Sequence record: MT446386.1
Source: Escherichia virus TH06
Length of the DNA: 64,000 nucleotides
Strand: one strand, 5' to 3'
In this document: piece after piece, positions 1 to 64,000 of the stretch
How the letters are laid out: the number at the start of each line of letters is the position of its first letter
How positions within the stretch are numbered: position 1 is the stretch's first letter
The notes under the pieces: model-generated
The model's input: the letters and a program-made list of their open reading frames with translations, nothing else
Database searches by the model: none
Told to the model about the DNA's origin: nothing
Position numbers and translations under genes: made by a program

Positions 1-1
1 T

Positions 2-175
2 AAGCTGACATTTGAATTCCATAACGTAACCAAGCATCATAGCTTACGAGTTCGTGCTGGTATGCGTGTTGGTCAGATGGTTATGTTTGAGCACTCTCAT
101 GCAGGGGAGCACTCCTATGCAGTGAAGGGTCGTTATAATAACTCTGAAGGTGTAGTTGCATCTAAAGGTGTGTAA
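2..175 (+). CDS. 3' end of a small protein gene (5'-partial); C-terminus (NNSEGVVASKGV) resembles the following tandem family, likely a 4th paralog
   Basis: Frame 2 is open from window edge to TAA at 173-175, immediately before ATG 176; shares NSEG motif with ORF 176-373. Confidence 0.3.
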   Translation, partial: KLTFEFHNVTKHHSLRVRAGMRVGQMVMFEHSHAGEHSYAVKGRYNNSEGVVASKGV

Positions 176-373
176 ATGAAAAAGTGGATTGTTCGTGTAC
201 ATGATAACACGACTGGAGAGTTAGTAGCTGTAGATTTTGTTAAGACTCGAGAGCACGCACGTAGGGTCAAAAATCAATACAAATCTACTTTTAGACTTAA
301 TAAGGTTACACTAGGAAAAGCTATCGTGAATAGTGAAGGTGCTTTTTGTGTTAACAGTAAGGTTTATTATTAA
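176..373 (+). CDS. small protein, tandem paralog family A (65 aa)
   Basis: Track ORF; stop overlaps next ATG (TAATG); shares TR..AR..K and C-terminal SKVYY-type motif with next two ORFs. Confidence 0.55.
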   Translation: MKKWIVRVHDNTTGELVAVDFVKTREHARRVKNQYKSTFRLNKVTLGKAIVNSEGAFCVNSKVYY

Positions 374-582
374 TGAGACCGATCACTATGAGACAATTTT
401 GGTTAGCAAAGATTAAGTGGGCATCAGGTGGTATGACTATGACTGCACTACCCACTCGTCAACAGGCTCGAGATTTTAAAAAGTCTATGTTCAATGTAGA
501 CTTAACTAAGAGCATCAGTATTCATAAGGCCAAGGAGTATTCTTCTGGTCGTGTTTATATCAGCGGAAAGGTACATTACTAA
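373..582 (+). CDS. small protein, tandem paralog family A (69 aa)
   Basis: Track ORF; translationally coupled; TRQQARDFKK and C-terminal GKVHY. Confidence 0.55.
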   Translation: MRPITMRQFWLAKIKWASGGMTMTALPTRQQARDFKKSMFNVDLTKSISIHKAKEYSSGRVYISGKVHY

Positions 583-791
583 TGAAAAAGATGTGGGCTA
601 TTCATGTTGTTTGGGATCTTGAGCAACACATGAGAAAAGATAACATCAAATTGTTTGACACTCGCAAAGAGGCTCGTATTGCTAAGAAACAGTTGAAGAC
701 TCTGGGCACAATAGTAAAAAGCGCTGACATACATCGCTGGTATGAAGACCCTAACACTGGTTCTTTTATGTCTAAAGTAATTTACTACTGA
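582..791 (+). CDS. small protein, tandem paralog family A (69 aa)
   Basis: Track ORF; TRKEARIAKK and C-terminal SKVIYY. Confidence 0.55.
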   Translation: MKKMWAIHVVWDLEQHMRKDNIKLFDTRKEARIAKKQLKTLGTIVKSADIHRWYEDPNTGSFMSKVIYY

Positions 792-815
792 TTGGTAGTA
801 GATATGATAACTCTC

Positions 816-824
816 AAATGTATA
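816..824 (+). promoter_or_regulatory. AAATGTATA element, 8/9 match to the TAATGTATA element seen upstream of other genes in this window
   Basis: Located about 40 nt upstream of ATG 864. Confidence 0.2.
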
Positions 825-863
825 TAGAGTACAATAAGAATTTGTATTTTACAGGAGAGAGTT

Positions 864-1193
864 ATGTTAGATTTGAGTAAAGTGGCCCCGCCCACTGAAG
901 AGATTACAAAATCCAAGGTGATGCAACAGTTTTATCATCGTGATATGCTTGGTCGCTTTATCAAGAATCGTGATGTTGTTGCTTGGTCTATTGGTAATCA
1001 GGGATATCTGTTGAAGGTTCTTCAGGTTACAGGCTCAACTGCTAAGCGAGTTAAGGTGTATGACCCTGAAATGGGGCGTTCTAAGTCAGTAGACCCACAG
1101 AACTGCATCGTAATTACCCAGCAGGTAATGGATAATATTGCACGTAACGTTGCTAACTCAGTTGAACTTGATGGAGAAAACCCAAATGCATAA
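864..1193 (+). CDS. hypothetical protein (109 aa)
   Basis: Track ORF with upstream GGAGAG. Confidence 0.5.
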   Translation: MLDLSKVAPPTEEITKSKVMQQFYHRDMLGRFIKNRDVVAWSIGNQGYLLKVLQVTGSTAKRVKVYDPEMGRSKSVDPQNCIVITQQVMDNIARNVANSVELDGENPNA

Positions 1194-1749
1194 GAATGTT
1201 TTTGATTTACCTGAGATTGGTCGTGACAGTTATAGTATGTTAGACCGGTCTGAGCTTTCAATCTCTCGCCTTGAAACAATGCAAGGCATGATTAGTGCAA
1301 ACAGCCTAGAACACATCCTGAGCTGCTTACAAGCTAACATGGAACTATTGCATATCAAAGCTAAAAACTACCACTGGAACGTCTCTGGTGCAGGATTTCA
1401 GGGTGTTCATGGTATGTTTGATGAGCTGGAAGATTACGCACGACAGGTAGGAGATCGTATTGCTGAACGTATGCGTTACCACTGCGTTAAAGTGGATGCT
1501 ACAGCAGCTAATTATCTCTCCCATGCTTGGTTCTCAGAGGGTAATGCTGATCTAGACATGGACGGTATGCTCTCTGATATGTGCATGACCTTGATGTGTA
1601 TTATTGAGAAGATGGATGAGTTTGATGGTGATTTAGCCACCTACCCTGTCGATCAGAGTATGCTTCAAGAAATTAATGAAGGTCTTGGCAAGTATTGCTA
1701 CTTCGTCAAGAGCAACATGTCCCATTCAAGTGGTGATGTGTCTTACTAA
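1186..1749 (+). CDS. Dps/ferritin-like protein
   Basis: Motifs HWNVSGAGFQGVHGMFDELEDYARQVGDRIAERM resemble the Dps ferroxidase region; start moved to ATG 1186 (GGAG 9 nt upstream), overlapping upstream stop. Confidence 0.6.
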   Translation: MHKNVFDLPEIGRDSYSMLDRSELSISRLETMQGMISANSLEHILSCLQANMELLHIKAKNYHWNVSGAGFQGVHGMFDELEDYARQVGDRIAERMRYHCVKVDATAANYLSHAWFSEGNADLDMDGMLSDMCMTLMCIIEKMDEFDGDLATYPVDQSMLQEINEGLGKYCYFVKSNMSHSSGDVSY

Positions 1750-1809
1750 AACCTCCGCCCTGTCTCCTAACCCGAGGTGGGGAGAACTTATTTATAAGGA
1801 TATAGATAT

Positions 1810-1989
1810 ATGTTATCAGCAATCGTATGGGGTATTTGGGCTATCTTTATTGGTGGTGGTATTTATTGGGCTTCTGGTAAGCTTATTGAAGAAACTCCTG
1901 ATAAGAAAGGTGAGATTCAAACAGCATCAACTATCATGGTTATCGTAGCTGTTGTTATCCCGTTCCTGCTTCACCTCTTGACTGCATAA
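1810..1989 (+). CDS. small membrane protein, two predicted TM helices (59 aa)
   Basis: ATG 1810 after AAGGA; protein MLSAIVWGIWAIFIGGGIYW...IMVIVAVVIPFLLHLL; below the track length cut-off. Confidence 0.45.
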   Translation: MLSAIVWGIWAIFIGGGIYWASGKLIEETPDKKGEIQTASTIMVIVAVVIPFLLHLLTA

Positions 1990-1997
1990 GGATTTAC

Positions 1998-2273
1998 ATG
2001 TCTAAAGTAATTAAGTTTTATAGTGATCAGTGTGCTCCATGTAAAGCAATGGCTCCTACCTTTGAGAAGGTTGTTAAGGAGTTTGATGTAGAAGTGGAAG
2101 AGATTAACATCCTTGAAGGTGATGGTCGTGAACAAGCTGTTAAGTATGGTGTACGAAGCATCCCTGCTTTTGTTGTGCCTGACCGTAACAGTGGTGCACA
2201 CTACAGCCTCTCCGGTATGCAGACTGAAGCAAACCTGAAAGCATTTTTGGATACAGCTTTAGGTGTTAACTGA
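1998..2273 (+). CDS. thioredoxin-fold protein (CxxC)
   Basis: CAPC active-site-like motif and IPAFVV cis-Pro-like motif; 91 aa. Confidence 0.55.
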   Translation: MSKVIKFYSDQCAPCKAMAPTFEKVVKEFDVEVEEINILEGDGREQAVKYGVRSIPAFVVPDRNSGAHYSLSGMQTEANLKAFLDTALGVN

Positions 2274-2742
2274 TAAGATAAAAGAAGACCTAGCATATGA
2301 CCCTGATACTGGAATCTTTAGATGGAAGAATACTAAAGGTCGGAGAGTATCAGGGAACATTGCTGGGTGTGTCTCAACATTAGGTTACAGGTACATCTAT
2401 TGTGAAGGGAAATCTTACAGAGCATGTCGATTAGCTTGGTTTTTCTCTTATGGAAAGATGCCTGAGTTTGAGATTGATCACATCAACCAGATTAAACTGG
2501 ATGACTCTCTTAAAAACCTAAGAGATGTTGACCCATCTACAAACTGTCATAACAGAAAACAATACAATAGAGCCGGAAAAGCTGGAAAACTCCCAATGGG
2601 TGTTTACATTAGAGAGACGGCTAGTGGTACAAAATTCAGAGCTATCATCGGAGTTAACGGAAAGACTAAGCATTTAGGAACTTTCCACACTCCAGAGGAA
2701 GCAGAGATTGCTTATAACAAGGAGAAGTTGAAGTATGAATGA
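2263..2742 (+). CDS. HNH homing endonuclease with AP2-like DNA-binding domain
   Basis: EIDHINQIK...NLRDV...NCHNR HNH motif and C-terminal GVY..ETASGTKFRA...G.FHTPEEA; GTG start per track. Confidence 0.65.
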   Translation: MLTDKIKEDLAYDPDTGIFRWKNTKGRRVSGNIAGCVSTLGYRYIYCEGKSYRACRLAWFFSYGKMPEFEIDHINQIKLDDSLKNLRDVDPSTNCHNRKQYNRAGKAGKLPMGVYIRETASGTKFRAIIGVNGKTKHLGTFHTPEEAEIAYNKEKLKYE

Positions 2743-3391
2743 ACAATTACAAGCAACATTGATTGAAGCTATGGGCAGTGATAAAACCGTTGTTAATGCT
2801 GCAAGAGTTTCTTTTGGTGTTGTACGAGAGGGTGATTTGAATGATCGTGATACTCGGCTGATTAACTTCTTGGCTAGAGAGAAACACTGCACTCCGTTCC
2901 GTCATCCACAAGTGTCCTTTCGTTGTAAGGCTCCAATTGCAATCGCTCGTCAACTACAGAAGCATCAGGTTGGATTCTCGTGGAACGAAATGTCCCGGCG
3001 GTATAAAGATGGAGCAGTTGAAGTCTTCATCCCTAAAGAGATTTTTGCGAGACCTTCGGACCTCCATGCAGGTTCAGGGATTCAACTCATCGACGGAGAG
3101 CGAGCTGAAGCATTAATGCTGATTAACGATGCATATGAAGCTTCTCTAGCAGCATATGACAAGTTGATTGAATTTATTGCACCAGAGCAAGCTCGATTTG
3201 TTCTTCCTCAGGGGATGATCACTGAGTGGGTGTGGACTGGTTCTTTGTATGGCTGGTTTGAGTTGTGCCGTCAGCGACTCTCCTCTCACGCTCAATATGA
3301 AGTTCGAGTGTTTGCTAAATCTCTAGATGAAGAGATGGCTAAACTCTACCCAATCTCGTGGGCAGCTCTGAAGAAAACTTTGGAGAGTTAA
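2735..3391 (+). CDS. thyX: flavin-dependent thymidylate synthase (ThyX)-like protein, divergent motif
   Basis: HCTPFRH and KHQVGFSWNEMSRRY resemble the ThyX HxSPFEH / RHR...S.RY signature, with substitutions. Confidence 0.55.
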   Translation: MNEQLQATLIEAMGSDKTVVNAARVSFGVVREGDLNDRDTRLINFLAREKHCTPFRHPQVSFRCKAPIAIARQLQKHQVGFSWNEMSRRYKDGAVEVFIPKEIFARPSDLHAGSGIQLIDGERAEALMLINDAYEASLAAYDKLIEFIAPEQARFVLPQGMITEWVWTGSLYGWFELCRQRLSSHAQYEVRVFAKSLDEEMAKLYPISWAALKKTLES

Positions 3392-3392
3392 A

Positions 3393-3641
3393 ATGGCTAG
3401 TAAAAGTATTTGGATTCTGAGTCGTGTTGAAGAGACAGACAGAGGGGAGTACACAGAAGTGCTTTGCTCTTTCATTACATACCCCACAAAACAACAGCTT
3501 GAAGATGCTGGAGTAGAAATAAATCTTTCTCAATCTCTTTTTGATAAAAAGGTTTCCAAGTCAACAGCCCCATTCTTTGGTTATTACTACACACTTGATA
3601 GTTTGGAGCTACTGATGAATGATTCTTGTTTGGAGAATTAA
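3393..3641 (+). CDS. hypothetical protein (82 aa)
   Basis: Track ORF. Confidence 0.45.
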   Translation: MASKSIWILSRVEETDRGEYTEVLCSFITYPTKQQLEDAGVEINLSQSLFDKKVSKSTAPFFGYYYTLDSLELLMNDSCLEN

Positions 3642-3775
3642 TGTTGGAAGAAGATGACGATGTGTTCTGCACCAAGTGTGGGATGACAGTTGATGATGCA
3701 TATGACCCAAGTGTAGAAATTTGTCCATGTTGCGGAGTATGTGAATATTGCTGTTCCCACAACTCAGAGGATTAG
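3641..3775 (+). CDS. small Cys-rich protein (44 aa), zinc-ribbon-like
   Basis: ATG overlaps upstream stop (TAATG); CTKCG...CPCCGVCEYCC. Confidence 0.35.
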   Translation: MLEEDDDVFCTKCGMTVDDAYDPSVEICPCCGVCEYCCSHNSED

Positions 3776-3787
3776 CAGGAATTCCTT

Positions 3788-4021
3788 ATGAAGATAAAAC
3801 ATATTACAGATATTCAGGAGGCATTTAGAATGCTTCCTCGAAGAGAGAAAGATAAGATTAAGAAGCTTATTCAAGTCTATGGTCATACATCTGAAGGTGA
3901 TGTAGATTATATGCCTGCCACTTTTAGAGAATGCGGAATTGCTCGTAATTTCACATTTGATCGTAAAGTGTTTCAGCAATTCGTTGACCACTGGAGAAAA
4001 GATGGAAAAGAAAGTCTGTAG
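3788..4021 (+). CDS. hypothetical protein (77 aa)
   Basis: Track ORF. Confidence 0.4.
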   Translation: MKIKHITDIQEAFRMLPRREKDKIKKLIQVYGHTSEGDVDYMPATFRECGIARNFTFDRKVFQQFVDHWRKDGKESL

Positions 4022-4187
4022 CTTCTGTAAGAAAGAGAAGACTGTCGCCAACTTTAAACCTAATCCTGTAACCGGTTTGACTCATGTCATGTGTCACTCT
4101 TGCAGGATATACCTTGAAACAAAGCACACCATTAACAGGTTGCACTATTATCACCCAACAACATTCAAATTTAAGGTTGTGAAATGA
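4002..4187 (+). CDS. small zinc-ribbon-like protein (61 aa)
   Basis: Internal ATG 4002 after GGAG; CSFC...CHSC; track ORF 3939 N-terminus overlaps previous gene. Confidence 0.4.
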   Translation: MEKKVCSFCKKEKTVANFKPNPVTGLTHVMCHSCRIYLETKHTINRLHYYHPTTFKFKVVK

Positions 4188-4513
4188 TTGACAGTAATAC
4201 ATTTAGGACTTCAAATGGAAGTGAGATAAGTCCCGCTGAAGTAATAAATCGGCACAGAAGGCAATTGATCATCCATTCCTATTTGTATTACTGGTTGGAT
4301 GACCCTATCTGGTCTGATGATAAATGGCAACAAGTTGCTAATGATCTAGTGGAGCTGCAAGCTCTGTATCCAGAGCCTACCGGAGTCTTTGACGCTGAGT
4401 TCAAAGATTGGGATGGTTCTACAGGAATGCATCTCCCACACAACGAGGCTGTTGCTTGTATGGCGACAGCTGTTTACAGGATTCATAAAGACATGAACCA
4501 TGAAGTGCTCTAG
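4184..4513 (+). CDS. hypothetical protein (109 aa)
   Basis: Track ORF, start overlaps upstream stop. Confidence 0.5.
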   Translation: MIDSNTFRTSNGSEISPAEVINRHRRQLIIHSYLYYWLDDPIWSDDKWQQVANDLVELQALYPEPTGVFDAEFKDWDGSTGMHLPHNEAVACMATAVYRIHKDMNHEVL

Positions 4514-4685
4514 ATGTGAAGGAACAAACCTTCATTTAAGTAACAAGGTTATCAGAGAGCTTGCCAAAGGCTCTCCAACCAAAGGGAAGAACAAACGATT
4601 TACTAACGTCAGGGTTTATACAGCAATCTGCAAAGACTGCTTAACTACTGAGTGTCATTACGAAGAAATTGGAGAGCGTAAATGA
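4500..4685 (+). CDS. small zinc-ribbon-like protein (61 aa)
   Basis: CSRC...CKDC pairs. Confidence 0.45.
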   Translation: MKCSRCEGTNLHLSNKVIRELAKGSPTKGKNKRFTNVRVYTAICKDCLTTECHYEEIGERK

Positions 4686-5419
4686 GTCGTCGTCAATCAC
4701 GGAAAGAATCACGGAAAGACCTTCGTCGGGAAGCACTTGTTACTCGTAAAGGTAAGAGAGAGTATGAAGAGGTGGTTTTAGCAAAGCCTGTAGTTCCTCA
4801 GAACCAGTTTCAGTCTGAGCTACTTAATGCTATCAAGACTAAACAAGTTGTGTTCACAGACGCTCCTGCGGGCTGTGGTAAGACCTTTGTAATCACTTCC
4901 ACGGTTATTGATGCACTGAAGAGTGGTAAGATTCAGAAGATCATCTTGAGTCGACCTTCAGTTGGCATGGGTAACTCTCTTGGGTTACTTCCGGGAGGGA
5001 TGCGTGAGAAGTTTGAACCATACCTTATGCCTATTATTGATGTTATTACTCAGCGATATGGTAAGGGGTTCTATGAATGCCAAATCGGAAATGGTAATAT
5101 TGAATTTGTACCTCTGGAATATCTCCGTGGTCGTTCCTTCAATGATGCCATTGTTATCGTGGATGAGTTCCAGAACACCACTAAAGAGGAAGCCTTCTCC
5201 ATCATGACTCGATTGGGAGAAACCTCTCAGCTGTTCTGCATGGGTGATACAAACCAGCATGATATGCGTGGTCGTGAGAGTGGCCTCACTTGGGCTACTA
5301 ACTTTATTGATGAACACGATCTGTATGAGTTTGCTGAGATTGTAGACGGTGAATCGGATGATATTGTTCGTTCTGGTTTCTGTAAGGCGATTGTTAAAGC
5401 AATGGAAAAGAAAGCTTAA
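4682..5419 (+). CDS. phoH: PhoH-like ATPase
   Basis: Walker A DAPAGCGKTF, LSRPSVGMGNSLGLLPG, IVDEFQN, MGDTNQHD match the PhoH family. Confidence 0.8.
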   Translation: MSRRQSRKESRKDLRREALVTRKGKREYEEVVLAKPVVPQNQFQSELLNAIKTKQVVFTDAPAGCGKTFVITSTVIDALKSGKIQKIILSRPSVGMGNSLGLLPGGMREKFEPYLMPIIDVITQRYGKGFYECQIGNGNIEFVPLEYLRGRSFNDAIVIVDEFQNTTKEEAFSIMTRLGETSQLFCMGDTNQHDMRGRESGLTWATNFIDEHDLYEFAEIVDGESDDIVRSGFCKAIVKAMEKKA

Positions 5420-5430
5420 ACAGTAACTTA

Positions 5431-5439
5431 TAATGTATA
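5431..5439 (+). promoter_or_regulatory. TAATGTATA element, candidate promoter for the phage-encoded sigma factor
   Basis: Exact 9-mer 37 nt upstream of ATG 5476; same 9-mer recurs upstream of three other genes. Confidence 0.4.
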
Positions 5440-5475
5440 CTCCTTAGTGTACACTGATATATTAAGGAGTTTTAA

Positions 5476-5793
5476 ATGGCAGATCATGTAGGAAAGAGAG
5501 ATTATGCACAAGAAAGACGTACCGCAATTGCCCGTGGTGAGACAGGCGTTGGGAGCAAGAGCGGAGATGCTCAGCGCCACCGTGCACGTCGCATCGTTGA
5601 AAAGCGCGATGGAAAAGCTGCTGTCAGAGGTAAAGACGTTGGACACAAACGAGCTGTCAAGTCTGGAGGCTCTAATGCGTCAAGCAACTTACGTGTTGAA
5701 TCAGTCAGCTCAAACCGTTCAAACGGCGGCAAAAGTGGTGATCGAGCTGGAAAAGCAGCTGGAGCACGCAAAGGAGCTTTAAGCTCATCGTAA
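5476..5793 (+). CDS. basic G/K/R/S-rich protein (105 aa); alternative overlapping frame 5504-5782 also open
   Basis: Strong RBS TAAGGAG 8 nt upstream; own upstream element and downstream terminator; locally GC-rich. Confidence 0.4.
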   Translation: MADHVGKRDYAQERRTAIARGETGVGSKSGDAQRHRARRIVEKRDGKAAVRGKDVGHKRAVKSGGSNASSNLRVESVSSNRSNGGKSGDRAGKAAGARKGALSSS

Positions 5794-5797
5794 TATG

Positions 5798-5826
5798 AGG
5801 CCACCCAAATGGGTGGCCTTTTCTTT
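5798..5826 (+). terminator. rho-independent terminator
   Basis: GGCCACCC-AAAT-GGGTGGCC stem-loop followed by TTTTCTTTT. Confidence 0.65.
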
Positions 5827-5861
5827 TATATAAACCAAATTAAACTTCTTAGGTAATAAAT

Positions 5862-6116
5862 ATGTCTATTGTAAAAATCGTAAATATCATTGATGTAACT
5901 CGTACCGGTAAAACTATTAGTTGGAAATTCACCAATAAGCATAGAGGTTCAGAGAACATCATTCGTTCTATGATTCAACAAAACCCAAATACAGCTCGCA
6001 CTAACGTACTCCTTCGCGGAGCTGATGGAAAATTTATCTCTTATAAGAATAAGAACGTAGAAAAATCTTTCCGTGTTGCAGTAGAAAATCTCATCCCATT
6101 CCCTAAAGGAGTTTAA
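5862..6116 (+). CDS. small protein, paralog family B (84 aa)
   Basis: Shares ...LLRGADGKFISYKNKN...PFPKG with the next ORF. Confidence 0.5.
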   Translation: MSIVKIVNIIDVTRTGKTISWKFTNKHRGSENIIRSMIQQNPNTARTNVLLRGADGKFISYKNKNVEKSFRVAVENLIPFPKGV

Positions 6117-6117
6117 T

Positions 6118-6402
6118 ATGAATAAGTTAGCTATGGTTCAGATTCGGGACACATACCCTAACCGCCCGGAGCAGAAACCGCGTACTTGGTCTTATCTGTT
6201 GGCTGAAAGTAAGACTATTGACAAATACGCTGTAGGAATTGATACTATCCCAACCAGTATCACTTTGCTTCCTCACAAAACAGCCAGAACCCATGTGATG
6301 TTACGTGACAGCAAAGGTAAGTTTATCTCTTACCGTGATTCACGAATCAGTAATGAGATTAAAGCTGCTGTAGGATTTTTAATGACATTCCCAAAAGGTT
6401 GA
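6118..6402 (+). CDS. small protein, paralog family B (94 aa)
   Basis: ...MLRDSKGKFISYRDSR...TFPKG. Confidence 0.5.
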   Translation: MNKLAMVQIRDTYPNRPEQKPRTWSYLLAESKTIDKYAVGIDTIPTSITLLPHKTARTHVMLRDSKGKFISYRDSRISNEIKAAVGFLMTFPKG

Positions 6403-6405
6403 GTG

Positions 6406-6564
6406 ATGAAAGAATACATTTACGTAGGACAGCGCTGGTTCGGTGATGAATGGGAAGGTGGATACAGCGTTGTGAAAGCTTTTAAGTCGGAAGAAGATGC
6501 CAAGTCATGGGTCTTAAAAGACGATGTTGGCGAGAGAACTTACATTGAAGTAGAGGTGGAGTAG
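6406..6564 (+). CDS. small hypothetical protein (52 aa)
   Basis: ATG 6406 directly after upstream stop; fills a gap; weak RBS. Confidence 0.3.
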   Translation: MKEYIYVGQRWFGDEWEGGYSVVKAFKSEEDAKSWVLKDDVGERTYIEVEVE

Positions 6565-6565
6565 G

Positions 6566-6979
6566 ATGCCATTACCAACTAGACATCAAAACCGTTTCTT
6601 AGTTCTCAAGTGGGATGATATCGAAATGAATCTCACTGAGCACGAACTAGATTTGTTCCATGAATTATTATCAGAGATTCGCTCTGGTATTCCTGAACGT
6701 CAGTATGTGGTTATCAGTGATAAGCACCCTCAAGAGTTTGAAGAAGCTTGGGGCATGAAGCTGGCCTACATCCAGAGAGCTATTAGAGAAAGAGAAGAAG
6801 TCACTAACCAAAGGGTTGTGGCTCATTTAGTACGAGAGCAGCCTCGTGAGATTAGGTCTTCTTATTCTCCATCTACTTGGGCACAAACAAATGCAGCAAT
6901 GAGAACGTATGCTGTTGATTCCACATCATTGGATGTAGTAGAAGATAACCAAGCATTTACAGATTTACTTTACCAATAA
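6566..6979 (+). CDS. hypothetical protein (137 aa)
   Basis: Track ORF. Confidence 0.5.
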   Translation: MPLPTRHQNRFLVLKWDDIEMNLTEHELDLFHELLSEIRSGIPERQYVVISDKHPQEFEEAWGMKLAYIQRAIREREEVTNQRVVAHLVREQPREIRSSYSPSTWAQTNAAMRTYAVDSTSLDVVEDNQAFTDLLYQ

Positions 6980-6995
6980 TTTAAAGGAGTATAAA

Positions 6996-8840
6996 GTGAG
7001 CAACCCGGACGCTCTTCCATTTTTGACAGAGATGACTGTCGCTGATATAATCTCTAAGCAAGCAAAGCACGGAGTGAGTTTCAACCGAAGAAATGCTCGG
7101 TGGTATGTTCACCTCCTTAAAGAGATTATTGTTAATATTGACAGAGAGCTGATTCCTCTCTTACCTAAGATGAGATTAGATGGCTCTACTTACATGAAGC
7201 CGTTTAAGAAGTCTGGAGCTTTACAGAAGTGGCCTCAAGCCTATTGTGATAGGGTTGGGCTGAAGAGAGAAGATATTGGTGGAGCTTTTACCTGTGTCGA
7301 ATACGTAGACTTTGACCCATCGAAAGATGCACGAGTTAAAGAAGCTCTTATGGATGAGGGCTTTCTTCCTCCAGAGTTTAACGTATCTAAGAAGCCTTGG
7401 AATACTTTCGAAATTAAGAAAGATATGAGAAAGTATGGAACATACCAAGCATGGTATACTGCTTGGATGCGAGGCAATGCTAAGCAGAAGCAGACAGCCG
7501 AGATGGTTGACGCTGATATTAAGAAGTTCTTAGAAAAGCATTTCAGGTTTAAGACTAAGAATTACATGAAGGCTTACGTATTTGGTTTGGGGTTGAACCC
7601 TAATCGCCGTAATCCTGTAACGTTTGATGAGATTAAGAAAGCACTAGCCACATCAAACAAGTGGCCTACAGCTCCTACAAACCTCGAGGAGACTCTTGAA
7701 GAAGGGTTAGGGGGTGAGCTAGGGAGTGTCGGAAGTTTGCTTAAGAGACGCGTTGTAGCGGCTCACAGGCTAGGTCTTATCAGTGGACTCATAGCAAAGG
7801 AACGCGAAGATGGTAAACTTTCGGCAGAAGCTAACAGCTGCGCTACGCCGACTTTTCGATTCAAACATCGTATCGTGGTTAATATTCCCTCCCGTGGTCT
7901 GTTTGGTCACGAGTGTCGCAGTTTGTTTGAGTCTGACTATAACTCAGACAGTGATCACTCTCGTCCTTTCGTTATTACTAACGTTGTTCCTGATGGTTGT
8001 TATATACGAAAAGGTACTAACGTAATTTACGAGAAAGGTAAGCCGGGGAAGAAAGACAAACCTGTAGGCGCTTACAAATATTATATACCCGCTGGTAAAG
8101 AAGTATTCTTAGGGTATGATGGTTCTGGACTTGAACTTCGTATGCTCGCTCACTACCTCATTAAAGAGTGTAGGGATATGCTTGCTGAGGCAATTGAAGA
8201 GAACAACCCAGCTAAGAAAGCTCTGGCAGAACGTGGTTTAGCTTCTGCTATTATATATCGTGATATTCTCCTTGAAGGTGATATCCACTCCCACAACCAG
8301 AAACTTGCTGGTCTTCCTACTCGTGACAACGCTAAAACGTTTATCTATGCATTCAACTACGGTGCTGGCGATGCTAAGCTTGGTTCAATTGTAGGTGGTG
8401 GGGCTGATGAAGGTTCAGTGATGCGAGCACGTTTCTTAGCAGAGAACCCATGTATTGCAATCCTCATTGATCGTATGACAGAGAAAGCTGCTCAAGGATA
8501 CTTGATTGGAGTTGATGGTCGTAAGATTACAATGAGACGGGATGCCACTGGTAAGGTTATGGTTCATAAAGCCCTTAACACACTCCTGCAATGTGCTGGT
8601 GCTGTTGTTATGAAATATGCTATGATGTTCCTTAACAAGTGGATTGAGAAAGATAAGGTTCGTTGTGCTAAGGTAATTGATATGCACGATGAAGGTCAAT
8701 TCTCAGTAAACCGTAATGATGTACAGAAACTCAAAGAACACACTGAGCTTTGTGTTAAGAAAGCTGGCGAGTATCTGAACATGGAATGTCCTCTGGCATC
8801 TGATTGTCAGATTGGACTTAACTGGATGCATACACACTAA
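6996..8840 (+). CDS. family A DNA polymerase (polymerase domain)
   Basis: Motif A YDGSGLELRMLAH, motif B RDNAKTFIYAFNYGAG, motif C VIDMHDEGQ; GTG start after AGGAG; no obvious 3'-5' exonuclease motifs. Confidence 0.85.
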   Translation: MSNPDALPFLTEMTVADIISKQAKHGVSFNRRNARWYVHLLKEIIVNIDRELIPLLPKMRLDGSTYMKPFKKSGALQKWPQAYCDRVGLKREDIGGAFTCVEYVDFDPSKDARVKEALMDEGFLPPEFNVSKKPWNTFEIKKDMRKYGTYQAWYTAWMRGNAKQKQTAEMVDADIKKFLEKHFRFKTKNYMKAYVFGLGLNPNRRNPVTFDEIKKALATSNKWPTAPTNLEETLEEGLGGELGSVGSLLKRRVVAAHRLGLISGLIAKEREDGKLSAEANSCATPTFRFKHRIVVNIPSRGLFGHECRSLFESDYNSDSDHSRPFVITNVVPDGCYIRKGTNVIYEKGKPGKKDKPVGAYKYYIPAGKEVFLGYDGSGLELRMLAHYLIKECRDMLAEAIEENNPAKKALAERGLASAIIYRDILLEGDIHSHNQKLAGLPTRDNAKTFIYAFNYGAGDAKLGSIVGGGADEGSVMRARFLAENPCIAILIDRMTEKAAQGYLIGVDGRKITMRRDATGKVMVHKALNTLLQCAGAVVMKYAMMFLNKWIEKDKVRCAKVIDMHDEGQFSVNRNDVQKLKEHTELCVKKAGEYLNMECPLASDCQIGLNWMHTH

Positions 8841-8845
8841 GGTGA

Positions 8846-9214
8846 GTGATGAAAGAAACCAATATCATCTACAGAACATTGAGATGTTTAGCTAAAGAGA
8901 GGGGGATGGAGGATTTCCTCCTCCAATATTATGAAATAACTAAGACTGGAATTTATCCAAAATGGTTTAGTGAAGATCACGGATTATGCTTCAACTTTCG
9001 CTGTTATAAGAGGTATTACTATTTCACAAAGCATTTAGATATTGACGACATGAAGAATATGTTTAACCAAGATAAATTCTCGGACCATACATACCCTTTT
9101 GGCTGTGACCAATATTTCAGAGATAGGGATAACAGATCACACCACAAGAACCAAAAAAGAATTACTTGGATTAAAGATACACTGAAAACTCTATATAATA
9201 TTGAGGTTGAGTGA
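8846..9214 (+). CDS. hypothetical protein (122 aa)
   Basis: Track ORF. Confidence 0.5.
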   Translation: MMKETNIIYRTLRCLAKERGMEDFLLQYYEITKTGIYPKWFSEDHGLCFNFRCYKRYYYFTKHLDIDDMKNMFNQDKFSDHTYPFGCDQYFRDRDNRSHHKNQKRITWIKDTLKTLYNIEVE

Positions 9215-9405
9215 TGAGTGTTCGTGGTTATTATGAATCTTGGGCCGTCTTCAGCGGTGGCTCCACTCTCGTAGCATTAAATGGTCAACTGTGTATCTTT
9301 GAGACAGAGAACTTAGCAATAACCAAAGCAGCAGAGCTAGTTCGAAAGTTTCCAAACAAGACATTCACAGTTAAAAGGATAGAAGTACCTGCATTGGTAG
9401 AGTGA
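9211..9405 (+). CDS. hypothetical protein (64 aa)
   Basis: Track ORF, start overlaps upstream stop. Confidence 0.45.
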   Translation: MMSVRGYYESWAVFSGGSTLVALNGQLCIFETENLAITKAAELVRKFPNKTFTVKRIEVPALVE

Positions 9406-9588
9406 ATAAATAAGACGAATGAACTATTCTTATTGATTGGTTCGTAACAAGGAGATTGAAGTGGAAGAGATGCCATCGGATTGGTGTTATCGTCAGAGCG
9501 CCATCTGTAATGAACAAGGTCGTCCTGATGAGGCTGAGTTCTATCTAGAGCTAGCCGAACTGTGGAAAGAACGAGAGGAGAAAGAGTG

Positions 9589-9756
9589 ATGGAAGGTATT
9601 TACCGTAAACCGCCTCCAAAATATAACATCCTTTATACTGATGCAACAGGTGAGTTTAGAAGTGTGTTAGTCTACACGGATGAAGAACGAAACCAAATGG
9701 TTGCTGCTATTGAAGCCAATGGTGGTACAATCATGCGAATTTATAACATAACATAA
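9589..9756 (+). CDS. hypothetical protein (55 aa)
   Basis: Internal ATG 9589 of track ORF 9562, preceded by GGAG. Confidence 0.4.
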   Translation: MEGIYRKPPPKYNILYTDATGEFRSVLVYTDEERNQMVAAIEANGGTIMRIYNIT

Positions 9757-9765
9757 GGAATATCA

Positions 9766-9942
9766 ATGACTGCTTCTGAATTAAAAGAAACCCTATCCAC
9801 TGAAGAAGGTAAAGCTTTCTTCTTATCTCAAGTACACTCTATGGGTAAAGATGCCCTTCGCCAAGCAGTCGTTGAGCTTACTGGTGTAGTGATTGACTTG
9901 AGTATTGAAAATGAAACACTTGAAGCTAAAGTGAACAGTTAA
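9766..9942 (+). CDS. hypothetical protein (58 aa)
   Basis: ATG 9766 after AAGGAA; followed by terminator. Confidence 0.4.
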   Translation: MTASELKETLSTEEGKAFFLSQVHSMGKDALRQAVVELTGVVIDLSIENETLEAKVNS

Positions 9943-9948
9943 ATAAGA

Positions 9949-9972
9949 AGCTGCCTTCGGGCGGCTTTTCTT
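9949..9972 (+). terminator. rho-independent terminator
   Basis: GCTGCC-TTCG-GGCGGC stem-loop followed by TTTTCTTGT. Confidence 0.5.
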
Positions 9973-9988
9973 GTCTAAAGGATTTGAC

Positions 9989-10381
9989 ATGAATATTGGT
10001 TTAGATTACGATGACACTTACACCTCAGATAAAAAGCTGTGGCGCTCTGTGGTGGCATTAATGCAAGAAAAGGGCTATGATGTACGCTTTGTAACTTATC
10101 GCTTTGCAGAGCCTAATGGGTACGATAATCACGACATTAAGATTGATGCAGAGTGTTTGCAGATTCCTATCATCTTTTGTAATGGTGTGCAGAAGGATGA
10201 GGTCTGTCGACAGCTAGGTTTCTTCGTAGATATCTGGATTGACGACTTCCCTGTTGGAATCCCCAAAAAGGACCACCTAGACGGTATGCTGAAGGGCGTA
10301 AGACTTAATGACCTTAGGGCAGCACCTCCTGTAGAAATAGCCGCTCCTGTGTACTCTGAAGAGCCTTTGGTGATTCGATGA
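9989..10381 (+). CDS. HAD-like phosphatase (possible nucleotidase)
   Basis: N-terminal IGLDYDDTYT fits HAD motif I (DxDxT); start moved to ATG 9989 downstream of the terminator. Confidence 0.45.
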   Translation: MNIGLDYDDTYTSDKKLWRSVVALMQEKGYDVRFVTYRFAEPNGYDNHDIKIDAECLQIPIIFCNGVQKDEVCRQLGFFVDIWIDDFPVGIPKKDHLDGMLKGVRLNDLRAAPPVEIAAPVYSEEPLVIR

Positions 10382-10554
10382 AGAAGATAATTCTTTGGGC
10401 TTTAGGTATAGCTCTATTCCTGTATCTGATTGATATCGGAGGAGATGCCAGTAGAGAAGACTGTGAAGTGAGATTGTCTCAAGAATTTAAGTCAGAGACA
10501 AAGTGGATTAACGGTCGATGCTATGTAAAAGATTGGGGAAGAACTTCTCGATGA
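10378..10554 (+). CDS. small protein with N-terminal TM/signal segment (58 aa)
   Basis: ATG overlaps upstream stop; MKKIILWALGIALFLYLIDIGG. Confidence 0.4.
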   Translation: MKKIILWALGIALFLYLIDIGGDASREDCEVRLSQEFKSETKWINGRCYVKDWGRTSR

Positions 10555-10712
10555 AAAAGTATAGTGTATGGTTTAACGAAGTAGAAGAAGGTTTTGATGA
10601 AGTTGGAGGATGGGTGAATATCCTAAACACTGACGACATAGAAGAGGCCGAGAAGTGCGCCCTAAACTACAACTCTGGGTATTATGAAAGAAATTGGGAA
10701 TATGAGGAATAA
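10551..10712 (+). CDS. hypothetical protein (53 aa)
   Basis: Internal ATG of track ORF 10518, overlapping upstream stop (ATGA). Confidence 0.4.
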   Translation: MKKYSVWFNEVEEGFDEVGGWVNILNTDDIEEAEKCALNYNSGYYERNWEYEE

Positions 10713-10714
10713 GA

Positions 10715-10936
10715 ATGATTTGGGTTCACACTTATAGAATTGGGAAGAAAGGGCTTACTACTATTCACACATCTGAAGACAGTGCTAAAGCATCTCAGGC
10801 TGTACTGAAAGGAAAGATCACACCTTATGTAGTCGCTGAAGAAAAGAAGAGTCCTCCAGTTTTGGAATACTTAGGAACAGGTAAAGCTTATACAGCACTG
10901 GATGTTATTAACAACAAACAAGGAGATGTGGCATAA
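10715..10936 (+). CDS. hypothetical protein (73 aa)
   Basis: Track ORF. Confidence 0.45.
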   Translation: MIWVHTYRIGKKGLTTIHTSEDSAKASQAVLKGKITPYVVAEEKKSPPVLEYLGTGKAYTALDVINNKQGDVA

Positions 10937-10938
10937 AA

Positions 10939-11154
10939 ATGGAATACATTGATAAATACTCAAGTGAAGACTCAACCAACGCTGAAGTTTTGTTCGTACT
11001 AAAAACAGACTGCCTCGAACATGGTCAGCTCATTAACTTTATGGAGTTGGCAAAACTTAAAGAAGAGATTGATCAACTATACAGCGATGAGCAATCCAGA
11101 TTACTTTCCCTGTCCCTGCTAGGTGACTTAACTTGTGATGGATGTACTATCTAA
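10939..11154 (+). CDS. hypothetical protein (71 aa)
   Basis: Track ORF. Confidence 0.45.
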   Translation: MEYIDKYSSEDSTNAEVLFVLKTDCLEHGQLINFMELAKLKEEIDQLYSDEQSRLLSLSLLGDLTCDGCTI

Positions 11155-11163
11155 GAGGTCTTT

Positions 11164-11667
11164 ATGGCTGAAGTTTATTTTGCAGGGGATGGTCACTTAG
11201 GCCATCGCAACATCTGTAGTTTTCGTAAGCAATTTAAAACCATCGAAGAACACGACAAAGCAATCCTAGCTGCATTTGATCATGTAACTAAGCGTGATAA
11301 AATCTTCTTTACCGGTGATTGGGTGTTTGAAAAGTATGCCCTTGATATCATCGCTGAAGTAAGAGGAGAGAAGCATCTAGTCTTAGGAAACCATGACAGG
11401 TTAGAACTTCTCCCTGATATGATGAAAGTCTTCCGTAGAATCTCTGGTGATTATAAATATAAAGAGTTTTGGGTAACTCATATTCCTATTCACACTGATG
11501 AGATGAGATGGAAGTTTAATATTTATGCTCATACCCATAACCACGTAATTGATGATTGGAGATATTTCTGTACATCAATGGAGCAAATTAACTATAAAGC
11601 TGTTTCTCTGCAAGAGATTAGGAAGGTCTTTGATGAAAGAAGAAAAGAACAAGATCTCGTTATTTAA
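11164..11667 (+). CDS. calcineurin-like metallophosphoesterase
   Basis: GDGHLGH, GDW, GNHD and HTHNH motifs. Confidence 0.65.
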   Translation: MAEVYFAGDGHLGHRNICSFRKQFKTIEEHDKAILAAFDHVTKRDKIFFTGDWVFEKYALDIIAEVRGEKHLVLGNHDRLELLPDMMKVFRRISGDYKYKEFWVTHIPIHTDEMRWKFNIYAHTHNHVIDDWRYFCTSMEQINYKAVSLQEIRKVFDERRKEQDLVI

Positions 11668-11912
11668 AGAACCTGTAGTACATAAAGACTCTATCAGAGA
11701 TCAATATAATGAGATGTTAAAGAAACAAGCTGATTCTAATCTTCGTTATCAGAGGATAGTAGAAAAATCTAACTTTAAAGGTTTACTTGAATGGTAACTT
11801 ATATCCTTTACTTTTTAGCTTTCTTAGGAATAATCTTTTTATCTATTCTTATTGAATTTGGTTTAAGTAAGTTAGTTAATTATTTAGGTAATAAGTAATT
11901 AATATTCTTTTA

Positions 11913-11976
11913 AATAGAGAATCAAAGTCCCTAGGAGTCCCTACAACCTAAATCAAGGATTCCTTAATTCTCTATT
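11913..11976. promoter_or_regulatory. 10-bp perfect inverted repeat (AATAGAGAAT / ATTCTCTATT) flanking a 44-nt segment with internal AGTCCCTA direct repeat
   Basis: Read directly; lies in a 410-bp intergenic region rich in further hairpins and an AT-rich tract. Confidence 0.35.
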
Positions 11977-12145
11977 TTTATCTCGCAGGTGGCTCCTGCC
12001 CTTCGGTACTTGCAAGGGATTCTGTGAATTGCCCAATATACAAGCCTGCAATAACTTTATCAGCTATACAATATATACATTACTAGTGTGATATATCTAC
12101 TACCAAAGATACTTATATTATATAGTACTCTTATCGGTATAAGCG

Positions 12146-12154
12146 TAATGTATA
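12146..12154 (+). promoter_or_regulatory. TAATGTATA element, candidate phage-sigma promoter
   Basis: Exact 9-mer about 60 nt upstream of ATG 12214. Confidence 0.4.
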
Positions 12155-12213
12155 CTATACATAACCGCTCAAAGAGAGCAACAATCTTTCAAATTAAATA
12201 AGGAAATTAAAAT

Positions 12214-12960
12214 ATGTCTATGATTCCAACTATCGCAACCGCTTCCCGTAAATCCAACTACGATGTAATCCCTGATGGTGAGTACGAAGCACGTATCGTT
12301 CGTGTAGTAGGTTTGGGTGTTCACAATCGTGACCCTTGGATTGACCCGAAGACCAAAGCAGTGACTCCTAAGAATCCGGCTTTCCGTATGGATTTAGCTT
12401 TCGAGCTGATTGGTGTTGATGCTACTGGTAAAGATTCCGATGGTAAGGCATTAGAACCACGTCCAGCTTGCCAGTTCAAGAGCTATGATGTAAACCCACG
12501 AGCTAAGAACTCTGGTATTCTTGATCTTTGCAAGATGATTGACCCAAGTATTCAAGCACTGAAAGGTGATCTATCTTGGTTCAAGGATGTTCTGTTAGGT
12601 CAGCCTGTTAACATTCTGGTTAACTCTTACACTAACAAAGCTGGTGAAGTTAAAAACTCCATCAAGACCATTTCTCCAATCCCAACCAAATATCGTGCAG
12701 CAGTTGGTGAAGCTCGTAGTCCTCTGGTATTCTTCGAACCGTATGCTGAAACCGATGAGAACGTAGCATCCTATCAACTGATGTTCCCGTTCCAGCGCAA
12801 CCTGCTTACTCAAGCTAATGACGCTAAGAACATGCCTCTGGCTGGTCGTGAAATTACTCGTGCTTCTGAAACAGAACAGAAAGAAGCTACTCCTTCAATC
12901 CCTACGATTGATAAAGAGCCTGCTTCTACTTACGAAGACGACAACGATAGCCCATTCTAA
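12214..12960 (+). CDS. putative single-stranded DNA-binding protein
   Basis: Acidic C-terminal tail ending DDNDSPF resembles SSB C-termini; own element upstream and terminator downstream. Confidence 0.4.
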   Translation: MSMIPTIATASRKSNYDVIPDGEYEARIVRVVGLGVHNRDPWIDPKTKAVTPKNPAFRMDLAFELIGVDATGKDSDGKALEPRPACQFKSYDVNPRAKNSGILDLCKMIDPSIQALKGDLSWFKDVLLGQPVNILVNSYTNKAGEVKNSIKTISPIPTKYRAAVGEARSPLVFFEPYAETDENVASYQLMFPFQRNLLTQANDAKNMPLAGREITRASETEQKEATPSIPTIDKEPASTYEDDNDSPF

Positions 12961-12981
12961 TAACTCTCCTTGTTATAGCTT

Positions 12982-13005
12982 AGCCACCTCCGGGTGGCTT
13001 TTTTC
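12982..13005 (+). terminator. rho-independent terminator
   Basis: AGCCACC-TCCG-GGTGGCT followed by TTTTTT. Confidence 0.65.
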
Positions 13006-13017
13006 GTTGGAGACAAC

Positions 13018-13368
13018 ATGCAAAACACATTAAGTGATAACTTAGGGTTTATCGTTTTCTCAGCTCTTGTATTCTTTGGTGGTATGAAGTTTAACGAATA
13101 TCAAACAGACAGCAGTAATCTGGACAAAGAGAAGCACCAGCAAGAGTTAGAGATTGAAAGAAGTAGAGCAGCTGATGAAGTTGCTCAGAGAGTTCTTACC
13201 GGTTTATCTAACTGGAAGAAGAACACGGAAACCGTTTATAAAGAGATGCATTATGAGAAAACTAAACCAGTTTTTTATAATGTCTGCGCTAGTGATGAGT
13301 ATGTCAGCTTGTTCAACGAGCGACAACAGCAGGCAATCAATGCCCTTACCAACAAACCTAAAAGCTGA
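13018..13368 (+). CDS. membrane-anchored coiled-coil protein, i-spanin (Rz)-like architecture
   Basis: Start at ATG 13018 after GGAGA; N-terminal TM LGFIVFSALVFFGGM then charged helical region with late Cys. Confidence 0.4.
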   Translation: MQNTLSDNLGFIVFSALVFFGGMKFNEYQTDSSNLDKEKHQQELEIERSRAADEVAQRVLTGLSNWKKNTETVYKEMHYEKTKPVFYNVCASDEYVSLFNERQQQAINALTNKPKS

Positions 13369-13512
13369 ATGTAGGGTTGACCTACCTCTTTTAGAAAGTG
13401 CTCAAGGAAAAGCACTAGCCACTACGTTGGAGTGGTATCAGGACCAGTACACAGAATGTGCTGCTAATCACAATGGATTGTTAGAAGCTCTGAAAGAGCG
13501 TGGAATAGAATA

Positions 13513-13513
<1 letters not shown>
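13253..13513 (+). CDS. putative lipoprotein in +1 frame overlapping the 3' part of the previous gene, o-spanin (Rz1)-like
   Basis: MRKLNQFFIMSALVMSMSAC lipobox-like signal, Pro-containing mature part with Cys; overlapped arrangement. Confidence 0.3.
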
Positions 13514-15005
<1,492 letters not shown>

Positions 15006-15009
<4 letters not shown>

Positions 15010-15899
15010 ATGAAGAGGTAAAAGCTTTAAAGAAAGCTCTTGCAATTAAAATCAAACATTTAAATTTCGTCAGAGATGAGTTGGAGGAGCTATCCAACTT
15101 ATCAGGATATGAGTTACAGAATGAGCTTGTAGAGTTTCAAATCAATATTGATGGCGGTAAATACGTAGAAACAACTAGAGCGATTTTACCTAAAGTTACT
15201 GGTAACAAAACTTCTCCAATAGACTACTCACATGACCACACGGAGCAATTAGAAATGGAATCTCAAGGCAATCCAGCACTGACCAATATGGTGGGAGATT
15301 CCCATTATAAGCCTTTAGTAGTAATTCTTAATGGGCCTCCGGGTTGTGGTAAAGATACGATAGCCAATGCTTGGGTTAATGCCCATTCATACCATCACAA
15401 TTATTCAACCAAATCCTTCAAGGAGCCAATGTACAAGGTAGCTGCTGCTGCACTAGGCATACCTCTAGAAAACTTTCTAGCACGCTATGAAGACCGTGAA
15501 TGGAAAGAAAAACCTAGACCAGAATGGGGAGGGAAGTCTGTAAGAGATTTGATGATTTCTACAAGTGAAGACTTCTTAAAACCTATGTTTGGCAATAATC
15601 ATATGGGGACTCTTGCTGTAAAGAGCATCAAACAAGAAGGGCTAGGTCAGGATGATATTGTCGTGTTTACTGACGGAGGTTTTGATGCAGAGGTACGAGA
15701 ACTAGAAAAGAATTTCCATGTCCAAGTTGTCCAAGTTCTTAGAGATGGTTGCTCTTTTGAGGGAGATTCTCGCTCATATATTGAAGGTGAGCAGAGAAAA
15801 ACATATCTACTGTATAATGACTCAACTGTTGAATCAGCAGTGTTAGATCTAGATTGGATTATTGATCAAGCTCGGGATGATATTTATGGAAGAAGTTAA
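15006..15899 (+). CDS. P-loop kinase, deoxynucleoside monophosphate kinase-like
   Basis: Walker A NGPPGCGKDT, later RDLM and FTDGG segments reminiscent of T4 gp1-type dNMP kinases; ATG 15006 overlaps upstream stop. Confidence 0.5.
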
Positions 15900-16704
15900 G
15901 CTCCCTGAAGTTGCTCTAGTGGATGCTGACGTTCTTCGATATGAAGTGGGTGCTCTTACTCAGGAGCATCCTTTTCTTGACACAGGACGTGTTCCAGTTG
16001 ATTACAATTTCATGATTGAACGACTTCAGTACAAGATTGATACGATCATATCTCGCTCAGGTTGCAGTAAGGTTGTATTCTACTTCAGCGAAGGTGGTAA
16101 CTTCCGTTTCGATGTTGCTAAGCAACAAGACTACAAGGCAAACAGACCTCCCGGAGAAAGACCTTTTCATTGGCAAAACGTTGGTGATTACATTAAAGCC
16201 AAGTACGAATACATTGAGGTCTTTGGGAGAGAAGCTGATGATGCACTAGCTGAAAGGCAACGTAGGGATAAGAATACTATCATCTGTACCAGAGACAAGG
16301 ATTTGTTGATAACTCCCGGATGGCATTATCGCTGGGCTTGTGGAGAAAGGCAGAAAGAAGTCCCTCCTCACTATGTATCTGATTTAGTCTCATGGCAAAA
16401 CTTCTTCTATCAAATGTTGATTGGAGACGGTACGGATAATATTTCCGGATGTGGGGAACGTGAAGAAGTCATGTGGGGTGGTAAGCTTCAGCTTCGACGT
16501 CAAGGAGTAGGGAAGAAGGCAGCAGCTAAATTACTAGCTGGTGTTACAGATAAGTGGACCATGTATCATATAGTACGAATGGAATATTATAAGAAGTTCG
16601 ATACTGAAGATGAAGAGAAGATGCTTGAGAATGCGCGGCTGCTCTTTGTTGGTCAGACTCCTGAAGACCTGTTCGACTGGACATGGTTAGATAAATCTTG
16701 GTAA
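15886..16704 (+). CDS. 5'-3' exonuclease (FEN / RNase H-like flap endonuclease)
   Basis: KANR, EADD, TRDKDLL and GDGTDNISG motifs; start at internal ATG 15886. Confidence 0.7.
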   Translation: MEEVKLPEVALVDADVLRYEVGALTQEHPFLDTGRVPVDYNFMIERLQYKIDTIISRSGCSKVVFYFSEGGNFRFDVAKQQDYKANRPPGERPFHWQNVGDYIKAKYEYIEVFGREADDALAERQRRDKNTIICTRDKDLLITPGWHYRWACGERQKEVPPHYVSDLVSWQNFFYQMLIGDGTDNISGCGEREEVMWGGKLQLRRQGVGKKAAAKLLAGVTDKWTMYHIVRMEYYKKFDTEDEEKMLENARLLFVGQTPEDLFDWTWLDKSW

Positions 16705-16717
16705 TAAGGATATTATA

Positions 16718-16897
16718 ATGGGTAAATTTGATTATCGTTCATATGATGAAAACTACTCCAACCGTGAATCTCGTAAAGACCAAAAGATTAAACATCAACT
16801 GTTTGATCAGAGAACTGGTCGTATTCCTCGTGAGGGTAAGGTGAGCCATCGTGTAAACAAACGAGTTTGGGAAGAAGCTGATTATGGCGAAGTCTGA
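16718..16897 (+). CDS. small hypothetical protein (59 aa)
   Basis: ATG 16718 after AAGGA; fills gap before next gene. Confidence 0.35.
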   Translation: MGKFDYRSYDENYSNRESRKDQKIKHQLFDQRTGRIPREGKVSHRVNKRVWEEADYGEV

Positions 16898-17285
16898 GAA
16901 GACTCGCTGTAGTGGAATGTGGACTGAAGCTCGTTACAACTCTTTCATCAAGTCAGGGATTCGTTCTCTGACTAGAAAGTGGAAGCCCATGTTCGATGCA
17001 CTAGCAGACGCCAAGACAGAGCAGAAGATTAATCCAAAGACAGGTAGACTGGCAATGCACTTTAAGTGTGCCATGTGTGGTTCTGACCACCCTGTAAAGG
17101 ATATGGCTATTGACCACATAGAACCTATAGTTCCTCTTGACCACGAAGCAACTTGGGATGAGATCATCTCTCGTGCTCTGTGTGAGAAAGAAGGTTTTCA
17201 GGTTCTGTGTAAAGACCCTTGTCATAAGATTAAAACAAAAGAAGAGAATGATGCAAGAAAACAATTCAAAAAAGGAAATGAGTGA
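16884..17285 (+). CDS. HNH nuclease
   Basis: CAMCG...DMAIDHIEPI...CKDPCHKIK fits the HNH zinc-finger nuclease motif. Confidence 0.6.
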   Translation: MAKSEKTRCSGMWTEARYNSFIKSGIRSLTRKWKPMFDALADAKTEQKINPKTGRLAMHFKCAMCGSDHPVKDMAIDHIEPIVPLDHEATWDEIISRALCEKEGFQVLCKDPCHKIKTKEENDARKQFKKGNE

Positions 17286-17505
17286 TGATCAAAAATCTAC
17301 GCAACAAGTGCTTCGCTTTCGCTATCGCAATTGGAGAGGCGAGGTTTCTGACCGGTCCGTTATTCCACTCCGAACCTCCGTTGCTAGCTCCCGTTTTCAT
17401 AACGGTGGCAAACCTTGTTGGATTATGACAGCAATAGATGTAGAGAAAGATGAGATTCGAGAATTCAAACTCTCTGACATTATTCAGTATTATGATTTAA
17501 TCTAG
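17278..17505 (+). CDS. hypothetical protein (75 aa)
   Basis: Internal ATG 17278 of track ORF 17137, overlapping upstream stop. Confidence 0.4.
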   Translation: MSDDQKSTQQVLRFRYRNWRGEVSDRSVIPLRTSVASSRFHNGGKPCWIMTAIDVEKDEIREFKLSDIIQYYDLI

Positions 17506-17513
17506 GAACTGAC

Positions 17514-17675
17514 ATGATCACACAAGCAGATAAAAATAAACTCTTCGACTTAATCCATGACCTACTAGAAGCTCAGAGCTTTATTGACAATGCCGATACT
17601 TGGGAGATGGAAGCAGCTGGAAAAGCTTTTGATGAAAGTGAAGAGAAACTTACTAATTTTATAAACACAATCTAG
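17514..17675 (+). CDS. small acidic hypothetical protein (53 aa)
   Basis: ATG 17514 after AGGA; no stops to 17675. Confidence 0.35.
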   Translation: MITQADKNKLFDLIHDLLEAQSFIDNADTWEMEAAGKAFDESEEKLTNFINTI

Positions 17676-17832
17676 GGGGAGTTATATGAATGAAGAAGTT
17701 GTTATTCTTGGAAGTAAATCAGATTGGTTCTACGGAGGCATCTCAGGATGCTTTGAAGATGAACATCCAGACTTCTGAAGAGAATTGGGATGTATGACGA
17801 ATTTGATGGTTTTTAAAACTTAGAAACAAATA

Positions 17833-17869
17833 AAGCCCTCTTGGATTTCTCCTTGAGGGCTTTTCTTTT
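17833..17869. terminator. bidirectional terminator at the convergence of plus-strand and minus-strand gene blocks
   Basis: AAGCCCTC...GAGGGCTT inverted repeat with T-run on plus strand and A-run upstream. Confidence 0.5.
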
Positions 17870-17870
17870 A

Positions 17871-20800
17871 TCACTCCTTAGGTCGAACTCTTACACGGAG
17901 TCTCGATTGACGCTTACTGCGTTCAAGCTTCTCTGACAATGAGCCACGTTTAATCTTCGGCTTCCCTTCGTCATTAAACTTCTCCAAGAACTGCAAGTAC
18001 TCAGTACGATTGGTTGTCTTGTAAGAAGGAATCTTAATATCAGGGTTCTCTTCAATTACACGTCTCATCTTCGCTACATCATCCCTACCAAGCAACTTAC
18101 TCTTAGCCTGTTCAGCTGTAGAACCAAAGATTTTCTCCAGTGCTCTGGATTTGTTACCACCTGCGGAAGAAGCACCAAGTTTAGCAATGGCAGAGTAATC
18201 ATCAGCACTAAACCAAGCTACTGGATTATCACCATACTTCTTCTTGTTTTCAGCAGCAGTCTGCAATGCACGTACAAAGCGACGGTTGTTACCAGCCTTA
18301 TCTGCACCATGAACCCTGTCTAAAACTTCAGCCACACTAACCAACTCATCCAAGCTTTTCCCACTCAAGAAAGCTTTCTCTACTTTATCAGCAAAGACCT
18401 CTTCCTGTTGTTTAATGCTTTCCAAGATATCAGAATTTGCTTGAGATCTTTCATCATCAGGCAGAGCAGAACGAATCTTCTCCATCTCCAACTCTTCCTC
18501 TTGCAGTTTCTTAATATCAGAGTCAACCTTCTGAGCCTCCTCAATAGCCTTCCTGGTATCCGCATCCAAGTTATCAAGCTTACCTTCAGTATCTCCAGTA
18601 ACCTTAACAATCTCTTTCTCGATAGGGGTCATTGATTCATACTTCTTAGCAAACTTCTCAACATCAGCTTCGATACGAGAACGAGCATTCTGATGTTCAG
18701 TAGGAGTCATAGGCTTCTCAAGAAGTGCATAACGGTTATCCATATAGGAACCAGCAAATGCTTCAGCATCCTCTCTAGATATGCCCTTATCTTCCATAGT
18801 ACGCATCAGGCGGCGATGAATGTCATCACGTTGACGTTGTACTGCCATAAGGTCATTCTCACGCTCTTGGGCCGCTTTAAGCTCTTCACTGCGCTTAACT
18901 CTCTTGTCCACATCAAACTTACGGTTCATTTCTTCCGCTTGCTCATACATCTTGTTCCACTTGGCCTGACGAGCATCTTCCTCTGCATCAGTTAAACGAC
19001 GCTGACGATCAAGGTAATCTGACTCGGCGTTGTGGATACGTTCAATGTAACTACGGAACTTCTCTGGAGGAACTGGAGAGTTCTTGTCATGGTGAGCAGC
19101 CAACTGTTTCAATGTACGAGATTCCTGAGCCTCACGAACAGGTTTAGGTAAACCTTCCATCATCTTCTCAATCTCACTCTTCTGAGCTGCAATAGCCTCT
19201 AGAGTTTTACGTTCATTCTCAACAGCAGCCTTAGCATCTGAACGAGCCTGAGCCTTTTTCCTGAGGGTAGCAAGACGTTCTTCACGAGCCTGTAAGTGCT
19301 TAGCAGCAGCTTCGTACTGAGAGTTCTTGTTAGCTTTGTTGAAGGCATTCACTTCTCTGTTGTAGGTGTTAATAAACCCATCCCAAATATCCTTCATCTG
19401 ACCGACTTCCAAAGCCTCTTCCCTACCAGCCTTCTCTGAAGATTTAAACTTCCCATCTACAAAGTCATTCATCAGCTTACGCATAGCATCTTTCTGAGCA
19501 GGACGTAAAGGTTCTGAATCAATCAAAGCATCAATCTCAGACTGAAGCTCTTTCTTCTGGTCAACCAGTTTAGGAGCATCTTTCTTATCGAAAGCTTTGT
19601 TCTCTTCTAGAGCTTGTTGGTACAGTCTATCAAACTCATCCTCACGCTGCTTCTGATACAACCTTTCAGCACGACGTTTCAGACTATCCAAGTTAGTTAC
19701 GTTCCCACCTAAACCTTTCTCTTCAGCACGTAATGCCTTAGTGGCAATGTCTTCTGGCAGACCACGTTCTTTAACCCATTCAGCAAAATTAGTTCGTACA
19801 GTGTTGTTCTTAGCAGTAGCAATACCTTGCTGAGAGGCCAGCTGGTTACGAGCCATTTCTTCATGACGTTCAGTATTGATAGCATTATCTTCCTGACGAA
19901 TACGACGCATCAGTTCCTTAGGATCGCCTTTATAAGCCAAGAAGTTTTCAGCAGTAGCTTTAGCTTTAGCAGCCTTAGAGTACAGAGAACGAGCAAAGCG
20001 TTCTGCACGATCTTTAGTAGCCTGACGAGCAGCACTAGACATAGCAGCTAAACGTTCTACACCACTTGCCGGTTTAACGTCCTGTACAGCTTCCTTAGGA
20101 GCTTTAGGAGCACGAGCAGGTAATGGCTCAGCTTTGACTGTTGGTTCCTCTACGGTTGGTTCTGGAGCCTGTGCGGCCTCTTCTTGAGCACGTTGCTGTT
20201 CCATTGCACGACGCTCCTCTAGAGGGTTACGAGCAGGGAGAGGTTCAGCCTGTGGAGCTTGTTCGACCGGAGCTTCTTGAGCTGCTGCTGCCTCTTCTTC
20301 AGCGCGACGCTGTTCAGCCTGACGGATAGCGCGTCTTTGCGCAACTAAATCACGAGCTGTGAGAGGGGTTTCTTGAGGAGTAGAAGAAGGAAGATTTTCT
20401 TCCGTCACAGTACTAGAAGAAGGCTCCCGAACCGGTTCGGTTTCCACGTCATTTTGCGTCTTAAATTTAATGTCATCAACAACTGGTTCTTCTTCCATCT
20501 TAGCACGAGCTTCATCAGCAGTAGATTTAGCACGAGCAACTTCCAAATCACCACGAGCCAGAGAGCGGATAGCTTCACTATTAGACTCTTGTTGCTTAAC
20601 ACGTTGAGAACGGGCACGCTGAGAAGAGAAGCGATTCAGAGCATATTTAGCAGCACCGAGAGTGTTCATCACCAGACTAGGAGAAGAAGCCTCACGGAAT
20701 CCATCATCAGTCAAGGAAGTCCAACCACGATCTTGGTTGCTCATGAATTTAGCTGTATTGTTCAGAGTGTAAGCATCTTGAATAGGATTAAAACCTTCAG

Positions 20801-22292
20801 GCATACCTTTCAGTTTCTTCAACCCACCGATAGCTTTCTTCATCTCTGGAGAAACATTATCAGCCATCTTCTGTAGTTCAGTAGCTTTCTCTACAAAGTT
20901 ATTAAAATCTTCACCTTCACGAGCTTTGAATCGATTTGCTTCATTGTAGAAAGTCTTGTAAGCATCAATGAAATCACGGTCAGCTTGTGTACGATTCTTA
21001 ATATCAATCGGACTACCAGTAAAATCACCAGAAGCTCGGAGAGAAGTTAATTCACGGTCTAGGTTATCTAGAACATCTGTAAGAGCTTTCGTGTTGTCTT
21101 TGGTGTAGTCAGCCATTGCATCCTTCATAGCAACAGCCTGCTTCTGGTTGTGCTCATTATCAGCAAATGCTTTACCACGAGTCTTAGCAGGAGAAGCTAA
21201 AGGATTAAGGCCCGGAATGTTGGAATGTTCTTTCTGAACAGAAGCAGCTTTCTCAGCACGAACTTGGTCAGTATTAAGAATACGCTGAGCAGCAGGAGAA
21301 TCTACAGCAACAGCATCTGTAATACGGAATCCATTCTCATCCAGAAGGTTAAGAGCAGAAGCAGCGTTAGCAGTTTCAGCTTTAGAGTAAGCTTCTTTCA
21401 GTTCATCAATATTCTTAGCACTACGAATTAGTTCATCATCAGCAGCAATATCAGTCTTCGCATACTCTGGAGTATTCTTGAAGACAGCAGAATCCGGACG
21501 GCTAATCAAACCATGAACCCCACCAACTGCACCACCGAATGCAGCACCCATAGCACCTTCTTCGATAGCACCTTCTAATACATTGGCAAAGGTTGTGTCA
21601 TCTCCGTGCTTATTCTGAGCTTCAGCAGCACCCACAAGAGCACCACCTTTAGCACCAGCCACTGCGTTACTAGCAACGTTCTGACCAATACGTCCAAGTG
21701 TGGACTCAGCTGTACCGACAGCACCTGGAAGGATTCTCTGAGCCGCATAGTTAGCACCACCAACTAAGGCTGCATCTAGAATAGACTTATCTTCTCCCTC
21801 TTCAGGGGTTTGGTCTGCATATGCACGACCTGTCTCACGACCTGCGATGATAGCAGCAGCAGCCAATGGGTTAGCAACTGTCAAACCGATATCACCAGCA
21901 ACGCCAGCATACTGACCGACAGTTTTACCAATCCCATCCTCAATCTTATCCATACGTTCTTTCAGAAGGTTCTGAGAGTTCTCTTGGATACGCTTACCAT
22001 AACTAGTTTGTGCTCCAGCTAGATTCTCACCAATCTCAACTAAACCACCAATACCTTTAGCAGCACTAGCTGCAATATTTGCACCACCAGATTGAAGAGC
22101 ATTTGACACACCTTGAGCAAACTCACCTATAGCACCACGTTCTTCTTGTTGTGGTTGTGCTACTGGTTGTTCCTCAGGAATAGAGCCACCTGCTGCCTTA
22201 TATTGTTCTCTCATTTGAGCTTGTTGCTCCGGAGAGGCATTCAGATACGCAGGAGCTTTGGAAGCTTCTTCCCACGGTTTAATGTTAGCCAT
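17871..22292 (-). CDS. large virion protein (1473 aa), coiled-coil and Ala/Glu-rich; internal virion/ejection protein or tape-measure-like
   Basis: Start moved to MANIKPW (ATG at 22292) 6 nt after GGAGACG; last gene of the late block. Confidence 0.5.
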   Translation of the reverse strand: MANIKPWEEASKAPAYLNASPEQQAQMREQYKAAGGSIPEEQPVAQPQQEERGAIGEFAQGVSNALQSGGANIAASAAKGIGGLVEIGENLAGAQTSYGKRIQENSQNLLKERMDKIEDGIGKTVGQYAGVAGDIGLTVANPLAAAAIIAGRETGRAYADQTPEEGEDKSILDAALVGGANYAAQRILPGAVGTAESTLGRIGQNVASNAVAGAKGGALVGAAEAQNKHGDDTTFANVLEGAIEEGAMGAAFGGAVGGVHGLISRPDSAVFKNTPEYAKTDIAADDELIRSAKNIDELKEAYSKAETANAASALNLLDENGFRITDAVAVDSPAAQRILNTDQVRAEKAASVQKEHSNIPGLNPLASPAKTRGKAFADNEHNQKQAVAMKDAMADYTKDNTKALTDVLDNLDRELTSLRASGDFTGSPIDIKNRTQADRDFIDAYKTFYNEANRFKAREGEDFNNFVEKATELQKMADNVSPEMKKAIGGLKKLKGMPEGFNPIQDAYTLNNTAKFMSNQDRGWTSLTDDGFREASSPSLVMNTLGAAKYALNRFSSQRARSQRVKQQESNSEAIRSLARGDLEVARAKSTADEARAKMEEEPVVDDIKFKTQNDVETEPVREPSSSTVTEENLPSSTPQETPLTARDLVAQRRAIRQAEQRRAEEEAAAAQEAPVEQAPQAEPLPARNPLEERRAMEQQRAQEEAAQAPEPTVEEPTVKAEPLPARAPKAPKEAVQDVKPASGVERLAAMSSAARQATKDRAERFARSLYSKAAKAKATAENFLAYKGDPKELMRRIRQEDNAINTERHEEMARNQLASQQGIATAKNNTVRTNFAEWVKERGLPEDIATKALRAEEKGLGGNVTNLDSLKRRAERLYQKQREDEFDRLYQQALEENKAFDKKDAPKLVDQKKELQSEIDALIDSEPLRPAQKDAMRKLMNDFVDGKFKSSEKAGREEALEVGQMKDIWDGFINTYNREVNAFNKANKNSQYEAAAKHLQAREERLATLRKKAQARSDAKAAVENERKTLEAIAAQKSEIEKMMEGLPKPVREAQESRTLKQLAAHHDKNSPVPPEKFRSYIERIHNAESDYLDRQRRLTDAEEDARQAKWNKMYEQAEEMNRKFDVDKRVKRSEELKAAQERENDLMAVQRQRDDIHRRLMRTMEDKGISREDAEAFAGSYMDNRYALLEKPMTPTEHQNARSRIEADVEKFAKKYESMTPIEKEIVKVTGDTEGKLDNLDADTRKAIEEAQKVDSDIKKLQEEELEMEKIRSALPDDERSQANSDILESIKQQEEVFADKVEKAFLSGKSLDELVSVAEVLDRVHGADKAGNNRRFVRALQTAAENKKKYGDNPVAWFSADDYSAIAKLGASSAGGNKSRALEKIFGSTAEQAKSKLLGRDDVAKMRRVIEENPDIKIPSYKTTNRTEYLQFLEKFNDEGKPKIKRGSLSEKLERSKRQSRLRVRVRPKE

Positions 22293-22330
22293 AACGTCTC
22301 CTTTTATAAATAAAAATGTCCTACCCCCTA

Positions 22331-22339
22331 TATACATTA
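22331..22339 (-). promoter_or_regulatory. TAATGTATA element (minus strand)
   Basis: Plus-strand TATACATTA, about 39 nt upstream of start codon at 22292. Confidence 0.4.
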
Positions 22340-22359
22340 TAGAAGGCAGGACTTAGGTC

Positions 22360-24009
22360 TTATTGAGTAAACCAGCTAGTGTCTTCGACAGCTGATAAAG
22401 CACCATTAAGCTTAGGATTGGTTGCTGCACCACCAACTGCTTCTTCTGCTTGTTCAGAGAAAACACCTAGAGGGTCATAGAAACCACCAGAAGGGATTGC
22501 ACGGTTAACCAATGCAGTAGCTCTCTTCTTATCCATACCAGAACCGATGTAAGCTTCAATCGTAGCTCTCTTAGCATCAGCAACACCTTTCATTGCAGAG
22601 GTGTGACCAACGTTAGCTTGCTTACGAGCATAAGCAAGAGCAGAGTCAGTAGGACGCCATCCAGATTTCAGTGCAAACTTGTTGCCAACACGAACGAAGA
22701 TTGATGGGTCTTCTGCAAAGTGCCCTAAGTCTTCTTCGGTAAGAGAACGAGTAGCACCGATTTCAGCCCTTGCGGAGTTCATGATAGCCTGCATGTAAGC
22801 AGAACGAGCTGTCTGATAGTCTTTATCCTTAACAGCCTTATCAGCCAAATCCAAGTCTTTGTTAGACTGGTTAAACAGGCCACCTTTCTCTGCCCACTGC
22901 TTAGCAACCGTACCTTCAGCTGTGTTCTGAGCAAGACGAACTTCTTTCGGGTTAAAGTTAAAACTCTGAGCAGCTTGCTCAGCACGTTCAGCCTTAACCT
23001 TATCACGATAACCAATCAACTCTTTCTGACGTTCAAAGTTCATGTTAGCCCTTTCTTCAGCGGCACGACGAGTTTCATCAGCACGCTCACGCATAGTTTG
23101 CTCTTGAATCTGTTGACGTCTATCCCATTCAGCATTTTGTCGTTCTTCACGAGCAGCATACAGTGCTTCTTTCTGAGCAGGGTCTACAGCTCTCATCTTC
23201 AGTAGAGATGGGTCTCCGTTAGCAATAGCAGCTGCGATCGAGTCTTGAGAGAAGCCTTGTTCAATCAGAGCATCACGGTTAGCTTCAAGTTGCTTCTTAG
23301 TCTCATCTTGATTAGCCATTCCCTGACCAATCTGGAAAGCTTCAATAGGAGACTTACCTGACATAATGGAAAGACCTACACCCATCAAACCTGTGTAGAA
23401 ACTAGAGTTCTGATAGAATGGTTCTTTCTGTAGTTTGTTCCAAGCTTCCGAAGGGTCTTTAGCTTTCGCAACTTGCAAGATATCGTTGTTAACACGTTCC
23501 TGATCTTTAGCACGAGTAGCAGCAGTCATTCCATCACCAGCGTCTTGTCCTTGAGCAAGAGTATTAATCACACCTTGTGCCTGTTCAACCTGAGAAGGAG
23601 TAAACTCCATAGGACCAGCTTCTAACGGTTTAGTAGGAGGTGTTACCGGAAGAGGTTCTGATTCTGGAGGAATAGAAGAAGGAGAAAGTCCAGCAGCTTG
23701 CATGGTTTCTTGATTCTCAAACTCAGGAAGAGTTACATCCTGTTGTGCTTGAGGTTGTACATCATTTGGGATATCAGAAGGAAGACCATTACTCTGAACA
23801 GGATTCAACATATTCTGATAATCTACTGAAGTTTGACCTACAAGAGAGGAAAGCCCAGCAGGTATAGCAGGACGTTGATACATAGAAATATCTGCTGTCT
23901 GAGTTGGTCTAGCCATATAAGGAGAGGCCGAAGCCGCTCCCGGATTAACACCATAGAAAGTATTTCTCGGGTCACGACTTCTGACCTGAGCGTAAGTTGT
24001 CTGTTGCAT
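22360..24009 (-). CDS. virion structural protein (549 aa)
   Basis: Track ORF in late block with RBS GGAGATAAAT. Confidence 0.45.
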   Translation of the reverse strand: MQQTTYAQVRSRDPRNTFYGVNPGAASASPYMARPTQTADISMYQRPAIPAGLSSLVGQTSVDYQNMLNPVQSNGLPSDIPNDVQPQAQQDVTLPEFENQETMQAAGLSPSSIPPESEPLPVTPPTKPLEAGPMEFTPSQVEQAQGVINTLAQGQDAGDGMTAATRAKDQERVNNDILQVAKAKDPSEAWNKLQKEPFYQNSSFYTGLMGVGLSIMSGKSPIEAFQIGQGMANQDETKKQLEANRDALIEQGFSQDSIAAAIANGDPSLLKMRAVDPAQKEALYAAREERQNAEWDRRQQIQEQTMRERADETRRAAEERANMNFERQKELIGYRDKVKAERAEQAAQSFNFNPKEVRLAQNTAEGTVAKQWAEKGGLFNQSNKDLDLADKAVKDKDYQTARSAYMQAIMNSARAEIGATRSLTEEDLGHFAEDPSIFVRVGNKFALKSGWRPTDSALAYARKQANVGHTSAMKGVADAKRATIEAYIGSGMDKKRATALVNRAIPSGGFYDPLGVFSEQAEEAVGGAATNPKLNGALSAVEDTSWFTQ

Positions 24010-24022
24010 ATTTATCTCCTAA

Positions 24023-24991
24023 TTAAGTACTAGCCAACCCACCGATTACACCCCCAGCTAATGCACCCCAAGGCCCAAAGGAAGAGCCAGCTGCTGCACC
24101 ACTCATAGCTCCACCAAGGAAACCACCTTTGCCACCAGATGTTTTAGTAGTTGTAGTTTGTCCGAGAGCACCGTTAAGTACACCTGCTGCACCGAGTTGG
24201 TTATTGATATCTTGCCATCCCCAATTAGCTGCGTTCTGAGCATTCTGGTAGGCATTATCATATTCATTCTGTTGTTGCTGTTGTTGCTGCAACCCTGCAT
24301 TCCATTGATTCATTATTTGCTGTTGAGACAAATTAGCACCCTGCTGACCTAGGTTAGAAAGGTTAGAACCAATATTAGAAAGACCAGAGAGAGCAGCTGC
24401 CTGATTCTGTCGATTACCAGAGAGGATGCTTTCAGCTTGGCTAATAGCCGAGTTATAGGCACTATTGGTAATATCTGTTGCTTGGCCTTGCATCTGATTC
24501 AGAGCATCACCTTGGGCAAAAGATTTAGCCATACGAGCACCTGAACCTTGTTGACCAGCAAACTGTTGAGCTAACTGAGGAAGAGCATTACGTGCCAAGT
24601 TCTGTTGAACCTGTTCATTATTAGCTGTAATGGCTGCTTGCACAGCGTCATCATCATACAGTTGACCAGCGAGAGCACCAATCTGTTCTCCAGTAATCCC
24701 ACCTTGTCCAGAGAGGCTCTGATAGCCTTTATAGGCATTATCTAGATAACCCAAGCCTTGACCTGCTGCATCCATGTATTGCTGTGAGAGAGTGCCCAAA
24801 GCGCCAGATTGTGCTAGGTTGTTAAGTGCCTCTGTCTGATTATTATTAAACCCTACATTATCTCGATAAACATAATCCCCTGAACTAGTATTACCGATCT
24901 GCTGGTTAAGCTGGTCAATATACTGTTGAATGTATTCAGGGCGAATCATTTGGGAAGTAGTTTTACTACCCCCGCCTCCGAAAAGTCCCAT
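24023..24991 (-). CDS. Q/N/G-rich low-complexity virion protein (322 aa)
   Basis: Compositionally similar to the next ORF; RBS AGGAG. Confidence 0.45.
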   Translation of the reverse strand: MGLFGGGGSKTTSQMIRPEYIQQYIDQLNQQIGNTSSGDYVYRDNVGFNNNQTEALNNLAQSGALGTLSQQYMDAAGQGLGYLDNAYKGYQSLSGQGGITGEQIGALAGQLYDDDAVQAAITANNEQVQQNLARNALPQLAQQFAGQQGSGARMAKSFAQGDALNQMQGQATDITNSAYNSAISQAESILSGNRQNQAAALSGLSNIGSNLSNLGQQGANLSQQQIMNQWNAGLQQQQQQQNEYDNAYQNAQNAANWGWQDINNQLGAAGVLNGALGQTTTTKTSGGKGGFLGGAMSGAAAGSSFGPWGALAGGVIGGLAST

Positions 24992-25003
24992 ATCAAATCT
25001 CCT

Positions 25004-26056
25004 TTAGTTTGCTCCAAATGCCCCTAAGACACCACCTAAGATATTACTACCTGCTGTGGATAACCAGTTAGACTGACCTCTCTGTTGAGAAAGATTAGAA
25101 CCTCCAATCATAGGTCCAGCCATTCCAGATTGCCCACCTGAGTTGTTATAGGAACTCCAAGCATTCTGAGTCTGTTGATTAGGAGAGAAAGCACCCATAC
25201 GACCTGCAATACCTAAACCAGTGATACCAGCACCTAGGAGCTGTTGTCCAGTATTAACACCCGGAGCAGCATTCTTAATTGTATACCCAGCCATTGGGCT
25301 TACACTATTTAATACATTAAGTTGGTTGTTAAGCTGATTCCACCCATACTGCTGAGAGCCAATAGCGTTCTGCCAATTAATATCAGCTTGAGCTTGGGCT
25401 TGTTGCTGTTGTAGATTACCAGCCATGAGTTGATTCTGGATAGCTTGTTGAGTTGCCTGAACACCTTGAGCACCTAGGTTGAGATTCTGTCCAGCCAATC
25501 CTGACTGAGCACCAAGTAAACCTCTCTGGAAGTTTTGGTCTTGTTGAAGAGCACTGATTCCCATATTCTTGCCACTGATAGTACGAGCTAAGTTTGTATT
25601 AGCACTGTTCAGAGCAGCACCTTGAGCAGCAGCTCTACGGAGAGAGCCTGAATCAGAACCATTTCCGAGGGATACATTGGAAGCTGCCTTACTAGTCGCT
25701 TGAGCAAGAGCTGAGTTATTCAATCCTTTACTAAAGTTATTAACACCATCAGCAGTTAGACCACCACCATTGACAATATTCTGATACTGCTGTGCAAGAG
25801 AGTTTAATTGGTCCAACCCTTGCTGTGTACGAGGCGTGTACATATCAGCCAATTGCTTCTGAGTAGTAGAAGCTGCTAAGTTGTTCAGAGCACCCTGTTG
25901 GTTGCCATTAAACCCAGCCAGTTGTTGGGAGATGAATCCCGGATCGTTGTTCTGCATATTCTGAGCATTAGCAACAATCTGCTTCAGCAGGGCATCAACC
26001 TGAGAGGAAGGGGCCACTGTGGTTTTGCTAGAAGCTGATTTTCCAAATAAAGACAT
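25004..26056 (-). CDS. Q/N/G-rich low-complexity virion protein (350 aa)
   Basis: Paralog-like to ORF 24023-24991. Confidence 0.45.
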   Translation of the reverse strand: MSLFGKSASSKTTVAPSSQVDALLKQIVANAQNMQNNDPGFISQQLAGFNGNQQGALNNLAASTTQKQLADMYTPRTQQGLDQLNSLAQQYQNIVNGGGLTADGVNNFSKGLNNSALAQATSKAASNVSLGNGSDSGSLRRAAAQGAALNSANTNLARTISGKNMGISALQQDQNFQRGLLGAQSGLAGQNLNLGAQGVQATQQAIQNQLMAGNLQQQQAQAQADINWQNAIGSQQYGWNQLNNQLNVLNSVSPMAGYTIKNAAPGVNTGQQLLGAGITGLGIAGRMGAFSPNQQTQNAWSSYNNSGGQSGMAGPMIGGSNLSQQRGQSNWLSTAGSNILGGVLGAFGAN

Positions 26057-26075
26057 AAGTCCTCCTTAAAGATTA

Positions 26076-26858
26076 TTACTTTACACCAATGCTAGCCAGA
26101 CGTCTGAGCACTGCTTGTGTTTGTGGACTGTACTGAGAACCTGCTGCATGTGGTGCACTTGCCCTCTGAACTGTTTGAGAAGTGGGAGGTTTACCAGCAA
26201 GCATAGCAGCTACCCCTAATACTGCATTACCAAAGTTCTGTTGAGGTTTCTGATTTTCGCCTTCCTGCACTTCATCAGAGTAAAACTCTACTGGATTTCC
26301 ACCTAAAGCACCTGTCTTAGAAGCAGCAATCTCTGCCTGAGTTGGAGCTTGTGCGGCCTTCTCTCTATCTAACAAGTCAGGACTAAACTGATTGACTGGT
26401 TGAACAGCTTGCAAAGCTCCAACAGGGTTAGCAATCTGAGAAGCTGCATCACCATAGAAAGGAAGAAAGTGTTTGTTGTTCATTGAGTCAAGGGCTTGAG
26501 GTGTAAATCCCTTTTTACCAGCGAACATTTGCTTAGCACCACCGATACCTTCTGAGTAACCAACCATTGCTTTCTTAACATCACCATTAAAAGCCTTTAA
26601 GTTATCTCTAATATAACGAGCACCCATATCAATATTCTTTGCTGGGTCAAGTCTGTCTTCTAGTTTGTAACCGTAATCTTTAGCCAACCCTTTACTAATC
26701 TGCATTAAACCTACAGGACCAGTTCCAGAAGCCACTGTAGGACGACCACTAGACTCTCTTTGGATTACAGCATGAATCAAAGCAGCAGGAATCCCATACT
26801 TCTTTGAAGCCTGTTGAACCATTGGGTCTAGTTCTTCAATACCCATTCTAATTGACAT
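26076..26858 (-). CDS. lytic transglycosylase (SLT domain), virion-associated
   Basis: QRESSGRP...ASGTGPVGLMQIS matches the SLT catalytic region (E-S...GLMQ). Confidence 0.65.
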   Translation of the reverse strand: MSIRMGIEELDPMVQQASKKYGIPAALIHAVIQRESSGRPTVASGTGPVGLMQISKGLAKDYGYKLEDRLDPAKNIDMGARYIRDNLKAFNGDVKKAMVGYSEGIGGAKQMFAGKKGFTPQALDSMNNKHFLPFYGDAASQIANPVGALQAVQPVNQFSPDLLDREKAAQAPTQAEIAASKTGALGGNPVEFYSDEVQEGENQKPQQNFGNAVLGVAAMLAGKPPTSQTVQRASAPHAAGSQYSPQTQAVLRRLASIGVK

Positions 26859-26867
26859 AATAACTCC

Positions 26868-27902
26868 TTATTGTATACTCCTGAATATTTTCCTAGCATC
26901 TAATATCGGAATGCTTAATCCGAGAGCACCACCCCCTCCTAAATCGTATTGGTCACTCCAAGAGTAAATCATCCTACCGAAACCTGTGCTGAAAGAAGAG
27001 CCATTCATCATGTGAGATCTTGTGTGTTGAAAATACCAACCACTAGTCCTGCCTCTTATTGCTCCGGCTCCGTAAGATAGTGGTATCATTGGATAGGCCA
27101 GAGATGTGTTACCACCACTCATAGGCATAAATCCCTCAACACTAAAAGGGGTTCTATATGTAGAAAATACACACTGATACCCATTTGGAGAAAAGATATT
27201 TAAACCTCCATTATGAGTCGGTACTCCAGAACCATCACAGAAGACGGCAATTCTAACACCGCCAATGGATCCTGTTTGGTTTGTGTTACCATTATCATGA
27301 GACCTGTTCTGGTACACATAAACAACCCTATTGGATGGATTGTATAGAAGCCCTGCTCCTCCGTTACTCCAATTTGCGTAGACAGTTGCTCGGCTCATAT
27401 CAAAACCACCAATATCTGGTATTTGAAGAGAACCATTTATGTCACCTTCCCAAGCCCAAATACATTGACCAACAACTCCAGAATCAGAGATTGAGAAATA
27501 GTCAGCAGAGTTGGAGAATGTGATTCCATAGTTCCTATTAGCTCTAGGCCATATTTGATACACATTAAAAGCCATATCAAATATCCAACCGTTTACGTTA
27601 TAGTCCATAGTAACTCTGAAGGTTGAGTTATTAATAACAGATATGTCAGTTATCCAATATACATCAGATGTTAAATTGGGAGGTATGTATCTCTCCCAAA
27701 CAACAGACCCTGTTGGAACTATAACTATCTGACCACTACCATCCCAACCACTTATAGGCAAGTCACAGGTATTTCCACTAAAAGAGAAATTCCCACTGAC
27801 CCTATTTCTGAGTTGAGGGAATGTGCTACCACTATCAATATAAATATCAGCAGGGGCCGCTGGACCCGGACCAACCGGGCGTGTCCATATTCCATATGCC
27901 AT
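26868..27902 (-). CDS. virion structural protein (344 aa)
   Basis: Track ORF in late block. Confidence 0.4.
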   Translation of the reverse strand: MAYGIWTRPVGPGPAAPADIYIDSGSTFPQLRNRVSGNFSFSGNTCDLPISGWDGSGQIVIVPTGSVVWERYIPPNLTSDVYWITDISVINNSTFRVTMDYNVNGWIFDMAFNVYQIWPRANRNYGITFSNSADYFSISDSGVVGQCIWAWEGDINGSLQIPDIGGFDMSRATVYANWSNGGAGLLYNPSNRVVYVYQNRSHDNGNTNQTGSIGGVRIAVFCDGSGVPTHNGGLNIFSPNGYQCVFSTYRTPFSVEGFMPMSGGNTSLAYPMIPLSYGAGAIRGRTSGWYFQHTRSHMMNGSSFSTGFGRMIYSWSDQYDLGGGGALGLSIPILDARKIFRSIQ

Positions 27903-27903
27903 G

Positions 27904-28872
27904 TTACCAACTCCCTATTCTTATGCGAAGAGTTCCACTCCCATCATAAAAATCTATTCTATTACCATTCATCCACAACTGAGAACCACCTGTACCACCC
28001 ATAACAAAATCACCACCAACAGTAAGTCTCCAGTTAGAACCCCACATAGAGCCAGCAGTAATCTTATCCGCTGACAAGTTCTGAATCTGAGCATTGGAGA
28101 TGGATACGTTATCGATCTGTGCCCATTGGATTCTAGCGTTAGCAATCTGAGCTGTTGTGATATTGACATTCTTTATATCAGCAAATTCCATCCTAGCTCG
28201 CCCACCCTCAAACACGAAGGGAGTATTCCCAGAGCTACCATCACCAACAATAAATTTGTTAGCTGTTACTTGGAATTGACTGTTTGTACCATTATTAGTT
28301 AACTTGACCCCAGCATATCTTCCGTTGACTGTAGAGTTAATACCCCACGTAGCTTCATACTCAGAGAGTTTCATATACTGAGAAAGGCTTCCGTTGATAT
28401 TTTGTAGTTCTGTCTGAACAAGAGCAATCTCTTGACCTTGATCGTTAACAATACCTTCTACTGTCTGAATTTTAGTTGTGTTACCTTCGATGCTGGTCTT
28501 AAAACCAGATACAGTGCTTTCTAGCTTCACAGGGGGTTGAACAGAATTATCCCAAATGTCCTCAGTGGACAGGTTCCCCATCTGGGTTTGGATATCTGCA
28601 ATAGCTGTTTCTATCTCTGTAGTAATTCTATTCTCAAGCTCATCAAATTGTAGATTCATTGCATTAAGAGCTTTAATACGAACATCAATCTCTTCGTGAA
28701 TTTCATCTATAGCTTGGAACATTTGGTTAGTAGCTGTGCTAACTTTTTGTAATTCATCATACACGGCTACGTTATATGTTTCTGTGTCCTGTACATTATT
28801 GAGAAACCCAACGTTGTACGGGAGTGTGGTGTTATTGCGACCAGTGTTCTTACGAAAACCACCTGCACCCAT
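27904..28872 (-). CDS. tail fiber-like protein (322 aa)
   Basis: Start moved to MGAGGFRK after GGAGG; N-terminal coiled coil and C-terminal repetitive N/I/Q-rich region. Confidence 0.4.
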   Translation of the reverse strand: MGAGGFRKNTGRNNTTLPYNVGFLNNVQDTETYNVAVYDELQKVSTATNQMFQAIDEIHEEIDVRIKALNAMNLQFDELENRITTEIETAIADIQTQMGNLSTEDIWDNSVQPPVKLESTVSGFKTSIEGNTTKIQTVEGIVNDQGQEIALVQTELQNINGSLSQYMKLSEYEATWGINSTVNGRYAGVKLTNNGTNSQFQVTANKFIVGDGSSGNTPFVFEGGRARMEFADIKNVNITTAQIANARIQWAQIDNVSISNAQIQNLSADKITAGSMWGSNWRLTVGGDFVMGGTGGSQLWMNGNRIDFYDGSGTLRIRIGSW

Positions 28873-28882
28873 AAGTTCCTCC

Positions 28883-28910
28883 AAAACAATAAAAGGGGCA
28901 CGAAGCCCCT
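28883..28910 (-). terminator. intra-operon hairpin with T-run (attenuator-like)
   Basis: AGGGGC-loop-GCCCCT followed by TTTTATTGTTTTG on minus strand. Confidence 0.4.
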
Positions 28911-28915
28911 TGTTG

Positions 28916-31900
28916 TTATCTCCGCCCGCCAACAGCAAACTCTATCGTTAAACCATTGATAGCAGCATTACTGTTAACATCATTATCTATAACATTATAG
29001 AAAAGGTATGGATGGTTCAGCCTCACAGAGACATGCCTGTCAACACCAATTGTATAAGTCTTCGATGTGTGTGGGTGTCCGTATTCATTTGAGAATTGAC
29101 TACCACCAGCTTCAAATATGTAAGTACCTGAACCGGTTGTCTGAGGCCGGAACCTGTTAATATGCTTCTGATTCCACTCATTAGTCACATTATCAAAATC
29201 TATACCAGTCCTCTCCAACCTCATTTCCAGAGGCTTCTCTATAACAACATCATTTAGCCTGTCATAGAAATAATCAAGAGCACCTACATCCACTTGATAG
29301 AATCCCTTCAAGAATGAACCTACTATCGTAACCCTCTGTCTAAAGTTTGTTGCATCCTTTCTCCAAACGAGTTCTTTAATAGATGGGTCATCCCAAGTGA
29401 TTTCTTGGAAGTCAGACCAGATTGGACCTCTTTCTAAAACAGGAGGATCAACCAGACCAATACACTGAGCATATGGTATAGTACGGAAAGACCAAGTATC
29501 AAACTCGTAGTTCCATACAGCAGCTTTAGTACAAGCGAAGCTTTCTTTTGGCTCCCCCGGTCCTACATAGAGAACCCAAACTTCTTTCTTATCCTGATGC
29601 AAGTGCACTCGAGTTGCTAGAGGGTTAACCAGACACACCTCGTTAATCAGCATATTCTTGACACGGTTAGATGCAATTGACTTCTTGGTTGCACCATTAT
29701 GCAAGATTACATCATTCTGAGTAACTACGAAATGACTACCTTCTACTTCAACCACGCACTCAGGAGCAAGGATACCAGAGTCGTTAAAGAGCTTCTTGAA
29801 CATTAGAGGTTGGTACGTGTTATTAGTCGGAGAACCAATATACGTTTCAAACTCTGTATAAACGAACAAGTAATCTTTAAGAGGTAGGATATCAATCAAG
29901 CTACCATTAGAATCTGCTAGATCAATATAACCAGCATACCCATTCTCTAGAGCCTGAGTCTGACCTACGATGTTAGAAGCTAAGTCCGAAGACACAACTC
30001 GATCATAGGCAAAGTCATCCCACAGTGTAGGAGCCTTGTTCTCATTGGCAAAGTTAGACCAACGAAGACGAAGCGGATAGTTAGTGGTAACACCAGAAGC
30101 ATTAGCTTCTCTCATATTCAGAGCAAAAAGACGGTTGTTAAAAGATCTCACTCTCTCACATTTCCAGTTAAACTTCTTGACTGAAGGGTTTCCATCATTA
30201 TCCACAACTGTTTGCTCACCCCATCCCGGAAGATCTACAAAGTATTCTGATTCGAATTCTTTTACCTGAGGAGTTTCATAGTGAGTTGTAGCAACTGCAC
30301 AGTTAGAGATAACAGCATGATACCAAGGATAGTCATCAAAAGCATCGTAATCTTTTTGAGTCATCTGACTAACAGTACAAGTTACGTTAATCTCTCCTTT
30401 ACGAAGAGCAACCAGTTTGATAGATTTACCAGTAACTGAGGTTGTAGAAACATAACCAGTCTTATCAACAGACCACTGATAGGAGTACTCACCTTCCGGA
30501 GAAGCTGTGGCTGTAACAACAATCTCTTCACCAACATCAAGAGAAGCGCTGACAATATCTAAGGTGACAGATGACAAAGGAGTTGCGAGTAAAGAAGCTC
30601 TTGCAAAACCTTCAATGTCATTCACGTTAGAGTAGTCGTAGAAGTTGTTACCTTCATACATCCCTGACGTATCAATACCGGATGTAGGCTCAGCAAAATA
30701 AACCGTCTCTTCACTTTCAGGAGGAGTTACTACTTCTTCCTCTTGAGTTTCTACTGACTCTGACACAGGAGCGGCAAATGCCATAGCACTTGTTCTCATT
30801 GTCCTTCCAGCTAAATCCACACGTACAATACAGACAGCAACTCTGTTACCTTCTTCAGTGGTAGCTGTAATCTCAGTAAAACCAGCAAGTAGAGCGTTGA
30901 TCGTCCCTTGTGTACTAGTCCCTGATACTGTTGCAATATTTGGATTAGAAGAGGTCCAAGTAATATTTTGATTAGGGGCGTTAGCAGGAGAAAGGGTAGC
31001 AGTTAAGATGTACTGAGAACCTCTACTCACAGTAACATCTGACTGGCTTAAAGAGATACTATCAATCTGAGGGATAGAAACAATCTCACAAGAAGCAGTC
31101 TTAGTCCCGTTATCAGCAGTGATTGTTACATTACCTTCTCCATTCGCTGTAATGACAGCAGTTAAAGAGTTGGCGTTAGGGGTTACGGATACAATAGAAG
31201 CGTTACTGCTGGACCAAGTTACAGGAGTCTTGCCAGTAACAGCCGTGAGAGTAGTAGTCCCTCCCTTACGAATTGTAACAGTATCTTGACTCAAGAAGAT
31301 GCCTGAATCACCATCTATGATATTAACAGCAATCTGAGCCACTACGGATTCATTGGCAGTAGAGATAGTTACTACAAGATTACCCTCTTTCTCAAAAGAT
31401 GTTAGAGTAGCAAGTTTAGAGTCACTAGGGTCTACTGTAATACTTCCATAAGATGAGTTACTAACCTCCCAAACAAGATCAGTATTGTTGGCATCAGCAG
31501 GAAGAAGAGAAACCTCTAGATTCTTGGTCTGATTGAAGTTCATTGAGATGGTTGATTCTTTAGGAACAATCTGAGAAACAACCGGATAAATCTTAATTGA
31601 GGCAGAAGCCTTTTTAGTGACTGTAGCAACCTTACGGCTAATATCAGTCAAGCTTTCATCTGTCAGTTTATATAACTTCTTATCCGTACCTACAACAAGA
31701 AAGCTATTACCTGCGCTATAATAATCGAAAGGCATAGAAATGAAAGACAGAGGGGTTAAATCCTTATCTTCATCTACATAAGAAAGAGGGGCATTGCCCC
31801 CCGTCTTAAATACTCTCTGCTCAACAAACCGAGCATTTATAGCATTAGTGAAAGCATTAGGAGCTAAGTCTGTCGGAGCCTGATCAGCGATAACGCCTAC

Positions 31901-31933
31901 AGCACCTAATGACTTTATTGGATACAGCGCCAT
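28916..31933 (-). CDS. large tail/virion protein with Ig-like (BIG2-type) repeats (1005 aa)
   Basis: Repeated T/S/V-rich Ig-like segments in N-terminal third. Confidence 0.45.
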   Translation of the reverse strand: MALYPIKSLGAVGVIADQAPTDLAPNAFTNAINARFVEQRVFKTGGNAPLSYVDEDKDLTPLSFISMPFDYYSAGNSFLVVGTDKKLYKLTDESLTDISRKVATVTKKASASIKIYPVVSQIVPKESTISMNFNQTKNLEVSLLPADANNTDLVWEVSNSSYGSITVDPSDSKLATLTSFEKEGNLVVTISTANESVVAQIAVNIIDGDSGIFLSQDTVTIRKGGTTTLTAVTGKTPVTWSSSNASIVSVTPNANSLTAVITANGEGNVTITADNGTKTASCEIVSIPQIDSISLSQSDVTVSRGSQYILTATLSPANAPNQNITWTSSNPNIATVSGTSTQGTINALLAGFTEITATTEEGNRVAVCIVRVDLAGRTMRTSAMAFAAPVSESVETQEEEVVTPPESEETVYFAEPTSGIDTSGMYEGNNFYDYSNVNDIEGFARASLLATPLSSVTLDIVSASLDVGEEIVVTATASPEGEYSYQWSVDKTGYVSTTSVTGKSIKLVALRKGEINVTCTVSQMTQKDYDAFDDYPWYHAVISNCAVATTHYETPQVKEFESEYFVDLPGWGEQTVVDNDGNPSVKKFNWKCERVRSFNNRLFALNMREANASGVTTNYPLRLRWSNFANENKAPTLWDDFAYDRVVSSDLASNIVGQTQALENGYAGYIDLADSNGSLIDILPLKDYLFVYTEFETYIGSPTNNTYQPLMFKKLFNDSGILAPECVVEVEGSHFVVTQNDVILHNGATKKSIASNRVKNMLINEVCLVNPLATRVHLHQDKKEVWVLYVGPGEPKESFACTKAAVWNYEFDTWSFRTIPYAQCIGLVDPPVLERGPIWSDFQEITWDDPSIKELVWRKDATNFRQRVTIVGSFLKGFYQVDVGALDYFYDRLNDVVIEKPLEMRLERTGIDFDNVTNEWNQKHINRFRPQTTGSGTYIFEAGGSQFSNEYGHPHTSKTYTIGVDRHVSVRLNHPYLFYNVIDNDVNSNAAINGLTIEFAVGGRR

Positions 31934-31942
31934 AATTCCTCC

Positions 31943-32746
31943 TTAGCTAATACGTCTCCAAATGTGAGCTGCTCTGAATGGTGGCAAAGTGTTAATAGGT
32001 TGACGAGAGATATCATCACGACCAAGACTTACACTACCAGAGATTGTATGAGTATGCGTGTCGTTATCAGTTCTCTGACTGTAACCACCACCCGGACTAT
32101 ACCAGTTTGGTGAGCTGTTATGACCACTAGCATCTCCACGACCAAATACCATATTGTGACTGTGGGTGTTACTGGATAAGGAGAAGCTGGAGCCATTAAC
32201 TGTCATCAAAGGTACGTTCTCTGTTCGAATGGTATTGAAGACACGACCACCAGTACCACCTGCTTGGAACTCAACTCTCTGAGCATTAGGGACAGAGCCA
32301 TCAGGGTTTACTACACCAGTACCCATAATGACACCAGTCACTTTAGCCCAAGAACCAAACCCTAAGGAGATAGAATCACCGGGGTTAATATCTTCTTCAG
32401 TGATGTAGTAAGAGCCAATTCGATAGAGCTTATTCTCCATCCAGTTCTTCATGAACGCTTCCATCTGACCTTTAGTGACAACGTCCTTGTCACCAGTTCC
32501 CGGAGTAACGTTCTTGATCATAAGACCACCAACATCCATTGCATCACCAGTAAACTTGAGCTTCTCTGACATAATCTTAAAGGTGTCAGAATCAATATCA
32601 ACTGGCTCTGTGACATTGGGGAATGTGTTCTGTAGTGTTTGTTTAATGAGGCGGATTTGAGCCGCCCCTTCGTAGATGTAATCCCTGTCTCTAGGATAGA
32701 GTGGGTTTAAATCGGTAATAACTACCGCATTAGTTTCGATAGCCAA
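31943..32746 (-). CDS. tail-associated structural protein (267 aa)
   Basis: Track ORF in tail region. Confidence 0.4.
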   Translation of the reverse strand: MAIETNAVVITDLNPLYPRDRDYIYEGAAQIRLIKQTLQNTFPNVTEPVDIDSDTFKIMSEKLKFTGDAMDVGGLMIKNVTPGTGDKDVVTKGQMEAFMKNWMENKLYRIGSYYITEEDINPGDSISLGFGSWAKVTGVIMGTGVVNPDGSVPNAQRVEFQAGGTGGRVFNTIRTENVPLMTVNGSSFSLSSNTHSHNMVFGRGDASGHNSSPNWYSPGGGYSQRTDNDTHTHTISGSVSLGRDDISRQPINTLPPFRAAHIWRRIS

Positions 32747-32758
32747 AAGGCACCTCCA

Positions 32759-33250
32759 TTAATATTTACCTTCGGTGTAAAGATTAGCTTCTGCAACTCT
32801 TCTATTATGAAGACCCTGACTTCTCTGCTTCTCTCCCTTGACCGTTATTTTATCCCAACGAAGAAATTCGGAATAAACATCCCCCTTAACATCTCCATTG
32901 ATTACTTTCCTTAACTTAGATGTGCTCAAAGCACCACTGCCAACGTTGAAGTTGAAAGAAGTGAGTGCATCAAACTCATGAACTAGTAAAGGAACCTTTA
33001 TGTTCTTCTGAGTAGCACGAACAGAGTCTTGTGTGTCTCTATCTAGCAGAGCTAGACAATCCTCTATAGAATACGTTAATCCTTGTCTAACCGGATAACC
33101 ATTCATATCGCGCGTAGCCCCTACACATATAGTCCAGATACCTGCGGAATCTTTATAAGCCTTGGTTCTCATACCCTCATGCTTCATGATGAATTCCATT
33201 CCAGCTGGGCTTAAGTTTAGTTGTACAGGTGGCAATGCGGCGTTATCCAT
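32759..33250 (-). CDS. endolysin, phage lysozyme (GH24-like)
   Basis: HEGMRTKAYKDSAGIWTICVG and FNFNVGSGALSTS resemble the T4/lambda-type lysozyme signature. Confidence 0.7.
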   Translation of the reverse strand: MDNAALPPVQLNLSPAGMEFIMKHEGMRTKAYKDSAGIWTICVGATRDMNGYPVRQGLTYSIEDCLALLDRDTQDSVRATQKNIKVPLLVHEFDALTSFNFNVGSGALSTSKLRKVINGDVKGDVYSEFLRWDKITVKGEKQRSQGLHNRRVAEANLYTEGKY

Positions 33251-33279
33251 TTCTAACCTCCTTTTGTGGTCCCTTTAAA

Positions 33280-33498
33280 TTAAGGTAGTATCTTTCTCAG
33301 AGCGTTAGATTCAGCATCAGGACAAATAACAACTAGATTATTTTGAATGGTTCGCTGCTTACATTGAGAACTAAGTTTCTCTACTGGAGCAGGTGCTGTA
33401 ACTAATGGATGAACTGCGCTTACAGGGATTGCAGTAGATACCACGACTCCTGCACCTAAACAAACTAAACCATATACAGCTTGTTTCATCATTTTCAT
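33280..33498 (-). CDS. small secreted protein (72 aa) adjacent to endolysin
   Basis: N-terminal signal peptide-like MKMMKQAVYGLVCLGAGVVVSTAIPVSA, Pro-rich mature part with 2 Cys. Confidence 0.4.
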   Translation of the reverse strand: MKMMKQAVYGLVCLGAGVVVSTAIPVSAVHPLVTAPAPVEKLSSQCKQRTIQNNLVVICPDAESNALRKILP

Positions 33499-33590
33499 TT
33501 GAGTGTCTCCTATAAATTAACCTCTTGGGATATATTAGTTTCATTACTTACTAAGGGTACTTACTACTAAAGCCCCCGAAGGGGCTTATC

Positions 33591-35759
33591 TTACTTCTCT
33601 GCTAACTTAGCTTCTAGAACTTCAATACGTTTCAACAGGTCTTGAACAACTTGCATGGTGTCGAGGAGCATTGGAGCTGAGTCTAGCTCTTTCTGTTCTT
33701 GTTCTACACCGTCGTTGTCATGGAACTTACGAGTCTTAACATAAAGAGGTTCTACCTTTTCTGCTTGCTGTGCGATAATACCACGACGAGTTCTTCCTTG
33801 TTCGTCATTGTTGTACACGAATGATTTGAAGTCCAAACCTTTAATCGCACGAATTGCTTCATCAGGCGAGAGATCTTGAATGTTGTGTTTCAACCTTTCA
33901 TCTGACACAGGATTCATAGCAAGAGTATAAGTTCCGGTTGAACTTGGCTGCCAAGTGTAGTAGTAAATCTCGTTCCTGTTTGGTCGGAGAGTTAAACGAC
34001 AACCATATTTGTTGTCTTCATCTCCCGAAACATGCCAACAGGAATCAGCAAAAGATCCAGCATCATTGTGAATCATCCCTACATGGGTAGTAGTTTTGTA
34101 TCCACCTTGGGATGCTTGGGAAGCACTCAGTATAGAGTTAAAAGAGTAGTTAGCACCAACCCCTTGGTTGTCTATAGAAAACGTCCCTCTGCGACTTCCT
34201 GTTTCACTCCAAGACATCAATGTTCTAGACCGAGCAACATATCTATCAGAGTTCAGGGTTCCAGAATCGTCAAAAGCTAATTGCTTGGTAACTCCTTTGG
34301 TTTTATTATAAACATTGATAATCCCATAATAAGCTCCGTCGATATAAGCATCAGTTTGGAGCGTAGTAGAGGCTTCTACTTCTGAACCTATTTTATATTC
34401 AGAAACAACTGAACCGCTAGTTACCCTAGTTCCACCAGCAGGACGGTTTGCATCACTGTTAATAACTGACCAAGAGGTGTTAGCAGCAGTAAAACCACCA
34501 TGCGCACGAATAGTCCAAACACCTACAAAGTTACGGGTCAGAATCTCCTCAGTGGAGCGACCATAAATAGGACTGGAACGCGATGCGTCAAAGTTTGTGG
34601 ATATGTATTTACCTCCAGTCCCCACTGGAGCCACATCGTCTGTAGAGGTGATTGATTGAATTGCCCCGTCAGTCGCCACCTGCCCAGGAGCGGAGGCTAG
34701 TGTTACCATTGTGTGAGGGGACGCATATGTGATGTTCGGTGCAGCAGAATCAAACACTTGACCGTTTGCAGCAGAATTACCACCATCACCACGGCCATAT
34801 AAAGCTCTCAGTGACCCCTCTTGGATGCCATTTCGGTCAGGAACACGGAAAGTTGTTGTACCGTTTCCGGTAGAATACCTACCCCTCTGATAGATATTAG
34901 ACAACCAAAGAGAGTCTTCAATTGGGGATAGCAGTTGTGCATAAGCCCATAAATCTGGGTAGTCAGCACGATTCAAAAGCTGCCCATCCGACACAACCTC
35001 AAAAGCTGGGATGAAAGCTCGACTATCACGTAAGTGGAAATCACCAATACCAAAGTTAGAAATACCACTCATGGTAGGACCACCAGAACCACCACCACTA
35101 TTTCGGAGCTGTCTCAGTGTAACCGCATCATAATCTCCAACTGCATCAGGAACAGTAACGGGTTGAGTGAAGGTTACCTTCTGGGTAAGTTGTTTGATAT
35201 CAGAGTTAATCCCTGTACGAGTAACACCAATAGTCCGACCTTTGGAATCTTTGACATAAGAACCAATTGCAGCAAAAGGCAAATCCTCAATCTCTGGACG
35301 ATACCGTTTAGAATAGACCGGATATTTAGTTTCTACTCCAGAGTCGTTCTGGTCTACTACTTGAAGACGACCAGCAGAATGAATCTCTACACCTTGAACT
35401 GAAGAGGCATAGCTACCAATCTTGATTGAGTTATCGGGAGTAACCTTCATCATATCCACAGACTCTACACCATTAGCACCAGTAGATCGGAAAGGTGTAT
35501 CATTCACAACCCAAGGGTCTGCTCTGAATAAAGCACCAGACATAAGAGGTTGAATTGAATCTAACACGTAGTCCTTAGATGCACCTTCTGTTTTAGTTTG
35601 GTATGTAGCAGCTGCATCGGTTTTCTGTAAGTACTTATCAGTCAGATTCACAGCCCCTGCCTGACCATCTACTGTAGAAACACCAACAACTGCCGCATCT
35701 CTGGTCACAACTACGTGGGGCATCATTATGCCAGATTTGGGCATTAATTCTCTAGACAT
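33591..35759 (-). CDS. tail fiber/spike protein with C-terminal intramolecular chaperone (peptidase S74-like) domain
   Basis: C-terminal SDERLKHNIQDL...GIIAQQAEKVEP motif typical of autoproteolytic chaperone domains. Confidence 0.65.
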   Translation of the reverse strand: MSRELMPKSGIMMPHVVVTRDAAVVGVSTVDGQAGAVNLTDKYLQKTDAAATYQTKTEGASKDYVLDSIQPLMSGALFRADPWVVNDTPFRSTGANGVESVDMMKVTPDNSIKIGSYASSVQGVEIHSAGRLQVVDQNDSGVETKYPVYSKRYRPEIEDLPFAAIGSYVKDSKGRTIGVTRTGINSDIKQLTQKVTFTQPVTVPDAVGDYDAVTLRQLRNSGGGSGGPTMSGISNFGIGDFHLRDSRAFIPAFEVVSDGQLLNRADYPDLWAYAQLLSPIEDSLWLSNIYQRGRYSTGNGTTTFRVPDRNGIQEGSLRALYGRGDGGNSAANGQVFDSAAPNITYASPHTMVTLASAPGQVATDGAIQSITSTDDVAPVGTGGKYISTNFDASRSSPIYGRSTEEILTRNFVGVWTIRAHGGFTAANTSWSVINSDANRPAGGTRVTSGSVVSEYKIGSEVEASTTLQTDAYIDGAYYGIINVYNKTKGVTKQLAFDDSGTLNSDRYVARSRTLMSWSETGSRRGTFSIDNQGVGANYSFNSILSASQASQGGYKTTTHVGMIHNDAGSFADSCWHVSGDEDNKYGCRLTLRPNRNEIYYYTWQPSSTGTYTLAMNPVSDERLKHNIQDLSPDEAIRAIKGLDFKSFVYNNDEQGRTRRGIIAQQAEKVEPLYVKTRKFHDNDGVEQEQKELDSAPMLLDTMQVVQDLLKRIEVLEAKLAEK

Positions 35760-35799
35760 TTATTTCTCCTTAAAGCTCCCCGAAGGGAGCATTATTGTT

Positions 35800-38580
35800 T
35801 CATTTAGAAGGCATCTCAACACGAAGGTCAATCCATCTTCCAGAAGGGATATCAATTGGTTCACCATCCACCACACCTTCTATTACATTACTTGCAAAAG
35901 AAGGAACTCCCTCGTGAGTTCGATGGTAAGTTTTCAGAGTAATATCACCTTCTTCATCAACTTCATAATCAACCCAAAGAAGAGGTAATCCGTTAGAGTT
36001 CTGAGGAATAGAAAAACCACCGTCATTACCACCCCAAGAGGCATCTGAGTTAAACCCTAAGACTCCTGAGATTTTATAGACACCAACATCTAATCTTTCG
36101 GTTGTCACTCCTTGGGCTTGGTCATTAGCTTCAGAAGACCCGTCAGATTTTAGTTTGACTATAGGGGATGCAATTTTAACAAAACCATTAACATCTACAG
36201 TGGTGTTCAAGTCCCGTACTAAGAAATCTCTCCAGTTAGTAATCAAAGCTGGGTCATTGGTTCTTTGACGATACCGAGGAGCTTGGTTGGTAATAGTAGA
36301 GAAACCAATCTGAGACCAGTTACCACCGCGACCTCCTTCTGATATAGTCATAATCTCTGCATAAGAATAAGGCGCTCCATTACCTCCGGGGAAAGGGGAA
36401 ACGTCTTGACTATAGAACCCAATACCTGTTGGTAAATCTTCACTGCCATAAAAAGTTGATTGACCATACTGACAATGCATGGCTCCTAATTTTTCAGAAC
36501 CTTCAGCTGGTGTTTTCCCTCCAGTACCACCACTTATTACTGGCAAGGCTATTCTAGAAGAATCAGAGTTATTGAAATACCCCCAATCTGCATCTGTAAT
36601 AAAGAAGGTATGTTCTCCAGAACCATCCAGCAGTTTTGTGTCTGTTGAACTTTGAACAAGCTTATCCACCTTCAGATTGACACGAGCAGCAGCCTCAGAG
36701 GTCGCTCCTGTACCACCTTGTCCTACCCCTAAAGCTCTCCATGCTGAGTCAGCAGAACTATAAGCCCCCCAAGAGGTGTCTGAAATTGTTAAATATGAAG
36801 ATTTACTAGGAGCCATAACTATGGTTTCATTGCTAGGCTGTAAAAATCTCTCCAAATTTAAGCTAATTCGAGCATCGTTTAATGTGGTTGCTCCCGTACC
36901 ACCTGATTCTATAGCAAAAGGTACAACTTCTTCCGTCCCTGCATTAATAGAAGCAACAAGTCCCGAGTTATCCACTTTGAAAGCATACTCCCCGTTAGGA
37001 GATCTATAACTGTTATAAGATTGAGGATCAGCCTGATCATTACATAAAACCCCCTGGACCAACGCCGACCTACGAAGCGAGCCAATATCGGTAACACCTG
37101 TACCACCCTGAGCAACAGAAAGAGGGGTAGTCAATCCACTAAGGGATGTGATATCAGAGTTAGCGCCTGAAGATGCTGCCCCAACATTAGCAGCTGTGAG
37201 GACTACATTACCATTAGCGTCATCAGGGGCTTTTCCGTTTACGGTTACAATGTAAGGAATCTGAGATTGAACACGACCTTTGTAATTAGCATCTTTATCT
37301 GAATCAGGAGACCTGATAGCCTCACCACCAGTCCAGTCAGGAAGTCGGATACTTATAAAGTTAGTAGAATCTGCATCAGTTATACCATCAGCCAGCTTAC
37401 CCCAAGAGAAATATTGACGAGCACCAGATTGCCATTCAGTTTCAGAAACAACAGGAAGTTGTCCACTGACAAGAGATGGACCTAAGTCTGAAGCAGATTC
37501 TTTAGATACTAGACGACCGTCAGCTGGAAGAACACCCGGATAGGAGATATTCTTCGTTGGGTCATAAGGGAACATCACCATCTCACCAAGATACAGAGAA
37601 GGGTTTCCTGTTGGAATAGTAATGTCAATGTTACCACTGGAATCTGGAGAACGGGAGTTAACAGTAAGGATCCTACCTTCAGTTTTAACAGGAGTTAATG
37701 TTTTGTTAGCAGCAACAGTGTAGAACTCATACTTAGTAGCTTCCCAGACTAAGACTTTCTCACCAACTTGACGATACTGAGCGTCAGCATCAGCTTCTGC
37801 TTTTGATTGGTATGTCTTGGTAGTTTTGTCAAACTTGTCGTTAATCTCTTGACGGCTATACTGAGCAACGTTCAGAACATTCCCTAAACCTACCGTCTCT
37901 TTGTTGATTGTTAAGGCAACCTCTCCATCAAGAGCTGGACCACCGTTAATAGAAACAGAACGAACAGACGGGATTAAGTTGGCAATGTTCTCTAGAGTAG
38001 TCTTGTGGACAGTATTATCATCTTTGTCAACATAGAAACCCAAGTCACCTAACTCTGGAACACCGGTAGGTGCTGTATCCAAATCCTTAACAGAACCATC
38101 CTTTCCGGGATCACCTTCTGGGATACCTAGAGAGATTACACCAGTGTTCGGATTAAAAGAGCCAGTAGCCGGAGTTCCCGGAGGAAGTGTGGTTACATCA
38201 ACGGACATTCCTAACAGAACGTCAAGCTGGTTCTGGACTTCAATAAGTTTCTGATTAATTAGAGCTACAGCATTATTCGCATCTGATACCGCTGCGTTAG
38301 TTTGAGCAATCAAACTCATCAGACGAGCATCTTGATCTTTAAAGTCCTGCTTAAGATCTTCGATATCCTGCTTCATCAGAACACCTTGCTGATACAAACG
38401 TTCTACTTCAGCGATCAGGTCATCAATTGTACCAAACTTAGACTCTGCTAACAGTGCCCAATATTTGGAGTCAGCTGCATATTCTGCGGCTTGCTTATAA
38501 GCTCCAATAGAGCCTTCAGTAGCACCAAACTGCCCAACGTTATTCACTGCATCAGGTGCTTGGTTATTATAAACGATCAT
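35800..38580 (-). CDS. tail fiber protein with phage tail-fiber repeats
   Basis: Four copies of a GGTGxT...AR.NL-type repeat (QGGTGATSEAAARVNL, ESGGTGATTLNDARISL and others). Confidence 0.65.
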   Translation of the reverse strand: MIVYNNQAPDAVNNVGQFGATEGSIGAYKQAAEYAADSKYWALLAESKFGTIDDLIAEVERLYQQGVLMKQDIEDLKQDFKDQDARLMSLIAQTNAAVSDANNAVALINQKLIEVQNQLDVLLGMSVDVTTLPPGTPATGSFNPNTGVISLGIPEGDPGKDGSVKDLDTAPTGVPELGDLGFYVDKDDNTVHKTTLENIANLIPSVRSVSINGGPALDGEVALTINKETVGLGNVLNVAQYSRQEINDKFDKTTKTYQSKAEADADAQYRQVGEKVLVWEATKYEFYTVAANKTLTPVKTEGRILTVNSRSPDSSGNIDITIPTGNPSLYLGEMVMFPYDPTKNISYPGVLPADGRLVSKESASDLGPSLVSGQLPVVSETEWQSGARQYFSWGKLADGITDADSTNFISIRLPDWTGGEAIRSPDSDKDANYKGRVQSQIPYIVTVNGKAPDDANGNVVLTAANVGAASSGANSDITSLSGLTTPLSVAQGGTGVTDIGSLRRSALVQGVLCNDQADPQSYNSYRSPNGEYAFKVDNSGLVASINAGTEEVVPFAIESGGTGATTLNDARISLNLERFLQPSNETIVMAPSKSSYLTISDTSWGAYSSADSAWRALGVGQGGTGATSEAAARVNLKVDKLVQSSTDTKLLDGSGEHTFFITDADWGYFNNSDSSRIALPVISGGTGGKTPAEGSEKLGAMHCQYGQSTFYGSEDLPTGIGFYSQDVSPFPGGNGAPYSYAEIMTISEGGRGGNWSQIGFSTITNQAPRYRQRTNDPALITNWRDFLVRDLNTTVDVNGFVKIASPIVKLKSDGSSEANDQAQGVTTERLDVGVYKISGVLGFNSDASWGGNDGGFSIPQNSNGLPLLWVDYEVDEEGDITLKTYHRTHEGVPSFASNVIEGVVDGEPIDIPSGRWIDLRVEMPSK

Positions 38581-38589
38581 ATTATCTCC

Positions 38590-39339
38590 TTATACACGAG
38601 AAGTACGAATACCATAAATATCAGGCAAGCTGCTCTGAAGTCGAGTCATGTTATTCGGAATTGCGATAGGTGAACCTGAGTACTCTTGTTTCTTATTCTG
38701 TTCTACCATTTCATCAAGGATAGCTTTTCCTAATGCTGACCATTTCTGAACACCATTATCATCTTGAACAAAGAGACAAGCATGACGTAGGGTGAAGTAC
38801 AGAAGAAGTTCTGGTGCTATAGTAAGAATAGTACTAGTATCTGTATCTTCATGGAATTCCGGTGGGTCTGCATAATAGCTAAGAATCACTGAGTTTTCTG
38901 CTGGAATCAAAGGGCTTCCATCATCAGGGTAGTACGGAGTATCTGCTTCGATGCTAGGGTAGAAAATGAAACGACTACCGAAACGAGCAAAGTTGACAGG
39001 TTGGTTATTCCAGTGAGATGGGTTAATTGTTCCATGCTGTCTACGATAGCTAATCTCTTCAGGAGAGGTTACTTGGAAGATTGTGCCATCTTTGGCTCTC
39101 ATCATCCATTGAGCTTCTAAGTAATCAGGAGGAATGTAAGCTACTCCATCTTTAATATCTAAATACACTTCTTTTTCCAGAGGAGGAATACGTAAGTTAC
39201 GATAAATCTCTTTCTCTGCAAAGTTAATAAAGTTTGGAATTTGATTAACAAATTCGTCATCGTCCCTATCTGCCCAGAGGGCCACGGCCTTCTTTAGCCA
39301 CCCATAGGTATTGATGGGGTATTGAACGTCAGGCAACAT
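38590..39339 (-). CDS. virion protein, possible head-tail adaptor (249 aa)
   Basis: Start moved to internal ATG after GGAAGGAGG; position between capsid and fiber genes. Confidence 0.35.
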   Translation of the reverse strand: MLPDVQYPINTYGWLKKAVALWADRDDDEFVNQIPNFINFAEKEIYRNLRIPPLEKEVYLDIKDGVAYIPPDYLEAQWMMRAKDGTIFQVTSPEEISYRRQHGTINPSHWNNQPVNFARFGSRFIFYPSIEADTPYYPDDGSPLIPAENSVILSYYADPPEFHEDTDTSTILTIAPELLLYFTLRHACLFVQDDNGVQKWSALGKAILDEMVEQNKKQEYSGSPIAIPNNMTRLQSSLPDIYGIRTSRV

Positions 39340-39841
39340 AGGATACCTCCTTCCAGTTTGTGCCATTGATTATCAGGCTTATTGTACTTGAAGAGACTCC
39401 AAACTTCCTAGCTAAAGCTCTAGCTCCGAACTGTCTGTCCCTCGGTTTATAGTTCTCTAAACAGAAAAGAACTTGTTCTTTAGTAAGCTTGGAATTAGGG
39501 TTATCCTCAAGATTCCTTGGTGTTGAGAGTTTTGTTTCATAAGCATGTACACAGTTTTCTTGTTGAGTACACCACTCTAGATTCTCAATCCTGTTGTCAT
39601 CTTTTATTCCATTCTTATGGTTGACATAGTCCTTCCCTTCTACTTTAGGAAGAAAGAGTTCAGCTATGACCCTGTGCTCTAGGTATGATTTCTTCTTGAA
39701 GGTTAGTACACGATATCCCTTATTATTAATACATCCAGCACGTTGCCTTTTCTGTTTATTGAATATATTACTCATAGACCAGAAAAGATGCCCTGTATTT
39801 GGGTTATATGTAAAAGCTCCTCTGAAATCTGGCATTGCCAT
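39329..39841 (-). CDS. HNH homing endonuclease
   Basis: HRVIAELFLP...VNHKNGIKDDNRIENLEWCTQQEN HNH motif; free-standing inside structural block. Confidence 0.6.
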   Translation of the reverse strand: MAMPDFRGAFTYNPNTGHLFWSMSNIFNKQKRQRAGCINNKGYRVLTFKKKSYLEHRVIAELFLPKVEGKDYVNHKNGIKDDNRIENLEWCTQQENCVHAYETKLSTPRNLEDNPNSKLTKEQVLFCLENYKPRDRQFGARALARKFGVSSSTISLIINGTNWKEVSYVA

Positions 39842-39874
39842 AGGTTGTCCTCCTTGTTATATGTAGACAAAGAA

Positions 39875-39883
39875 TATACATTA
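39875..39883 (-). promoter_or_regulatory. TAATGTATA element (minus strand)
   Basis: Plus-strand TATACATTA, 34 nt upstream of the HNH start. Confidence 0.4.
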
Positions 39884-39910
39884 CACACTGGCTTGTATAG
39901 GTCTTAAAAC

Positions 39911-39935
39911 GAAAAAACCCCGCCCGAAGGCAGGG
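39911..39935 (-). terminator. rho-independent terminator (minus strand)
   Basis: Minus strand CCCTGCC-TTCG-GGCGGGG followed by TTTTTTC. Confidence 0.6.
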
Positions 39936-39942
39936 TCTAGTT

Positions 39943-40455
39943 TTAAGCAGGTGTTACACCAGTAAAAGTGCATGTTGCATTGATGGATGGGTCAGCTGTC
40001 AAACTTGCTTGAACAGTAACTTCGCCACTTGCAGCAGCATCTAAGGTTAACGCACCAGCGGCGCTTACTGTACCAGCTTCTGTAGGGGTTACAACAAACG
40101 TGTAATCCGCAGCAGTAGAATTAGTTACAGTAAACATGGTAGTGAAGTTAGTGGAAGAACCACCAGTTTTACCCGTAATTGGACCCTTAGCTACAATAGT
40201 AGGAGCAGGAGCAACAATTTCAGAAATGGTTGCTGTACCAGAAACACCTTCTAAAGTTGCAGTAATGGATACATCAGTGGATTGAGACGCACTCGGAGCA
40301 GTATACAAACCAGACTGAGTGATAGAACCACCTCCTGTCACTGACCAAGTAAAGCCAGTTGTTTCGGTAGAACCATCACTTTTCTCCGCGCTTGCAGTGA
40401 ACTGCCGAGTAGCCCCTGTCTCTAGACTTGCTAAAGACGCAGGGCTAACAGTCAC
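39943..40455 (-). CDS. Ig-like domain protein, possible capsid decoration
   Basis: T/S/G-rich beta-rich sequence directly downstream of major capsid gene; GTG start. Confidence 0.45.
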   Translation of the reverse strand: MTVSPASLASLETGATRQFTASAEKSDGSTETTGFTWSVTGGGSITQSGLYTAPSASQSTDVSITATLEGVSGTATISEIVAPAPTIVAKGPITGKTGGSSTNFTTMFTVTNSTAADYTFVVTPTEAGTVSAAGALTLDAAASGEVTVQASLTADPSINATCTFTGVTPA

Positions 40456-40466
40456 ACTGTCTACTG

Positions 40467-41525
40467 TTACGCCGCCACCTTTCCCGCGGCAGTGAACAGA
40501 ACGCCGGAAGCGTACGGGTTGCGGTGACGCAGACCAACTTCCATTTCAATCATCCACTTCTCGTAAGAACCGTCTTTAGCCAGTTCAGTGCGTTTCGGAG
40601 CACGCAGAACCATCTGAGTCCAGTCAGCGCTACGGAAGAAGTAAACTGCATCGGTAGGCATCCAACGGTTAACGATGATTTTGTAGCTCTGGCCCAGCGG
40701 GTCAGTGATGCTGTTAACTTCGTAGATGAACTGCTTGGTGTTCTCAAAGATACGCTTACGTGAACCCTGAGTATTTTCTTGCAGACCAGCGAAGATCTTA
40801 GCATGAGCCGGGTTAATCATGATGATATCTGCTTCAGAACCAGCGGTATACAGTTGCAGAGTCATATCAAAGATATCAGCTTCGTCAAAACCAATGTTAG
40901 TGGTCGGGTTAGAAGCATTCTGTGCAACTTTAACAGTTACTGCACCAGTATCCGGGTCAGCAGGACCATTCTTGGTCTTGTCAACAACGCCACCAGCAAG
41001 ACCACCGTGAGCACACAGGAACTGGAATGCACCAGTCTTACGAGCTGCATGAGTGTCGTTCAGACCAACAGTTGCAGGATCAGTTGCAGAGTTAGTCAGG
41101 TACTGATCAGCCAGAACGTCGGTACGAGCCTGACCGGACAGAAGGATTTTCTCGAGGTCACGCTTGATCTCTTTACCTTTCTTCTCCAGCTGATACATCA
41201 GTTCACGACCACGACCGTAGTTAGCGGTGGTGTTAGCAGTATCAGAAACACGAACAACCTTACGCAGAATCTGAGTAACGTTAGATTTGATAACAGTCGG
41301 TTTCATTTCGCCGTCTTCAGCACGAGAGCCTTCGACGTGTGCGTTATTACCGTCAACGCTTGCCAGTGCATCGGTCTGCCAGCTAAAGATAGTCTGGTTG
41401 ATAGACTCTTTACCGGTCATAGATACGAACGGGGTATCCTGAGGGGACAGAACAGAAATCCAGTTAGCAAAAGAAAGTTTTTTACCATTCTGGTCATACG
41501 ATACAAATAAAGTTGGATTAGCCAT
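40467..41525 (-). CDS. major capsid protein
   Basis: 352 aa ORF directly after acidic scaffold gene in the canonical terminase-portal-scaffold-capsid order. Confidence 0.65.
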   Translation of the reverse strand: MANPTLFVSYDQNGKKLSFANWISVLSPQDTPFVSMTGKESINQTIFSWQTDALASVDGNNAHVEGSRAEDGEMKPTVIKSNVTQILRKVVRVSDTANTTANYGRGRELMYQLEKKGKEIKRDLEKILLSGQARTDVLADQYLTNSATDPATVGLNDTHAARKTGAFQFLCAHGGLAGGVVDKTKNGPADPDTGAVTVKVAQNASNPTTNIGFDEADIFDMTLQLYTAGSEADIIMINPAHAKIFAGLQENTQGSRKRIFENTKQFIYEVNSITDPLGQSYKIIVNRWMPTDAVYFFRSADWTQMVLRAPKRTELAKDGSYEKWMIEMEVGLRHRNPYASGVLFTAAGKVAA

Positions 41526-41566
41526 GTTATGTTAGCTCCTATACTATTAATAATTTAATTTGTCGA

Positions 41567-42643
41567 TTAATCTACGAGGAATTTGAATGCGTCTTCGTGA
41601 CTAACGCGACCCTCTGCGAATGCCTTGGCAACCTTAGCGTTGTCGGGCTTATTGGAAGTGCGAGACTTTGCAGCATCAGACTTCACAACCTTGCGTGGAG
41701 CACCGGGACGTTTAATCTTAGCCATCACCTGTTGCTTACCTTTATCAAATTGGTATGCTTTATGGAGAGCTAGGAAAATAGACGGACGGTTTTCCTTCAA
41801 TACTTCTTCTTCAGTAGCACCTAAGTCAATTGCGTATTGCATTAAGTTTTGATATAAGTTTTCATCCCAATTTGGAATCTCGCGTTTCAGAATATTAACA
41901 CATTCAATACTCTTGGCTTGGAAAGCTTCCTGCTCTTTAGCTGCTGCTTCCTGCTTAATACGGACCTGAGCCTGTTCAAGCTGTTGACGGCGAGCTGTGT
42001 ACTTCTCTAGGAAACGTTTGTTTTCAACATATGCTTGAGGATCTTCTACTGCAAGCTTGTCCCAATCAAAACCGTTATAATCTTCAATTACTCGGTCTGC
42101 TTCTAAAGACGCTAGTTCTAATACATCCTTCAAACCTACTACACGTTCCTCGAATGCTTCCATATGACGCTGAAGAGTTGATTCTCGTTCTGTCATATCA
42201 GCACCAGTAAGATAGCCATTAGAAAGTTCTTCAATAGTCATCTCACGTCCATCAGGAAGGGTGATAACGGTTTCGTAGTCTACATCAAAGACTTCACCTT
42301 CACCGTCAGCAGAATCATCTTCATACTCTGCATCGCTTGAATCTTCTTCCTCTTGTTCTTCTGCTTCAGAGGATTCGTCTTCATCTTCTTCGACTTCGCC
42401 TTCCTCTTCACGATCTTCCCAACCATCTTCATCTTCGAACTTAAGCTCATCGCTTTCACCGAGAAGGTCGGTATCAAAGTCGAAATCGTCACCGTCTTTT
42501 TCCGGGAACTCATCGTCAATGTCCACTTCTGGTTCTTGTTCAGATTCTAATCGACCGAGTTCTTCTTTGAAAGAACCTTTCAGGTCATCCAGTTGGAGGA
42601 AAGATTTAAAATCGTTCGGGTCAATATAATTATCTTGTGGCAT
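41567..42643 (-). CDS. scaffolding protein
   Basis: Highly acidic N-terminal region, helical; position between portal and capsid. Confidence 0.5.
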   Translation of the reverse strand: MPQDNYIDPNDFKSFLQLDDLKGSFKEELGRLESEQEPEVDIDDEFPEKDGDDFDFDTDLLGESDELKFEDEDGWEDREEEGEVEEDEDESSEAEEQEEEDSSDAEYEDDSADGEGEVFDVDYETVITLPDGREMTIEELSNGYLTGADMTERESTLQRHMEAFEERVVGLKDVLELASLEADRVIEDYNGFDWDKLAVEDPQAYVENKRFLEKYTARRQQLEQAQVRIKQEAAAKEQEAFQAKSIECVNILKREIPNWDENLYQNLMQYAIDLGATEEEVLKENRPSIFLALHKAYQFDKGKQQVMAKIKRPGAPRKVVKSDAAKSRTSNKPDNAKVAKAFAEGRVSHEDAFKFLVD

Positions 42644-42879
42644 TATGAAACATCTCCTGCACTATTGATAGCAGCTTTTATGACCTCTTTTAAGCTACCA
42701 ACCATTTTATACTTTTGATAACAATCTTCGCGTTTCTTATTCTCATGAGGTTCTGTTTGAACTATCTCTGTCATGAGTCTTTCTTTCAATGCCTCTAATG
42801 CTGCGTCAAGACTGCCGTTAAGGTTGAGAGCCGCCAAAGCGGCGGCGTGCTCTTTATTAAATTGATGTCTAATGTTCAT
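42643..42879 (-). CDS. hypothetical protein (78 aa)
   Basis: Track ORF between portal and scaffold. Confidence 0.4.
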   Translation of the reverse strand: MNIRHQFNKEHAAALAALNLNGSLDAALEALKERLMTEIVQTEPHENKKREDCYQKYKMVGSLKEVIKAAINSAGDVS

Positions 42880-42888
42880 TCGACGTCC

Positions 42889-45132
42889 TTAGTTTTTACT
42901 TCCAAGACGTTTGCCTGGAATCCGTGAATCTTTGAGAGAAGCTTGTTGCTCTTTCTTAGTTACATTAGCTTCTTTCTTTTGGAGTTCCAAAGTTTTATCC
43001 TGAACACGAGCTTGCTGAACAATCTTCTCTTGGTCTACCTGATGAGACATAACCATCTGCAATTCTTTCAGTACAGATTCATACTGACGGACCTGCTGTT
43101 GCATAAGAGCTAACTTGTGCTTAGCTTGTTCCAGAGTAGCATTGTTGTCTTCTTTACGGTTTTCCAGAGTCATTGCATCTGCTGCATTTTCTTGCTTGAA
43201 TTGCAACTCTTCCTGACGTAGACTTAATTCATCCGCAGCTTTCTGCTGTTCGAATGTAGTACGTTCACGTTGGTCGAATGCATCAGCAATCATCTTCTGA
43301 GAAGAAGCCTGTACGTTCTCAACCTGTGCTTTAGTCATCTCGAGCTGGAGGATTTCCATCGGAGAAGGTTCTGGAGGTTGATACTGTTCCAGAGGCAGAA
43401 GGTATTTATGTGTGTCCTTAATGCCCATCAACTCAAAGATCTGTGCAGTCATGTAACGATCTTGCTCCAAACCAAAGAGAGGCGCTAACTGTGCATCTGC
43501 TGCAATCAGCTGTTTCAAGCTAATCAGTTTCTGTGCACGTTCTGCTTTCTCATTAGGAGAGATAGCTACAACAACTTGAAGATTGTGACGAGCTGGCAGT
43601 TGTTTTGGATTTACCTGAATCATACCACGAGGGGTTTGTACCTCGATAGGAACTTCACCATTTTCTCTGATAAGGTTGTAAATACCACGCATCAATTCAA
43701 CCATACCGTTGTGAGCAATGTTACGACATACCATACGGAGGCGGTTCTGTGCAGCATTCATCATCAAGCCTACGGTTGCATAAGCGTTATCATTCTTAAA
43801 CACATCAGGGTTGATACCCATGCCTAGTTTGGTTACACCGGTACGTGTCTCTTTAAGCTCCTCAGACATGCCTAGAAGGCCGTCAATACCTTGAGGTAGG
43901 TTATGGTATGGGAACAGGTCAATAGCGTCCTGACGTTCCATTTCAACCACTCCACCGGGACGGTTATCAAGCAGAGAGCGACGGTCGTATGCACCAACAA
44001 GAGCTTTGTATCGACCATAGTTAGCATTGTTGACGTTATCAATATAACCACGAACTAACGCGGTACGTAAATCTTGAATATCTTTCGTAATGTCATAGAC
44101 CGATTGACCATAGAAGGAACCCGGAATCGGATACGGACAGAAGGTTACAAACGGAATGTGAGTTACTTCTTCAGTGTGAAGGATATGCTCACCAGCTTGA
44201 ATAACCTGATAGAGTTTAGACTCTTTATTCTTATCTAGAACACCAGTACGAATATAGTGCTCATAAACCCAAACCATAGAAGCGATATCTTCGGTATCTG
44301 TACCAATATCAGCATCAATATCCTGACGCCAGTCAGTACGAGACCAAGCAACTGTAGATTGAGTGGTATCCATCGTGTCTGTCCAGTCGTTGAATGCTTC
44401 AATCTCATCTTTAGGGAAGCCCATAGCAACCAGATCTTCTTTAGAGCGACGTACACGATGACAGAAATATTGTGCATCTGCGAAAGAGGTAGCATGTTCA
44501 TCAACAAAGATTTGCTCTGAAGGAACATATTCAACTTTCACACGTTTAACAGTTTGTTCGTAAGTAACTTTAACATCTACTGTACCATCTTCATTTTCTT
44601 CAGTGAAGATTTCCAGATTCTTGAGTCCACCAGCTTCTAATCCCTGAACATATGCAGCCAATGCTTCCGGTGGTACACCTTCAGCCTCTTCAGTTTGAGT
44701 AGAAGTTTGCTCATCCCAATAATACTTGATAAAAGAGTTACGAGTAACTAGACATTCTTGTGCAGCAGAAGAGATAATATTGTATCCCGGATTATCACGC
44801 AGAAGAATTTGGTTAACTAATTTAGTTGCTACATCAGCAGCATCAGAATCCTGTTGGTTGTCAGCTACGAAAGTAACTGCTTCATCACCAGAACAGAATA
44901 CGTTAATAATATCTTGCAATGTACCGTTAACAGATTCCCAAACAGTACGATCTACCCAACTAGAGCTGCCAGCAGTTACTGGTGCAGGTAAGTTACCATA
45001 GAAATATTCCCAAGCTTCACGAGCATAGCCCTTAACAGCCATGTCCACGTAACCTTGAGCGTAATTAAAACGACGTTGAAGGTCAACACGTAACTCGTCC
45101 AACACCTCTTCACTATATTTTTGCTTAGCCAT
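42889..45132 (-). CDS. portal protein
   Basis: 747 aa ORF immediately downstream of large terminase; C-terminal coiled-coil region. Confidence 0.6.
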   Translation of the reverse strand: MAKQKYSEEVLDELRVDLQRRFNYAQGYVDMAVKGYAREAWEYFYGNLPAPVTAGSSSWVDRTVWESVNGTLQDIINVFCSGDEAVTFVADNQQDSDAADVATKLVNQILLRDNPGYNIISSAAQECLVTRNSFIKYYWDEQTSTQTEEAEGVPPEALAAYVQGLEAGGLKNLEIFTEENEDGTVDVKVTYEQTVKRVKVEYVPSEQIFVDEHATSFADAQYFCHRVRRSKEDLVAMGFPKDEIEAFNDWTDTMDTTQSTVAWSRTDWRQDIDADIGTDTEDIASMVWVYEHYIRTGVLDKNKESKLYQVIQAGEHILHTEEVTHIPFVTFCPYPIPGSFYGQSVYDITKDIQDLRTALVRGYIDNVNNANYGRYKALVGAYDRRSLLDNRPGGVVEMERQDAIDLFPYHNLPQGIDGLLGMSEELKETRTGVTKLGMGINPDVFKNDNAYATVGLMMNAAQNRLRMVCRNIAHNGMVELMRGIYNLIRENGEVPIEVQTPRGMIQVNPKQLPARHNLQVVVAISPNEKAERAQKLISLKQLIAADAQLAPLFGLEQDRYMTAQIFELMGIKDTHKYLLPLEQYQPPEPSPMEILQLEMTKAQVENVQASSQKMIADAFDQRERTTFEQQKAADELSLRQEELQFKQENAADAMTLENRKEDNNATLEQAKHKLALMQQQVRQYESVLKELQMVMSHQVDQEKIVQQARVQDKTLELQKKEANVTKKEQQASLKDSRIPGKRLGSKN

Positions 45133-45160
45133 CTATTCTCTCCCTCGGTTGATAGCTTAA

Positions 45161-45186
45161 ATAAAAGAAGGGAGGACAAACCTCCC
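45161..45186 (-). terminator. intra-operon hairpin with T-run between terminase and portal
   Basis: GGGAGG-ACAAA-CCTCCC hairpin, TTCTTTTAT on minus strand. Confidence 0.35.
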
Positions 45187-45193
45187 CCTTACT

Positions 45194-46735
45194 TTAGTAA
45201 CTCTGATTCCATCTGCTTACGTTTGCCTCATACAGAGAAGCACTTCCGTAGCTAACGTCATGCTTAGAGCGACCACGATGTGTAACAGAGCACGCTGAAT
45301 AGCGCATTGCATCCATTAAGTCATCATGTTCTTTAATAATCTTACCAACCTTACGGTGATATCTAGCTTTCTCTTCGAATAGCTTAGCATTAGCGGCTGT
45401 GTTAAAGATTTTAAAGCGTCCACTCATCATTCTTTCTCGGATATCTGTGATTCCCGGTTCTACAAAGAAGTTCTTTTTACCATCCATTCCAATTTTGTTG
45501 TAGAAGGTCTCACTCTGTACGTTAACTCCTGCATTCTTATAGAATTGAGCAACAGATGAGCCACTACCTTTCTCAATATTGTCCGCATCGTGCGGTAGGA
45601 TGACAGGAATCCACTGACCACGACCATTAATAGCTGGAGCATGATACACTGGAGTAAAGCCACCTTCTTTATATGAGTCGTAAACATAGATAGTATCCGT
45701 GTTTGCATCGTAAGCTGTCCAAACAGCAGCAGTTGGGTGATCAATACCAATATCAATTGCACAGACACGTTTCCACGTATCAGGAATTTCGAATGGTTCA
45801 CATTTAATTGTGTCATCCGATACATCATAAATCAAACCACTTCCTAACAATGGCATACCTTTCGAACGCATCTCTAACTGCCACGCTGGAATACCTTCAG
45901 TCATATCTTTTATATCTTGGTCAGTGATATGTCCACCTAGGTCTGCATGAGCATCCCACCAAGAAGCGTTCTGGAAATATAGAGAACCTGTGTTCTCATC
46001 CCCTTCACCTTTCATAAATTTATCTACCAGTTCAGTTAAACCGTTCTCTGGTGTAGCTGTAATTGTAACTAGACCTTTAGTTGTGAGTGTACGTGTGACG
46101 CACTGTGCGAATATAGCCATAGACTCGTATGGATCTTCTTCGTCTAACCAAATGTAGTCAACTGTTGCACCCATCAATGTGTGTTCACCCTGTTGGGTTG
46201 AACGGAATTCTAATGTACTTAAACCGTCAAACTCCCCTCTCTCATTTTGATGTTTGATTTGTACGATTTGAAGTTTGTTACCATCTCGTTCTATCGTGTC
46301 AATGACGATAGCATCACGAGGAATGACACCTGTCCCCAATAAGTTTGTATCCTTTCCGATAGGTGTACCAAACAATTCCTTTTGCAATACTTTCCTTGTG
46401 GAATCCCCTGTAATACCAACTGCCCATGCTAAGATAGGTCTTTTAAATTTATATCCTGTCCACCAAGTTGGGTAGCGACCTGTGACATGACAAGCAAACT
46501 CGTATGCCTCGCTATAAGATTTACCAACACGGTTCGCTGCACACAAGAATCTAAAGCGATGCTTCAATCCTGCTGCATAAAATTTCTTTTGGAAGTCATA
46601 CGCCTTGAAAGACAAAATCTTATTATACTTCCTCCATTGGTCACGCTCTTTCAACATATTCAATAGTGCTTTCTTTTCCTCTACACTAAGATTGTTACCA
46701 GTTAGAGCTTCATAAATTTGTTTATCTAATGACAT
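45194..46735 (-). CDS. terminase large subunit
   Basis: P-loop ANRVGKSYSEAYEF near N-terminus, 513 aa, position upstream of portal. Confidence 0.75.
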   Translation of the reverse strand: MSLDKQIYEALTGNNLSVEEKKALLNMLKERDQWRKYNKILSFKAYDFQKKFYAAGLKHRFRFLCAANRVGKSYSEAYEFACHVTGRYPTWWTGYKFKRPILAWAVGITGDSTRKVLQKELFGTPIGKDTNLLGTGVIPRDAIVIDTIERDGNKLQIVQIKHQNERGEFDGLSTLEFRSTQQGEHTLMGATVDYIWLDEEDPYESMAIFAQCVTRTLTTKGLVTITATPENGLTELVDKFMKGEGDENTGSLYFQNASWWDAHADLGGHITDQDIKDMTEGIPAWQLEMRSKGMPLLGSGLIYDVSDDTIKCEPFEIPDTWKRVCAIDIGIDHPTAAVWTAYDANTDTIYVYDSYKEGGFTPVYHAPAINGRGQWIPVILPHDADNIEKGSGSSVAQFYKNAGVNVQSETFYNKIGMDGKKNFFVEPGITDIRERMMSGRFKIFNTAANAKLFEEKARYHRKVGKIIKEHDDLMDAMRYSACSVTHRGRSKHDVSYGSASLYEANVSRWNQSY

Positions 46736-46804
46736 ACTTCCTCCAATTTAAAAATAGAAAAGGGAAAGTCCCTTCGTCAAAGAACCTCCCCTTCTTTCCT
46801 TTAC

Positions 46805-47278
46805 TTAACTCTCGTCCGCTTCCTCCCCCTTTTCAGCGTCCTCAGAGTTGTCTTCTTCTGGAGGCATAACGTCGATACCAAGTGCTCCAGTCAAGAAGTC
46901 CTTGATTTGTGCATTCAATGATTCTTCGTTGATTACATTCTCTTCCTCAATCTTAACTTCAACAGAGGCCGCCTTAGGATATACCAGATCTGCAACTTTT
47001 GATGCAGCCTTGAATCTAAGATCAGGTGGAATATTAGGATCTTCGTAAATTTGAATTAACACTTCATCAGGAGACAAATGACTTGCAGCAACACGGTCCA
47101 ACATTAATTGTGTCAGTTTACCTCTACTACCTCTGGGTCGTCCGAATTTATTTCCCTTTTGAAACTTCCCATTGCTTGGATTCATACCACGGCCTTCAAG
47201 TTCTTCCGTTACTCCGGGTAATCTTCCTGTAATCTCAGCTACCTGTGCAGGCGTGAGTTCTCCGTTTTCTCCAAACAT
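46805..47278 (-). CDS. terminase small subunit (putative)
   Basis: 157 aa, basic GNKFGRPRGSRG DNA-binding-like segment, strong RBS GAAGGAG, directly upstream of large terminase. Confidence 0.5.
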   Translation of the reverse strand: MFGENGELTPAQVAEITGRLPGVTEELEGRGMNPSNGKFQKGNKFGRPRGSRGKLTQLMLDRVAASHLSPDEVLIQIYEDPNIPPDLRFKAASKVADLVYPKAASVEVKIEEENVINEESLNAQIKDFLTGALGIDVMPPEEDNSEDAEKGEEADES

Positions 47279-47304
47279 TTTATACTCCTTCTACATTATC
47301 AACA

Positions 47305-47329
47305 ACACAAAAAGCCTCCCAACGGAGGC
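47305..47329 (-). terminator. rho-independent terminator (minus strand)
   Basis: Minus strand GCCTCC-GTTG-GGAGGC followed by TTTTTGTGTTG. Confidence 0.6.
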
Positions 47330-47334
47330 AAATA

Positions 47335-47967
47335 TTACTTACAATCACCAACGGACAGGTTAAACATCTTACCTAGAGCAATCGTCTCACCTTCCCACGG
47401 AAGTTCTGCACCCTTCTCTTCCTCTAAAAGAATAGAGCCGTCGACCAAAAATTTTTCGTAGTCTCGCAGTGCGTCGTCTACTAGCTCACTCTTGTGAATC
47501 CATGTAATTGTTTCTGTACCATCCTCTTCGATTCTAACATCACGATGCCATTCATCTTTGGAGGTAATATAATCATGGAGCATTTCGTATTCAGCTTCTT
47601 CAATCATCTCAATCATTGCACGAGCATAGTCAGGGAGGTGATCATGTTTAGTAGATTCGTATTCAACTACTTCCAGAGTAGAAGGCTTAGCCCGTGCAAC
47701 TTCTTCAAGTACTTTTGAGCGATCTTTGTAGTAGTTCTCATATTTATCACCAATAGTACCGACTTGAAGTCCACGGTATTGTTCTACTAAACTCATCATA
47801 TCTTTCTTCTCCGTAATAGTTGGTTTAAGAATACTTCCACTATATAAATCTTGTACAGCCAATCCTGAAACATTTCCCATAGTTTCTAAATGCTGTAAGC
47901 TACAACCAGATCGACATAGCTGTGAATTGTAATCGTTAAGGTCCATCGCTTGGATTAAATTATTCAT
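47335..47967 (-). CDS. hypothetical protein (210 aa)
   Basis: Start moved to MNNLIQ after GGGAG. Confidence 0.45.
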   Translation of the reverse strand: MNNLIQAMDLNDYNSQLCRSGCSLQHLETMGNVSGLAVQDLYSGSILKPTITEKKDMMSLVEQYRGLQVGTIGDKYENYYKDRSKVLEEVARAKPSTLEVVEYESTKHDHLPDYARAMIEMIEEAEYEMLHDYITSKDEWHRDVRIEEDGTETITWIHKSELVDDALRDYEKFLVDGSILLEEEKGAELPWEGETIALGKMFNLSVGDCK

Positions 47968-48214
47968 TTGTATCTCCCTTGCTGTAATCTTTGTATGTTT
48001 CTTTTCTGTAAGTGCGGAATGCTCTGAAGAAGAGCCAACCAAAACTACTTACATCAATTGTAATATCGAAATCTGTTTCATCATCTAAATCAACAAGACG
48101 GCCTAAGCAAGTAGCTTCCATCCCTTCTTCAGAGTCACTGTTGACCACGAAAGCGTATGTCTCCGTTCTGAACCGAGGCACCATCTCTGATAAAAAGTCT
48201 AGTACTAAATTCAT
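47960..48214 (-). CDS. hypothetical acidic protein (84 aa), first gene of the minus-strand block
   Basis: Track ORF with RBS GGAGAAG. Confidence 0.4.
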   Translation of the reverse strand: MNLVLDFLSEMVPRFRTETYAFVVNSDSEEGMEATCLGRLVDLDDETDFDITIDVSSFGWLFFRAFRTYRKETYKDYSKGDTNE

Positions 48215-48237
48215 AATTCTTCTCCTCTGAATAAGAG

Positions 48238-48455
48238 TATAAAGGGCACATCATAAGACCTACCCGTAAAGGCCACCTCACATTAACACCCGTGAGAATA
48301 CCTGTATTCATTTTCGTAGTCTTCTTCAGAGAAGCTACCGTATTCATCTTCTGTCATACATCCCTCTGATAAAGTTAAGACATAAAGGGGACGTCATCTT
48401 TGATGACTACTTCACATTAAGGCACCCCCATAAAGGCCATGTCACGTTAAGGCCT
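48238..48455. repeat. iteron-like imperfect direct repeats (ATAAAGGsCAC...TCACrTTAA units, at least 4 copies)
   Basis: Read directly: copies near 48238-48285 and 48381-48452. Confidence 0.4.
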
Positions 48456-48535
48456 ATCCATCCATGTGCTGTGTTTAAGCTTACCACATTTACTACATCT
48501 CCAAGTGGACTTATAAAGGGTGTGAACTCTTTCAT

Positions 48536-49219
48536 CCCCGTAAGCTTTGCGTATCCGATAGTACTCATGATCACATTTGAATTGCTTAATGATTAACTTA
48601 ATTTTCCACATAAGTTCTCTTTCAACCTTATATATAAGAGTTTAAAATTCTGATTTGACTGAGTAGGGCTAGCCGCTTCCCGCGCGTTTCCTAAAAGGGG
48701 GGAGTCCTCATTTAAAAAAGGGTTATTGGCAATGCCTTTACCTTCCTTTTCAACGTTCCACTTTTCCCCGTGCCTACTCCCCGTTATTCTTTCCCCGTGT
48801 ATACCATCCTATTCATTAGCTACCCGTTTATTTAGTACCCCTTTAAAGAGTGAGAGAAAGGCTATACTCTGATAACGGTCTGTTAAGGCGTGATAATAAC
48901 AGGTCTAATAATACCCCTAGTTACTACCCCATTCCCCCATAGTTACGTTGATAATAGTTTCAATAGTAATGATTATGAGTGCAATAATGATATATGTATT
49001 AATTAAGTGGATGATTGTGTTTCTTTTATTCTTTTCTTTTTCAGCGTGCCTTTGTGAGCGTAGCGAACGTCTTTGATGTTTGAGTTATACAATTATTTAA
49101 GTGGTATATTATTACCGCACTATCTTGCTATGTTTCCCCGTGGTCTGTTCTGCGGTTGTGTGTTCCCCGTTTGCCCTGGTCTGTTGGTCTGCTACCCGTA
49201 GCACCAGCGTAACACCCGT
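48536..49219. repeat. region enriched for the pentamer CCCGT (about 11 copies in under 1 kb, mostly as TCCCCGT) plus GGTCTGTT direct repeats and an AT-rich tract
   Basis: Counted by eye; strongly over-represented. Confidence 0.4.
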
Positions 49220-49336
49220 AGGATTAGTGTTATAAAGTAACAATAGCTAGTAAGCTGATTCTCTGAGTATGGAAAGTTTAGTAAATTAAATTCCTTTAGT
49301 TTTCAGTGAGTTATAAGAAAGTTAGAAAATAAATGG

Positions 49337-49364
49337 TTGACAGGTTTTTCCTTTATTATATAGT
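49337..49364 (+). promoter_or_regulatory. sigma70-type promoter P0 (TTGACA, 16 nt spacer, TATAGT)
   Basis: Consensus -35 and near-consensus -10 about 45 nt upstream of gene 49409. Confidence 0.5.
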
Positions 49365-49408
49365 TGCGATTGTAATTTGTAGTTTTCATCAACCATAAGG
49401 AATATCAA

Positions 49409-50281
49409 ATGTCTAAAGTAGCAATTAACCACTTGAACAAAGCAAACGAAAGTCTTTCCTCTTTAGGCTTAACTGTTGGTAGTCCTGATGCGTGGATGGA
49501 AAACGAAAGCGCACGTAAAGGATTCAAAAACTCTGTAATGCTGGCTTGCTTGATCATTAATTCTACTGCGAACGCTTTACAGTGTGAAGATGAAAGCACG
49601 TTCAAAGAGAACGGTTTTACCGATATGCAGGACGCTATCAATTGTTACATTCAAGCGAATTTGGATAGCTGGAATCAGAAAGATTGGCCTGAGTCATGCC
49701 GTGATGTGAAAGCTGAATTATCCCGCTTGTCTGTCATGGTTGAAGCATGGAACAAGAAAAACAAGAAACAGCCAATCAAGCCTACTGTTGCAAGTAAGAT
49801 TATGAAGTCTGTTAATCTGGCAAGTTATGCACTGGTTGCAGCTATCGGTGTTAGTGCACTGGTCACATCTCTTTCTGATAAGGCTATCGCTAGTCCTGCT
49901 CCTGCAACTGATGCGGCTAGTGTCTTCTCTAGTTCCATCAATAAGGGTTGGATGATTTGCAACGGTGCGGATAGTGACAGCAATAATATCGTGCTAAAGA
50001 TGAAATTTAGCAACGTAACAAATGATGGCGTTCTCTTTCAATCTAAAACGTTAGATAATCAGCCTAACAGTGATCTAGTTCTCAAGCGTACTGATAACGA
50101 TGCGGATATGGTGACATTTGGCACTGTACAACGTTACGAAGACGTTAAAGCTGTAACCAACCTAGTGAGCTATGGCCCGATCAATGAGTCGATGATTGCT
50201 ACAACTGTTTACAATAACGCTGATAACGCTGTTTATACCGTTCACGTTAATTTAGCCAACTGTATTAAGGCTAGTAAGTAA
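49409..50281 (+). CDS. early protein (290 aa), internal hydrophobic segment
   Basis: Track ORF, first gene downstream of P0. Confidence 0.5.
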   Translation: MSKVAINHLNKANESLSSLGLTVGSPDAWMENESARKGFKNSVMLACLIINSTANALQCEDESTFKENGFTDMQDAINCYIQANLDSWNQKDWPESCRDVKAELSRLSVMVEAWNKKNKKQPIKPTVASKIMKSVNLASYALVAAIGVSALVTSLSDKAIASPAPATDAASVFSSSINKGWMICNGADSDSNNIVLKMKFSNVTNDGVLFQSKTLDNQPNSDLVLKRTDNDADMVTFGTVQRYEDVKAVTNLVSYGPINESMIATTVYNNADNAVYTVHVNLANCIKASK

Positions 50282-50306
50282 ATAACCTATTTTCAGGAGT
50301 GTAAAA

Positions 50307-50570
50307 ATGGCTATCAAAGAAGTTAGATTATCTAATGGCTATTCTGTTTTTGTTGGCGATACCGCTATCACGTTTAATCTGCGTCATGGTCAGTTAACGT
50401 TGCCTGTTGTTACTTTCTGCGTTATGGATTTTAAACAGGCTAAAAATTGGCTATCTGCTATCGGCGTTGAAATTAACCGTGATGATTTTCGTTCTATATA
50501 TTTTGACGGTGGCTTGTCACTGGCTAACCTGCTCAATCATGGCCTTGTTGGAGGTGGCACTAATGGGTAA
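50307..50570 (+). CDS. hypothetical protein (87 aa)
   Basis: Track ORF. Confidence 0.45.
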   Translation: MAIKEVRLSNGYSVFVGDTAITFNLRHGQLTLPVVTFCVMDFKQAKNWLSAIGVEINRDDFRSIYFDGGLSLANLLNHGLVGGGTNG

Positions 50571-50817
50571 TGAAACAATCGCACTGATTGACACGCACAA
50601 TTACGGTGGCGTTACGCTCTCCTTTGATGAGTCAATCGACTACACTTATTTGTCCTTTCTAACTAAGGGTGAAATAAAAACTATTAGCTTTCCTGCGGTC
50701 TATTTAGTACAGGATTATCTCACTATTGGGAAGTATTTAGCCCAACGCGGGATTCTTCTGTCGCTGGAAGAAGTGGAACAGGTTAGCGTAGCATTTTTTG
50801 GCGAGGATAGCAACTAG
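50563..50817 (+). CDS. hypothetical protein (84 aa)
   Basis: Internal ATG 50563 of track ORF 50407, after GGAGGTGG, overlapping upstream stop. Confidence 0.4.
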   Translation: MGNETIALIDTHNYGGVTLSFDESIDYTYLSFLTKGEIKTISFPAVYLVQDYLTIGKYLAQRGILLSLEEVEQVSVAFFGEDSN

Positions 50818-50921
50818 TGATTCATGATTATTTTTGGCGTTGCTTGTTCGTTGTTACAGTGGCGTTATTCGTCGCTGATATGCTTTATTCTTATATTCTC
50901 TAACTATAGGTGATTATTATC

Positions 50922-51287
50922 ATGGGTATTATCAAATTTGTAGTAAAAGTATTCGTGGGCTTCTTCCTTGTCGTTCTCCTGCTGGGTGTGCTCCTATCGG
51001 CTATGGGTAGCGTTAAGGCTGCAACATTCTCCCCTGCTACGGTTGACGGCTTGCAATGTACTTATCTTGTAGAAAACTATGAAACCGGTAAAAAGTCACC
51101 TAAAGTTATTATTTTGCATGTAAATGATTTCGATCATGTGCAATCATATGATAAAACTGTTCAACTGGTAAATGAAACAACCGGTAAACAAGTCATGATT
51201 GATCACTTGATGCGCTCATCGTTAACGCTCTTTGATGAGTCCATGAATGAAATTGAATCCGGTAACGGTCAATGTGTAAATCCATAG
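50922..51287 (+). CDS. membrane-anchored protein (121 aa)
   Basis: N-terminal TM GIIKFVVKVFVGFFLVVLLLGVLL. Confidence 0.45.
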   Translation: MGIIKFVVKVFVGFFLVVLLLGVLLSAMGSVKAATFSPATVDGLQCTYLVENYETGKKSPKVIILHVNDFDHVQSYDKTVQLVNETTGKQVMIDHLMRSSLTLFDESMNEIESGNGQCVNP

Positions 51288-51363
51288 GGTTACTATTTCT
51301 GCTTTATTGTGCCGTGGTCATGCCTATGGTCATAATTTATCTGATACTTTAAAACCTTCCTAT

Positions 51364-51388
51364 AAGCCTCGCTATGAGGCTTTTTTCA
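51364..51388 (+). terminator. rho-independent terminator
   Basis: AAGCCTC-GCTAT-GAGGCTT followed by TTTTTT. Confidence 0.65.
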
Positions 51389-51591
51389 TTTCTAGGGTGA
51401 TTGTATGGCTTACTCCCTTTTAGCTCGCTACAGTGCGTTTCAGGCCGCTTATTATTGCTTTACAAGCCGTTTTCTATGATGTATCACGCGCCCCCGCTCT
51501 TTTACCTCCTGATTTCTTCCGGTGTCCTACCGACAATAAAATAAATTCCTTTATAAAACAGTGAGATGAAAAATAATTTGAAAAAAGGGTA

Positions 51592-51619
51592 TTGACATGA
51601 TTTTCCTTTATAGTAATAT
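51592..51619 (+). promoter_or_regulatory. sigma70-type promoter P1 (TTGACA, 16 nt, TAATAT)
   Basis: Consensus -35, A-rich upstream tract; homologous to P0 over about 60 bp. Confidence 0.5.
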
Positions 51620-51748
51620 GAATCCCGTAGTAAGCAGTAAGTAACAACAAGTAGTAAAAACTCCTCGATAGGTGATTAGCATCACGGTAAAAGGCTTCAA
51701 CGGGGAGCGGTAGGAATACCGACAGTAAGACGCACAATGAAGGTGCTA

Positions 51749-51762
51749 CGCTCTTTAAAAAT
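51749..51762 (+). repeat. conserved box CGCTCTTTAAAAAT, copy 1
   Basis: Exact 14-mer present 3 times plus one near-copy within 700 bp. Confidence 0.4.
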
Positions 51763-51797
51763 CAGGCTAGAAAGTGAAAATATTCTTAAAAAGAGTA

Positions 51798-51826
51798 TTG
51801 ACACCAGAAAAAGCCTGATACATAAT
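51798..51826 (+). promoter_or_regulatory. sigma70-type promoter P2 (TTGACA, 17 nt, CATAAT)
   Basis: Followed by GAGCACTCA, shared with P4. Confidence 0.5.
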
Positions 51827-51858
51827 GAGCACTCATTCAGCGATGAATCAAAACATCC

Positions 51859-51872
51859 CGCTCTTTAAAAAT
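51859..51872 (+). repeat. conserved box CGCTCTTTAAAAAT, copy 2
   Basis: Exact 14-mer. Confidence 0.4.
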
Positions 51873-52127
51873 ATGATTTGTCTTACAGGTGGCGGTAACG
51901 TCATTACTATAAGGCGCTTAGTTGATCGCTAGAATTGATTCCTGATTCATACGTGAATAGGCGGACGAAGAGCAACAAAATAAGCCTCATTTGTTCGATA
52001 CTTTCAAATGGTCGATGCTTGAAAGCGCACTAGATTCCTAAAAGACAAATCAGACTTATCATCTTGCCCTTTCGCAAAGATTCAAGCGAGATAAGGGAAC
52101 GGAATAAAAGAAGATGATAAAAAGAGT

Positions 52128-52155
52128 TTGACAAGCTAACACGATGTGTTAAGCT
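52128..52155 (+). promoter_or_regulatory. possible sigma70-type promoter P3 (TTGACA with weak -10)
   Basis: Consensus -35 after AAAAAGAGT, but -10 poor; box copy 3 lies 36 nt downstream. Confidence 0.3.
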
Positions 52156-52168
52156 GTAAATGCTCCAC

Positions 52169-52182
52169 CGCTCTTTAAAAAT
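52169..52182 (+). repeat. conserved box CGCTCTTTAAAAAT, copy 3
   Basis: Exact 14-mer. Confidence 0.4.
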
Positions 52183-52285
52183 ATGAATCATAAGTTTAAG
52201 CCTCACCGCTTAATCCTCAATCAAATAAAGCTGATTGATATATCCTCCCAATAGCGGGAACGACGAAAAAAGATTAAAAAAGTGG

Positions 52286-52314
52286 TTGACAGCGAAAACA
52301 ACATGATTCATAAT
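52286..52314 (+). promoter_or_regulatory. sigma70-type promoter P4 (TTGACA, 17 nt, CATAAT)
   Basis: Followed by GAGCACTCA as in P2. Confidence 0.5.
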
Positions 52315-52404
52315 GAGCACTCACTAAGCAAATCACCGCTTCAGTGAAAAGCGCAACAACGGCTAACAGTTGCATAGCGTGAGAAAGCACGCTGATAGGT
52401 TTAC

Positions 52405-52418
52405 CGCTCTTTAATAAT
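52405..52418 (+). repeat. conserved box variant CGCTCTTTAATAAT, copy 4
   Basis: 13/14 match. Confidence 0.35.
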
Positions 52419-53086
52419 TTAAACATTCTCCTATATCGGTTGAATATGCTTGATGATAATAACCATCGGAAAGCATACCAGATAAAACGGTGTAAGATTC
52501 TCTAAACTATCAGAGAAAACAATCTTACAATCCCTTGCTGGAAACGTCACCACTGATAAACGGATTCATTGAGTGTACGCAAAGACTTAAGCTAATCGCC
52601 CACGGTTAAGGGTAGCGGCGGTCATCGCTAACAAGGCGCTACAGTGAAAGAAGTTAATCAGGGTAGGCAAGCCCGAAGAATTAACGCTCAATTGAGAGCG
52701 GCGGGGAGTGGTTAAAAAGTGGCAAATTGCTATTTAACAATAAGGTTTAGTGTGAACGTTTACGATGTGAATGATTTGAGGCCACTATCGATGGCGTACA
52801 TAGTCAGTTTATGTAGTAAACTTGCCGAAAGATATAAAACGTCAGAACATTAGACGGTCAATGACTCTTTCACAATAGCATCCCGTTGTGGGCGATGGCT
52901 AGTGATTGAGAGTTGATACAAAAGGATAGGCGAGAGCGAAAGCAAAGTAGACGATATTGCCGACGGTTACAATAAACGTAACTAATTAGAGTCGGACGCA
53001 CTGCCTTATTGTGATGATTGATCATCGCTATCAGGTCGGCTTCGTTTATAGCGACTAATTAAAGATACCAGATGAAACATCACGGA

Positions 53087-53134
53087 TAAGGGGGCGGCAA
53101 GGTTAACTCCTGATAAGACCGCCCCGCTTATCAA
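53087..53134. promoter_or_regulatory. long imperfect palindrome GATAAGGGGGCGG...CCGCCCCGCTTATC with GATAAG repeats
   Basis: Read directly; about 100 nt upstream of gene 53236. Confidence 0.3.
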
Positions 53135-53235
53135 TAATTACTTAACAATGAGTGGTTATTGATAAGTTAATAGTGACTTAAACAAGCTCATAGAGAGCGG
53201 GGCAATAGCGCCCTTACAATTGAAAGGTGAATATC

Positions 53236-54135
53236 ATGGCTAAAGTTTTTACTCTGGTTAACGAATCTGGTTTTAATGCACTGGCTAACAACATTCGTAG
53301 CAATAACGCGGCGATCAAACAAGATGTCTCTAACTTCCTGTTAGGGCACTTACAGCACTTCCGCAGTAACGGTAAAAAGCTGGACGTATTGCAGACGGCG
53401 GTTGACTTCTTGTTAACTGAACGTTTTCGTGATATGGATGTGATTGCCACTGCAATTACTTTCTTAACTCCTATCAAGTTTAACACTGATGCGGCAAATG
53501 GTCGTAAAAAGTGGATTAATCTGGAAGGTGAGGCGAAAGCTAAAGAAGACGCGAAAGAAGCGCAAATTAAAACCAAAATGGAACAAAACCGCGCTCGCTG
53601 GTCAAACGCTTTCGAAAACTTTGCTTTAGGCCGTGAAATTGAAGTCGATAACCCTAACTTTTACAAGGGTTGCAATGACAATGTGGCGGCACACCTGCAA
53701 ATCCCGGCGAAAAACAAGGAAGACTTTAACCAAGATATTTACGCTTTGGTTGAACGCTTGAATGCAATCCGTATTGAAGCCAAATTACTGGCTGATGAGC
53801 GCAACGGTGCAACTAGTGATAACACTATCGCCCTGAGTGAAGAAGTAGGAAAGGTTAAGAAATCTTTTGATTCACTCATCAAGAAAGTCACGGCCTCAAC
53901 GGTAGCGATCTCTGATAACTACCTGATGAACGCATCAAGCAAGGAATTAGAATCACTCGATTCATACGCTGATGAAATGGAAAAGACTGTTGCAGCTATG
54001 CAGGAGAAGTTAGAAAGTCTGCGCGGTCGTATCTCTTCAACGGTTGCTACCCGTACCGAACAAGCTGCGAAAGCAGAAGAGGAAGAAGTATTGCGTAAAG
54101 CGGCTGAAATTATGGCGGCACGTCAAGCGGCATAA
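53236..54135 (+). CDS. hypothetical helical protein (299 aa)
   Basis: Start moved to ATG 53236 after GAAAGGTG; preceded by about 0.9 kb without ORFs. Confidence 0.5.
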   Translation: MAKVFTLVNESGFNALANNIRSNNAAIKQDVSNFLLGHLQHFRSNGKKLDVLQTAVDFLLTERFRDMDVIATAITFLTPIKFNTDAANGRKKWINLEGEAKAKEDAKEAQIKTKMEQNRARWSNAFENFALGREIEVDNPNFYKGCNDNVAAHLQIPAKNKEDFNQDIYALVERLNAIRIEAKLLADERNGATSDNTIALSEEVGKVKKSFDSLIKKVTASTVAISDNYLMNASSKELESLDSYADEMEKTVAAMQEKLESLRGRISSTVATRTEQAAKAEEEEVLRKAAEIMAARQAA

Positions 54136-54240
54136 GTAAGACAGTTTAAATAAACATAAGGTGCTATCTTAACGGGTAGCGCCTTTTCTTTTATCAGTGC
54201 ATTGATTCAGTGCATTAATCAAAGAATTTAATCAAAGGTG

Positions 54241-54465
54241 ATGATCATGTTAATTACGCATACCACGATTTATAGGAATCTTGTCAACGGTCAACATTAC
54301 CGCCTATCTAAAAAGTATGGCGTTGAATGTAAATGTGTTATTACCGGTGAATGGTATCCGTCACCAATGAAGATTGAAACGTTGGAACGTGAAGCGATCA
54401 GCTATATTATCACGCAAGAAACAACGTTAGGCCGTATCTTAAGAAAGTTGGGATTGAGAAAATGA
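54241..54465 (+). CDS. hypothetical protein (74 aa)
   Basis: Track ORF, first ATG. Confidence 0.4.
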   Translation: MIMLITHTTIYRNLVNGQHYRLSKKYGVECKCVITGEWYPSPMKIETLEREAISYIITQETTLGRILRKLGLRK

Positions 54466-54686
54466 TATTCAGTAGCAATTTTGGCAAGTGTCCTATTTGT
54501 GAGAAACATCGCAGCACGGGAAACCATCGCAAATGTAGTAAGATATTACAGCGCCAACGTGATAACAACCATTGGGATACTGTACACGCTAATCAGCGTA
54601 AAGAAGAAGTTAAAGAAATGGCTGTTAAAGCATCCTTTGCCCAATCCACCCGTATTGAACACATCCAAAGGTATCAAGCATTATGA
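54462..54686 (+). CDS. small Cys/His-containing basic protein (74 aa)
   Basis: CPICEKH...HRKC. Confidence 0.4.
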   Translation: MIFSSNFGKCPICEKHRSTGNHRKCSKILQRQRDNNHWDTVHANQRKEEVKEMAVKASFAQSTRIEHIQRYQAL

Positions 54687-54892
54687 TCACTAATATTTCA
54701 GAGTTTAAGAAAGCGCCTTCTCGTCTGTTAGGTCGTCGTGTTGTGTATCTTTATAGCAATAAAGGTAAAGCTACAACTGGACGAATTACAACAGTAAGTA
54801 GTGTTACTAAAGGTTTGCTCAAGTTATGTGTAGATATGGACGATGGTACAATCCTGCTACGCAGTTGGAAGTCGTTTAGTTTACTTGATTAA
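54683..54892 (+). CDS. hypothetical protein (69 aa)
   Basis: Track ORF, overlapping upstream stop. Confidence 0.4.
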   Translation: MITNISEFKKAPSRLLGRRVVYLYSNKGKATTGRITTVSSVTKGLLKLCVDMDDGTILLRSWKSFSLLD

Positions 54893-54961
54893 GTTGTTTG
54901 TTCAAGCCTATCACCTTGATGGGCTTGCCCGATATAACTTATCACTAAAAGGAATAAGATT

Positions 54962-55405
54962 GTGGCTAAATCAAAAATCAGCATGAAGGGCGGGCGTTGT
55001 TTTGCTATCTCTGAACTGGAGAAAGAGAAGCCAAAGGCAACCAATCACGTCAGCAAGCGTAGTTTAAAACGTCGTGCTGCAAAGGCTGAGGCTGAATCTC
55101 ATGTTCCTTCTAGTATACCTAAGCGCGTAGGCCATCGCGTTCATCGTGCTGATGCGTTATTGTTAGCTGATCATAAACGATCTTTGTTACAGAGCGGGGG
55201 CGCTAAAACAGAAGAAGAGAAGAAGTTAGAAATCTTCTGTAATGGTCGCACCCGTGGTAAACAGAAGTTTAAGGGTAGCACGAAAGACCCGCAGGCTTTC
55301 CCTAAGACAAGCCAATGCGCACCTGATGTTTTCTACGCAGACAGTAAACATAAATGGGGCGTTGAGAAATACATTGACCCCATCAAAGAGGCAAGGGTTA
55401 AGTAG
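54962..55405 (+). CDS. basic hypothetical protein (147 aa)
   Basis: GTG start after AAGGAA; K/R-rich. Confidence 0.45.
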   Translation: MAKSKISMKGGRCFAISELEKEKPKATNHVSKRSLKRRAAKAEAESHVPSSIPKRVGHRVHRADALLLADHKRSLLQSGGAKTEEEKKLEIFCNGRTRGKQKFKGSTKDPQAFPKTSQCAPDVFYADSKHKWGVEKYIDPIKEARVK

Positions 55406-55422
55406 TAGGAATATAGCCCCTC

Positions 55423-55439
55423 TTTTAGTACTATGACGC
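55423..55439 (+). repeat. conserved 17-nt motif TTTTAGTACTATGACGC, copy 1
   Basis: Identical 17-mer also at 62143-62159; contains palindrome TAGTACTA; followed by a hairpin. Confidence 0.4.
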
Positions 55440-55484
55440 TCTTTCTGTAGCGTCGTGCCCTCTCCCCATTTGAAGATTCCGCAT

Positions 55485-55507
55485 AGCCGCCTTTGAGCGG
55501 CTTTTTG
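55485..55507 (+). terminator. rho-independent terminator
   Basis: AGCCGC-CTTTGA-GCGGCT followed by TTTTT. Confidence 0.55.
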
Positions 55508-55569
55508 CGTTGCTGTAAGTGCATTTGCGAGTGTATTTATAGCAACGGTCATGTGTTGCTTTCAGGTTT

Positions 55570-55596
55570 GCCCCGGCTACGGCTGGGGCTTTTTTA
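55570..55596 (+). terminator. rho-independent terminator
   Basis: GCCCCGGC-TACG-GCTGGGGC followed by TTTTTT. Confidence 0.65.
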
Positions 55597-55644
55597 TGCC
55601 CGTAAAACAGGAGGTATCAAGTTCTGATAACAACGGCCCAGCTA

Positions 55645-56034
55645 ATGTTGACATTGACTATTTATTATGAGGCAGGGAATCAGCCAACCGCATGTAAGGC
55701 TTTAGTTGCGGATACCGTAATAAATAGAATGGCACAACGAAAACTGACCGCTGAACAGGTGATAAGACAAAAGAACCAGTTTGAGTGGATTCCGGTACTA
55801 TTAAAACAGGAGAAACCTTATAAACGTTATGTAAAGCTGATTCGTGATAAAAATCCGATGACTAAGCAAGCCATTGGAGAAAGCGAGCGGCTAGCTAAAC
55901 GTGCCCTTAAGAAGAATTATGTTCCGCTTTATAGTGGGACTTACTTTCAGAGTAAGAGCGAAGGGGTGCCAAAATGGTATGCCAATCCTATGTATTGTGG
56001 TGATTTAGTGTTCGATAATAGCTCTAGGGAATAA
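55645..56034 (+). CDS. cell wall hydrolase, SleB-like (Hydrolase_2-type) domain protein
   Basis: LTLTIYYEAGNQPTACKALVADTVINRMAQ...QKNQFEW resembles the SleB-family N-terminal signature. Confidence 0.5.
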   Translation: MLTLTIYYEAGNQPTACKALVADTVINRMAQRKLTAEQVIRQKNQFEWIPVLLKQEKPYKRYVKLIRDKNPMTKQAIGESERLAKRALKKNYVPLYSGTYFQSKSEGVPKWYANPMYCGDLVFDNSSRE

Positions 56035-56233
56035 TCTCTAGTGCCAGATTTAACAAACTAAATTCCTTTATAAACCAACCACTTAGTAAATTTATTGAAA
56101 AAGATGGTAGTATTCTGGGACTATGGGTAATGCTCTGTATATAGACCCTTTGAAAATTTCTTAGAAAATAAGTTTACTAAATATAACTTACTTAAATAAT
56201 ATTACTTTTAATCTCTGATAAAGGGTAAATAAT

Positions 56234-56530
56234 ATGACTTTAGAGGTATATAAATTCCTTTTTGTAAGCTGTTTAACTATCAGCGTTATAGGGTTTATTG
56301 TTCTCAGAAACAAAGCAGCAAGCTGGGAGAGAATGTATAAATCTCTAGTCCGAGTGGATGAGATGTATAATGAGAAAGTTAAAGTAACACTTAATGATCT
56401 TATTATGCAAGTTGAAGACAGAAATAAGCGTCTTCAGAACCTCAACCATGAAGTATTACGACTTGCTCGTGCTAATGAAGACTTGCGAGTAGCTATTGCT
56501 AAGCAGCAGGAGATTAACAGTGAAAGTTAA
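56234..56530 (+). CDS. membrane-anchored coiled-coil protein (98 aa)
   Basis: N-terminal TM FLFVSCLTISVIGFIVL then heptad-like region. Confidence 0.45.
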   Translation: MTLEVYKFLFVSCLTISVIGFIVLRNKAASWERMYKSLVRVDEMYNEKVKVTLNDLIMQVEDRNKRLQNLNHEVLRLARANEDLRVAIAKQQEINSES

Positions 56531-56756
56531 TATTAAATCTGATCGTACAATGCTTCGATTAAATAACATGAAGCCGGGGGTTCTGTTTGAGCGTAAAGAA
56601 TCCCTTTACATCAGAACCGACACATTGTACGCAGACAATTATGTCAACTGTGTTGATGTGGTAACTGGAAAGCTCATGCCTTTTAAACGGGATGAAGTTT
56701 GCCAAGTACGCAGTGATCTCCATATAACCAACATAGAGGCTAAAGATGAAGATTAA
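56520..56756 (+). CDS. small protein, paralog family C member 1
   Basis: GTG 56520 after AGGAG gives MKVNIK N-terminus like other members; shares G.VF...Y...V.L.TG pattern. Confidence 0.45.
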   Translation: MKVNIKSDRTMLRLNNMKPGVLFERKESLYIRTDTLYADNYVNCVDVVTGKLMPFKRDEVCQVRSDLHITNIEAKDED

Positions 56757-57003
56757 TCTTGAAGTAAATGAACCGTCTTTGTGTGTTGGTGATCTCAAAC
56801 TTGGGGATGTATTCCAAATCAGGGAAACACGAGCAGATTTCTACATGGTTGTTCAGCTATTTACCTCACAGATTGAAGAGACCAAGCCTTCTGATGGGGG
56901 TTGTGTCGTCCTTAGTCTGACAAATAAGCAAGTCCTTAAACTTAGCTCGAAAAGCAAGGTTGTTCTTCTTCATGATGTTGTTATTACTAACAAGGGCAAG
57001 TAG
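56746..57003 (+). CDS. small protein, paralog family C member 2
   Basis: MKINLE..., LKLGDVFQ...FYMVV. Confidence 0.5.
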   Translation: MKINLEVNEPSLCVGDLKLGDVFQIRETRADFYMVVQLFTSQIEETKPSDGGCVVLSLTNKQVLKLSSKSKVVLLHDVVITNKGK

Positions 57004-57222
57004 ATGGAAATTAAAGTAGTTGATTATCCTAAATATGCAAATGCAGAAGATGTTAAAGGTGGTGATGTTTTCTCTTACGACAGACGTTTCTGGCTGATGT
57101 TAGAAGATAAAACTCCCGATGGTTTATGTAAGGCCGCCAATCTGAACAGCGGTTCTGTTGAAGTCTTCGGTCTATCAACCACTGTTATGCCACGCCCTGA
57201 TCTGTGTTTATCCCAAAAGTAA
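57004..57222 (+). CDS. small protein, paralog family C member 3
   Basis: MEIKVV..., VKGGDVFS. Confidence 0.5.
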   Translation: MEIKVVDYPKYANAEDVKGGDVFSYDRRFWLMLEDKTPDGLCKAANLNSGSVEVFGLSTTVMPRPDLCLSQK

Positions 57223-57230
57223 CATCGACT

Positions 57231-57333
57231 TATAGCCCTTGTGTTTATCAGAGGGCTATGTGAGGGTGTTCCTCATTAACTTATTAATTCAGGCATATGC
57301 CACACCGCTAGGGAGAGCTTGCTCGAACATCCG
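57231..57333 (+). repeat. conserved intergenic element, copy A (hairpin ATAGCCC/GGGCTAT, then GCTAGGGAGAG and CTCGAACATCCG)
   Basis: Paralogous to 62693-62804; both follow a gene stop. Confidence 0.45.
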
Positions 57334-57580
57334 GTGTTAGACTAAAACCTGTTCAATTTCGGTAGACTTTCCACTACGTAGGGGTACGTATTGGTTTGGG
57401 ATTCAGGAGATCTCCTAGGGGTAGGAGGTCTTCACCAGTTGGGATAAGAGATAGCTCTAGAACCTGAACTCTTAGGCAGAGAGGGTCGGCAATGAGTACG
57501 CGGTCAGAATTAGCCTCCTGACTAGGGCTATCCCTTATATCAACTGGCAATAATGCCTCCACTAATAAAGAGAGAACGTT

Positions 57581-57721
57581 ATGAAGAAGTCAACCAAGCG
57601 TATGAACCGTCCTGAGCGTATGGATGCAGTAGCAAATGGTGCACTGAAGATCGAGTCTGCCATGCTGCGTCTGATGGGTAACATCCGTAAGCGTCAAGGT
57701 GGTTGGGTTTACAATAACTGA
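57581..57721 (+). CDS. small basic protein (46 aa)
   Basis: ATG 57581, no stops to 57721, followed by terminator; weak RBS. Confidence 0.35.
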   Translation: MKKSTKRMNRPERMDAVANGALKIESAMLRLMGNIRKRQGGWVYNN

Positions 57722-57730
57722 TTTAATAAA

Positions 57731-57764
57731 AGGCTGCCTAGAAATAGGTGGCCTTTGTTGTTTT
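57731..57764 (+). terminator. rho-independent terminator
   Basis: AGGCTGCC...GGTGGCCT hairpin (with G-U pairs) followed by TTGTTGTTTT. Confidence 0.5.
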
Positions 57765-57887
57765 AATTAAGGGTCAACTCTTACTTAAACTAACAACGGG
57801 TGTATGGTATTGACAGGCATCGGCACGGAACTTGTTACCAACAAGGTTGGCGAATCAAGACCTCTGTGAAGCTCCGAAGAAATCAAG

Positions 57888-57914
57888 GCAGGTTCGACTC
57901 CTGCTCCCCGACCA
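57888..57914 (+). other. tRNA-like 3' fragment (perfect T-arm GCAGG-TTCGACT-CCTGC plus acceptor-like tail), no complete cloverleaf found
   Basis: GGTTCGACTCC T-loop consensus; no matching 5' acceptor strand upstream. Confidence 0.25.
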
Positions 57915-57934
57915 AATCAGCAAGAGGTGCTTAT

Positions 57935-58288
57935 ATGAGAAGCATGGTTAAAGATTGGGTAACTAAATCAGGTCTTCGTGCTGTGATTATGCACATGAAC
58001 GACTCCCACTTTTGTGGATATGTAGAGCTACCAGACAGCTTAAAACATAAAAACTTCACCGGATATAACGGGAATGAAGAAGTTTGTTATGTAAGTGTTC
58101 ATGGTGGTGTCACATGGCAAGATACCCTTGAAGAGATGGATGGTTTAGATACAATCGGATTTGATTGTGCCCATGCAGGTGATAAGACACGGTTCAACCC
58201 TAACGGGGTTCCAAGAACAGAAACGTTCTGCATCAACGAATGCGAACAAATGGCTGAACAACTAAGAGATCTCGAATCAAATGTCTAA
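57935..58288 (+). CDS. hypothetical protein (117 aa)
   Basis: Internal ATG 57935 of track ORF 57800 after AGAGGTG; track N-terminus overlaps the tRNA-like element. Confidence 0.45.
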   Translation: MRSMVKDWVTKSGLRAVIMHMNDSHFCGYVELPDSLKHKNFTGYNGNEEVCYVSVHGGVTWQDTLEEMDGLDTIGFDCAHAGDKTRFNPNGVPRTETFCINECEQMAEQLRDLESNV

Positions 58289-58457
58289 GCAAACAATCAA
58301 ACATACGCAAGCTGGTTACTCTTATATCAACTCTCCTTGTTGTGGTGCTCGTGTGAATCTGGTTAAGGAAGAGGTTCGTATCGTTCAGCGTGGCGCTACT
58401 GTTGTCCGTTCATGCTGTGTCTGTGGTAATGACATTTTTATCAAAGGTAAAGTATGA
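58281..58457 (+). CDS. small Cys-rich zinc-ribbon-like protein (58 aa)
   Basis: ATG 58281 overlaps upstream stop; SPCCG...SCCVCG. Confidence 0.4.
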   Translation: MSKQTIKHTQAGYSYINSPCCGARVNLVKEEVRIVQRGATVVRSCCVCGNDIFIKGKV

Positions 58458-58705
58458 AAAACTTCCAAGCTGCACCAATCACGAAAGTTATTTCAGTTGA
58501 TGATGTGATGATGACTGTTCCTCTGAACACTCGTTACATTGCAATTGACAAGATGGGTTATGTATGGGCTTGGAAGATTAAGCCTAGCTATAACGCACTG
58601 TTCGACGAGTTTGTTTGTACTGGTACGTATAGCCCTACGTTCTTGGGTTTGTTTGGAGAGTTCGAAGGTCAGTATAAAATCATCACTCTCCCTGCTTGTG
58701 CTTGA
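58454..58705 (+). CDS. hypothetical protein (83 aa)
   Basis: Track ORF. Confidence 0.45.
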   Translation: MKNFQAAPITKVISVDDVMMTVPLNTRYIAIDKMGYVWAWKIKPSYNALFDEFVCTGTYSPTFLGLFGEFEGQYKIITLPACA

Positions 58706-58712
58706 GGTTAGT

Positions 58713-58877
58713 ATGTTCAAGTGGTTTAAACGTCTATTCCATCTGCACGATTGGGTAATTCTCGAGAAGTATACACTAAAGATCACTGATGATTATGGTG
58801 GTACGAAACATAAAGGTTTACGTTATATCATGCAGTGCAAAACATGTGGTTGTATCACCAAGCGGGATATGATCTAA
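58713..58877 (+). CDS. small protein (54 aa) with C-terminal CxxC
   Basis: Internal ATG 58713 of track ORF 58539 after GAGGT. Confidence 0.4.
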   Translation: MFKWFKRLFHLHDWVILEKYTLKITDDYGGTKHKGLRYIMQCKTCGCITKRDMI

Positions 58878-58885
58878 ATAATTCT

Positions 58886-58961
58886 GCGCTCTTAGCTCAA
58901 TGGATAGAGCAGTAGCCTTCTAAGCTATTGGTTACAGGTTCGAGTCCTGTAGGGCGCACCA
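58886..58961 (+). tRNA. tRNA-Arg (anticodon UCU)
   Basis: 76-nt cloverleaf: acceptor GCGCTCT/AGGGCGC, D-arm GCTC/GAGC, anticodon stem GTAGC/GCTAT with loop CTTCTAA, T-arm ACAGG-TTCGAGT-CCTGT, encoded CCA. Confidence 0.8.
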
Positions 58962-59055
58962 CATTTAGGGCTAGTATGGGTGCGGCACCAGAGTTAGTGT
59001 ATCCCTGTTGAGGCAAGTGCTTTTATAACAGTGGGAATTACTTTCTTAGTGAGCT

Positions 59056-59082
59056 TCTGGTTCGATTCCAGATAGTCCACCA
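59056..59082 (+). other. tRNA-like 3' fragment (T-arm TCTGG-TTCGATT-CCAGA plus acceptor-like tail)
   Basis: GGTTCGATTCC T-loop consensus directly downstream of tRNA-Arg; no complete cloverleaf found in the preceding 115 nt. Confidence 0.25.
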
Positions 59083-59101
59083 AATCTAATAGGAGGTAAT
59101 T

Positions 59102-59401
59102 ATGAGTTGGGGTGGTGTAATATCCTTAATCTGTATCTTCCTTGTCTGTGTGGCCCTTACAGGCTGCGTACAGAGCCGCCCTGATGGGTGGTGTGCAGTA
59201 GCAGTGGATGGTATTTGTGTATCTCGCTGGCATTCAGGAAACAAGATTCCTAGTGGTGAGATTGATATGCGCTACAACGGGGCAACCTGCTCTAATGCTA
59301 ACCCTTCTATCAACGAAGAGAAGTCTACGCCAGACAATGTTGTGATCGATACAGCGTTGTGGTGTGGCGGTTCTGTAACAACAACCGGTAAGGAGTGGTA
59401 A
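59102..59401 (+). CDS. Cys-rich lipoprotein (99 aa)
   Basis: Signal peptide with lipobox LTGC (MSWGGVISLICIFLVCVALTGC); strong RBS AGGAGG. Confidence 0.55.
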   Translation: MSWGGVISLICIFLVCVALTGCVQSRPDGWCAVAVDGICVSRWHSGNKIPSGEIDMRYNGATCSNANPSINEEKSTPDNVVIDTALWCGGSVTTTGKEW

Positions 59402-59402
59402 T

Positions 59403-59564
59403 GTGACTATTGAAGAACTCATTAGAACTCTTGAAAACTTATCTGTTACTTGTGGTCCAGATGCTATCGTCTACATCGAAGAACCTTCAGGGAATGAATA
59501 CCCTGTGAAAGAGGTTCTTGAGTACTCAGTAGGAGATCTTTCATCAGTAACCCTAAGACATTGA
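59403..59564 (+). CDS. small hypothetical protein (53 aa)
   Basis: GTG start after AAGGAG; fills gap. Confidence 0.3.
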   Translation: MTIEELIRTLENLSVTCGPDAIVYIEEPSGNEYPVKEVLEYSVGDLSSVTLRH

Positions 59565-59571
59565 GGTGTAT

Positions 59572-59820
59572 ATGACAGCTCATTATTGGAATACAAAGAA
59601 GCTTCTTGAAGAGATGGCTGGGGGTAGTAAGTTCCAGTTAAACTCCATGCTTCGAATGGATGCCCGCTCTTTACGTTTCCAAGTAAAGATTGGTAACTTC
59701 AGTGATGGACTTTATTATACCTTGAAAGAAAGGATTAAGAAGACTCACTTCATCATATATGGACTCAAACCGAGAACATATGTTAACTACATGTATTGGG
59801 ATACATGCTACGATAATTGA
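59572..59820 (+). CDS. hypothetical protein (82 aa)
   Basis: ATG 59572 after GAGGTG. Confidence 0.45.
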   Translation: MTAHYWNTKKLLEEMAGGSKFQLNSMLRMDARSLRFQVKIGNFSDGLYYTLKERIKKTHFIIYGLKPRTYVNYMYWDTCYDN

Positions 59821-59827
59821 GGTTATT

Positions 59828-60049
59828 ATGTTATTTGAAGCTAAGCAAACATTACCAGTAGTTCCTTTGTCTACACTTCTTAGTGGGAGTGCTTTTAGAC
59901 ATGATAATGGTTTTTGGATTAAGGGCGACCAAGAGGTTGGAGGGTATATTACCTGCATCAACATCTGCAACGGCGTTGTTGACGGATTTCGTCCAGCCGC
60001 TGAAGTCACTCCTCAATCCAACGCAAAGGTTGTAGGTTTAGTTTACTAA
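59828..60049 (+). CDS. hypothetical protein (73 aa)
   Basis: Internal ATG 59828 of track ORF 59759 after GAGG. Confidence 0.4.
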   Translation: MLFEAKQTLPVVPLSTLLSGSAFRHDNGFWIKGDQEVGGYITCINICNGVVDGFRPAAEVTPQSNAKVVGLVY

Positions 60050-60058
60050 GGAGCCTGT

Positions 60059-60232
60059 ATGAGTTGTTTTGGTGGCGGTGAAGTAGATGACGATGATGAC
60101 ATGGAATCCAACGGTACATGCCCTGATTGTGGGTGTGAGACATTTGATGGGGTGTCAGTATATCCTGCCTGTAGTTACTCACCAGTGATCTGTAAAACAT
60201 GTGGAGATCAGCCTTGTGATCAATCTTGTTAA
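60059..60232 (+). CDS. small Cys-rich acidic protein (57 aa)
   Basis: ATG after TAAGGAG; CPDCGC...CKTCGDQPCDQSC. Confidence 0.4.
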   Translation: MSCFGGGEVDDDDDMESNGTCPDCGCETFDGVSVYPACSYSPVICKTCGDQPCDQSC

Positions 60233-60241
60233 GAGAATCTT

Positions 60242-60373
60242 ATGACTGAAGAATTTTTAGAGTGGTTTAGTGACACCTTCAAAGAATACCTATTCACTCC
60301 AGAAAGTTTAGAAGAGTTGAAAACCTACACTTGGTTGGCTTGGAGAGATAGCCGACGAAAAATGAATAAGTAA
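60242..60373 (+). CDS. small hypothetical protein (43 aa)
   Basis: ATG 60242, open to TAA 60371-60373; weak RBS. Confidence 0.3.
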   Translation: MTEEFLEWFSDTFKEYLFTPESLEELKTYTWLAWRDSRRKMNK

Positions 60374-60384
60374 GAGACGATTAA

Positions 60385-60642
60385 ATGGGTTTACTTGATA
60401 TTTTTATCTCAGTTTACTTTATTGGAGTATTCCTCTCTGTTTTAGTGCTGAAACTGCTATACAAGAAAGGTCTACTAAAAGGGGTCATTACAACAGAGTC
60501 TACCAGCTCTGAACCTGATGAGATGATGGTTGTGCTCTTAATTGTGTTGTGGCCTATCTCAATACTGGCAGGAGTTTTTTATCCAATAGGTTTGCTTCTG
60601 TTTAAAGCATATGACGCAGTTATGCATTTTATCTTTAAGTAA
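60385..60642 (+). CDS. small membrane protein with two TM helices (holin-like topology)
   Basis: Two hydrophobic segments separated by a charged loop. Confidence 0.45.
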   Translation: MGLLDIFISVYFIGVFLSVLVLKLLYKKGLLKGVITTESTSSEPDEMMVVLLIVLWPISILAGVFYPIGLLLFKAYDAVMHFIFK

Positions 60643-60932
60643 TATCGTGAAGGATTCTTACGAGAGTCCTTTGAGATAGGACTTCAGATCTCCTATCAAA
60701 CTAACATTCATGTAACTAGCCCATAAGGGCGTTACCCTTTAATAACCCAGCCCACTAAGGGGGCGGGAGTTTAGTGCTGGATTGGCTTTACGCTTATTCC
60801 TACAAAGGCAACCGATTGTTAGATCTTACATGCAATATTAACTAATAGGATAAGGGAGGATTCGTCCCCTCCCCCTATTTTATTGAATCTTTATCTAAGC
60901 AAGTCTTACATAAATATTTAATTGGAGGATGT

Positions 60933-61244
60933 ATGAAAGCTCGAAGAACTATATGGACTCCGATGCAGATTGAAAATCTTCGGAGACTAATCAAAGAGTA
61001 CTCGGTTCAAGAAGTTGCTCAGATTATGAATGTAACGGAGAATGCAGTTAACACAGCTTGTACTAAATTCGGAATATCAAGAGCTTCAGTCCGAGTTAAA
61101 TGGTCTGAAGAAGAAGATCAGTTCCTTATCCGTAATGCTGGGTTCATGCCTATTCAGAGAATGGCTGACATGCTCGGTAGAAGTTATGCTGCTGTACAGA
61201 ACAGGGCATGTATGCACCTTAATATTAGCCTCAAACTTAAATAG
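60933..61244 (+). CDS. DNA-binding protein with two tandem HTH-like repeats
   Basis: Internal repeat W...E.L...I.E-S.QEVAQIMNVTENAV / W.EEED.FL......P.QRMADMLGRSYAAV. Confidence 0.4.
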   Translation: MKARRTIWTPMQIENLRRLIKEYSVQEVAQIMNVTENAVNTACTKFGISRASVRVKWSEEEDQFLIRNAGFMPIQRMADMLGRSYAAVQNRACMHLNISLKLK

Positions 61245-61252
61245 GAATCAAT

Positions 61253-61501
61253 ATGAAGATTACTCACAAGAAAGAAGAAGTGTCCACGGTTGATATCAAC
61301 TCTCTTCCTAGTGGAGCAGTATTTAAATTCCCTGAGAGTTCTACTCTCTATGTCAAAGGGTCTGTGTCTGAAAGTCCTAATGTAACCGTTAACTCCGATC
61401 GAGCAATCACTCTTCGTCTATCTGATGGTAACGTAACAGCCCCTTCTATCTGGTGCCGAGTTGTCCCTGTATCGGCAGAACTTTTGGTGGATAATACATA
61501 A
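61253..61501 (+). CDS. small protein, paralog family C member 4
   Basis: MKITHKK..., LPSGAVFKF. Confidence 0.5.
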   Translation: MKITHKKEEVSTVDINSLPSGAVFKFPESSTLYVKGSVSESPNVTVNSDRAITLRLSDGNVTAPSIWCRVVPVSAELLVDNT

Positions 61502-61746
61502 TGAAAATCATCCCAAAGAAAAAGGATAATACGGTACGATTGGAAACAATCATTCCCGGAAACCCTTTCGTGGTTCAGAACGGAAGTGCCTCTCCTCAGT
61601 ATTACATGAGGGTTGAAAATGCTTCTGGTAACATTCGTATAGCCAGTGGTTGGGTTCCTGTGGTAAACCTTTCCACAGGTGTGTTATCTGTTAAAGGTCT
61701 TGATGATCAGGTAGAAATGATTCGTATGTCAGTGGTTCAGGAGTAG
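61501..61746 (+). CDS. small protein, paralog family C member 5
   Basis: MKIIPKK..., translationally coupled (TAATG). Confidence 0.5.
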   Translation: MKIIPKKKDNTVRLETIIPGNPFVVQNGSASPQYYMRVENASGNIRIASGWVPVVNLSTGVLSVKGLDDQVEMIRMSVVQE

Positions 61747-61751
61747 TGCAT

Positions 61752-62000
61752 ATGAGCATTATTAACATTAAAGTTAAAGACAAAGAGGAAAAAATCCTCC
61801 GCGTCAGAGATCTAAATATGTCAGATGTGTTCACTCTCCAAGAGTGCCAAAATCAAAAGGTTTATATGATGACAGCTAAAAGCAGGGGTTGTCAACCTGC
61901 TGGAGCTGTTAACCTAGGCACTGGAGAACTACGTGTCATCTCTGGTGATATGGTTGTTGGTGAGAAGTTTATTAAGGCTGAAATCATCTTAACTTCGTAG
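61752..62000 (+). CDS. small protein, paralog family C member 6
   Basis: ATG 61752 after CAGGAG; MSDVFTL...VNLGTGELRV. Confidence 0.5.
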   Translation: MSIINIKVKDKEEKILRVRDLNMSDVFTLQECQNQKVYMMTAKSRGCQPAGAVNLGTGELRVISGDMVVGEKFIKAEIILTS

Positions 62001-62142
62001 GAAAACAAATGAGACGTAAAGCATATTCTTATGACGATATGATTAACCAGAAAGGCTTCGGTCAACGACAGCCTGACGGTTCAATTATCTGGTTCGTAAA
62101 CGGACAGAAAAAGGTAGCTAAATAGGCTCTCTTCTCTCCTCC

Positions 62143-62159
62143 TTTTAGTACTATGACGC
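62143..62159 (+). repeat. conserved 17-nt motif TTTTAGTACTATGACGC, copy 2
   Basis: Identical to 55423-55439; followed by hairpin TGCGTAG...CTACGCA. Confidence 0.4.
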
Positions 62160-62231
62160 CTCTCTGTGGGCGGCCCAATTTGCGTAGGGAATTCCCTCTA
62201 CGCAGCCATAACTTTTTAAGGAATTTCCCCT

Positions 62232-62465
62232 ATGTCTAAAGTAAGCGCAATTGATGCAATCCGTCAACCATTCCAGTTCCAATCTAAATCAACCCAAACC
62301 TTCAGTGAGCCTAAGCAAATTCGCTTGGGCGGCACAGAGAAGACTGTGTTTGATCTGGCTAAAAACAAGAGCGTTACTGTAGTTGATGGTGGCACTCTGG
62401 TTAACGTTTCCCATCGCATCCGCACTGGCAAAACTGCCAAAGATCGTGCTAAGAAAGGCGAGTAA
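62232..62465 (+). CDS. hypothetical protein (77 aa)
   Basis: Track ORF. Confidence 0.45.
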   Translation: MSKVSAIDAIRQPFQFQSKSTQTFSEPKQIRLGGTEKTVFDLAKNKSVTVVDGGTLVNVSHRIRTGKTAKDRAKKGE

Positions 62466-62680
62466 TGATAACACTTGTGTCGATCGTTTACAGAATACAC
62501 TACCGTCTAGACAAAGGTAAAACCTATAAGTGCAAGAGTAAGACAGGCAATAGATGCTCTGTAGAAAACAACTCTGGTCAATGGGTGGATGTACCTTGTT
62601 GTTGGTTCAGGAAAGACTTGACTAACAAAGAAATTGACGAAATCCTTAGTGATGGTTTTGTAAAATCAAGTGATTTTTAG
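62465..62680 (+). CDS. hypothetical protein (71 aa)
   Basis: Track ORF, coupled (TAATG). Confidence 0.45.
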   Translation: MITLVSIVYRIHYRLDKGKTYKCKSKTGNRCSVENNSGQWVDVPCCWFRKDLTNKEIDEILSDGFVKSSDF

Positions 62681-62692
62681 TTGTAGTAACGC

Positions 62693-62804
62693 CTATAGCC
62701 TTCTTCGGAGGGCTATGTGAGTTATTCTGACTCAACTAACCTAATCTTGATATATTTCCCGTATGGGGCCGATGCTAGGGAGAGGAACATTCCTCGAACA
62801 TCCG
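62693..62804 (+). repeat. conserved intergenic element, copy B (hairpin ATAGCC/GGCTAT, then GCTAGGGAGAG and CTCGAACATCCG)
   Basis: Paralogous to 57231-57333. Confidence 0.45.
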
Positions 62805-62915
62805 TCGGATAGATATTTTAAGAGCAGGTTATCCACAGATATTGGGTAATATCTTTTTGTGTTTAAAGCTTGACTCTTTTCGGAGAGTCCTTTTTTAAAT
62901 TCAACGAGAGGAAAT

Positions 62916-63068
62916 ATGTCTAAATTAGATTTAAAACTGCTAGCAGCAGCGGTAGTGATTTGTGCACTAGCACTGGTAACGCAGAGAACATCTGGATTTA
63001 TTCAGTGTTTCTTTTCTGGGCAATCCACTTATCAGTGGGTTATTGACGAGTGTAAACAACAGGAGTAA
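62916..63068 (+). CDS. small membrane protein (50 aa)
   Basis: ATG after GAGAGGAAAT; N-terminal TM LLAAAVVICALALV. Confidence 0.35.
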   Translation: MSKLDLKLLAAAVVICALALVTQRTSGFIQCFFSGQSTYQWVIDECKQQE

Positions 63069-63070
63069 GT

Positions 63071-63433
63071 ATGAATACACGTCCCATCAAGGGCAACGTT
63101 AATATTGAAACTCTGAACAAGGTTGCATCAAACCTCGGTGGAATGTCCAACGATGAGCTTGAGCAAGAACTTGCTTGGATTGCAAATGGTATCAAAGTTG
63201 CTAAAGGTAAGATTGCTCGTGAGCAAAGCAACATGAAAGCTCACAAGTATGTCATCCGTCATGCAAACATGTTACCAGAACGGGTTGTACATCTTGCCCG
63301 TAAAAGCTACGCAGACGCAAAGAAAGCTCTGGAAGAAGCTACTTTCCAGAAGCATCAATTTATGAACAACTATCGAAACTTCCGAGATATTCTTTATATT
63401 CGTAAATCGATTGAGTTGATTAAAAACCAATAG
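63071..63433 (+). CDS. hypothetical protein (120 aa)
   Basis: Track ORF. Confidence 0.45.
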   Translation: MNTRPIKGNVNIETLNKVASNLGGMSNDELEQELAWIANGIKVAKGKIAREQSNMKAHKYVIRHANMLPERVVHLARKSYADAKKALEEATFQKHQFMNNYRNFRDILYIRKSIELIKNQ

Positions 63434-63444
63434 AGGTTGGTATA

Positions 63445-64000
63445 ATGTTTCCAGTAACATTAGAAGATACTGAAGGTAATGTTTTAACGGTCAACCCCCC
63501 TTGTTATGGGTTCCTTCAACTTCGCAACTATAATGGCGGCGTTGATGAAAACGACGATGAAGATGATGACTACTTCGACCCTAACATGTATGAGGCAACT
63601 CATGGATGGAATATGCACGTTCGAGTGTGGCATGAAGAAGCCAACGTTCGTAGTGCTGACGGTGAAGAGTTCTTGTTAAGCCGAGAGATGGATATGTGTA
63701 AAATCAAGCATATCTGGAACTCCGGAACTCACATGAAGATGTTAGGTTTTAGACGTTGGCGTGATGAAAAACCTGTATCCGCAGCTTTAGGTTGGGGTGC
63801 TATTGATTACGAAGGCGAGCTTAAAAACAACATTGAACGTTGGAATGACAAAAACCCTGAACATCGAACCACACCTCGTGCTGTACTGGAAGCTATGGAA
63901 GCATTTGTGGACAAAGATCGTCCCTCCTGTTTACGCTGGCACGAAAAAGGTTTTATGGGGGTAGCAACTGAGAACATCCCTGCTGATCGCTGTCTGTTCT
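63445..64000 (+). CDS. hypothetical protein, 3'-partial (runs off the window end)
   Basis: ATG 63445 after AGAGG; frame open to position 64000. Confidence 0.45.
   Translation, partial: MFPVTLEDTEGNVLTVNPPCYGFLQLRNYNGGVDENDDEDDDYFDPNMYEATHGWNMHVRVWHEEANVRSADGEEFLLSREMDMCKIKHIWNSGTHMKMLGFRRWRDEKPVSAALGWGAIDYEGELKNNIERWNDKNPEHRTTPRAVLEAMEAFVDKDRPSCLRWHEKGFMGVATENIPADRCLF

What the first reader, a model, noticed from the sequence alone, without database searches (positions are those of the whole stretch)
55423..55439. Identical 17-nt motif TTTTAGTACTATGACGC at two loci, each followed by a hairpin
The 17-mer occurs at 55423 and 62143, both 15-20 nt after a stop codon and preceded by CCTC. It contains the palindrome TAGTACTA and is followed by a stem-loop (GACGC...GCGTC at the first copy, TGCGTAG...CTACGCA at the second). 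An exact 17-nt repeat is very unlikely by chance in 64 kb; it may be a binding site for a dimeric regulator or a transcript boundary signal.
Basis: seen in the sequence. Interest (0 to 1): 0.45.

Follow-up and report, generated by a model that had tools for sequence, protein, structure and literature searches.

The report
Conserved phage DNA nick-site motif copies
The repeated 17-mer is real and contains the short sequence TACTATGAC, at which related Pseudomonas phages carry site-specific single-strand breaks in their packaged DNA. This phiEco32-like coliphage keeps only three conserved copies of it, so it could be a simple system for working out what such nicks are for.

Summary
CTTTTAGTACTATGACGC (18 nt) occurs exactly at 55422 and 62142. 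A diverged third copy, TTCTAGTACTGTGACGG, lies on the minus strand at 20402-20418, inside a late gene.

The window is a phiEco32-like Kuravirus. The part conserved across Kuravirus clades and in Suseptimavirus SU7 is TACTRTGACG. The palindrome TAGTACTA is not conserved.

That core equals the published nick consensus TACT/RTGMC (GTACTATGAC, WACTRTGAC) of LUZ24-like phages. Those phages share about 14 core genes with phiEco32.

The same motif, or the variant TACGGTGAC, is strongly over-represented and strand-biased in the other relatives examined: 7-11, A24, LAh_8, PhCF1.2 and LUZ24. It sits mostly on the sense strand and is densest at the early-gene end. The three Kuravirus sites follow that layout.

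The only nuclease-like core gene apart from the terminase and the 5'-3' exonuclease is a 105-aa divergent HNH protein (phiEco32 gp58, window 5476-5793). It is the most conserved of the shared proteins and has its own phage-sigma promoter. I propose it as the nickase.

Nicking in Kuravirus and the enzyme assignment are both inferred, not shown. The readings as a promoter, a terminator or a dimeric operator are not supported.

Verdict: a new member of a known kind, and a useful lead.

The parts
55422..55439 (+). Site 1. Exact 18-mer CTTTTAGTACTATGACGC; conserved core TACTATGAC at 55429-55437, followed by GC. The predicted nick lies between 55432 and 55433 (TACT^ATGAC). Intergenic, 17 nt after the stop codon of the gp120-like ORF (54962..55405).
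   Evidence: Searches give the sequence. One search shows the core conserved in phiEco32 (as TACTGTGAC), NJ01, Paul, KBNP1711, ECBP2 and SU7 while the upstream flank changes. The nick position is inferred from phage tf (PMC3517423).
62142..62159 (+). Site 2. Second exact copy of the 18-mer; core TACTATGAC at 62149-62157. The predicted nick lies between 62152 and 62153. Intergenic, 17 nt after the stop codon of the gp94-like ORF (62009..62125) and 73 nt before the next start codon (62232).
   Evidence: Conservation across clades is shown.
20402..20418 (-). Site 3. TTCTAGTACTGTGACGG on the - strand; core TACTGTGAC occupies 20412 down to 20404. The predicted nick lies between 20409 and 20408. It is inside the large last late gene (ORF 17871..22337, the phiEco32 gp26 homologue), on its sense strand, and encodes S-T-V-T.
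   Evidence: In one search, TACTGTGACGGAAGA is identical in phiEco32, NJ01, KBNP1711 and SU7 although the surrounding codons diverge. The preceding codon changes amino acid (AGT, GCT, ACT) yet keeps its third-position T.
55435..55454 (+). Small inverted repeat GACGC-N10-GCGTC whose 5' arm is the 3' end of the site-1 motif. This is lineage-specific context, not part of the conserved core.
   Evidence: -11.5 kcal/mol, z = -3.9. In one search it is retained in most Kuravirus and SU7 lineages and lost in KBNP1711 site 1. One search shows no general hairpin at sites in LUZ24, PhCF1.2 or LAh_8.
62157..62172 (+). Weak counterpart hairpin at site 2: CGCCU(62157-62161) pairs with GGGCG(62168-62172).
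   Evidence: -7.4 kcal/mol, z = -0.5. In one search the 3' arm switches between GGCG and GCGTC according to the base that follows GACGC.
5476..5793 (+). Candidate nickase gene: a 105-aa divergent HNH protein (phiEco32 gp58 homologue, phrog_4590). This assignment is inferred, not shown.
   Evidence: it is the most conserved protein shared with LUZ24, PhCF1.2 and 7-11 (59-70% identity); invariant H57, N71, L72, N80; 24 of 32 family members hit Pfam HNH; a beta-beta-alpha model whose fold hits are almost all HNH nucleases, but with non-significant E-values.
5431..5439 (+). Exact match to the phiEco32 gp36-holoenzyme promoter consensus TAATGTATA, 37 nt upstream of the candidate nickase start codon. 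It implies middle or late expression.
   Evidence: The consensus is taken from PMC8948821.

Best explanation
The two 17-mers, and a third diverged copy at 20402-20418 on the minus strand, are the Kuravirus copies of a conserved recognition sequence, TAC(T/G)RTGAC(G).

In the related LUZ24-like Pseudomonas phages this sequence marks site-specific single-strand interruptions of virion DNA, cut as TACT^RTGAC on the motif-bearing strand. I infer the following.

1. In this phage a phage-encoded nickase recognises the asymmetric core and nicks the sense (non-template) strand at 55432/55433, 62152/62153 and, on the minus strand, 20409/20408.
2. The nickase is most likely the 105-aa divergent HNH protein encoded at 5476-5793.
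3. That gene is expressed from its own phage-sigma promoter, so nicking would happen in the middle or late phase.

Shown here:
- the sequence identity with the published nick consensus;
- conservation of the three sites;
- common ancestry of the phage groups;
- the family-wide enrichment, strand bias and layout of the motif;
- the HNH character and core-gene status of gp58.

Inferred, not shown:
- that Kuravirus DNA is actually nicked at these sites;
- that gp58 is the enzyme;
- what the nicks are for.

The small hairpins next to sites 1 and 2 are lineage-specific neighbours, not part of the signal.
For: 1. The core TACTATGAC / TACTGTGAC equals 5'-TACT/RTGMC-3', mapped at 14 ligase-sealable nicks in phage tf. 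It also equals the main predicted site of LUZ24 and PaP3 (PMC3517423). It matches GTACTATGAC at read pile-ups in P1-14Or01 (PMC3634792) and WACTRTGAC at 13 strand-specific Nanopore coverage drops in Rembedalsseter (PMC11780129). A given 18-mer would contain this 9-mer consensus by chance with probability of about 3e-4 (my calculation).

2. Across Kuravirus clades and Suseptimavirus SU7 the invariant block at all three orthologous sites is TACTRTGACG. R switches between A and G, as the consensus allows, and the flanks diverge.

3. phiEco32 and SU7 each have exactly these three sites in the whole genome.

4. phiEco32 shares terminase, portal, capsid and tail proteins, DNA polymerase, primase-helicase, exonuclease and a four-gene amidoligase block with LUZ24, PhCF1.2 and 7-11.

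5. Counts of TACTRTGAC on the + / - strands, against 0.3-0.9 expected per strand: LUZ24 9/0, PhCF1.2 6/0, 7-11 1/11. A24 and LAh_8 instead use acTACGGTGAC, at 1/8 and 2/5. The motif is among the most frequent 9-mers in these genomes.

6. Layout. Sites lie on the sense strand of local genes, are densest at the early-gene end, and include one sense-strand site in the late cluster in 7-11, A24, LAh_8 and phiEco32. In LAh_8 and phiEco32 that site is in the same giant last late gene, at a T(T)VT codon run.

7. gp58 is the most conserved of the shared proteins and the only nuclease-like core gene apart from the terminase and the 5'-3' exonuclease. It is HNH-like. It occurs in 253 phage records that cover these same groups, about the same number as the 242 records with a full-length polymerase match (overlap of the two lists was not checked). 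It is preceded by an exact TAATGTATA promoter.
Against: - No experimental or read-level evidence for nicks in any Kuravirus was available. The literature search found none.
- In Kuravirus the motif is not over-represented: 3 sites against about 1.2-1.5 expected.
- The sites are not all on one DNA strand, unlike in tf, LUZ24, T5 and phiKMV.
- Two of the three sites are intergenic with an adjacent hairpin. That is not typical of the family and could point to an additional or different RNA-level role.
- The HNH assignment rests on weak profile hits (best E = 7.5e-5 to HNH_3; the window protein itself has no Pfam hit). Fold matches were non-significant (E > 1), from a model of only moderate confidence (pLDDT 66).
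- gp58 is a clade-wide core gene, so its co-occurrence with the motif cannot be separated from shared ancestry. No close out-group lacking it exists.
- A more distant homologue-bearing phage, Pra-JY27 (44% identity), has no such motif in the 50 of 65 kb examined.
- The test of HNH residue 30 (G or K) against motif position 4 was inconclusive.
Confidence: 0.62

Rival explanations
1. RNA-level element. The motif plus its downstream hairpin acts in the early mRNA as a 3' boundary, a weak terminator or attenuator, a processing site or a stabiliser.
For: - Sites 1 and 2 each lie 17 nt after a stop codon.
- Each is followed by a small stem that uses GACGC. The stem is retained in 7 of 8 lineage-sites, and its 3' arm changes to match the base after GACGC.
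- In SU7, ECBP2 and KBNP1711 some stems are followed by T-runs, and SU7's authors annotated a terminator over site 1.
- Two good terminators follow site 1.
Against: - The conserved block is the single-stranded-looking TACTRTGACG, not the stem.
- The stem is lost at KBNP1711 site 1 and is weak at site 2 (z = -0.5).
- There is no U-run after either stem in this window.
- The third conserved copy is inside a gene.
- In 7-11, A24, LAh_8, PhCF1.2 and LUZ24 most copies are intragenic. Downstream hairpins are not general: none in LUZ24, PhCF1.2 or LAh_8, and only slightly more stable downstream folding in 7-11 and A24.
- No Rfam family matches.
Confidence: 0.1
2. Same motif family, but the primary function is replication priming or an origin signal read by the conserved T7-like primase-helicase. 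The complementary strand reads 5'-GCGTCAYAGTA, which contains the GTC that T7-type primases recognise. The nicks would then be unsealed junctions rather than products of an HNH nickase.
For: - The primase-helicase belongs to the same shared core set.
- The motif is strand-specific and polar, as priming sites would be.
- The complement contains GTC. That T7-type primases recognise GTC is established knowledge of T7 gp4, recalled and not tested here.
Against: - T7-type primases recognise 3-5 nt, not a 10-11 nt block.
- The published nick lies within TACT^RTGAC, not at the position a GTC-primed RNA would start.
- The nicks are simple 3'-OH/5'-P breaks sealable by ligase and are present in more than 90% of tf virions (PMC3517423).
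- A conserved dedicated HNH protein is available as an explanation.
Confidence: 0.1
3. Promoter element. TACTAT would be a -10-like hexamer for host sigma70 or for the phage sigma factor gp36.
For: - TACTAT has the key T-12, A-11 and T-7 bases of a -10 hexamer.
- A true early promoter at 51592-51619 has a similar -10 region, TTATAGTAATATGAATC, with 4 mismatches to the 17-mer.
Against: - There is no -35 element at either copy, and the promoter scan does not call them.
- The gp36 consensus tAATGTAtA is different, and its exact matches lie elsewhere: 5431, 12074, 12146, 22331 and 39875.
- Site 1 is followed by two terminators before the next gene.
- The motif is abundant in LUZ24 and PhCF1.2. The sigma factor is not among the genes phiEco32 shares with them.
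- Most copies in relatives are intragenic.
Confidence: 0.04
4. Operator for a dimeric transcription regulator that binds the palindrome TAGTACTA.
For: - TAGTACTA is a perfect 8-bp palindrome, present in both copies.
- Relatives annotate a D5-like transcriptional-regulator gene in the same early region.
Against: - The left half-site is not conserved: caacTACTA, tagcTACTA and taacTACTA at the orthologous sites.
- TAGTACTA also occurs at 38829 and 48200 without the rest of the motif. With one mismatch allowed, its count is at chance level: 27 observed against 31.8 expected.
- The conserved part is asymmetric.
Confidence: 0.03
5. A chance repeat with no function.
For: - 12.5% of simulated windows contain some exact 17-mer direct repeat.
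- The count of the core 9-mer is near expectation.
Against: - All three sites are conserved across genera while their flanks diverge.
- The core is identical to an independently published functional motif.
- Relatives show family-wide enrichment of the motif.
Confidence: 0.02

Closest known systems
Localized single-strand interruptions at 5'-TACT/RTGMC-3' in LUZ24-like (Bruynoghevirus-type) Pseudomonas phages: tf, P1-14Or01, Rembedalsseter
   Same: - The core sequence is identical (TACTATGAC or TACTGTGAC), and G or GC also follows it in most LUZ24 copies.
- The phages are related, sharing about 14 core genes.
- Sites are concentrated in the early-gene arm on the sense strand.
- Positions are conserved among relatives.
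   Different: - There are only 3 sites per 77 kb, near the chance count, against 8-14 per 45 kb.
- The sites are not all on one DNA strand: orientation follows the gene direction in both arms.
- Two of the three are intergenic with an adjacent small hairpin.
- The upstream flank is TAG or AC rather than G.
- Nicking has not been demonstrated in any Kuravirus.
Nick-associated consensus sequences of T5 (R/GCGCRGG) and phiKMV-like phages (CGACNNNNNCCTA/CTCCGG)
   Same: The concept is the same: a short asymmetric sequence that marks strand-specific nicks in packaged DNA, with unknown function. The nicks are non-essential in T5, and in phikF77 they are repaired early and reappear late (PMC3517423).
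   Different: The sequences and the phage lineages are unrelated. No homology is implied.
Small stand-alone HNH nucleases (Pfam PF01844 / PF13392), for example the Gme HNH nicking endonuclease (PDB 4h9d) and the McrA-type HNH domain
   Same: - gp58 has the H...N...N beta-beta-alpha signature.
- 24 of 32 family members hit Pfam HNH.
- Nearly all fold hits are HNH domains, aligning about 30 residues at roughly 1 A rmsd.
   Different: - There are no zinc-binding cysteines.
- A unique invariant N-terminal motif, RGETGVGSKSGDAQRHRARR, is present.
- The window protein itself has no significant Pfam hit, and no PDB sequence relative was found.
- PHROGs lists the family (phrog_4590) as of unknown function.
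phiEco32 gp36-dependent middle/late promoters (tAATGTAtA)
   Same: Both are short, single-element, low-copy conserved motifs in the same phage genome.
   Different: The sequence and the locations differ. [quoted passage not shown]

Membership tests
TACTRTGMC / WACTRTGAC nick-associated motif of LUZ24-like phages | The sequence matches the published consensus. | tested here: met
   TACTATGAC at 55429 and 62149 (+), and TACTGTGAC at 20412-20404 (-). The consensus is from PMC3517423 and PMC11780129.
TACTRTGMC / WACTRTGAC nick-associated motif of LUZ24-like phages | A physical single-strand break after the fourth base in virion DNA (ligase-sealable, strand-specific). | not testable with these tools
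   This needs denaturing gels with and without ligase, primer-extension run-off, or native Nanopore strand coverage of Kuravirus DNA. No such report was found.
TACTRTGMC / WACTRTGAC nick-associated motif of LUZ24-like phages | The motif is over-represented relative to chance. | tested here: not met
   Window: 2 + 1 sites against 0.6 expected per strand. phiEco32 and SU7: 3 each against about 1.5. The feature is met in the relatives 7-11 (11 on one strand), LUZ24 (9), PhCF1.2 (6), and A24 and LAh_8 for the TACGGTGAC variant.
TACTRTGMC / WACTRTGAC nick-associated motif of LUZ24-like phages | All copies lie on one DNA strand. | tested here: not met
   Two copies are on + and one on -. All three are on the sense strand of the local genes. 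The same rule holds in 7-11 (12 of 12), A24 (10 of 10) and LAh_8 (6 of 7).
TACTRTGMC / WACTRTGAC nick-associated motif of LUZ24-like phages | Sites are conserved at corresponding genome positions among related phages. | tested here: met
   All three sites are present at orthologous positions in phiEco32, NJ01, KBNP1711 and SU7, and sites 1 and 2 also in Paul and ECBP2, with diverged flanks.
TACTRTGMC / WACTRTGAC nick-associated motif of LUZ24-like phages | The host phage belongs to the lineage that carries the system. | tested here: met
   About 14 core genes are shared among phiEco32, LUZ24, PhCF1.2 and 7-11, including the gp58 HNH at 59-70% identity. 253 phage records carry gp58 homologues and 242 have a full-length polymerase match; both listings show the same phage groups, though record-level overlap was not checked.
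Intrinsic (rho-independent) terminator | A G+C-rich stem-loop immediately followed by a U-run. | tested here: not met
   The stems at 55435-55454 and 62157-62172 are followed by GTGCCC and GCCCAA. The terminator scan calls 55485-55502 and 55570-55589 instead.
sigma70 promoter or phiEco32 gp36 promoter | A -35/-10 hexamer pair at 16-18 nt spacing, or the single element tAATGTAtA. | tested here: not met
   Neither site was called by the promoter scan. The exact TAATGTATA matches lie elsewhere.
Palindromic operator of a dimeric regulator | Both half-sites are conserved in relatives. | tested here: not met
   The TAG half-site is replaced by AAC or AGC in KBNP1711, ECBP2 and SU7.
HNH endonuclease (for the candidate nickase, window 5476-5793) | A beta-beta-alpha-metal fold with a catalytic His and conserved Asn residues, and a significant profile match. 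| tested here: inconclusive
   H57, N71, L72 and N80 are invariant. The model has a beta-beta-alpha element at residues 53-81, pLDDT 66. 24 of 32 members hit PF01844 at E <= 1, with a best hit of 7.5e-5 to PF13392. The window protein has no hit itself. Foldseek hits are nearly all HNH domains but at E > 1.

The most novel reading that the evidence does not exclude
The 105-aa divergent HNH protein (phiEco32 gp58, phrog_4590, window 5476-5793) is the so-far unidentified site-specific nickase behind the TAC(T/G)RTGAC nicks. The system would be ancestral to a whole super-group of podophages: Bruynoghevirus, Kuravirus/Suseptimavirus, Grimontviridae, Lahexavirus and PhCF1.2-like phages.

Its sites are placed by a common rule: sense strand, densest at the early-gene end, and one site in the late arm. 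Enzyme and site specificity co-evolve: position 4 is T in some lineages and G in others, possibly tracking SKSGDA versus SKSKDA in the protein.

Kuravirus, with only three sites and an E. coli host, would be the minimal tractable model for finding out what phage genome nicks do.
Probability: 0.4. Interest if true: 0.75.

Novelty: new member of a known kind. Interest (0 to 1): 0.58.

Why it matters
Site-specific nicks in packaged phage DNA have been known since T5, but no function or enzyme is reported in the papers read here (PMC3517423, PMC11780129).

If the three Kuravirus sites are nicked, the system exists in a well-studied E. coli phage group (phiEco32) in its smallest form. Three sites and one candidate 105-aa enzyme with its own promoter are few enough to mutate one at a time.

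The comparative result also extends the motif well beyond the Pseudomonas phages in which it was described, to Salmonella, Cronobacter, Aeromonas and Photobacterium phages. It shows a specificity variant (TACGGTGAC). It also gives a placement rule, sense strand and early end, that any functional hypothesis must explain.

Practically, nick sites cause read pile-ups and strand-specific coverage drops. These can mislead terminus calling and assembly of such phage genomes.

Tried and rejected
- **Rfam** search of 48-64 kb at E <= 1: only the tRNA and a sub-threshold MicX-like hit downstream of site 1; nothing at the motifs.
- **Promoter reading**: no -35 element, and the gp36 consensus lies elsewhere.
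- **Palindrome as operator**: TAGTACTA with one mismatch allowed is at chance frequency, and its left half is not conserved.
- **Larger duplicated cassette around the two copies**: similarity ends after about 31 nt; flank alignments are not significant (p = 0.75 upstream, 0.38 downstream).
- **boxA-like reading of CGCTCTTTC at copy 1**: absent from copy 2, so dropped.
- **Mini-ORFs starting at the ATG inside the motif** (MTLFL* at site 1; 28 aa at site 2): TACTGTGAC variants lack the ATG, so treated as incidental.
- **Other nickase candidates**: the HNH-AP2-type genes (phiEco32 gp30/gp31; window 16884..17285) have no significant homologue in LUZ24 (E = 0.17) and are not in the shared core.
- **Covariation of HNH residue 30 with motif position 4**: LAh_8, A24 and contig L110 (Lys) use G; contigs L111 and L112 (Lys) have TACAATGAC; the Gly-type contigs gave too few sites. 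Inconclusive.
- **Distant homologue-bearing phage Pra-JY27**: no TAC..TGAC motif in the 50 of 65 kb examined.
- **PDB sequence searches with the protein and with the profile**: no hits.
- **Close out-group lacking gp58, as a negative control**: none exists; the next polymerase relatives are T7-like phages.
- **Primary phiEco32 papers** (Savalia 2008, Pavlova 2012): not held in the library. The gp36 consensus is therefore taken from PMC8948821.
Full report
**Observation**

The 17-mer TTTTAGTACTATGACGC is present exactly at 55423-55439 and 62143-62159 on the + strand. The exact repeat is 18 nt, starting with the preceding C. Gapped similarity runs over about 31 nt, CCT(C)CTTTTAGTACTATGACGC(T)CTyTCTGT, and the flanks beyond are unrelated.

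Both copies begin 17 nt after a stop codon: the ORFs end at 55405 and 62125.

Copy 1 is followed by GACGC-N10-GCGTC (55435-55454), which folds at -11.5 kcal/mol with z = -3.9 as RNA. Copy 2 has a weak counterpart at 62157-62172 (z = -0.5).

Search with three mismatches found a third copy, TTCTAGTACTGTGACGG, on the - strand at 20402-20418.

The repeat alone is only moderately unlikely. 25 of 200 Markov simulations of the window contain some exact 17-mer direct repeat. The case that it is real rests on comparative data.

**What the window is**

It is a phiEco32-like podophage, genus Kuravirus, subfamily Gordonclarkvirinae, 92-95% identical to many E. coli phage records.

From phiEco32's annotation:
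- the + strand from 49.4 to 64 kb is the early cluster;
- the + strand from 1 to 17.5 kb is the middle (replication) cluster;
- the - strand from 17.9 to 48.2 kb is the late structural cluster.

Sites 1 and 2 lie after the gp120-like and gp94-like early ORFs. Site 3 lies inside the gp26-like giant late gene, on its sense strand.

**What is conserved**

phiEco32 and SU7 (a different genus, Suseptimavirus) each contain exactly three TACTRTGMC sites in the whole genome, and they are the orthologues of the three window sites.

Sites 1 and 2 were compared in the window, phiEco32, NJ01, Paul, an IMG/VR contig, KBNP1711, ECBP2 and SU7.
- The invariant block is TACTRTGACG.
- R is A or G. phiEco32 site 1 and both KBNP1711 sites have G.
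- The upstream flank changes: ttttag, caac, tagc, taac.
- The palindrome TAGTACTA therefore does not survive.
- Within one genome the two early sites share their flank variant. That suggests concerted evolution with whatever reads them.

At site 3, TACTGTGACGGAAGA is identical in phiEco32, NJ01, KBNP1711 and SU7, in a poorly conserved part of the protein. The preceding codon changes amino acid (AGT, GCT, ACT) but keeps the third-position T that starts the motif. This points to selection on the DNA sequence itself.

**Identity of the core**

TACTATGAC and TACTGTGAC are the published nick consensus of LUZ24-like Pseudomonas phages.
- 5'-TACT/RTGMC-3' was mapped at all 14 ligase-sealable single-strand interruptions of phage tf, and TACTATGAC is the main predicted site in LUZ24 and PaP3 (PMC3517423).
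- GTACTATGAC lies at eight read pile-ups in P1-14Or01 (PMC3634792).
- WACTRTGAC lies at 13 strand-specific Nanopore coverage drops in Rembedalsseter, and is enriched in 60 relatives (PMC11780129).

LUZ24's nine copies are all on one strand. Eight are followed by G and several by GC, as in the window.

The phages are genuinely related. phiEco32 shares terminase, portal, capsid protein, two tail proteins, 5'-3' exonuclease, DNA polymerase and its separate exonuclease subunit, primase-helicase and a four-gene amidoligase block with LUZ24, Photobacterium phage PhCF1.2 and Salmonella phage 7-11.

**The motif in the wider group**

Counts of TACTRTGAC on the + / - strands, against 0.3-0.9 expected per strand:

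| Genome | + strand | - strand |
|---|---|---|
| LUZ24 | 9 | 0 |
| PhCF1.2 | 6 | 0 |
| 7-11 | 1 | 11 |
| window | 2 | 1 |
| phiEco32 | 1 | 2 |
| SU7 | 1 | 2 |

In 7-11, CTACTGTGA is the most frequent 9-mer of the genome.

Aeromonas phage LAh_8 and Cronobacter phage A24 lack the T-form almost completely. They carry the variant (tt)acTACGGTGAC(g), at 2/5 and 1/8 on the + / - strands. It is again among their top 9-mers, and A24 keeps one TACTATGAC.

Reading the sites against the annotations gives a common layout.
- Sites are on the sense strand of the local genes: 12 of 12 in 7-11, 10 of 10 in A24, 6 of 7 in LAh_8, 6 of 6 in PhCF1.2, 8 of 9 in LUZ24.
- They are densest at the early-gene end.
- 7-11, A24, LAh_8 and phiEco32 each have one sense-strand site in the late arm. 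In LAh_8 and phiEco32 it is in the same giant last late gene, at a T(T)VT codon run.

The Kuravirus sites follow this layout: two early and one late, all on the sense strand. They are few, so the count alone is not significant.

I found no report of this motif, or of nicks, in Kuravirus, Gordonclarkvirinae or 7-11-like phages.

**Candidate enzyme**

None of the papers read names the nickase.

Among the core genes shared by all four lineages, the only nuclease-like one besides the terminase and the 5'-3' exonuclease is phiEco32 gp58, at window 5476-5793. It is 105 aa and is also the most conserved shared protein, at 59-70% identity where the others are 24-63%.

Evidence on its nature:
- PHROGs lists it as phrog_4590, function unknown. 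Pfam gives no hit for the window protein.
- An alignment of 32 homologues shows invariant H57, G64, N71, L72 and N80, plus an invariant N-terminal RGETG.GS.S.D..RH.ARR motif.
- 24 of 32 members hit Pfam HNH and 12 hit HNH_3, with a best E of 7.5e-5.
- The AlphaFold model (pLDDT 66) has a beta-beta-alpha unit at residues 53-81.
- Its Foldseek hits in the PDB are almost all HNH domains (McrA, Cascade-HNH, Gme nicking endonuclease). All have E > 1, so this is supportive only.

Homologues occur in 253 phage records, covering Kuravirus, Bruynoghevirus (including Rembedalsseter), 7-11-like, Cronobacter, Proteus, Aeromonas, Vibrio and Photobacterium phages. That is about the same number as the 242 records with a full-length match to the polymerase; I did not check how far the two lists overlap.

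The gene is preceded by an exact TAATGTATA (5431-5439), the consensus of phiEco32's gp36-holoenzyme promoters. This fits middle or late expression. In phikF77, nicks are reported to be repaired early in infection and to reappear late (cited in PMC3517423).

The two phages that use TACGGTGAC have SKSKDA where the others have SKSGDA. Metagenomic contigs gave one supporting case (L110, aacTACGGTGACg), one different variant (TACAATGAC), and too few sites otherwise. I count this as a weak lead only.

**Mechanism I commit to**

The core TACTRTGACG is the recognition site of a phage nickase, most likely gp58. It cuts the motif-bearing (sense, non-template) strand after TACT, at 55432/55433, 62152/62153 and 20409/20408. 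Packaged genomes would then carry three fixed single-strand breaks.

- Shown: motif identity, conservation, phylogenetic context, family-wide enrichment, strand rule, and the HNH character of a core protein.
- Inferred: nicking in Kuravirus, the enzyme, and the timing.
- Unknown: the biological role.

The sense-strand rule would be expected if nicks must not lie in the template strand of transcribed DNA. The clustering at the early end recalls the published packaging and ejection ideas. Neither point was tested here.

**Rivals**

- **RNA-level boundary or hairpin element.** The stems next to sites 1 and 2 are mostly retained, and the 3' arm changes to fit the base after GACGC. But there is no U-run here. 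The stem is lost at one orthologous site. The third copy, and most copies in relatives, are intragenic. Hairpins are not general at sites in other genera. Rfam finds nothing.
- **Promoter.** There is no -35 element, the gp36 consensus is different, two terminators follow site 1, and the motif is abundant in LUZ24 and PhCF1.2, with which phiEco32 does not share its sigma factor.
- **Dimeric operator.** The half-site is not conserved.
- **Primase or origin signal** using the GTC on the complementary strand. This cannot be excluded, but it fits the length of the motif and the mapped nick position poorly.
- **Chance.** Excluded by the conservation.

**Verdict**

The finding is real. It is best filed as a new member (Kuravirus) of a known kind, the TACTRTGAC nick-associated motif. 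Two defining features are not met in this genus: over-representation and single-strand exclusivity. The key feature, the physical nick, is untested.

The comparative extension to several other phage families, the TACGGTGAC variant, the sense-strand and early-end placement rule, and the gp58 HNH candidate appear not to have been described. They make an old open question experimentally approachable in an E. coli phage.

Noticed in passing
window 51858-51876 and 52168-52186 (+): An exact 19-mer direct repeat, CCGCTCTTTAAAAATATGA. It contains CGCTCTTTAA, which resembles the boxA element of rrn and lambda nut antitermination sites (resemblance recalled, not tested). Both copies lie in the early-promoter region next to strong sigma70-type promoters.
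   Followed up: no
window 51821-51835 and 52309-52323 (+); promoters at 51798-51826 and 52286-52314: Two near-consensus sigma70-type promoters (TTGACA-17-CATAAT) share an exact 15-mer, CATAATGAGCACTCA, covering the -10 element and the start region. They look like duplicated early promoters.
   Followed up: no
window 5431, 12146 (+); 12074, 22331, 39875 (-): Five exact matches to the phiEco32 gp36 promoter consensus TAATGTATA. They lie upstream of the gp58-like, gp40-like, gp26-like and gp13-like genes. The one at 22331-22339 overlaps the first ATG of the long ORF 17871..22337, which suggests the true start codon is further downstream, as annotated in phiEco32.
   Followed up: partly
window 55471-55597 (+): Between two good intrinsic terminators (55485-55502 and 55570-55589) there is a promoter-like TTGCTG-N18-TATTTA, with a TG two bases upstream of the TATTTA, and a sub-threshold MicX-like Rfam hit (25.8 bits, E = 0.034). 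This may be a small non-coding transcript just downstream of site 1.
   Followed up: no
L099+L100 (Salmonella phage 7-11, NC_015938): acTACTGTGACg occurs 11 times on the strand that is the sense strand for the early and middle genes and once on the late-gene sense strand, against about 0.8 expected per strand. CTACTGTGA is the genome's most frequent 9-mer. Neither of the two promoter-hunting papers read on this phage mentions it.
   Followed up: partly
L105+L106 (Aeromonas phage LAh_8) and L108+L109 (Cronobacter phage A24): These phages use a variant motif, (tt)acTACGGTGAC(g), in place of TACTRTGAC. Their gp58 homologues have SKSKDA where T-type phages have SKSGDA, which may be a specificity determinant.
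   Followed up: partly
window, whole: One-mismatch variants of TACTRTGMC are somewhat under-represented: 31 observed against 45.8 +/- 7.6 in shuffles, and 98 of 100 shuffles had at least 31. This is reminiscent of the scarcity of near-sites noted for phage tf.
   Followed up: no
GenBank records PE006, NJ01, MN03, PGN6866; window about 55550-56090: Several independently deposited Kuravirus genome records begin 80-650 nt downstream of site 1 rather than at the phiEco32 termini. This could come from copying one reference's orientation, or from a coverage anomaly near a nick. Not resolved.
   Followed up: no
window 16884-17285 and 17137-17505 (+): At the end of the middle cluster there is an HNH endonuclease ORF (phrog_3106) that overlaps an ORF with a WYL-domain hit (E = 1.8e-4).
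   Followed up: no
L107 (Planktothrix phage Pra-JY27, first 50 kb): This 69% G+C phage has a distant gp58 homologue (44% identity) but no TAC..TGAC motif. It does have ATCCGGTTCA(G) 12-18 times on one strand against 2-4 on the other.
   Followed up: no
Literature (PMC11990801): The BASEL collection paper notes that Gordonclarkvirinae are remarkably resistant to restriction-modification systems despite having no known DNA modification pathway. They share the conserved amidoligase, dCTP deaminase and nucleotidyltransferase genes seen here. Any link to the nick system is untested.
   Followed up: no

What the first reader, a model, noticed from the sequence alone, without database searches (positions are those of the whole stretch)
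55645..56530. SleB-like cell-wall hydrolase followed by a membrane-anchored coiled-coil protein in the early region
ORF 55645-56034 has a SleB-family-like N-terminal signature and 56234-56530 has a TM plus coiled-coil architecture. This is a second lysis-like pair, separate from the GH24 endolysin at 32759-33250 and the spanin-like pair at 13018-13513. It may act in entry, in lysis, or be unrelated.
Basis: partly seen in the sequence, partly recalled or inferred. Interest (0 to 1): 0.45.

Follow-up and report, generated by a model that had tools for sequence, protein, structure and literature searches.

The report
Early-region SleB-like cell-wall enzyme gene
This coliphage gene does encode a small SleB/CwlJ-type cell-wall-cutting enzyme, already labelled as such in public databases, but the membrane protein next to it shows no sign of being its lysis partner, so the finding is largely ordinary.

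Summary

It has no signal peptide or membrane anchor, lies in the sigma70-dependent early region, and was not detected in the SU10 particle proteome. One natural variant lacks its 3' third. The best reading is a dispensable accessory lytic transglycosylase that reaches the wall only after the holin fires, alongside the canonical GH24 lysozyme and Rz-like spanin found elsewhere in the window.

ORF 56234-56530 does have an N-terminal TM helix plus a coiled coil. However, it is predicted C-terminus-in, has no lipoprotein partner, overlaps the downstream small genes, and is not next to the SleB-like gene in GAP52. The "lysis pair" idea is not supported.

One new detail: the ancestral start of the enzyme gene (55624) is a conserved CTG behind the only Shine-Dalgarno site, so the protein is probably 136 aa.

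The parts
55485..55510 (+). First terminator-like hairpin (AGCCGC-loop-GCGGCT plus T run) in the structured spacer upstream of the enzyme gene
   Evidence: Terminator scan; RNA fold of 55406-55660 has z -3.33 and four hairpins.
55570..55597 (+). Second intrinsic-terminator-like hairpin (8 bp, 7 G-C, T6), ending about 12 nt before the Shine-Dalgarno site. Conserved, with stem changes that keep the pairing, in SU7, ECBP2, PAS59, EP335 and Bas89.
   Evidence: Replaced by inserted genes in phiEco32 and ShigP1.
55609..55615 (+). Shine-Dalgarno AGGAGGT (AGGGGGT in the SU7 and EP335 lineages). It is the only SD-like site before the gene, 9 nt upstream of CTG 55624 and 30 nt upstream of ATG 55645.
   Evidence: Sequence read directly; conserved in 14 of 14 Gordonclarkvirinae loci.
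55624..56034 (+). SleB/CwlJ-type (Hydrolase_2) single-domain lytic-transglycosylase-like CDS. Probably 136 aa from CTG 55624; annotated as 129 aa from ATG 55645. The glutamate aligned with that of SleB's YGESRGEP motif is E9 of the 129-aa form, which is E16 of the 136-aa form (codon 55669-55671).
   Evidence: family and fold; start; dN/dS 0.10-0.16.
56035..56233 (+). 199-bp AT-rich spacer with blocks conserved across the subfamily. It includes a -10-like box at 56207-56212 (TTTAAT; TATAAT in SU7, EP335 and ECBP2) and an SD-like AAAGGG before ATG 56234. It has no exact or one-mismatch match to the phage sigma (gp36) TAATGTATA element.
   Evidence: Alignment; SU7 promoter annotation; pattern search.
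56234..56530 (+). 98-aa early membrane protein (SU10 gp115 / phiEco32 gp116): TM helix at about residues 5-24, then an approximately 6-heptad coiled coil (about 53-95). Predicted N-out/C-in. The public label 'DNA helicase' is unsupported.
56520..57222 (+). Three tandem small paralogous genes (56520-56756, 56746-57003, 57004-57222). The first overlaps the end of the 98-aa gene, which places that gene in the downstream unit rather than with the enzyme gene.
   Evidence: cross-hits to phrog_6570 and phrog_7832.

Best explanation
ORF 55624/55645-56034 encodes a leaderless, single-domain SleB/CwlJ-type peptidoglycan lytic transglycosylase.

Shown: family membership, fold, an invariant glutamate at the position of the SleB YGESRGEP glutamate, purifying selection, absence of any export signal, and location in the early region.

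Inferred: it is transcribed from the host-sigma70 early promoters by read-through of the terminator hairpins. It is translated at a low level from a conserved non-canonical CUG start behind the only SD. It accumulates harmlessly in the cytoplasm and reaches the murein only when the phage holin permeabilises the inner membrane. There it cuts glycan strands as a dispensable helper to the canonical soluble GH24 lysozyme.

The adjacent 98-aa protein is an independent early inner-membrane protein. Its coiled coil most likely faces the cytoplasm. It is the first gene of the next translationally coupled cluster of small host-takeover genes, not a holin, spanin or other partner of the enzyme.

For: Active-site glutamate: E9 and R28 are the only invariant residues in 65 sequences. 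The profile's invariant E aligns with the E of YGESRGEP in 4f55. A catalytic glutamate is reported as essential for SleB lytic transglycosylase activity (PMC12331253).

Constraint: dN/dS 0.10-0.16.

Leaderless: the maximum 19-residue hydropathy is 0.71 even with the N-terminal extension, against a conventional TM threshold of about 1.6. In contrast, the Bf23 (T5-like) and DrSchubert (rV5-like) homologues, and most of the metagenomic viral-contig homologues retrieved, start with hydrophobic signal-like N-termini.

A holin-type route is plausible: the GH24 lysozyme in the window also lacks a SAR or signal sequence, so a large-hole holin is expected.

Early class: perfect gp36-promoter sites lie elsewhere (5431, 12074, 12146, 22331, 39875) and none precedes these genes. 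The literature places this cluster in the early class, with sigma70 promoters upstream of SU10 gene 120.

Not a particle component: absent from the 34 proteins in the SU10 MS data.

Dispensable: a 158-bp deletion removes window-equivalent 55882-56039 in a 76-kb contig and in a second sample.

Precedent: the GAP52 and 7-11 orthologues are annotated 'putative endolysin' beside another endolysin gene. CR3_087 has been implicated in lysis and CB7_83 is toxic in E. coli (PMC7344957).

Separateness of the 98-aa gene.
Against: No enzymatic, expression or localisation data exist for any kuravirus orthologue. The timing, the low expression and the holin-dependent access are all inferred.

The gene is far from the lysozyme and spanin genes, and no holin has been identified in the window.

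The His of the family's G-x-H-x-F motif is Leu here (GDLVF) and in the closest relatives. Its importance is unknown.

SleB itself, from my own knowledge, prefers muramic-delta-lactam cortex, which E. coli lacks. Activity on ordinary murein is therefore assumed from the phage context.

The deletion variant comes from metagenome assemblies of what may be a single study, so dispensability rests on one lineage.

The topology of the 98-aa protein rests only on the positive-inside rule. That rule is unreliable for proteins with very short N-tails: lambda Rz has 1 K/R on the N side and 3 on the C side yet is N-in.
Confidence: 0.5

Rival explanations
1. The two genes form a functional lysis or envelope module: the membrane-anchored coiled-coil protein acts as a holin-, releasin- or spanin-like partner that gives the SleB-like enzyme access to the wall.
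For: The order 147-aa gene, SleB-like gene, TM/coiled-coil gene is kept in SU7, EP335 and two divergent metagenomic relatives with 57-72% identical enzymes. There is no terminator between the two genes, so read-through co-transcription is possible. In Certrevirus phages a small membrane protein gene overlaps the SleB-like gene and has been proposed as a holin (PMC7344957).
Against: The whole early region is syntenic in these relatives, so the adjacency is uninformative. There is a 199-bp spacer with its own conserved -10-like box. The 98-aa gene overlaps the downstream gene instead. The predicted topology is C-in. No o-spanin or lipobox ORF is present, and a separate Rz-like spanin exists. GAP52 has a soluble, unrelated neighbour. 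The 98-aa family is confined to kuravirus-like phages, whereas the enzyme family occurs in more than 1000 phage records. Early expression of a holin would be self-defeating.
Confidence: 0.08
2. The enzyme is a virion-associated or ejected wall-penetrating protein used during genome entry.
For: Many podophages carry a lytic transglycosylase for entry. A small, low-copy protein could be missed by MS.
Against: The gene lies in the early cluster, on the opposite strand from the structural module, with no gp36-type promoter. It was not among the 34 proteins detected in SU10 preparations, although internal virion and injection proteins were. It is a free-standing 15-kDa domain, not fused to a structural protein. 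A deletion variant exists.
Confidence: 0.07
3. The protein has a non-lytic early role. Examples: binding and regulating a host or phage factor in the way T7 lysozyme binds T7 RNA polymerase, modifying the wall or division site early in infection, or excluding superinfecting phage.
For: Early-region placement among host-takeover genes. There are unusual expression-limiting features: a terminator directly upstream and a conserved CTG at the ancestral start. Secreted SleB-like proteins sit in early regions of T5-like phages and next to rIIA in an rV5-like phage, so a role outside the classical lysis cassette may be general.
Against: The glutamate and the fold are intact, which points to enzymatic use. 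The leaderless protein has no route to the wall before the holin fires. There is no hit to defence or anti-defence families, and no precedent for a regulatory SleB-family protein that I know of.
Confidence: 0.2
4. The gene is a decaying remnant: loss of the ATG/TTG start, a terminator in front and occasional deletions mean it is no longer expressed or useful.
For: CTG sits at the ancestral start in all 14 Gordonclarkvirinae loci examined. A deletion variant exists. SU7, ECBP2 and EP335 annotators call only a 101-aa fragment.
Against: dN/dS is 0.10-0.16 while synonymous divergence is high (dS 0.38-0.85). The ORF is intact in 85 of 99 matching phage records at 80% coverage or more. Motif residues are invariant. 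The seven codons between CTG and ATG differ from SU7 only by synonymous changes and stay homologous to the N-termini of relatives.
Confidence: 0.05

Closest known systems
Bacillus SleB catalytic domain and CwlJ (Pfam PF07486 Hydrolase_2; PDB 4f55, 4fet)
   Different: Only about 15-16% identity. It lacks the N-terminal peptidoglycan-binding domain and signal peptide of SleB. It carries a helical insertion at about residues 50-90, and Leu replaces the family's common His in G-x-H-x-F. The host has no spore cortex or muramic-delta-lactam (my own knowledge), so the substrate must be ordinary murein.
GAP52_091 and the 7-11 'putative endolysin' (Grimontviridae, elongated-head podophages related to phiEco32)
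   Same: Leaderless, about 141 aa, with the motif Glu at residue 17. It lies in the equivalent right-end region transcribed with the early genes. The genome also carries another 'putative endolysin' (GAP52_046).
   Different: About 34% identity. It uses a canonical start. The downstream neighbour is a soluble 70-aa protein. No experiment has been done on either.
SleB-like proteins of Vequintavirinae (CB7_83, CR3_087) and of T5-like phages (Bf23 sleB, AKFV33 ORF81)
   Same: A second muralytic gene of the same family, encoded away from the main endolysin. In T5-like phages it is in the early region (PMC3326045; PMC11180984). CR3_087 is implicated in lysis and CB7_83 is toxic on expression (PMC7344957).
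   Different: The Bf23 and DrSchubert representatives start with a hydrophobic signal-like N-terminus, and CB7_83 is reported to have a signal peptide, so they can reach the periplasm without a holin. In CB7 a 2-TM holin candidate overlaps the gene. The kuravirus protein is leaderless and has no such partner.
Rz-type i-spanin (compared with the 98-aa protein)
   Same: A small protein with an N-terminal TM helix followed by a coiled coil.
   Different: Predicted opposite topology. No o-spanin partner ORF. No PHROG or Pfam spanin hit. Shorter (98 aa) with a single coiled-coil segment. Encoded in the early region. A genuine Rz-like spanin pair lies at 12994-13513.

Membership tests
Hydrolase_2 / SleB-CwlJ cell-wall hydrolase family (PF07486) | Sequence match to the family model above the curated threshold | tested here: met
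   32.2 bits against gathering 27, E 1.7e-7. A family profile hits SleB 4f55/4fet at E 1.6e-19.
Hydrolase_2 / SleB-CwlJ cell-wall hydrolase family (PF07486) | SleB catalytic-domain fold | tested here: met
   [not shown]
Hydrolase_2 / SleB-CwlJ cell-wall hydrolase family (PF07486) | Catalytic glutamate at the end of helix 1 | tested here: met
   E9 (E16 in the 136-aa form) is invariant in 65 sequences and in all orthologues. The profile's invariant E aligns with the E of YGESRGEP in 4f55. That this particular Glu is the catalytic one rests on my own knowledge; one search says only that a catalytic glutamate is essential.
Hydrolase_2 / SleB-CwlJ cell-wall hydrolase family (PF07486) | Lytic transglycosylase chemistry (1,6-anhydro-MurNAc products) | not testable with these tools
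   Needs purified protein, sacculi digestion and LC-MS.
SleB proper (as opposed to CwlJ-like) | N-terminal signal peptide plus peptidoglycan-binding domain ahead of the catalytic domain | tested here: not met
   The protein is 129-136 aa and the domain starts at residue 1-8. Maximum hydropathy is 0.71. The architecture is therefore CwlJ-like.
Canonical holin-dependent endolysin | Cytoplasmic muralytic enzyme without an export signal | tested here: met
Canonical holin-dependent endolysin | Late expression and/or linkage to holin or spanin genes | tested here: not met
   Located in the early cluster, with no gp36 promoter element. The lysozyme is about 22 kb away and the spanins about 42 kb away. 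The only TM protein nearby is the 98-aa protein, which does not look like a holin.
Canonical holin-dependent endolysin | Required for host lysis | tested here: inconclusive
   A natural 158-bp deletion in a full-length contig suggests it is dispensable. There are no genetics.
Virion-associated peptidoglycan hydrolase | Present in particles, or encoded in or fused to the structural module | tested here: not met
   Not among the 34 proteins in the SU10 MS data. The gene lies outside the minus-strand structural block 17871-48042. The MS sample was PEG-precipitated only, so this is a weak negative.
Spanin (i-spanin/o-spanin), for the 98-aa protein | Type II topology (N-in, periplasmic coiled coil) | tested here: inconclusive
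   K+R is 0-1 on the N flank and 4-5 on the C flank in four orthologues, which predicts N-out/C-in. The rule is fallible for short N-tails.
Spanin (i-spanin/o-spanin), for the 98-aa protein | Partner outer-membrane lipoprotein gene embedded, overlapping or adjacent | tested here: not met
   No ORF with a lipobox occurs in or after 56234-56530 in any plus-strand frame. The genuine Rz-like pair is at 12994-13513.
DNA helicase (public label of the 98-aa protein: PHROG 12154, phiEco32 gp116, SU10 gp115) | Walker A/B NTPase core or a helicase domain hit | tested here: not met
   98 aa with a single Gly and no GK[ST] (sequence). No Pfam helicase hit. The only link is a weak coiled-coil overlap with phrog_243, E 0.004.

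The most novel reading that the evidence does not exclude
The leaderless SleB-type enzyme is not a lysis helper. It would instead be a deliberately low-abundance early protein, initiated at CUG and placed behind a terminator, with a new job. That job could be a T7-lysozyme-like regulatory interaction or wall remodelling from inside the cell, possibly together with the membrane-anchored coiled-coil neighbour. If so, it would also explain why SleB-like genes sit in early regions of several unrelated groups of virulent coliphages.
Probability: 0.1. Interest if true: 0.6.

Novelty: already known. Interest (0 to 1): 0.22.

Why it matters
The domain assignment is already public. The identical SU10 protein is named as SleB-domain-containing in UniProt/BFVD, and ShigP1 and EcP-vB annotate it as "cell wall hydrolase". 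The finding therefore adds little by itself.

What remains open, and modestly interesting, is a recurring but untested pattern. Virulent enterobacterial phages of several lineages (phiEco32/7-11-like, T5-like, rV5-like) carry a second, SleB/CwlJ-type muralytic gene away from the lysis genes, often in early regions. No function has been shown experimentally.

The kuravirus version is the leaderless extreme and seems to be tuned for low expression (a conserved CUG start and an upstream terminator). For practical annotation, this work corrects the likely N-terminus (136 aa rather than 129, 128 or 101) and flags the propagated "DNA helicase" label on the neighbouring gene as wrong.

Tried and rejected
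1. The first AF2 run used only close orthologues (11 sequences) and gave pLDDT 51. It was discarded and rerun with 65 diverse homologues.

3. A single-sequence phmmer search against the PDB found nothing meaningful.

4. Frameshift idea: ORF 55551-55670, which ends in '...DIDYLL', might have been a frameshifted N-terminus. It is rejected because it is just the alternative frame of the same bases, and it runs through the terminator hairpin.

5. Translational coupling to an upstream ORF ending in the CTGA overlap. It is rejected because that frame is not a conserved ORF: only 9 open codons in phiEco32 and ShigP1, no start in L011, and a different peptide in ECBP2.

6. A SAR or weak-TM role for the hydrophobic N-terminal helix. 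It is rejected on hydropathy, 0.71.

7. A phage-sigma (gp36) promoter in front of either gene. There is no exact or one-mismatch match in either upstream spacer; the only nearby near-match (56331, one mismatch) lies inside the 98-aa ORF, and the window-wide count is at chance level.

8. Defence or anti-defence families (PADLOC) and NCBIfam gave no meaningful hits.

9. Rfam on the whole window found only one tRNA.

10. The phiEco32 papers by Savalia 2008 and Pavlova 2012, and the SleB structure paper, are not held in the library. The temporal class is therefore taken second-hand from PMC8948821 and PMC4281155.

Full report
**Identity of the window.** The 2.3 kb around the finding is 94-97% identical to Escherichia phages EC.W2-6, SU10, SGF2 and others. 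It matches 99 records, all phiEco32-like podophages (Gordonclarkvirinae, mainly Kuravirus). In SU10 the two ORFs are gp116 (390 bp) and gp115 (297 bp). In phiEco32 they are gp117 and gp116. The window has a minus-strand structural block (17871-48042) flanked by plus-strand blocks of small genes. The finding lies in the plus-strand block that the literature assigns to the early, host-sigma70-dependent class (PMC8948821). In SU10 the strong early promoters sit upstream of gene 120, the homologue of the window's 53227-54135 ORF (PMC4281155).

Both ORFs are present at the stated coordinates.
- The 129-aa product passes Pfam's curated threshold for Hydrolase_2/SleB (32.2 bits against 27). It also hits the PHROG endolysin family 938.
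- Its close relatives form a small, isolated clade. Among 1.84 billion representative proteins there are only 2 clusters at E<1e-30 and 75 at E<1e-3.
- A profile of 65 of these sequences matches the crystallised SleB catalytic domains end to end at E 1.6e-19.
- Only two residues are invariant across the 65 sequences: E9 and R28. The profile's invariant E aligns with the glutamate of the SleB motif YGESRGEP. A catalytic glutamate is reported as essential for SleB lytic transglycosylase activity (PMC12331253). That this motif glutamate is the catalytic one rests on my own knowledge.
- The gene is under purifying selection, with dN/dS 0.10-0.16 at dS 0.38-0.85.

**Architecture of the enzyme.** It is a bare catalytic domain, like CwlJ rather than SleB proper. 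It has no signal peptide, SAR segment or TM segment; the maximum 19-residue hydropathy is 0.71. This separates it from several other homologues:
- Most of the 52 distinct metagenomic viral-contig homologues retrieved have a hydrophobic leader.
- The T5-like (Bf23) and rV5-like (DrSchubert) versions start with signal-like N-termini.
- The leaderless form is shared with GAP52 and 7-11, where the orthologue is annotated "putative endolysin".
- The leaderless form accounts for about half of the nearest representative clusters.

**The start codon.** The annotated ATG (55645) has no Shine-Dalgarno site. The only one, AGGAGGT at 55609-55615, lies 9 nt before an in-frame CTG at 55624.
- Two divergent relatives have a canonical start at exactly that aligned position, preceded by AAGGAGG: ATG in L007 and TTG in L005.
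- All 14 Gordonclarkvirinae loci examined have CTG there. In most of them a stop codon lies one or two codons upstream; the open frame never extends more than six codons.
- The ATG at 55645 exists only in Kuravirus proper. In SU7, ECBP2, PAS59, EP335 and Bas89 it is CTT.
- The seven intervening codons differ from SU7 only at synonymous third positions. They encode LITTAQL, which is homologous to the LLTTAAL and MLSTAVL N-termini of the relatives.
- With the extension the motif Glu sits at residue 16, close to the commonest position (residues 16-17) in leaderless homologues. With the ATG it would sit at residue 9.
- The Bas89 record already annotates the 136-aa CTG-start CDS. Other records (TTG start) or 101 aa.
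- I infer CUG initiation and therefore weak translation. This has not been shown.

**Transcription context.** A conserved intrinsic-terminator hairpin (55570-55597) ends about 12 nt before the SD, and another lies at 55485-55510. The 240-nt spacer is strongly structured, with z -3.33. There is no room for a promoter between the terminator and the SD. Expression must therefore come from read-through or from a promoter inside the spacer; this is inferred. The same spacer is an insertion hot spot: phiEco32 has gp119 and gp118 there, and ShigP1 has a 125-aa ORF. Neither gene is preceded by the phage-sigma element TAATGTATA. Perfect copies occur at five other places in the window (consensus from PMC8948821).

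**The neighbouring 98-aa protein.**
- Residues 5-23 form a TM-grade hydrophobic segment (hydropathy 2.15).
- The rest has no Pro or Gly and carries a clean heptad pattern: 11 of 17 a/d positions are hydrophobic.
- The same layout holds in SU7 and in two divergent relatives.
- In all four sequences the N-flank has 0-1 Lys/Arg and the C-flank has 4-5. This predicts that the coiled coil is cytoplasmic. The rule is weak for very short N-tails, so I put this at roughly 70%.
- The family is confined to kuravirus-like phages and has no Pfam domain.
- Its public name, "DNA helicase", is unfounded. It comes from PHROG 12154 and the phiEco32 and SU10 RefSeq records.

**Are the two genes a pair?** The evidence says no.
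- They are 199 bp apart. The spacer contains blocks conserved across the subfamily, including a -10-like box that is a perfect TATAAT in SU7, where it is annotated as a promoter.
- The 98-aa gene overlaps the first of three tandem paralogous small genes downstream.
- There is no lipoprotein ORF to make a spanin pair.
- The window has its own Rz-like spanin pair and a soluble GH24 lysozyme elsewhere.
- In GAP52 the SleB-like gene is followed by a soluble, unrelated 70-aa protein. In T5-like and rV5-like phages the neighbours differ again.
- Synteny within Gordonclarkvirinae extends to the whole early region, so it says nothing about coupling.

**Function.**
- A particle-borne entry enzyme is unlikely. 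The gene is in the early region, and the protein was not among the 34 proteins detected in SU10 preparations, which did include internal virion and injection proteins.
- A pseudogene is excluded by the selection data.
- A kuravirus genome of full length (76,344 bp), and a second sample, carry a 158-bp deletion that removes the last 50 codons and the stop codon. The gene therefore appears to be dispensable.
- The phage's GH24 lysozyme is also leaderless, which implies a large-hole holin that would release any cytoplasmic muralytic enzyme.
- The most economical model is an accessory lytic transglycosylase that accumulates from early times and acts at lysis. This is the same logic used for the GAP52 and 7-11 annotation and for CR3_087 and CB7_83 (PMC7344957).
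- I give this model about 0.5. The main rival, at about 0.2, is a non-lytic early role. This rival is suggested by the early placement and the expression-limiting features, and by the recurrence of SleB-like genes in early regions of T5-like phages (PMC3326045; PMC11180984).

**Novelty.** The SleB-domain identity is already recorded for the identical SU10 protein (BFVD/UniProt A0A0B4N207). Some GenBank records also carry it: ShigP1 and EcP-vB annotate "cell wall hydrolase". The family occurs in more than 1000 phage records. Nothing here is a new kind of system. The useful additions are the probable CUG start and 136-aa product, the evidence for dispensability, the contrast between leaderless and secreted forms, and the rejection of the pair and "helicase" readings.

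Noticed in passing
window 55624-55644: The conserved in-frame CTG at the ancestral start position lies 9 nt after the only SD. The annotated ATG (55645) is specific to the Kuravirus lineage, and public records disagree on the product length (136, 129, 128 or 101 aa).
   Followed up: yes
window 56234-56530; phiEco32 gp116, SU10 gp115, PHROG 12154: The 98-aa TM/coiled-coil protein carries a propagated 'DNA helicase' label, although it has no NTPase motif or helicase-domain hit.
   Followed up: yes
L095 (Logan ERR14760741, 76,344-bp contig) and L096 (ERR14760471); window-equivalent 55882-56039: A natural 158-bp deletion fuses codon 79 of the SleB-like gene to the downstream spacer, giving a 113-aa chimeric product (P0015).
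   Followed up: yes
window 55406-55645: The 240-nt spacer has four stable hairpins (z -3.33), two of them terminator-like. The same site carries inserted genes in phiEco32 (gp119 'tail protein' plus gp118), ShigP1 (125-aa ORF) and EcP-vB ('YadA-like protein'). It may be a moron insertion hot spot, or encode a small RNA or an attenuator.
   Followed up: partly
window 56520-56756, 56746-57003, 57004-57222: These are three tandem small paralogous genes (cross-hits to phrog_6570, 7832, 16423 and 9955) of unknown function, with overlapping or abutting start and stop codons.
   Followed up: no
window 53227-54135: This 302-aa ORF is the homologue of SU10 gene 120, upstream of which the SU10 paper places the early promoters. 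It has a weak JetC/SMC-like (DUF3584) hit in PADLOC, E 2.4e-4. This is probably coiled-coil similarity only.
   Followed up: no
window 5431(+), 12074(-), 12146(+), 22331(-), 39875(-): These are perfect copies of the phiEco32 gp36-sigma promoter element TAATGTATA. The pair at 12074 and 12146 is divergent and sits just upstream of the ORF that precedes the spanin genes.
   Followed up: partly
window 12994-13513 and 13513-13953: An Rz-like i-spanin (phrog_1152) overlaps an ORF containing an internal 'MRKLNQFFIMSALVMSMSAC' lipoprotein-like start. A Macro-domain protein (PF01661, E 1.3e-10) follows immediately.
   Followed up: partly
window 58886-58961: tRNA-Arg(TCT) lies among the early small genes. 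It is also annotated at the equivalent place in ShigP1.
   Followed up: no
[not shown]
   Followed up: yes
L005 8025-9311 and L007 7730-8895 (metagenomic relatives): Divergent kuravirus-like contigs carry TerB-domain and KilA-N genes a few genes downstream of the SleB-like gene. GAP52 has TerD/TerZ-like genes just upstream of its SleB-like gene.
   Followed up: no

What the first reader, a model, noticed from the sequence alone, without database searches (positions are those of the whole stretch)
56520..62000. Six-member family of small paralogous proteins in two triplets (56520-57222 and 61253-62000)
Six ORFs of 72-85 aa, arranged as two translationally coupled triplets about 4 kb apart, share an N-terminal MK(I/V) start, a G(D/A)VF motif near residue 20, a conserved aromatic, and a later V.L.TG segment. 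Each triplet is followed within a few hundred bp by a copy of the same conserved intergenic element. Expanded, diversified small-protein families in phage early regions often target host factors or defences; the function here is unknown.
Basis: seen in the sequence. Interest (0 to 1): 0.6.

Follow-up and report, generated by a model that had tools for sequence, protein, structure and literature searches.

The report
Expanded small-barrel early phage protein family
This phiEco32-like coliphage carries seven very diverged copies of a tiny barrel-shaped early protein from a huge, unnamed and unstudied phage protein family; what the copies do is untested (most likely they bind different host proteins), and members repeatedly sit next to a conserved folded RNA.

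Summary
The window is a Kuravirus (phiEco32-like podophage), and the ORFs lie in its early-gene arm.

- **Family size.** The six ORFs are true but very diverged paralogs (14-26% identity). A seventh member lies between the triplets at 59828-60049. Relatives carry 7-10 copies.
- **Real genes.** All seven are under purifying selection (dN/dS 0.04-0.39).
- **Variability.** Slots A2, M, B1 and B3 are among the most variable genes in the region, held by divergent alleles (51-62% aa) or missing. Flanking genes are 90-100% identical.
- **Fold.** AlphaFold models (pLDDT 85-87) give an SH3-like small beta-barrel.
- **Wider family.** An exhaustive profile search finds 1,173 clusters (50% identity), including N4 gp21 and the immediate-early PaP3 ORF65. 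None has a Pfam, NCBIfam, PADLOC or PDB match, and none has a known function.
- **Intergenic element.** It is a four-hairpin structured RNA of 112-121 nt with two copies per genome. It is absent from Rfam and conserved as far as Salmonella phage 7-11, where it also directly follows a family member.

Best reading, inferred and not shown: these are diversified early binding modules aimed at host proteins. An RNA-binding role is the main rival. Interest is moderate.

The parts
56520..56756 (+). A1, 78 aa (GTG start), ortholog of phiEco32 gp115
   Evidence: ORF. GGAG RBS. phrog_16423 E 4e-49 with cross-hits to phrog_6570, 7832 and 7431. Leave-one-out E 2.7e-6. dN/dS 0.05-0.21.
56746..57003 (+). 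A2, 85 aa, ortholog of phiEco32 gp114; a variable slot
   Evidence: phrog_9955 E 1e-36. Leave-one-out E 2.5e-5. Only 54-58% aa identical in phiEco32, Bas90, NJ01, YF01 and Paul. 61-77% nt identity against 90-100% in the flanks. dN/dS 0.09-0.25.
57004..57222 (+). A3, 72 aa, ortholog of phiEco32 gp113; last gene before RNA element copy 1
   Evidence: phrog_6570 E 2e-32. AlphaFold pLDDT 87.1 with a five-strand core. Absent in YF01 and Paul. dN/dS 0.04-0.10.
59828..60049 (+).
   Evidence: phrog_6570 E 8e-24. Family HMM E 3e-23. ATG with GAGG RBS. 56-61% aa identical in most relatives, 93-99% in MN05 and TH38. dN/dS 0.12-0.19.
61253..61501 (+). B1, 82 aa, ortholog of phiEco32 gp97; a variable slot
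   Evidence: phrog_7832 E 3e-27 and phrog_6570 E 1e-3. Weakest leave-one-out result (E 7e-3) but still the top non-training hit. Missing in EC.W14-3 and TH38. dN/dS 0.07-0.08.
61501..61746 (+). B2, 81 aa, ortholog of phiEco32 gp96; a conserved slot
61752..62000 (+). B3, 82 aa from ATG 61752, ortholog of phiEco32 gp95; a variable slot
   Evidence: phrog_12612 E 6e-42. AGGAG RBS before ATG 61752. 51-60% aa identical in MN05, NJ01, Paul, YF01 and TH38. dN/dS 0.20-0.39.
57228..57339 (+). Structured RNA element, copy 1 (four hairpins; helix 4 encloses a 7x7 internal loop, CUAGGGA / GAACAUC, and an inner hairpin)
   Evidence: A covariance model built from copy 2 alone finds it full length, E 1.2e-7. 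The MFE fold has the same architecture as copy 2. 96-100% identical in 8 relatives. No Rfam match.
62691..62811 (+). Structured RNA element, copy 2; a terminator-like hairpin follows 61 nt downstream (62872-62889)
   Evidence: Pattern and model matches. 97.6% of cells paired against 36-48% when partners are slid; 8 pairs changed on both sides. Full-length homolog in Salmonella phage 7-11. Terminator scan.
56234..56530 (+). 98-aa leader gene of the A array (phiEco32 gp116-like, labelled 'DNA helicase' in some records); its end overlaps A1
   Evidence: ORF. Annotation in relatives. Preceded by the 98-99% conserved intergenic region 56035-56233.
60933..61244 (+). 103-aa leader gene of the B array (phiEco32 gp99-like, labelled 'D5-like transcriptional regulator' in the records)
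   Evidence: ORF. Annotation in relatives. Preceded by the 96-100% conserved intergenic region 60643-60932, which holds a terminator-like hairpin at 60854-60873.

Best explanation
**Shown.** The window is a Kuravirus. Its early arm encodes seven diverged paralogs (A1-A3, M, B1-B3) of a 70-85 aa stand-alone protein predicted to fold as an SH3-like small beta-barrel. The family belongs to a very large, unannotated superfamily found mostly in virulent phages, which includes N4 gp21 and PaP3 ORF65. All seven copies are maintained by purifying selection, yet several array slots are swapped for divergent alleles, lost or gained between close relatives.

**Inferred.** The conserved residues (G20, F23, an aromatic about 8 residues later, the L-x-T-G turn, V61) build the barrel. 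The surface and the length-variable loop between strands 2 and 3 differ between paralogs. Each copy is therefore most likely a non-enzymatic binding module made immediately after infection. It would latch onto a different host protein (a takeover target or an immunity component) and block or redirect it. Array diversification would track differences between hosts.
For: **Identity and location.**
- 89-97% nt matches to Kuraviruses.
- Synteny with phiEco32 gp113-115, gp104 and gp95-97.
- That arm is the experimentally early class and is thought to serve host takeover (PMC8948821, PMC9965538, PMC4281155).

**Paralogy.**

**Real genes.** dN/dS 0.04-0.39 in 18 ortholog pairs where dS could be estimated, and an RBS before each start.

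**Fold.**
- Two independent models, pLDDT 85.5 and 87.1.
- Foldseek probability 0.99-1.0 to PWWP and Tudor domains.

**Superfamily.**
- 1,173 clusters at E<=1e-3, nearly all 67-90 aa and matched full length.
- N4 gp21 E 2e-17 and PaP3 ORF65 E 2.5e-10.
- PaP3 ORF57-71 are immediate-early, expressed under chloramphenicol (PMC4707531).

**No enzymatic signature.** Only five near-invariant positions: M1, two glycines and two hydrophobic residues.

**Charge.** The family is mostly acidic (median pI 5.1, 6% above 8), which argues against general nucleic-acid binding.

**Accessory-gene behaviour.** 7-10 copies per phage. Slots A2, M, B1 and B3 are at 61-77% nt identity or absent, while flanking genes are at 90-100%.
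Against: - No member of the whole superfamily has a known partner or phenotype.
- There are no hits to any defence or annotated family, so the target class is pure inference.
- SH3-like barrels such as L2, KOW and PWWP often bind nucleic acids.
- B2 and B3 are basic (pI 9.2 and 8.7).
- A family member sits directly upstream of the conserved structured RNA in several Kuraviruses and in phage 7-11. That would fit an RNA-linked role.
- Within ortholog groups selection is purifying, with no sign of positive selection. The variation is allele replacement, which also occurs for genes unrelated to arms races.
Confidence: 0.5

Rival explanations
1. The proteins bind RNA or DNA. At least the members next to the structured RNA bind it, for example to control stability, processing or translation of the early transcript, or as part of a small ribonucleoprotein. 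The family would then be a set of nucleic-acid-binding small barrels, like KOW, L2 or Sso7d-type domains.
For: - Gene-then-element adjacency recurs: A3 before copy 1 here; a member before copy 2 in EC.W14-3, TH38 and ECBP2; gp112 before the element in Salmonella phage 7-11, which belongs to a different family.
- B2 and B3 are basic.
- One cellular protein fuses five repeats, rich in K and R, to a SprT-like domain.
Against: - Two thirds of sampled family members have pI below 6 and only 6% above 8.
- A3, the member next to copy 1, is acidic (pI 4.9).
- Most family members in other phages (N4, PaP3, Vibrio phage) have no such RNA nearby; the model finds none in the N4, PaP3, Pa223 and L002 loci searched at E<=0.01.
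- In the window the slot before copy 2 is held by an unrelated ORF (62465-62680), so the adjacency is not obligatory.
Confidence: 0.2
2. The paralogs work together as a hetero-oligomer. Adjacent, translationally coupled copies would assemble into one multi-barrel complex, with a single function rather than seven.
For: - Overlapping or abutting genes favour stoichiometric synthesis.
- About 13 of the 150 best superfamily hits are two-domain fusions of 125-162 aa, and one protein has five repeats. This is a 'Rosetta-stone' hint that neighbouring copies act in cis.
- A tandem pair also occurs on an unrelated phage contig (L002 9767-10219).
Against: - Array composition is not fixed. A3 or B1 can be missing and extra copies inserted, which a defined complex would tolerate poorly.
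- Many phages (N4, PaP3, the Vibrio phage) carry only one clear member.
- Fusions of tandem duplicates arise trivially.
Confidence: 0.12
3. The similarity is compositional, or the ORFs are not expressed genes.
For: Pairwise identity is only 14-26% and pairwise phmmer E-values are weak.
Against: - Profile-level recognition with controls.
- Cross-hits to independently built PHROG profiles.
- Two confident AlphaFold models with the same fold.
- dN/dS 0.04-0.39.
- Full-length homologs in more than a thousand clusters.
Confidence: 0.02

Closest known systems
Escherichia phage N4 gp21 and Pseudomonas phage PaP3 ORF.65 (both uncharacterized)
   Same: Sequence-level members of the same superfamily (family HMM E 2e-17 and 2.5e-10). 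They have the same size, the MKI start and the G-x-x-F, aromatic and L-x-T-G pattern. They are also structural hits in BFVD. PaP3 ORF65 is an immediate-early gene (PMC4707531).
   Different: They are single copies in their genomes rather than arrays of 7-10. No function is known for either, so they add breadth and timing but no mechanism.
SH3-like small beta-barrel domains: ribosomal protein L2 C-terminal domain, PWWP and Tudor 'royal family' domains, KOW domain of EF-P/eIF5A
   Different: There is no detectable sequence relation. Only two conserved aromatic positions exist, so there is no aromatic cage. There is no KOW glycine-lysine signature. The proteins are stand-alone and mostly acidic, with an extra N-terminal strand pairing with the C-terminal strand in the B2 model.
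Small early 'host-takeover' ORFans of virulent phages, e.g. LUZ24 gp4 (Mip, inhibits MvaT; PMC4635203) and phiEco32 gp79 (binds host RNA polymerase; PMC12276001)
   Same: Small, early-expressed and non-enzymatic, encoded in the most variable arm of the genome. This is the functional class the best explanation proposes.
   Different: Those are unrelated singletons. gp79 is not a family member: the HMM finds no hit in the phiEco32 stretch that contains it. Here one fold has been expanded into an array and is shared across many phage groups.
T4-type PeSL cassettes (early promoter plus stem-loop repeats that flank small ORFs in hyperplastic regions and promote modular shuffling; Arbiol et al. 2010, recalled from my own knowledge, not checked here)
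   Same: Highly conserved short non-coding repeats with hairpins sit next to hypervariable small early genes, and the neighbouring genes are exchanged between relatives.
   Different: - There are only two copies per genome.
- The element is long (112-121 nt), with four helices that keep pairing through compensatory changes, which points to selection on RNA structure.
- Only copy 2 has a sigma-70-like match (9 of 12).

Membership tests
Kuravirus early small-protein PHROGs (phrog_16423, 9955, 6570, 7832, 7431, 12612) | Full-length profile match | tested here: met
   Each window protein matches its own PHROG at E 3e-27 to 4e-49 and cross-hits sister PHROGs. All are listed as 'unknown function'.
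Superfamily that includes N4 gp21 and PaP3 ORF65 (unnamed) | Significant full-length match to a profile built from the family, in both directions | tested here: met
   The profile of 139 diverse members scores the seven window proteins at E 2e-19 to 2e-14, N4 gp21 at 2e-17 and PaP3 ORF65 at 2.5e-10. An exhaustive search finds 1,173 clusters.
SH3-like small beta-barrel fold | Five-stranded, strongly bent antiparallel barrel of about 60 residues | tested here: met
Tudor/PWWP 'royal family' | Aromatic cage of three or four conserved aromatic residues that reads methyl-lysine or methyl-arginine; Pfam profile match | tested here: not met
   Only one near-invariant aromatic (F23) plus one conserved Y/W position. 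No Pfam hit in 139 members.
KOW / EF-P N-terminal domain | Match to the Pfam KOW or EFP_N profile | tested here: not met
   1 of 139 members gives a sub-threshold EFP_N hit (E 0.014). There are none for the window proteins.
Known anti-phage defence proteins (PADLOC-DB) | Profile match | tested here: not met
   No hit at E<=0.1 for the seven proteins or N4 gp21. No anti-defence library was available, so membership in a known anti-defence family could not be tested directly.
phiEco32 gp79-type RNA polymerase binders | Sequence relation to gp79 | tested here: not met
   The family HMM finds no hit at gp79 (L007 2602-2850) although that stretch was scanned.
Rfam RNA families (for the intergenic element) | Covariance-model match | tested here: not met
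   A permissive scan of 55000-64000 returns only the tRNA and two chance-level hits elsewhere.
Intrinsic terminator (for the intergenic element) | GC-rich hairpin followed directly by a T run | tested here: not met
   Neither copy is reported by the terminator scan. Separate terminator-like sites lie downstream at 57729-57756 and 62872-62889. In phage 7-11 the annotated terminator lies about 48 nt after the element.
T4-type PeSL mobile regulatory cassette (for gene plus element) | Early promoter plus stem-loop, repeated many times between small ORFs | tested here: inconclusive
   Hairpins are present. A sigma-70-like match occurs only in copy 2 (62727-62756, 9 of 12). There are only two copies per genome.

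The most novel reading that the evidence does not exclude
The unit 'small-barrel gene followed by the four-hairpin RNA' is a conserved functional module shared by two phage families (Kuravirus and Salmonella phage 7-11). In this reading the barrel protein and the RNA act together as a phage ribonucleoprotein, or as a 3'-UTR-derived regulatory RNA with its dedicated binding protein, which reprograms the host early in infection. The rest of the array would be diversified derivatives of that RNA-linked ancestor.
Probability: 0.12. Interest if true: 0.75.

Novelty: new variant of a known kind. Interest (0 to 1): 0.5.

Why it matters
Most early genes of virulent phages are unexplained ORFans. Here, seven such 'hypothetical proteins' in one phage, and the matching genes in N4-like, LUZ24/PaP3-like, Vibrio and many metagenomic phages, collapse into one fold family that no domain database describes. 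One structure and one identified target would therefore annotate more than a thousand protein clusters.

The Kuravirus arrays give a natural experiment. Conserved and hypervariable slots sit side by side in phages that are available in the BASEL collection. Those phages are reported to be unusually resistant to restriction-modification systems, with no known inhibitor (PMC11990801).

The linked structured RNA is a candidate new phage RNA family with a clear test: end-mapping and binding assays.

Tried and rejected
- **Domain and structure libraries.** Pfam on the seven proteins, on ten distant members and on all 139 alignment members; NCBIfam; PADLOC; and a PDB sequence profile search all gave nothing meaningful.
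- **The search for related loci.** The run with the broad alignment failed because no stretch was conserved enough.
- **Word-indexed search.** The search with the broad profile returned almost only Kuravirus proteins.
- **LUZ24 lead.** The Pseudomonas homolog (Pa223 gp007) occurs in only four Bruynogheviruses, so I could not link it to any of the 13 early proteins screened in LUZ24. No functional transfer is possible.
- **Literature.** Searches for Kuravirus anti-defence work, N4 gp21 and PaP3 ORF65 found no functional study. The only item is a speculative ORF65-rpoS expression correlation.
- **RNA alignment.** MAFFT plus RNAalifold on the two element types misaligned the first hairpin and was uninformative. 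It was replaced by a covariance-model alignment.
- **gp79.** A relation to phiEco32 gp79 was rejected.
- **Terminal repeat.** The SU10 terminal-repeat motif is not in the window.
- **Further members.** Two different HMMs found no further family member in the other 631 ORFs of the window.


Full report
**What the window is.** Region 56200-62300 matches Kuravirus genomes (phiEco32-like C3 podophages such as EC.W14-3, SkaterBoy_Bas90, SU10, NJ01 and TH38) at 89-97% identity. The finding lies in the arm syntenic with phiEco32 genes 95-116. Published work assigns that arm to the early class and describes it as the most variable part of these genomes, presumed to serve host takeover (PMC8948821, PMC9965538, PMC4281155). 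All genes here run on the + strand, in line with the positive GC skew of 50-64 kb.

**Checking the observation.**
- The six ORFs are present.
- Each start has a Shine-Dalgarno-like sequence 6-10 nt upstream. For B3 this favours ATG 61752 over GTG 61746.
- Neighbouring genes overlap by 11 nt or 1 nt, abut, or are 5 nt apart. This fits coupling but is not proof of it.
- Identity between members is only 14-26%, and pairwise phmmer is borderline.
- I therefore tested homology with profiles. In leave-one-out searches against all 638 six-frame ORFs of at least 40 aa in the window, the omitted member was always the best hit outside the training set (E 1.6e-8 to 7e-3; best unrelated ORF E 0.015-0.42).
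- A profile of triplet A alone finds B3, B2 and M, in that order, ahead of any unrelated ORF.
- Independently built PHROG profiles cross-hit between members.

The paralogy is real.

**A seventh member and copy-number variation.**
- The profile searches revealed a seventh member, M (59828-60049, ATG with GAGG RBS). It falls in the same PHROG as A3.
- Two different family profiles found no further member in the window.
- Scanning the homologous region of eight relatives gives 7-10 members per phage. phiEco32 has gp115, 114 and 113; weakly gp109; gp104; weakly gp98; and gp97, 96 and 95. Bas90 and NJ01 have ten.

**Are they genes?**
- For 18 ortholog pairs where dS could be estimated, at 53-96% amino-acid identity, dN/dS is 0.04-0.39. 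All seven are under purifying selection.
- A conservation profile shows the family slots are the variable spots of the region. A2 is 61-77% nt identical in six of eight relatives. M is 64-68% in six. B3 is 64-71% in five. B1 is divergent or missing in four, and A3 is missing in two.
- Flanking genes are 90-100% identical.
- The non-coding stretches 56035-56233 and 60643-60932 are 96-100% identical.
- Slots A1, A3 and B2 are usually conserved.

The pattern is replacement by divergent alleles plus gain and loss, not rapid point substitution.

**Fold.**
- AlphaFold2 with family alignments gave confident models for B2 (pLDDT 85.5, pTM 0.75, six strands) and A3 (pLDDT 87.1, five-strand core).
- Foldseek agrees, with modest scores (E at least 0.1, TM about 0.5).
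- This is a generic SH3-like small barrel with no close solved relative.
G-D-V-F is strand 1, the aromatic lies in strand 2, and V-N-L-x-T-G is strand 3 plus the tight turn.
- The gap-rich part of the alignment, where paralogs differ most in length, is the loop between strands 2 and 3.

**Breadth of the family.**
- An exhaustive HMMER search of 1.84 billion representative proteins found 1,173 clusters at E<=1e-3. Nearly all of the best 150 are 67-90 aa and match end to end.
- About 13 of the best 150 are two-domain fusions.
- One Tenacibaculum MAG protein has a SprT-like domain followed by five repeats.
- Sequence-level members include N4 gp21, PaP3 ORF65, Pa223 gp007 (in the first 3 kb of the genome) and a Vibrio phage protein.
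- BFVD adds structurally similar uncharacterized proteins from Proteus, Morganella, Serratia, Erwinia, Dickeya, Klebsiella, Providencia and Bacillus phages.
- PaP3 ORF57-71 are immediate-early, expressed in the presence of chloramphenicol (PMC4707531).
- No member hits Pfam, NCBIfam, PADLOC or any PDB sequence. All related PHROGs are 'unknown function'.
- I found no paper that describes the family or the paralogy.

**Mechanism.** Nothing is shown experimentally for any member, so this part is inference.
- The few near-invariant positions are M1, two glycines, F23 and V61. They look like fold determinants rather than a catalytic or ligand site.
- The proteins are too small for enzymes.
- They are early, and hypervariable by slot.
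- The sampled family is mostly acidic (median pI 5.1, 6% above 8).

I therefore favour diversified protein-binding modules that neutralise or redirect host proteins (confidence about 0.5). Kuraviruses are reported to resist restriction-modification systems without any known inhibitor (PMC11990801). That is a lead, not evidence.

The main rival is nucleic-acid binding. It is suggested by the structural neighbours, the two basic paralogs (B2 and B3) and the RNA linkage described next. A hetero-oligomer reading is suggested by the coupled genes and the fused two-domain relatives.

**The intergenic element.**
- An exact bipartite pattern (GCTAGGGAGAG, a 4-8 nt spacer, CTCGAACATCCG) occurs twice in the window, with 0 expected by chance.
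- Both copies fold on the + strand into the same four-hairpin architecture. The last helix encloses a symmetric 7x7 internal loop (CUAGGGA / GAACAUC) and an inner hairpin.
- A covariance model built only from copy 2 of eight phages recovers copy 1 full length in every Kuravirus (E about 1e-7) and nothing else in the window.
- On that alignment 97.6% of cells pair, against 36-48% when partners are slid. Eight pairs in four helices change on both sides.
- There are caveats. The alignment is fitted to the model, and the compensatory changes stem essentially from one divergence, copy 1 against copy 2.
- Independent support comes from Salmonella phage 7-11, in a different family (Grimontviridae). 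It gives a full-length 79-bit match in which helices 3, 4 and the inner hairpin differ in sequence but keep their pairing.
- There is no Rfam match.
- The element is 93-100% identical among Kuraviruses, more conserved than most neighbouring genes.

**Linkage between gene and RNA.**
- Copy 1 starts 5 nt after the last gene of array A, whichever gene that is.
- Copy 2 lies 690 nt after B3 in this window, directly behind an unrelated 71-aa ORF. In EC.W14-3, TH38 and ECBP2 that slot holds a family member.
- In 7-11 the element directly follows gp112, which is also a family member and is most similar to those copy-2-adjacent proteins (28-29% identity, E about 2e-6).
- In 7-11, and at copy 2 here, a terminator follows about 50-60 nt downstream. 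The element is therefore a 3'-end feature of an early transcription unit.
- It could be an mRNA-stabilising or processing structure, a 3'-UTR-derived small RNA, or a conserved anchor for cassette exchange. None of these was tested.

The finding is not a new kind of system. It is a previously undescribed, very large SH3-like family of small early phage proteins, expanded into hypervariable arrays in Kuraviruses and linked to a new structured RNA. I rate it of moderate interest (0.5).

Noticed in passing
window 57228-57339 and 62691-62811; L025 6266-6395 (Salmonella phage 7-11): The 'conserved intergenic element' is a structured RNA candidate of 112-121 nt with four hairpins. It has two copies per Kuravirus genome and one in phage 7-11, no Rfam match, compensatory changes in four helices, and a conserved 7x7 internal loop (CUAGGGA / GAACAUC).
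   Followed up: yes
window 57340-57756: After RNA copy 1 comes a stretch of about 240 nt with no plausible gene, 83-100% identical in relatives. It is followed by a very basic 46-aa ORF (57581-57721) and a strong terminator-like hairpin (57729-57756). It may be one long non-coding or leader region.
   Followed up: partly
window 56035-56233 and 60643-60932: The two intergenic regions in front of the leader genes of arrays A and B are 96-100% identical across eight relatives, more conserved than the genes around them. The second holds several hairpins and a terminator-like site (60854-60873). They are probably the control regions of two early transcription units.
   Followed up: partly
window 56332-56339: The core of the phiEco32 gp36 sigma-factor promoter motif (AATGTATA) occurs inside the gp116-like ORF, about 190 nt upstream of A1. 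There are 7 matches in the window against 2.7 expected (4 of 100 shuffles reach 7).
   Followed up: no
window 54238-54465, 58281-58457, 62465-62680: Three small cysteine-rich ORFs show weak mutual similarity (phmmer E 4e-3 to 7e-3). They may be a second, zinc-ribbon-like paralog family in the same early arm. The third occupies the slot before RNA copy 2, which holds a barrel-family member in other Kuraviruses.
   Followed up: no
window 56234-56530: This 98-aa ORF is labelled 'DNA helicase' in several GenBank and RefSeq records (phi32_116, Bas90_0114). It is far too small for a helicase, with a hydrophobic N-terminus and what looks by eye like a heptad-rich coiled-coil tail. The label is probably an annotation error.
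   Followed up: no
P0122 (Tenacibaculum sp. MAG, 478 aa): A cellular protein joins a SprT-like metalloprotease domain (PF10263, E 6e-9) to five tandem, lysine- and arginine-rich repeats of the same small-barrel domain. It is the only clear link between the family and an enzymatic domain.
   Followed up: partly
L014 (PaP3 33000-39600), L007 (phiEco32 gp80-87), L002 12592-17211: The glutamine amidotransferase, amidoligase and COOH-NH2 ligase gene cluster lies downstream of the early arm in phiEco32, PaP3 and an unrelated 51-kb metagenomic phage contig. All three also carry barrel-family members, which suggests a shared ancestral early/middle module.
   Followed up: no
window 58886-58961: A tRNA-Arg (anticodon TCT) sits between the two arrays. 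In relatives this spot also collects HNH endonuclease insertions (YF01, Paul).
   Followed up: no
window 1-64000: GC skew and ORF orientation change at about 18 kb and about 50 kb, consistent with a rotated (circularly permuted) assembly. If so, the physical genome ends with the terminal repeat should lie near 48-50 kb, but the SU10 terminal-repeat motif was not found.
   Followed up: partly
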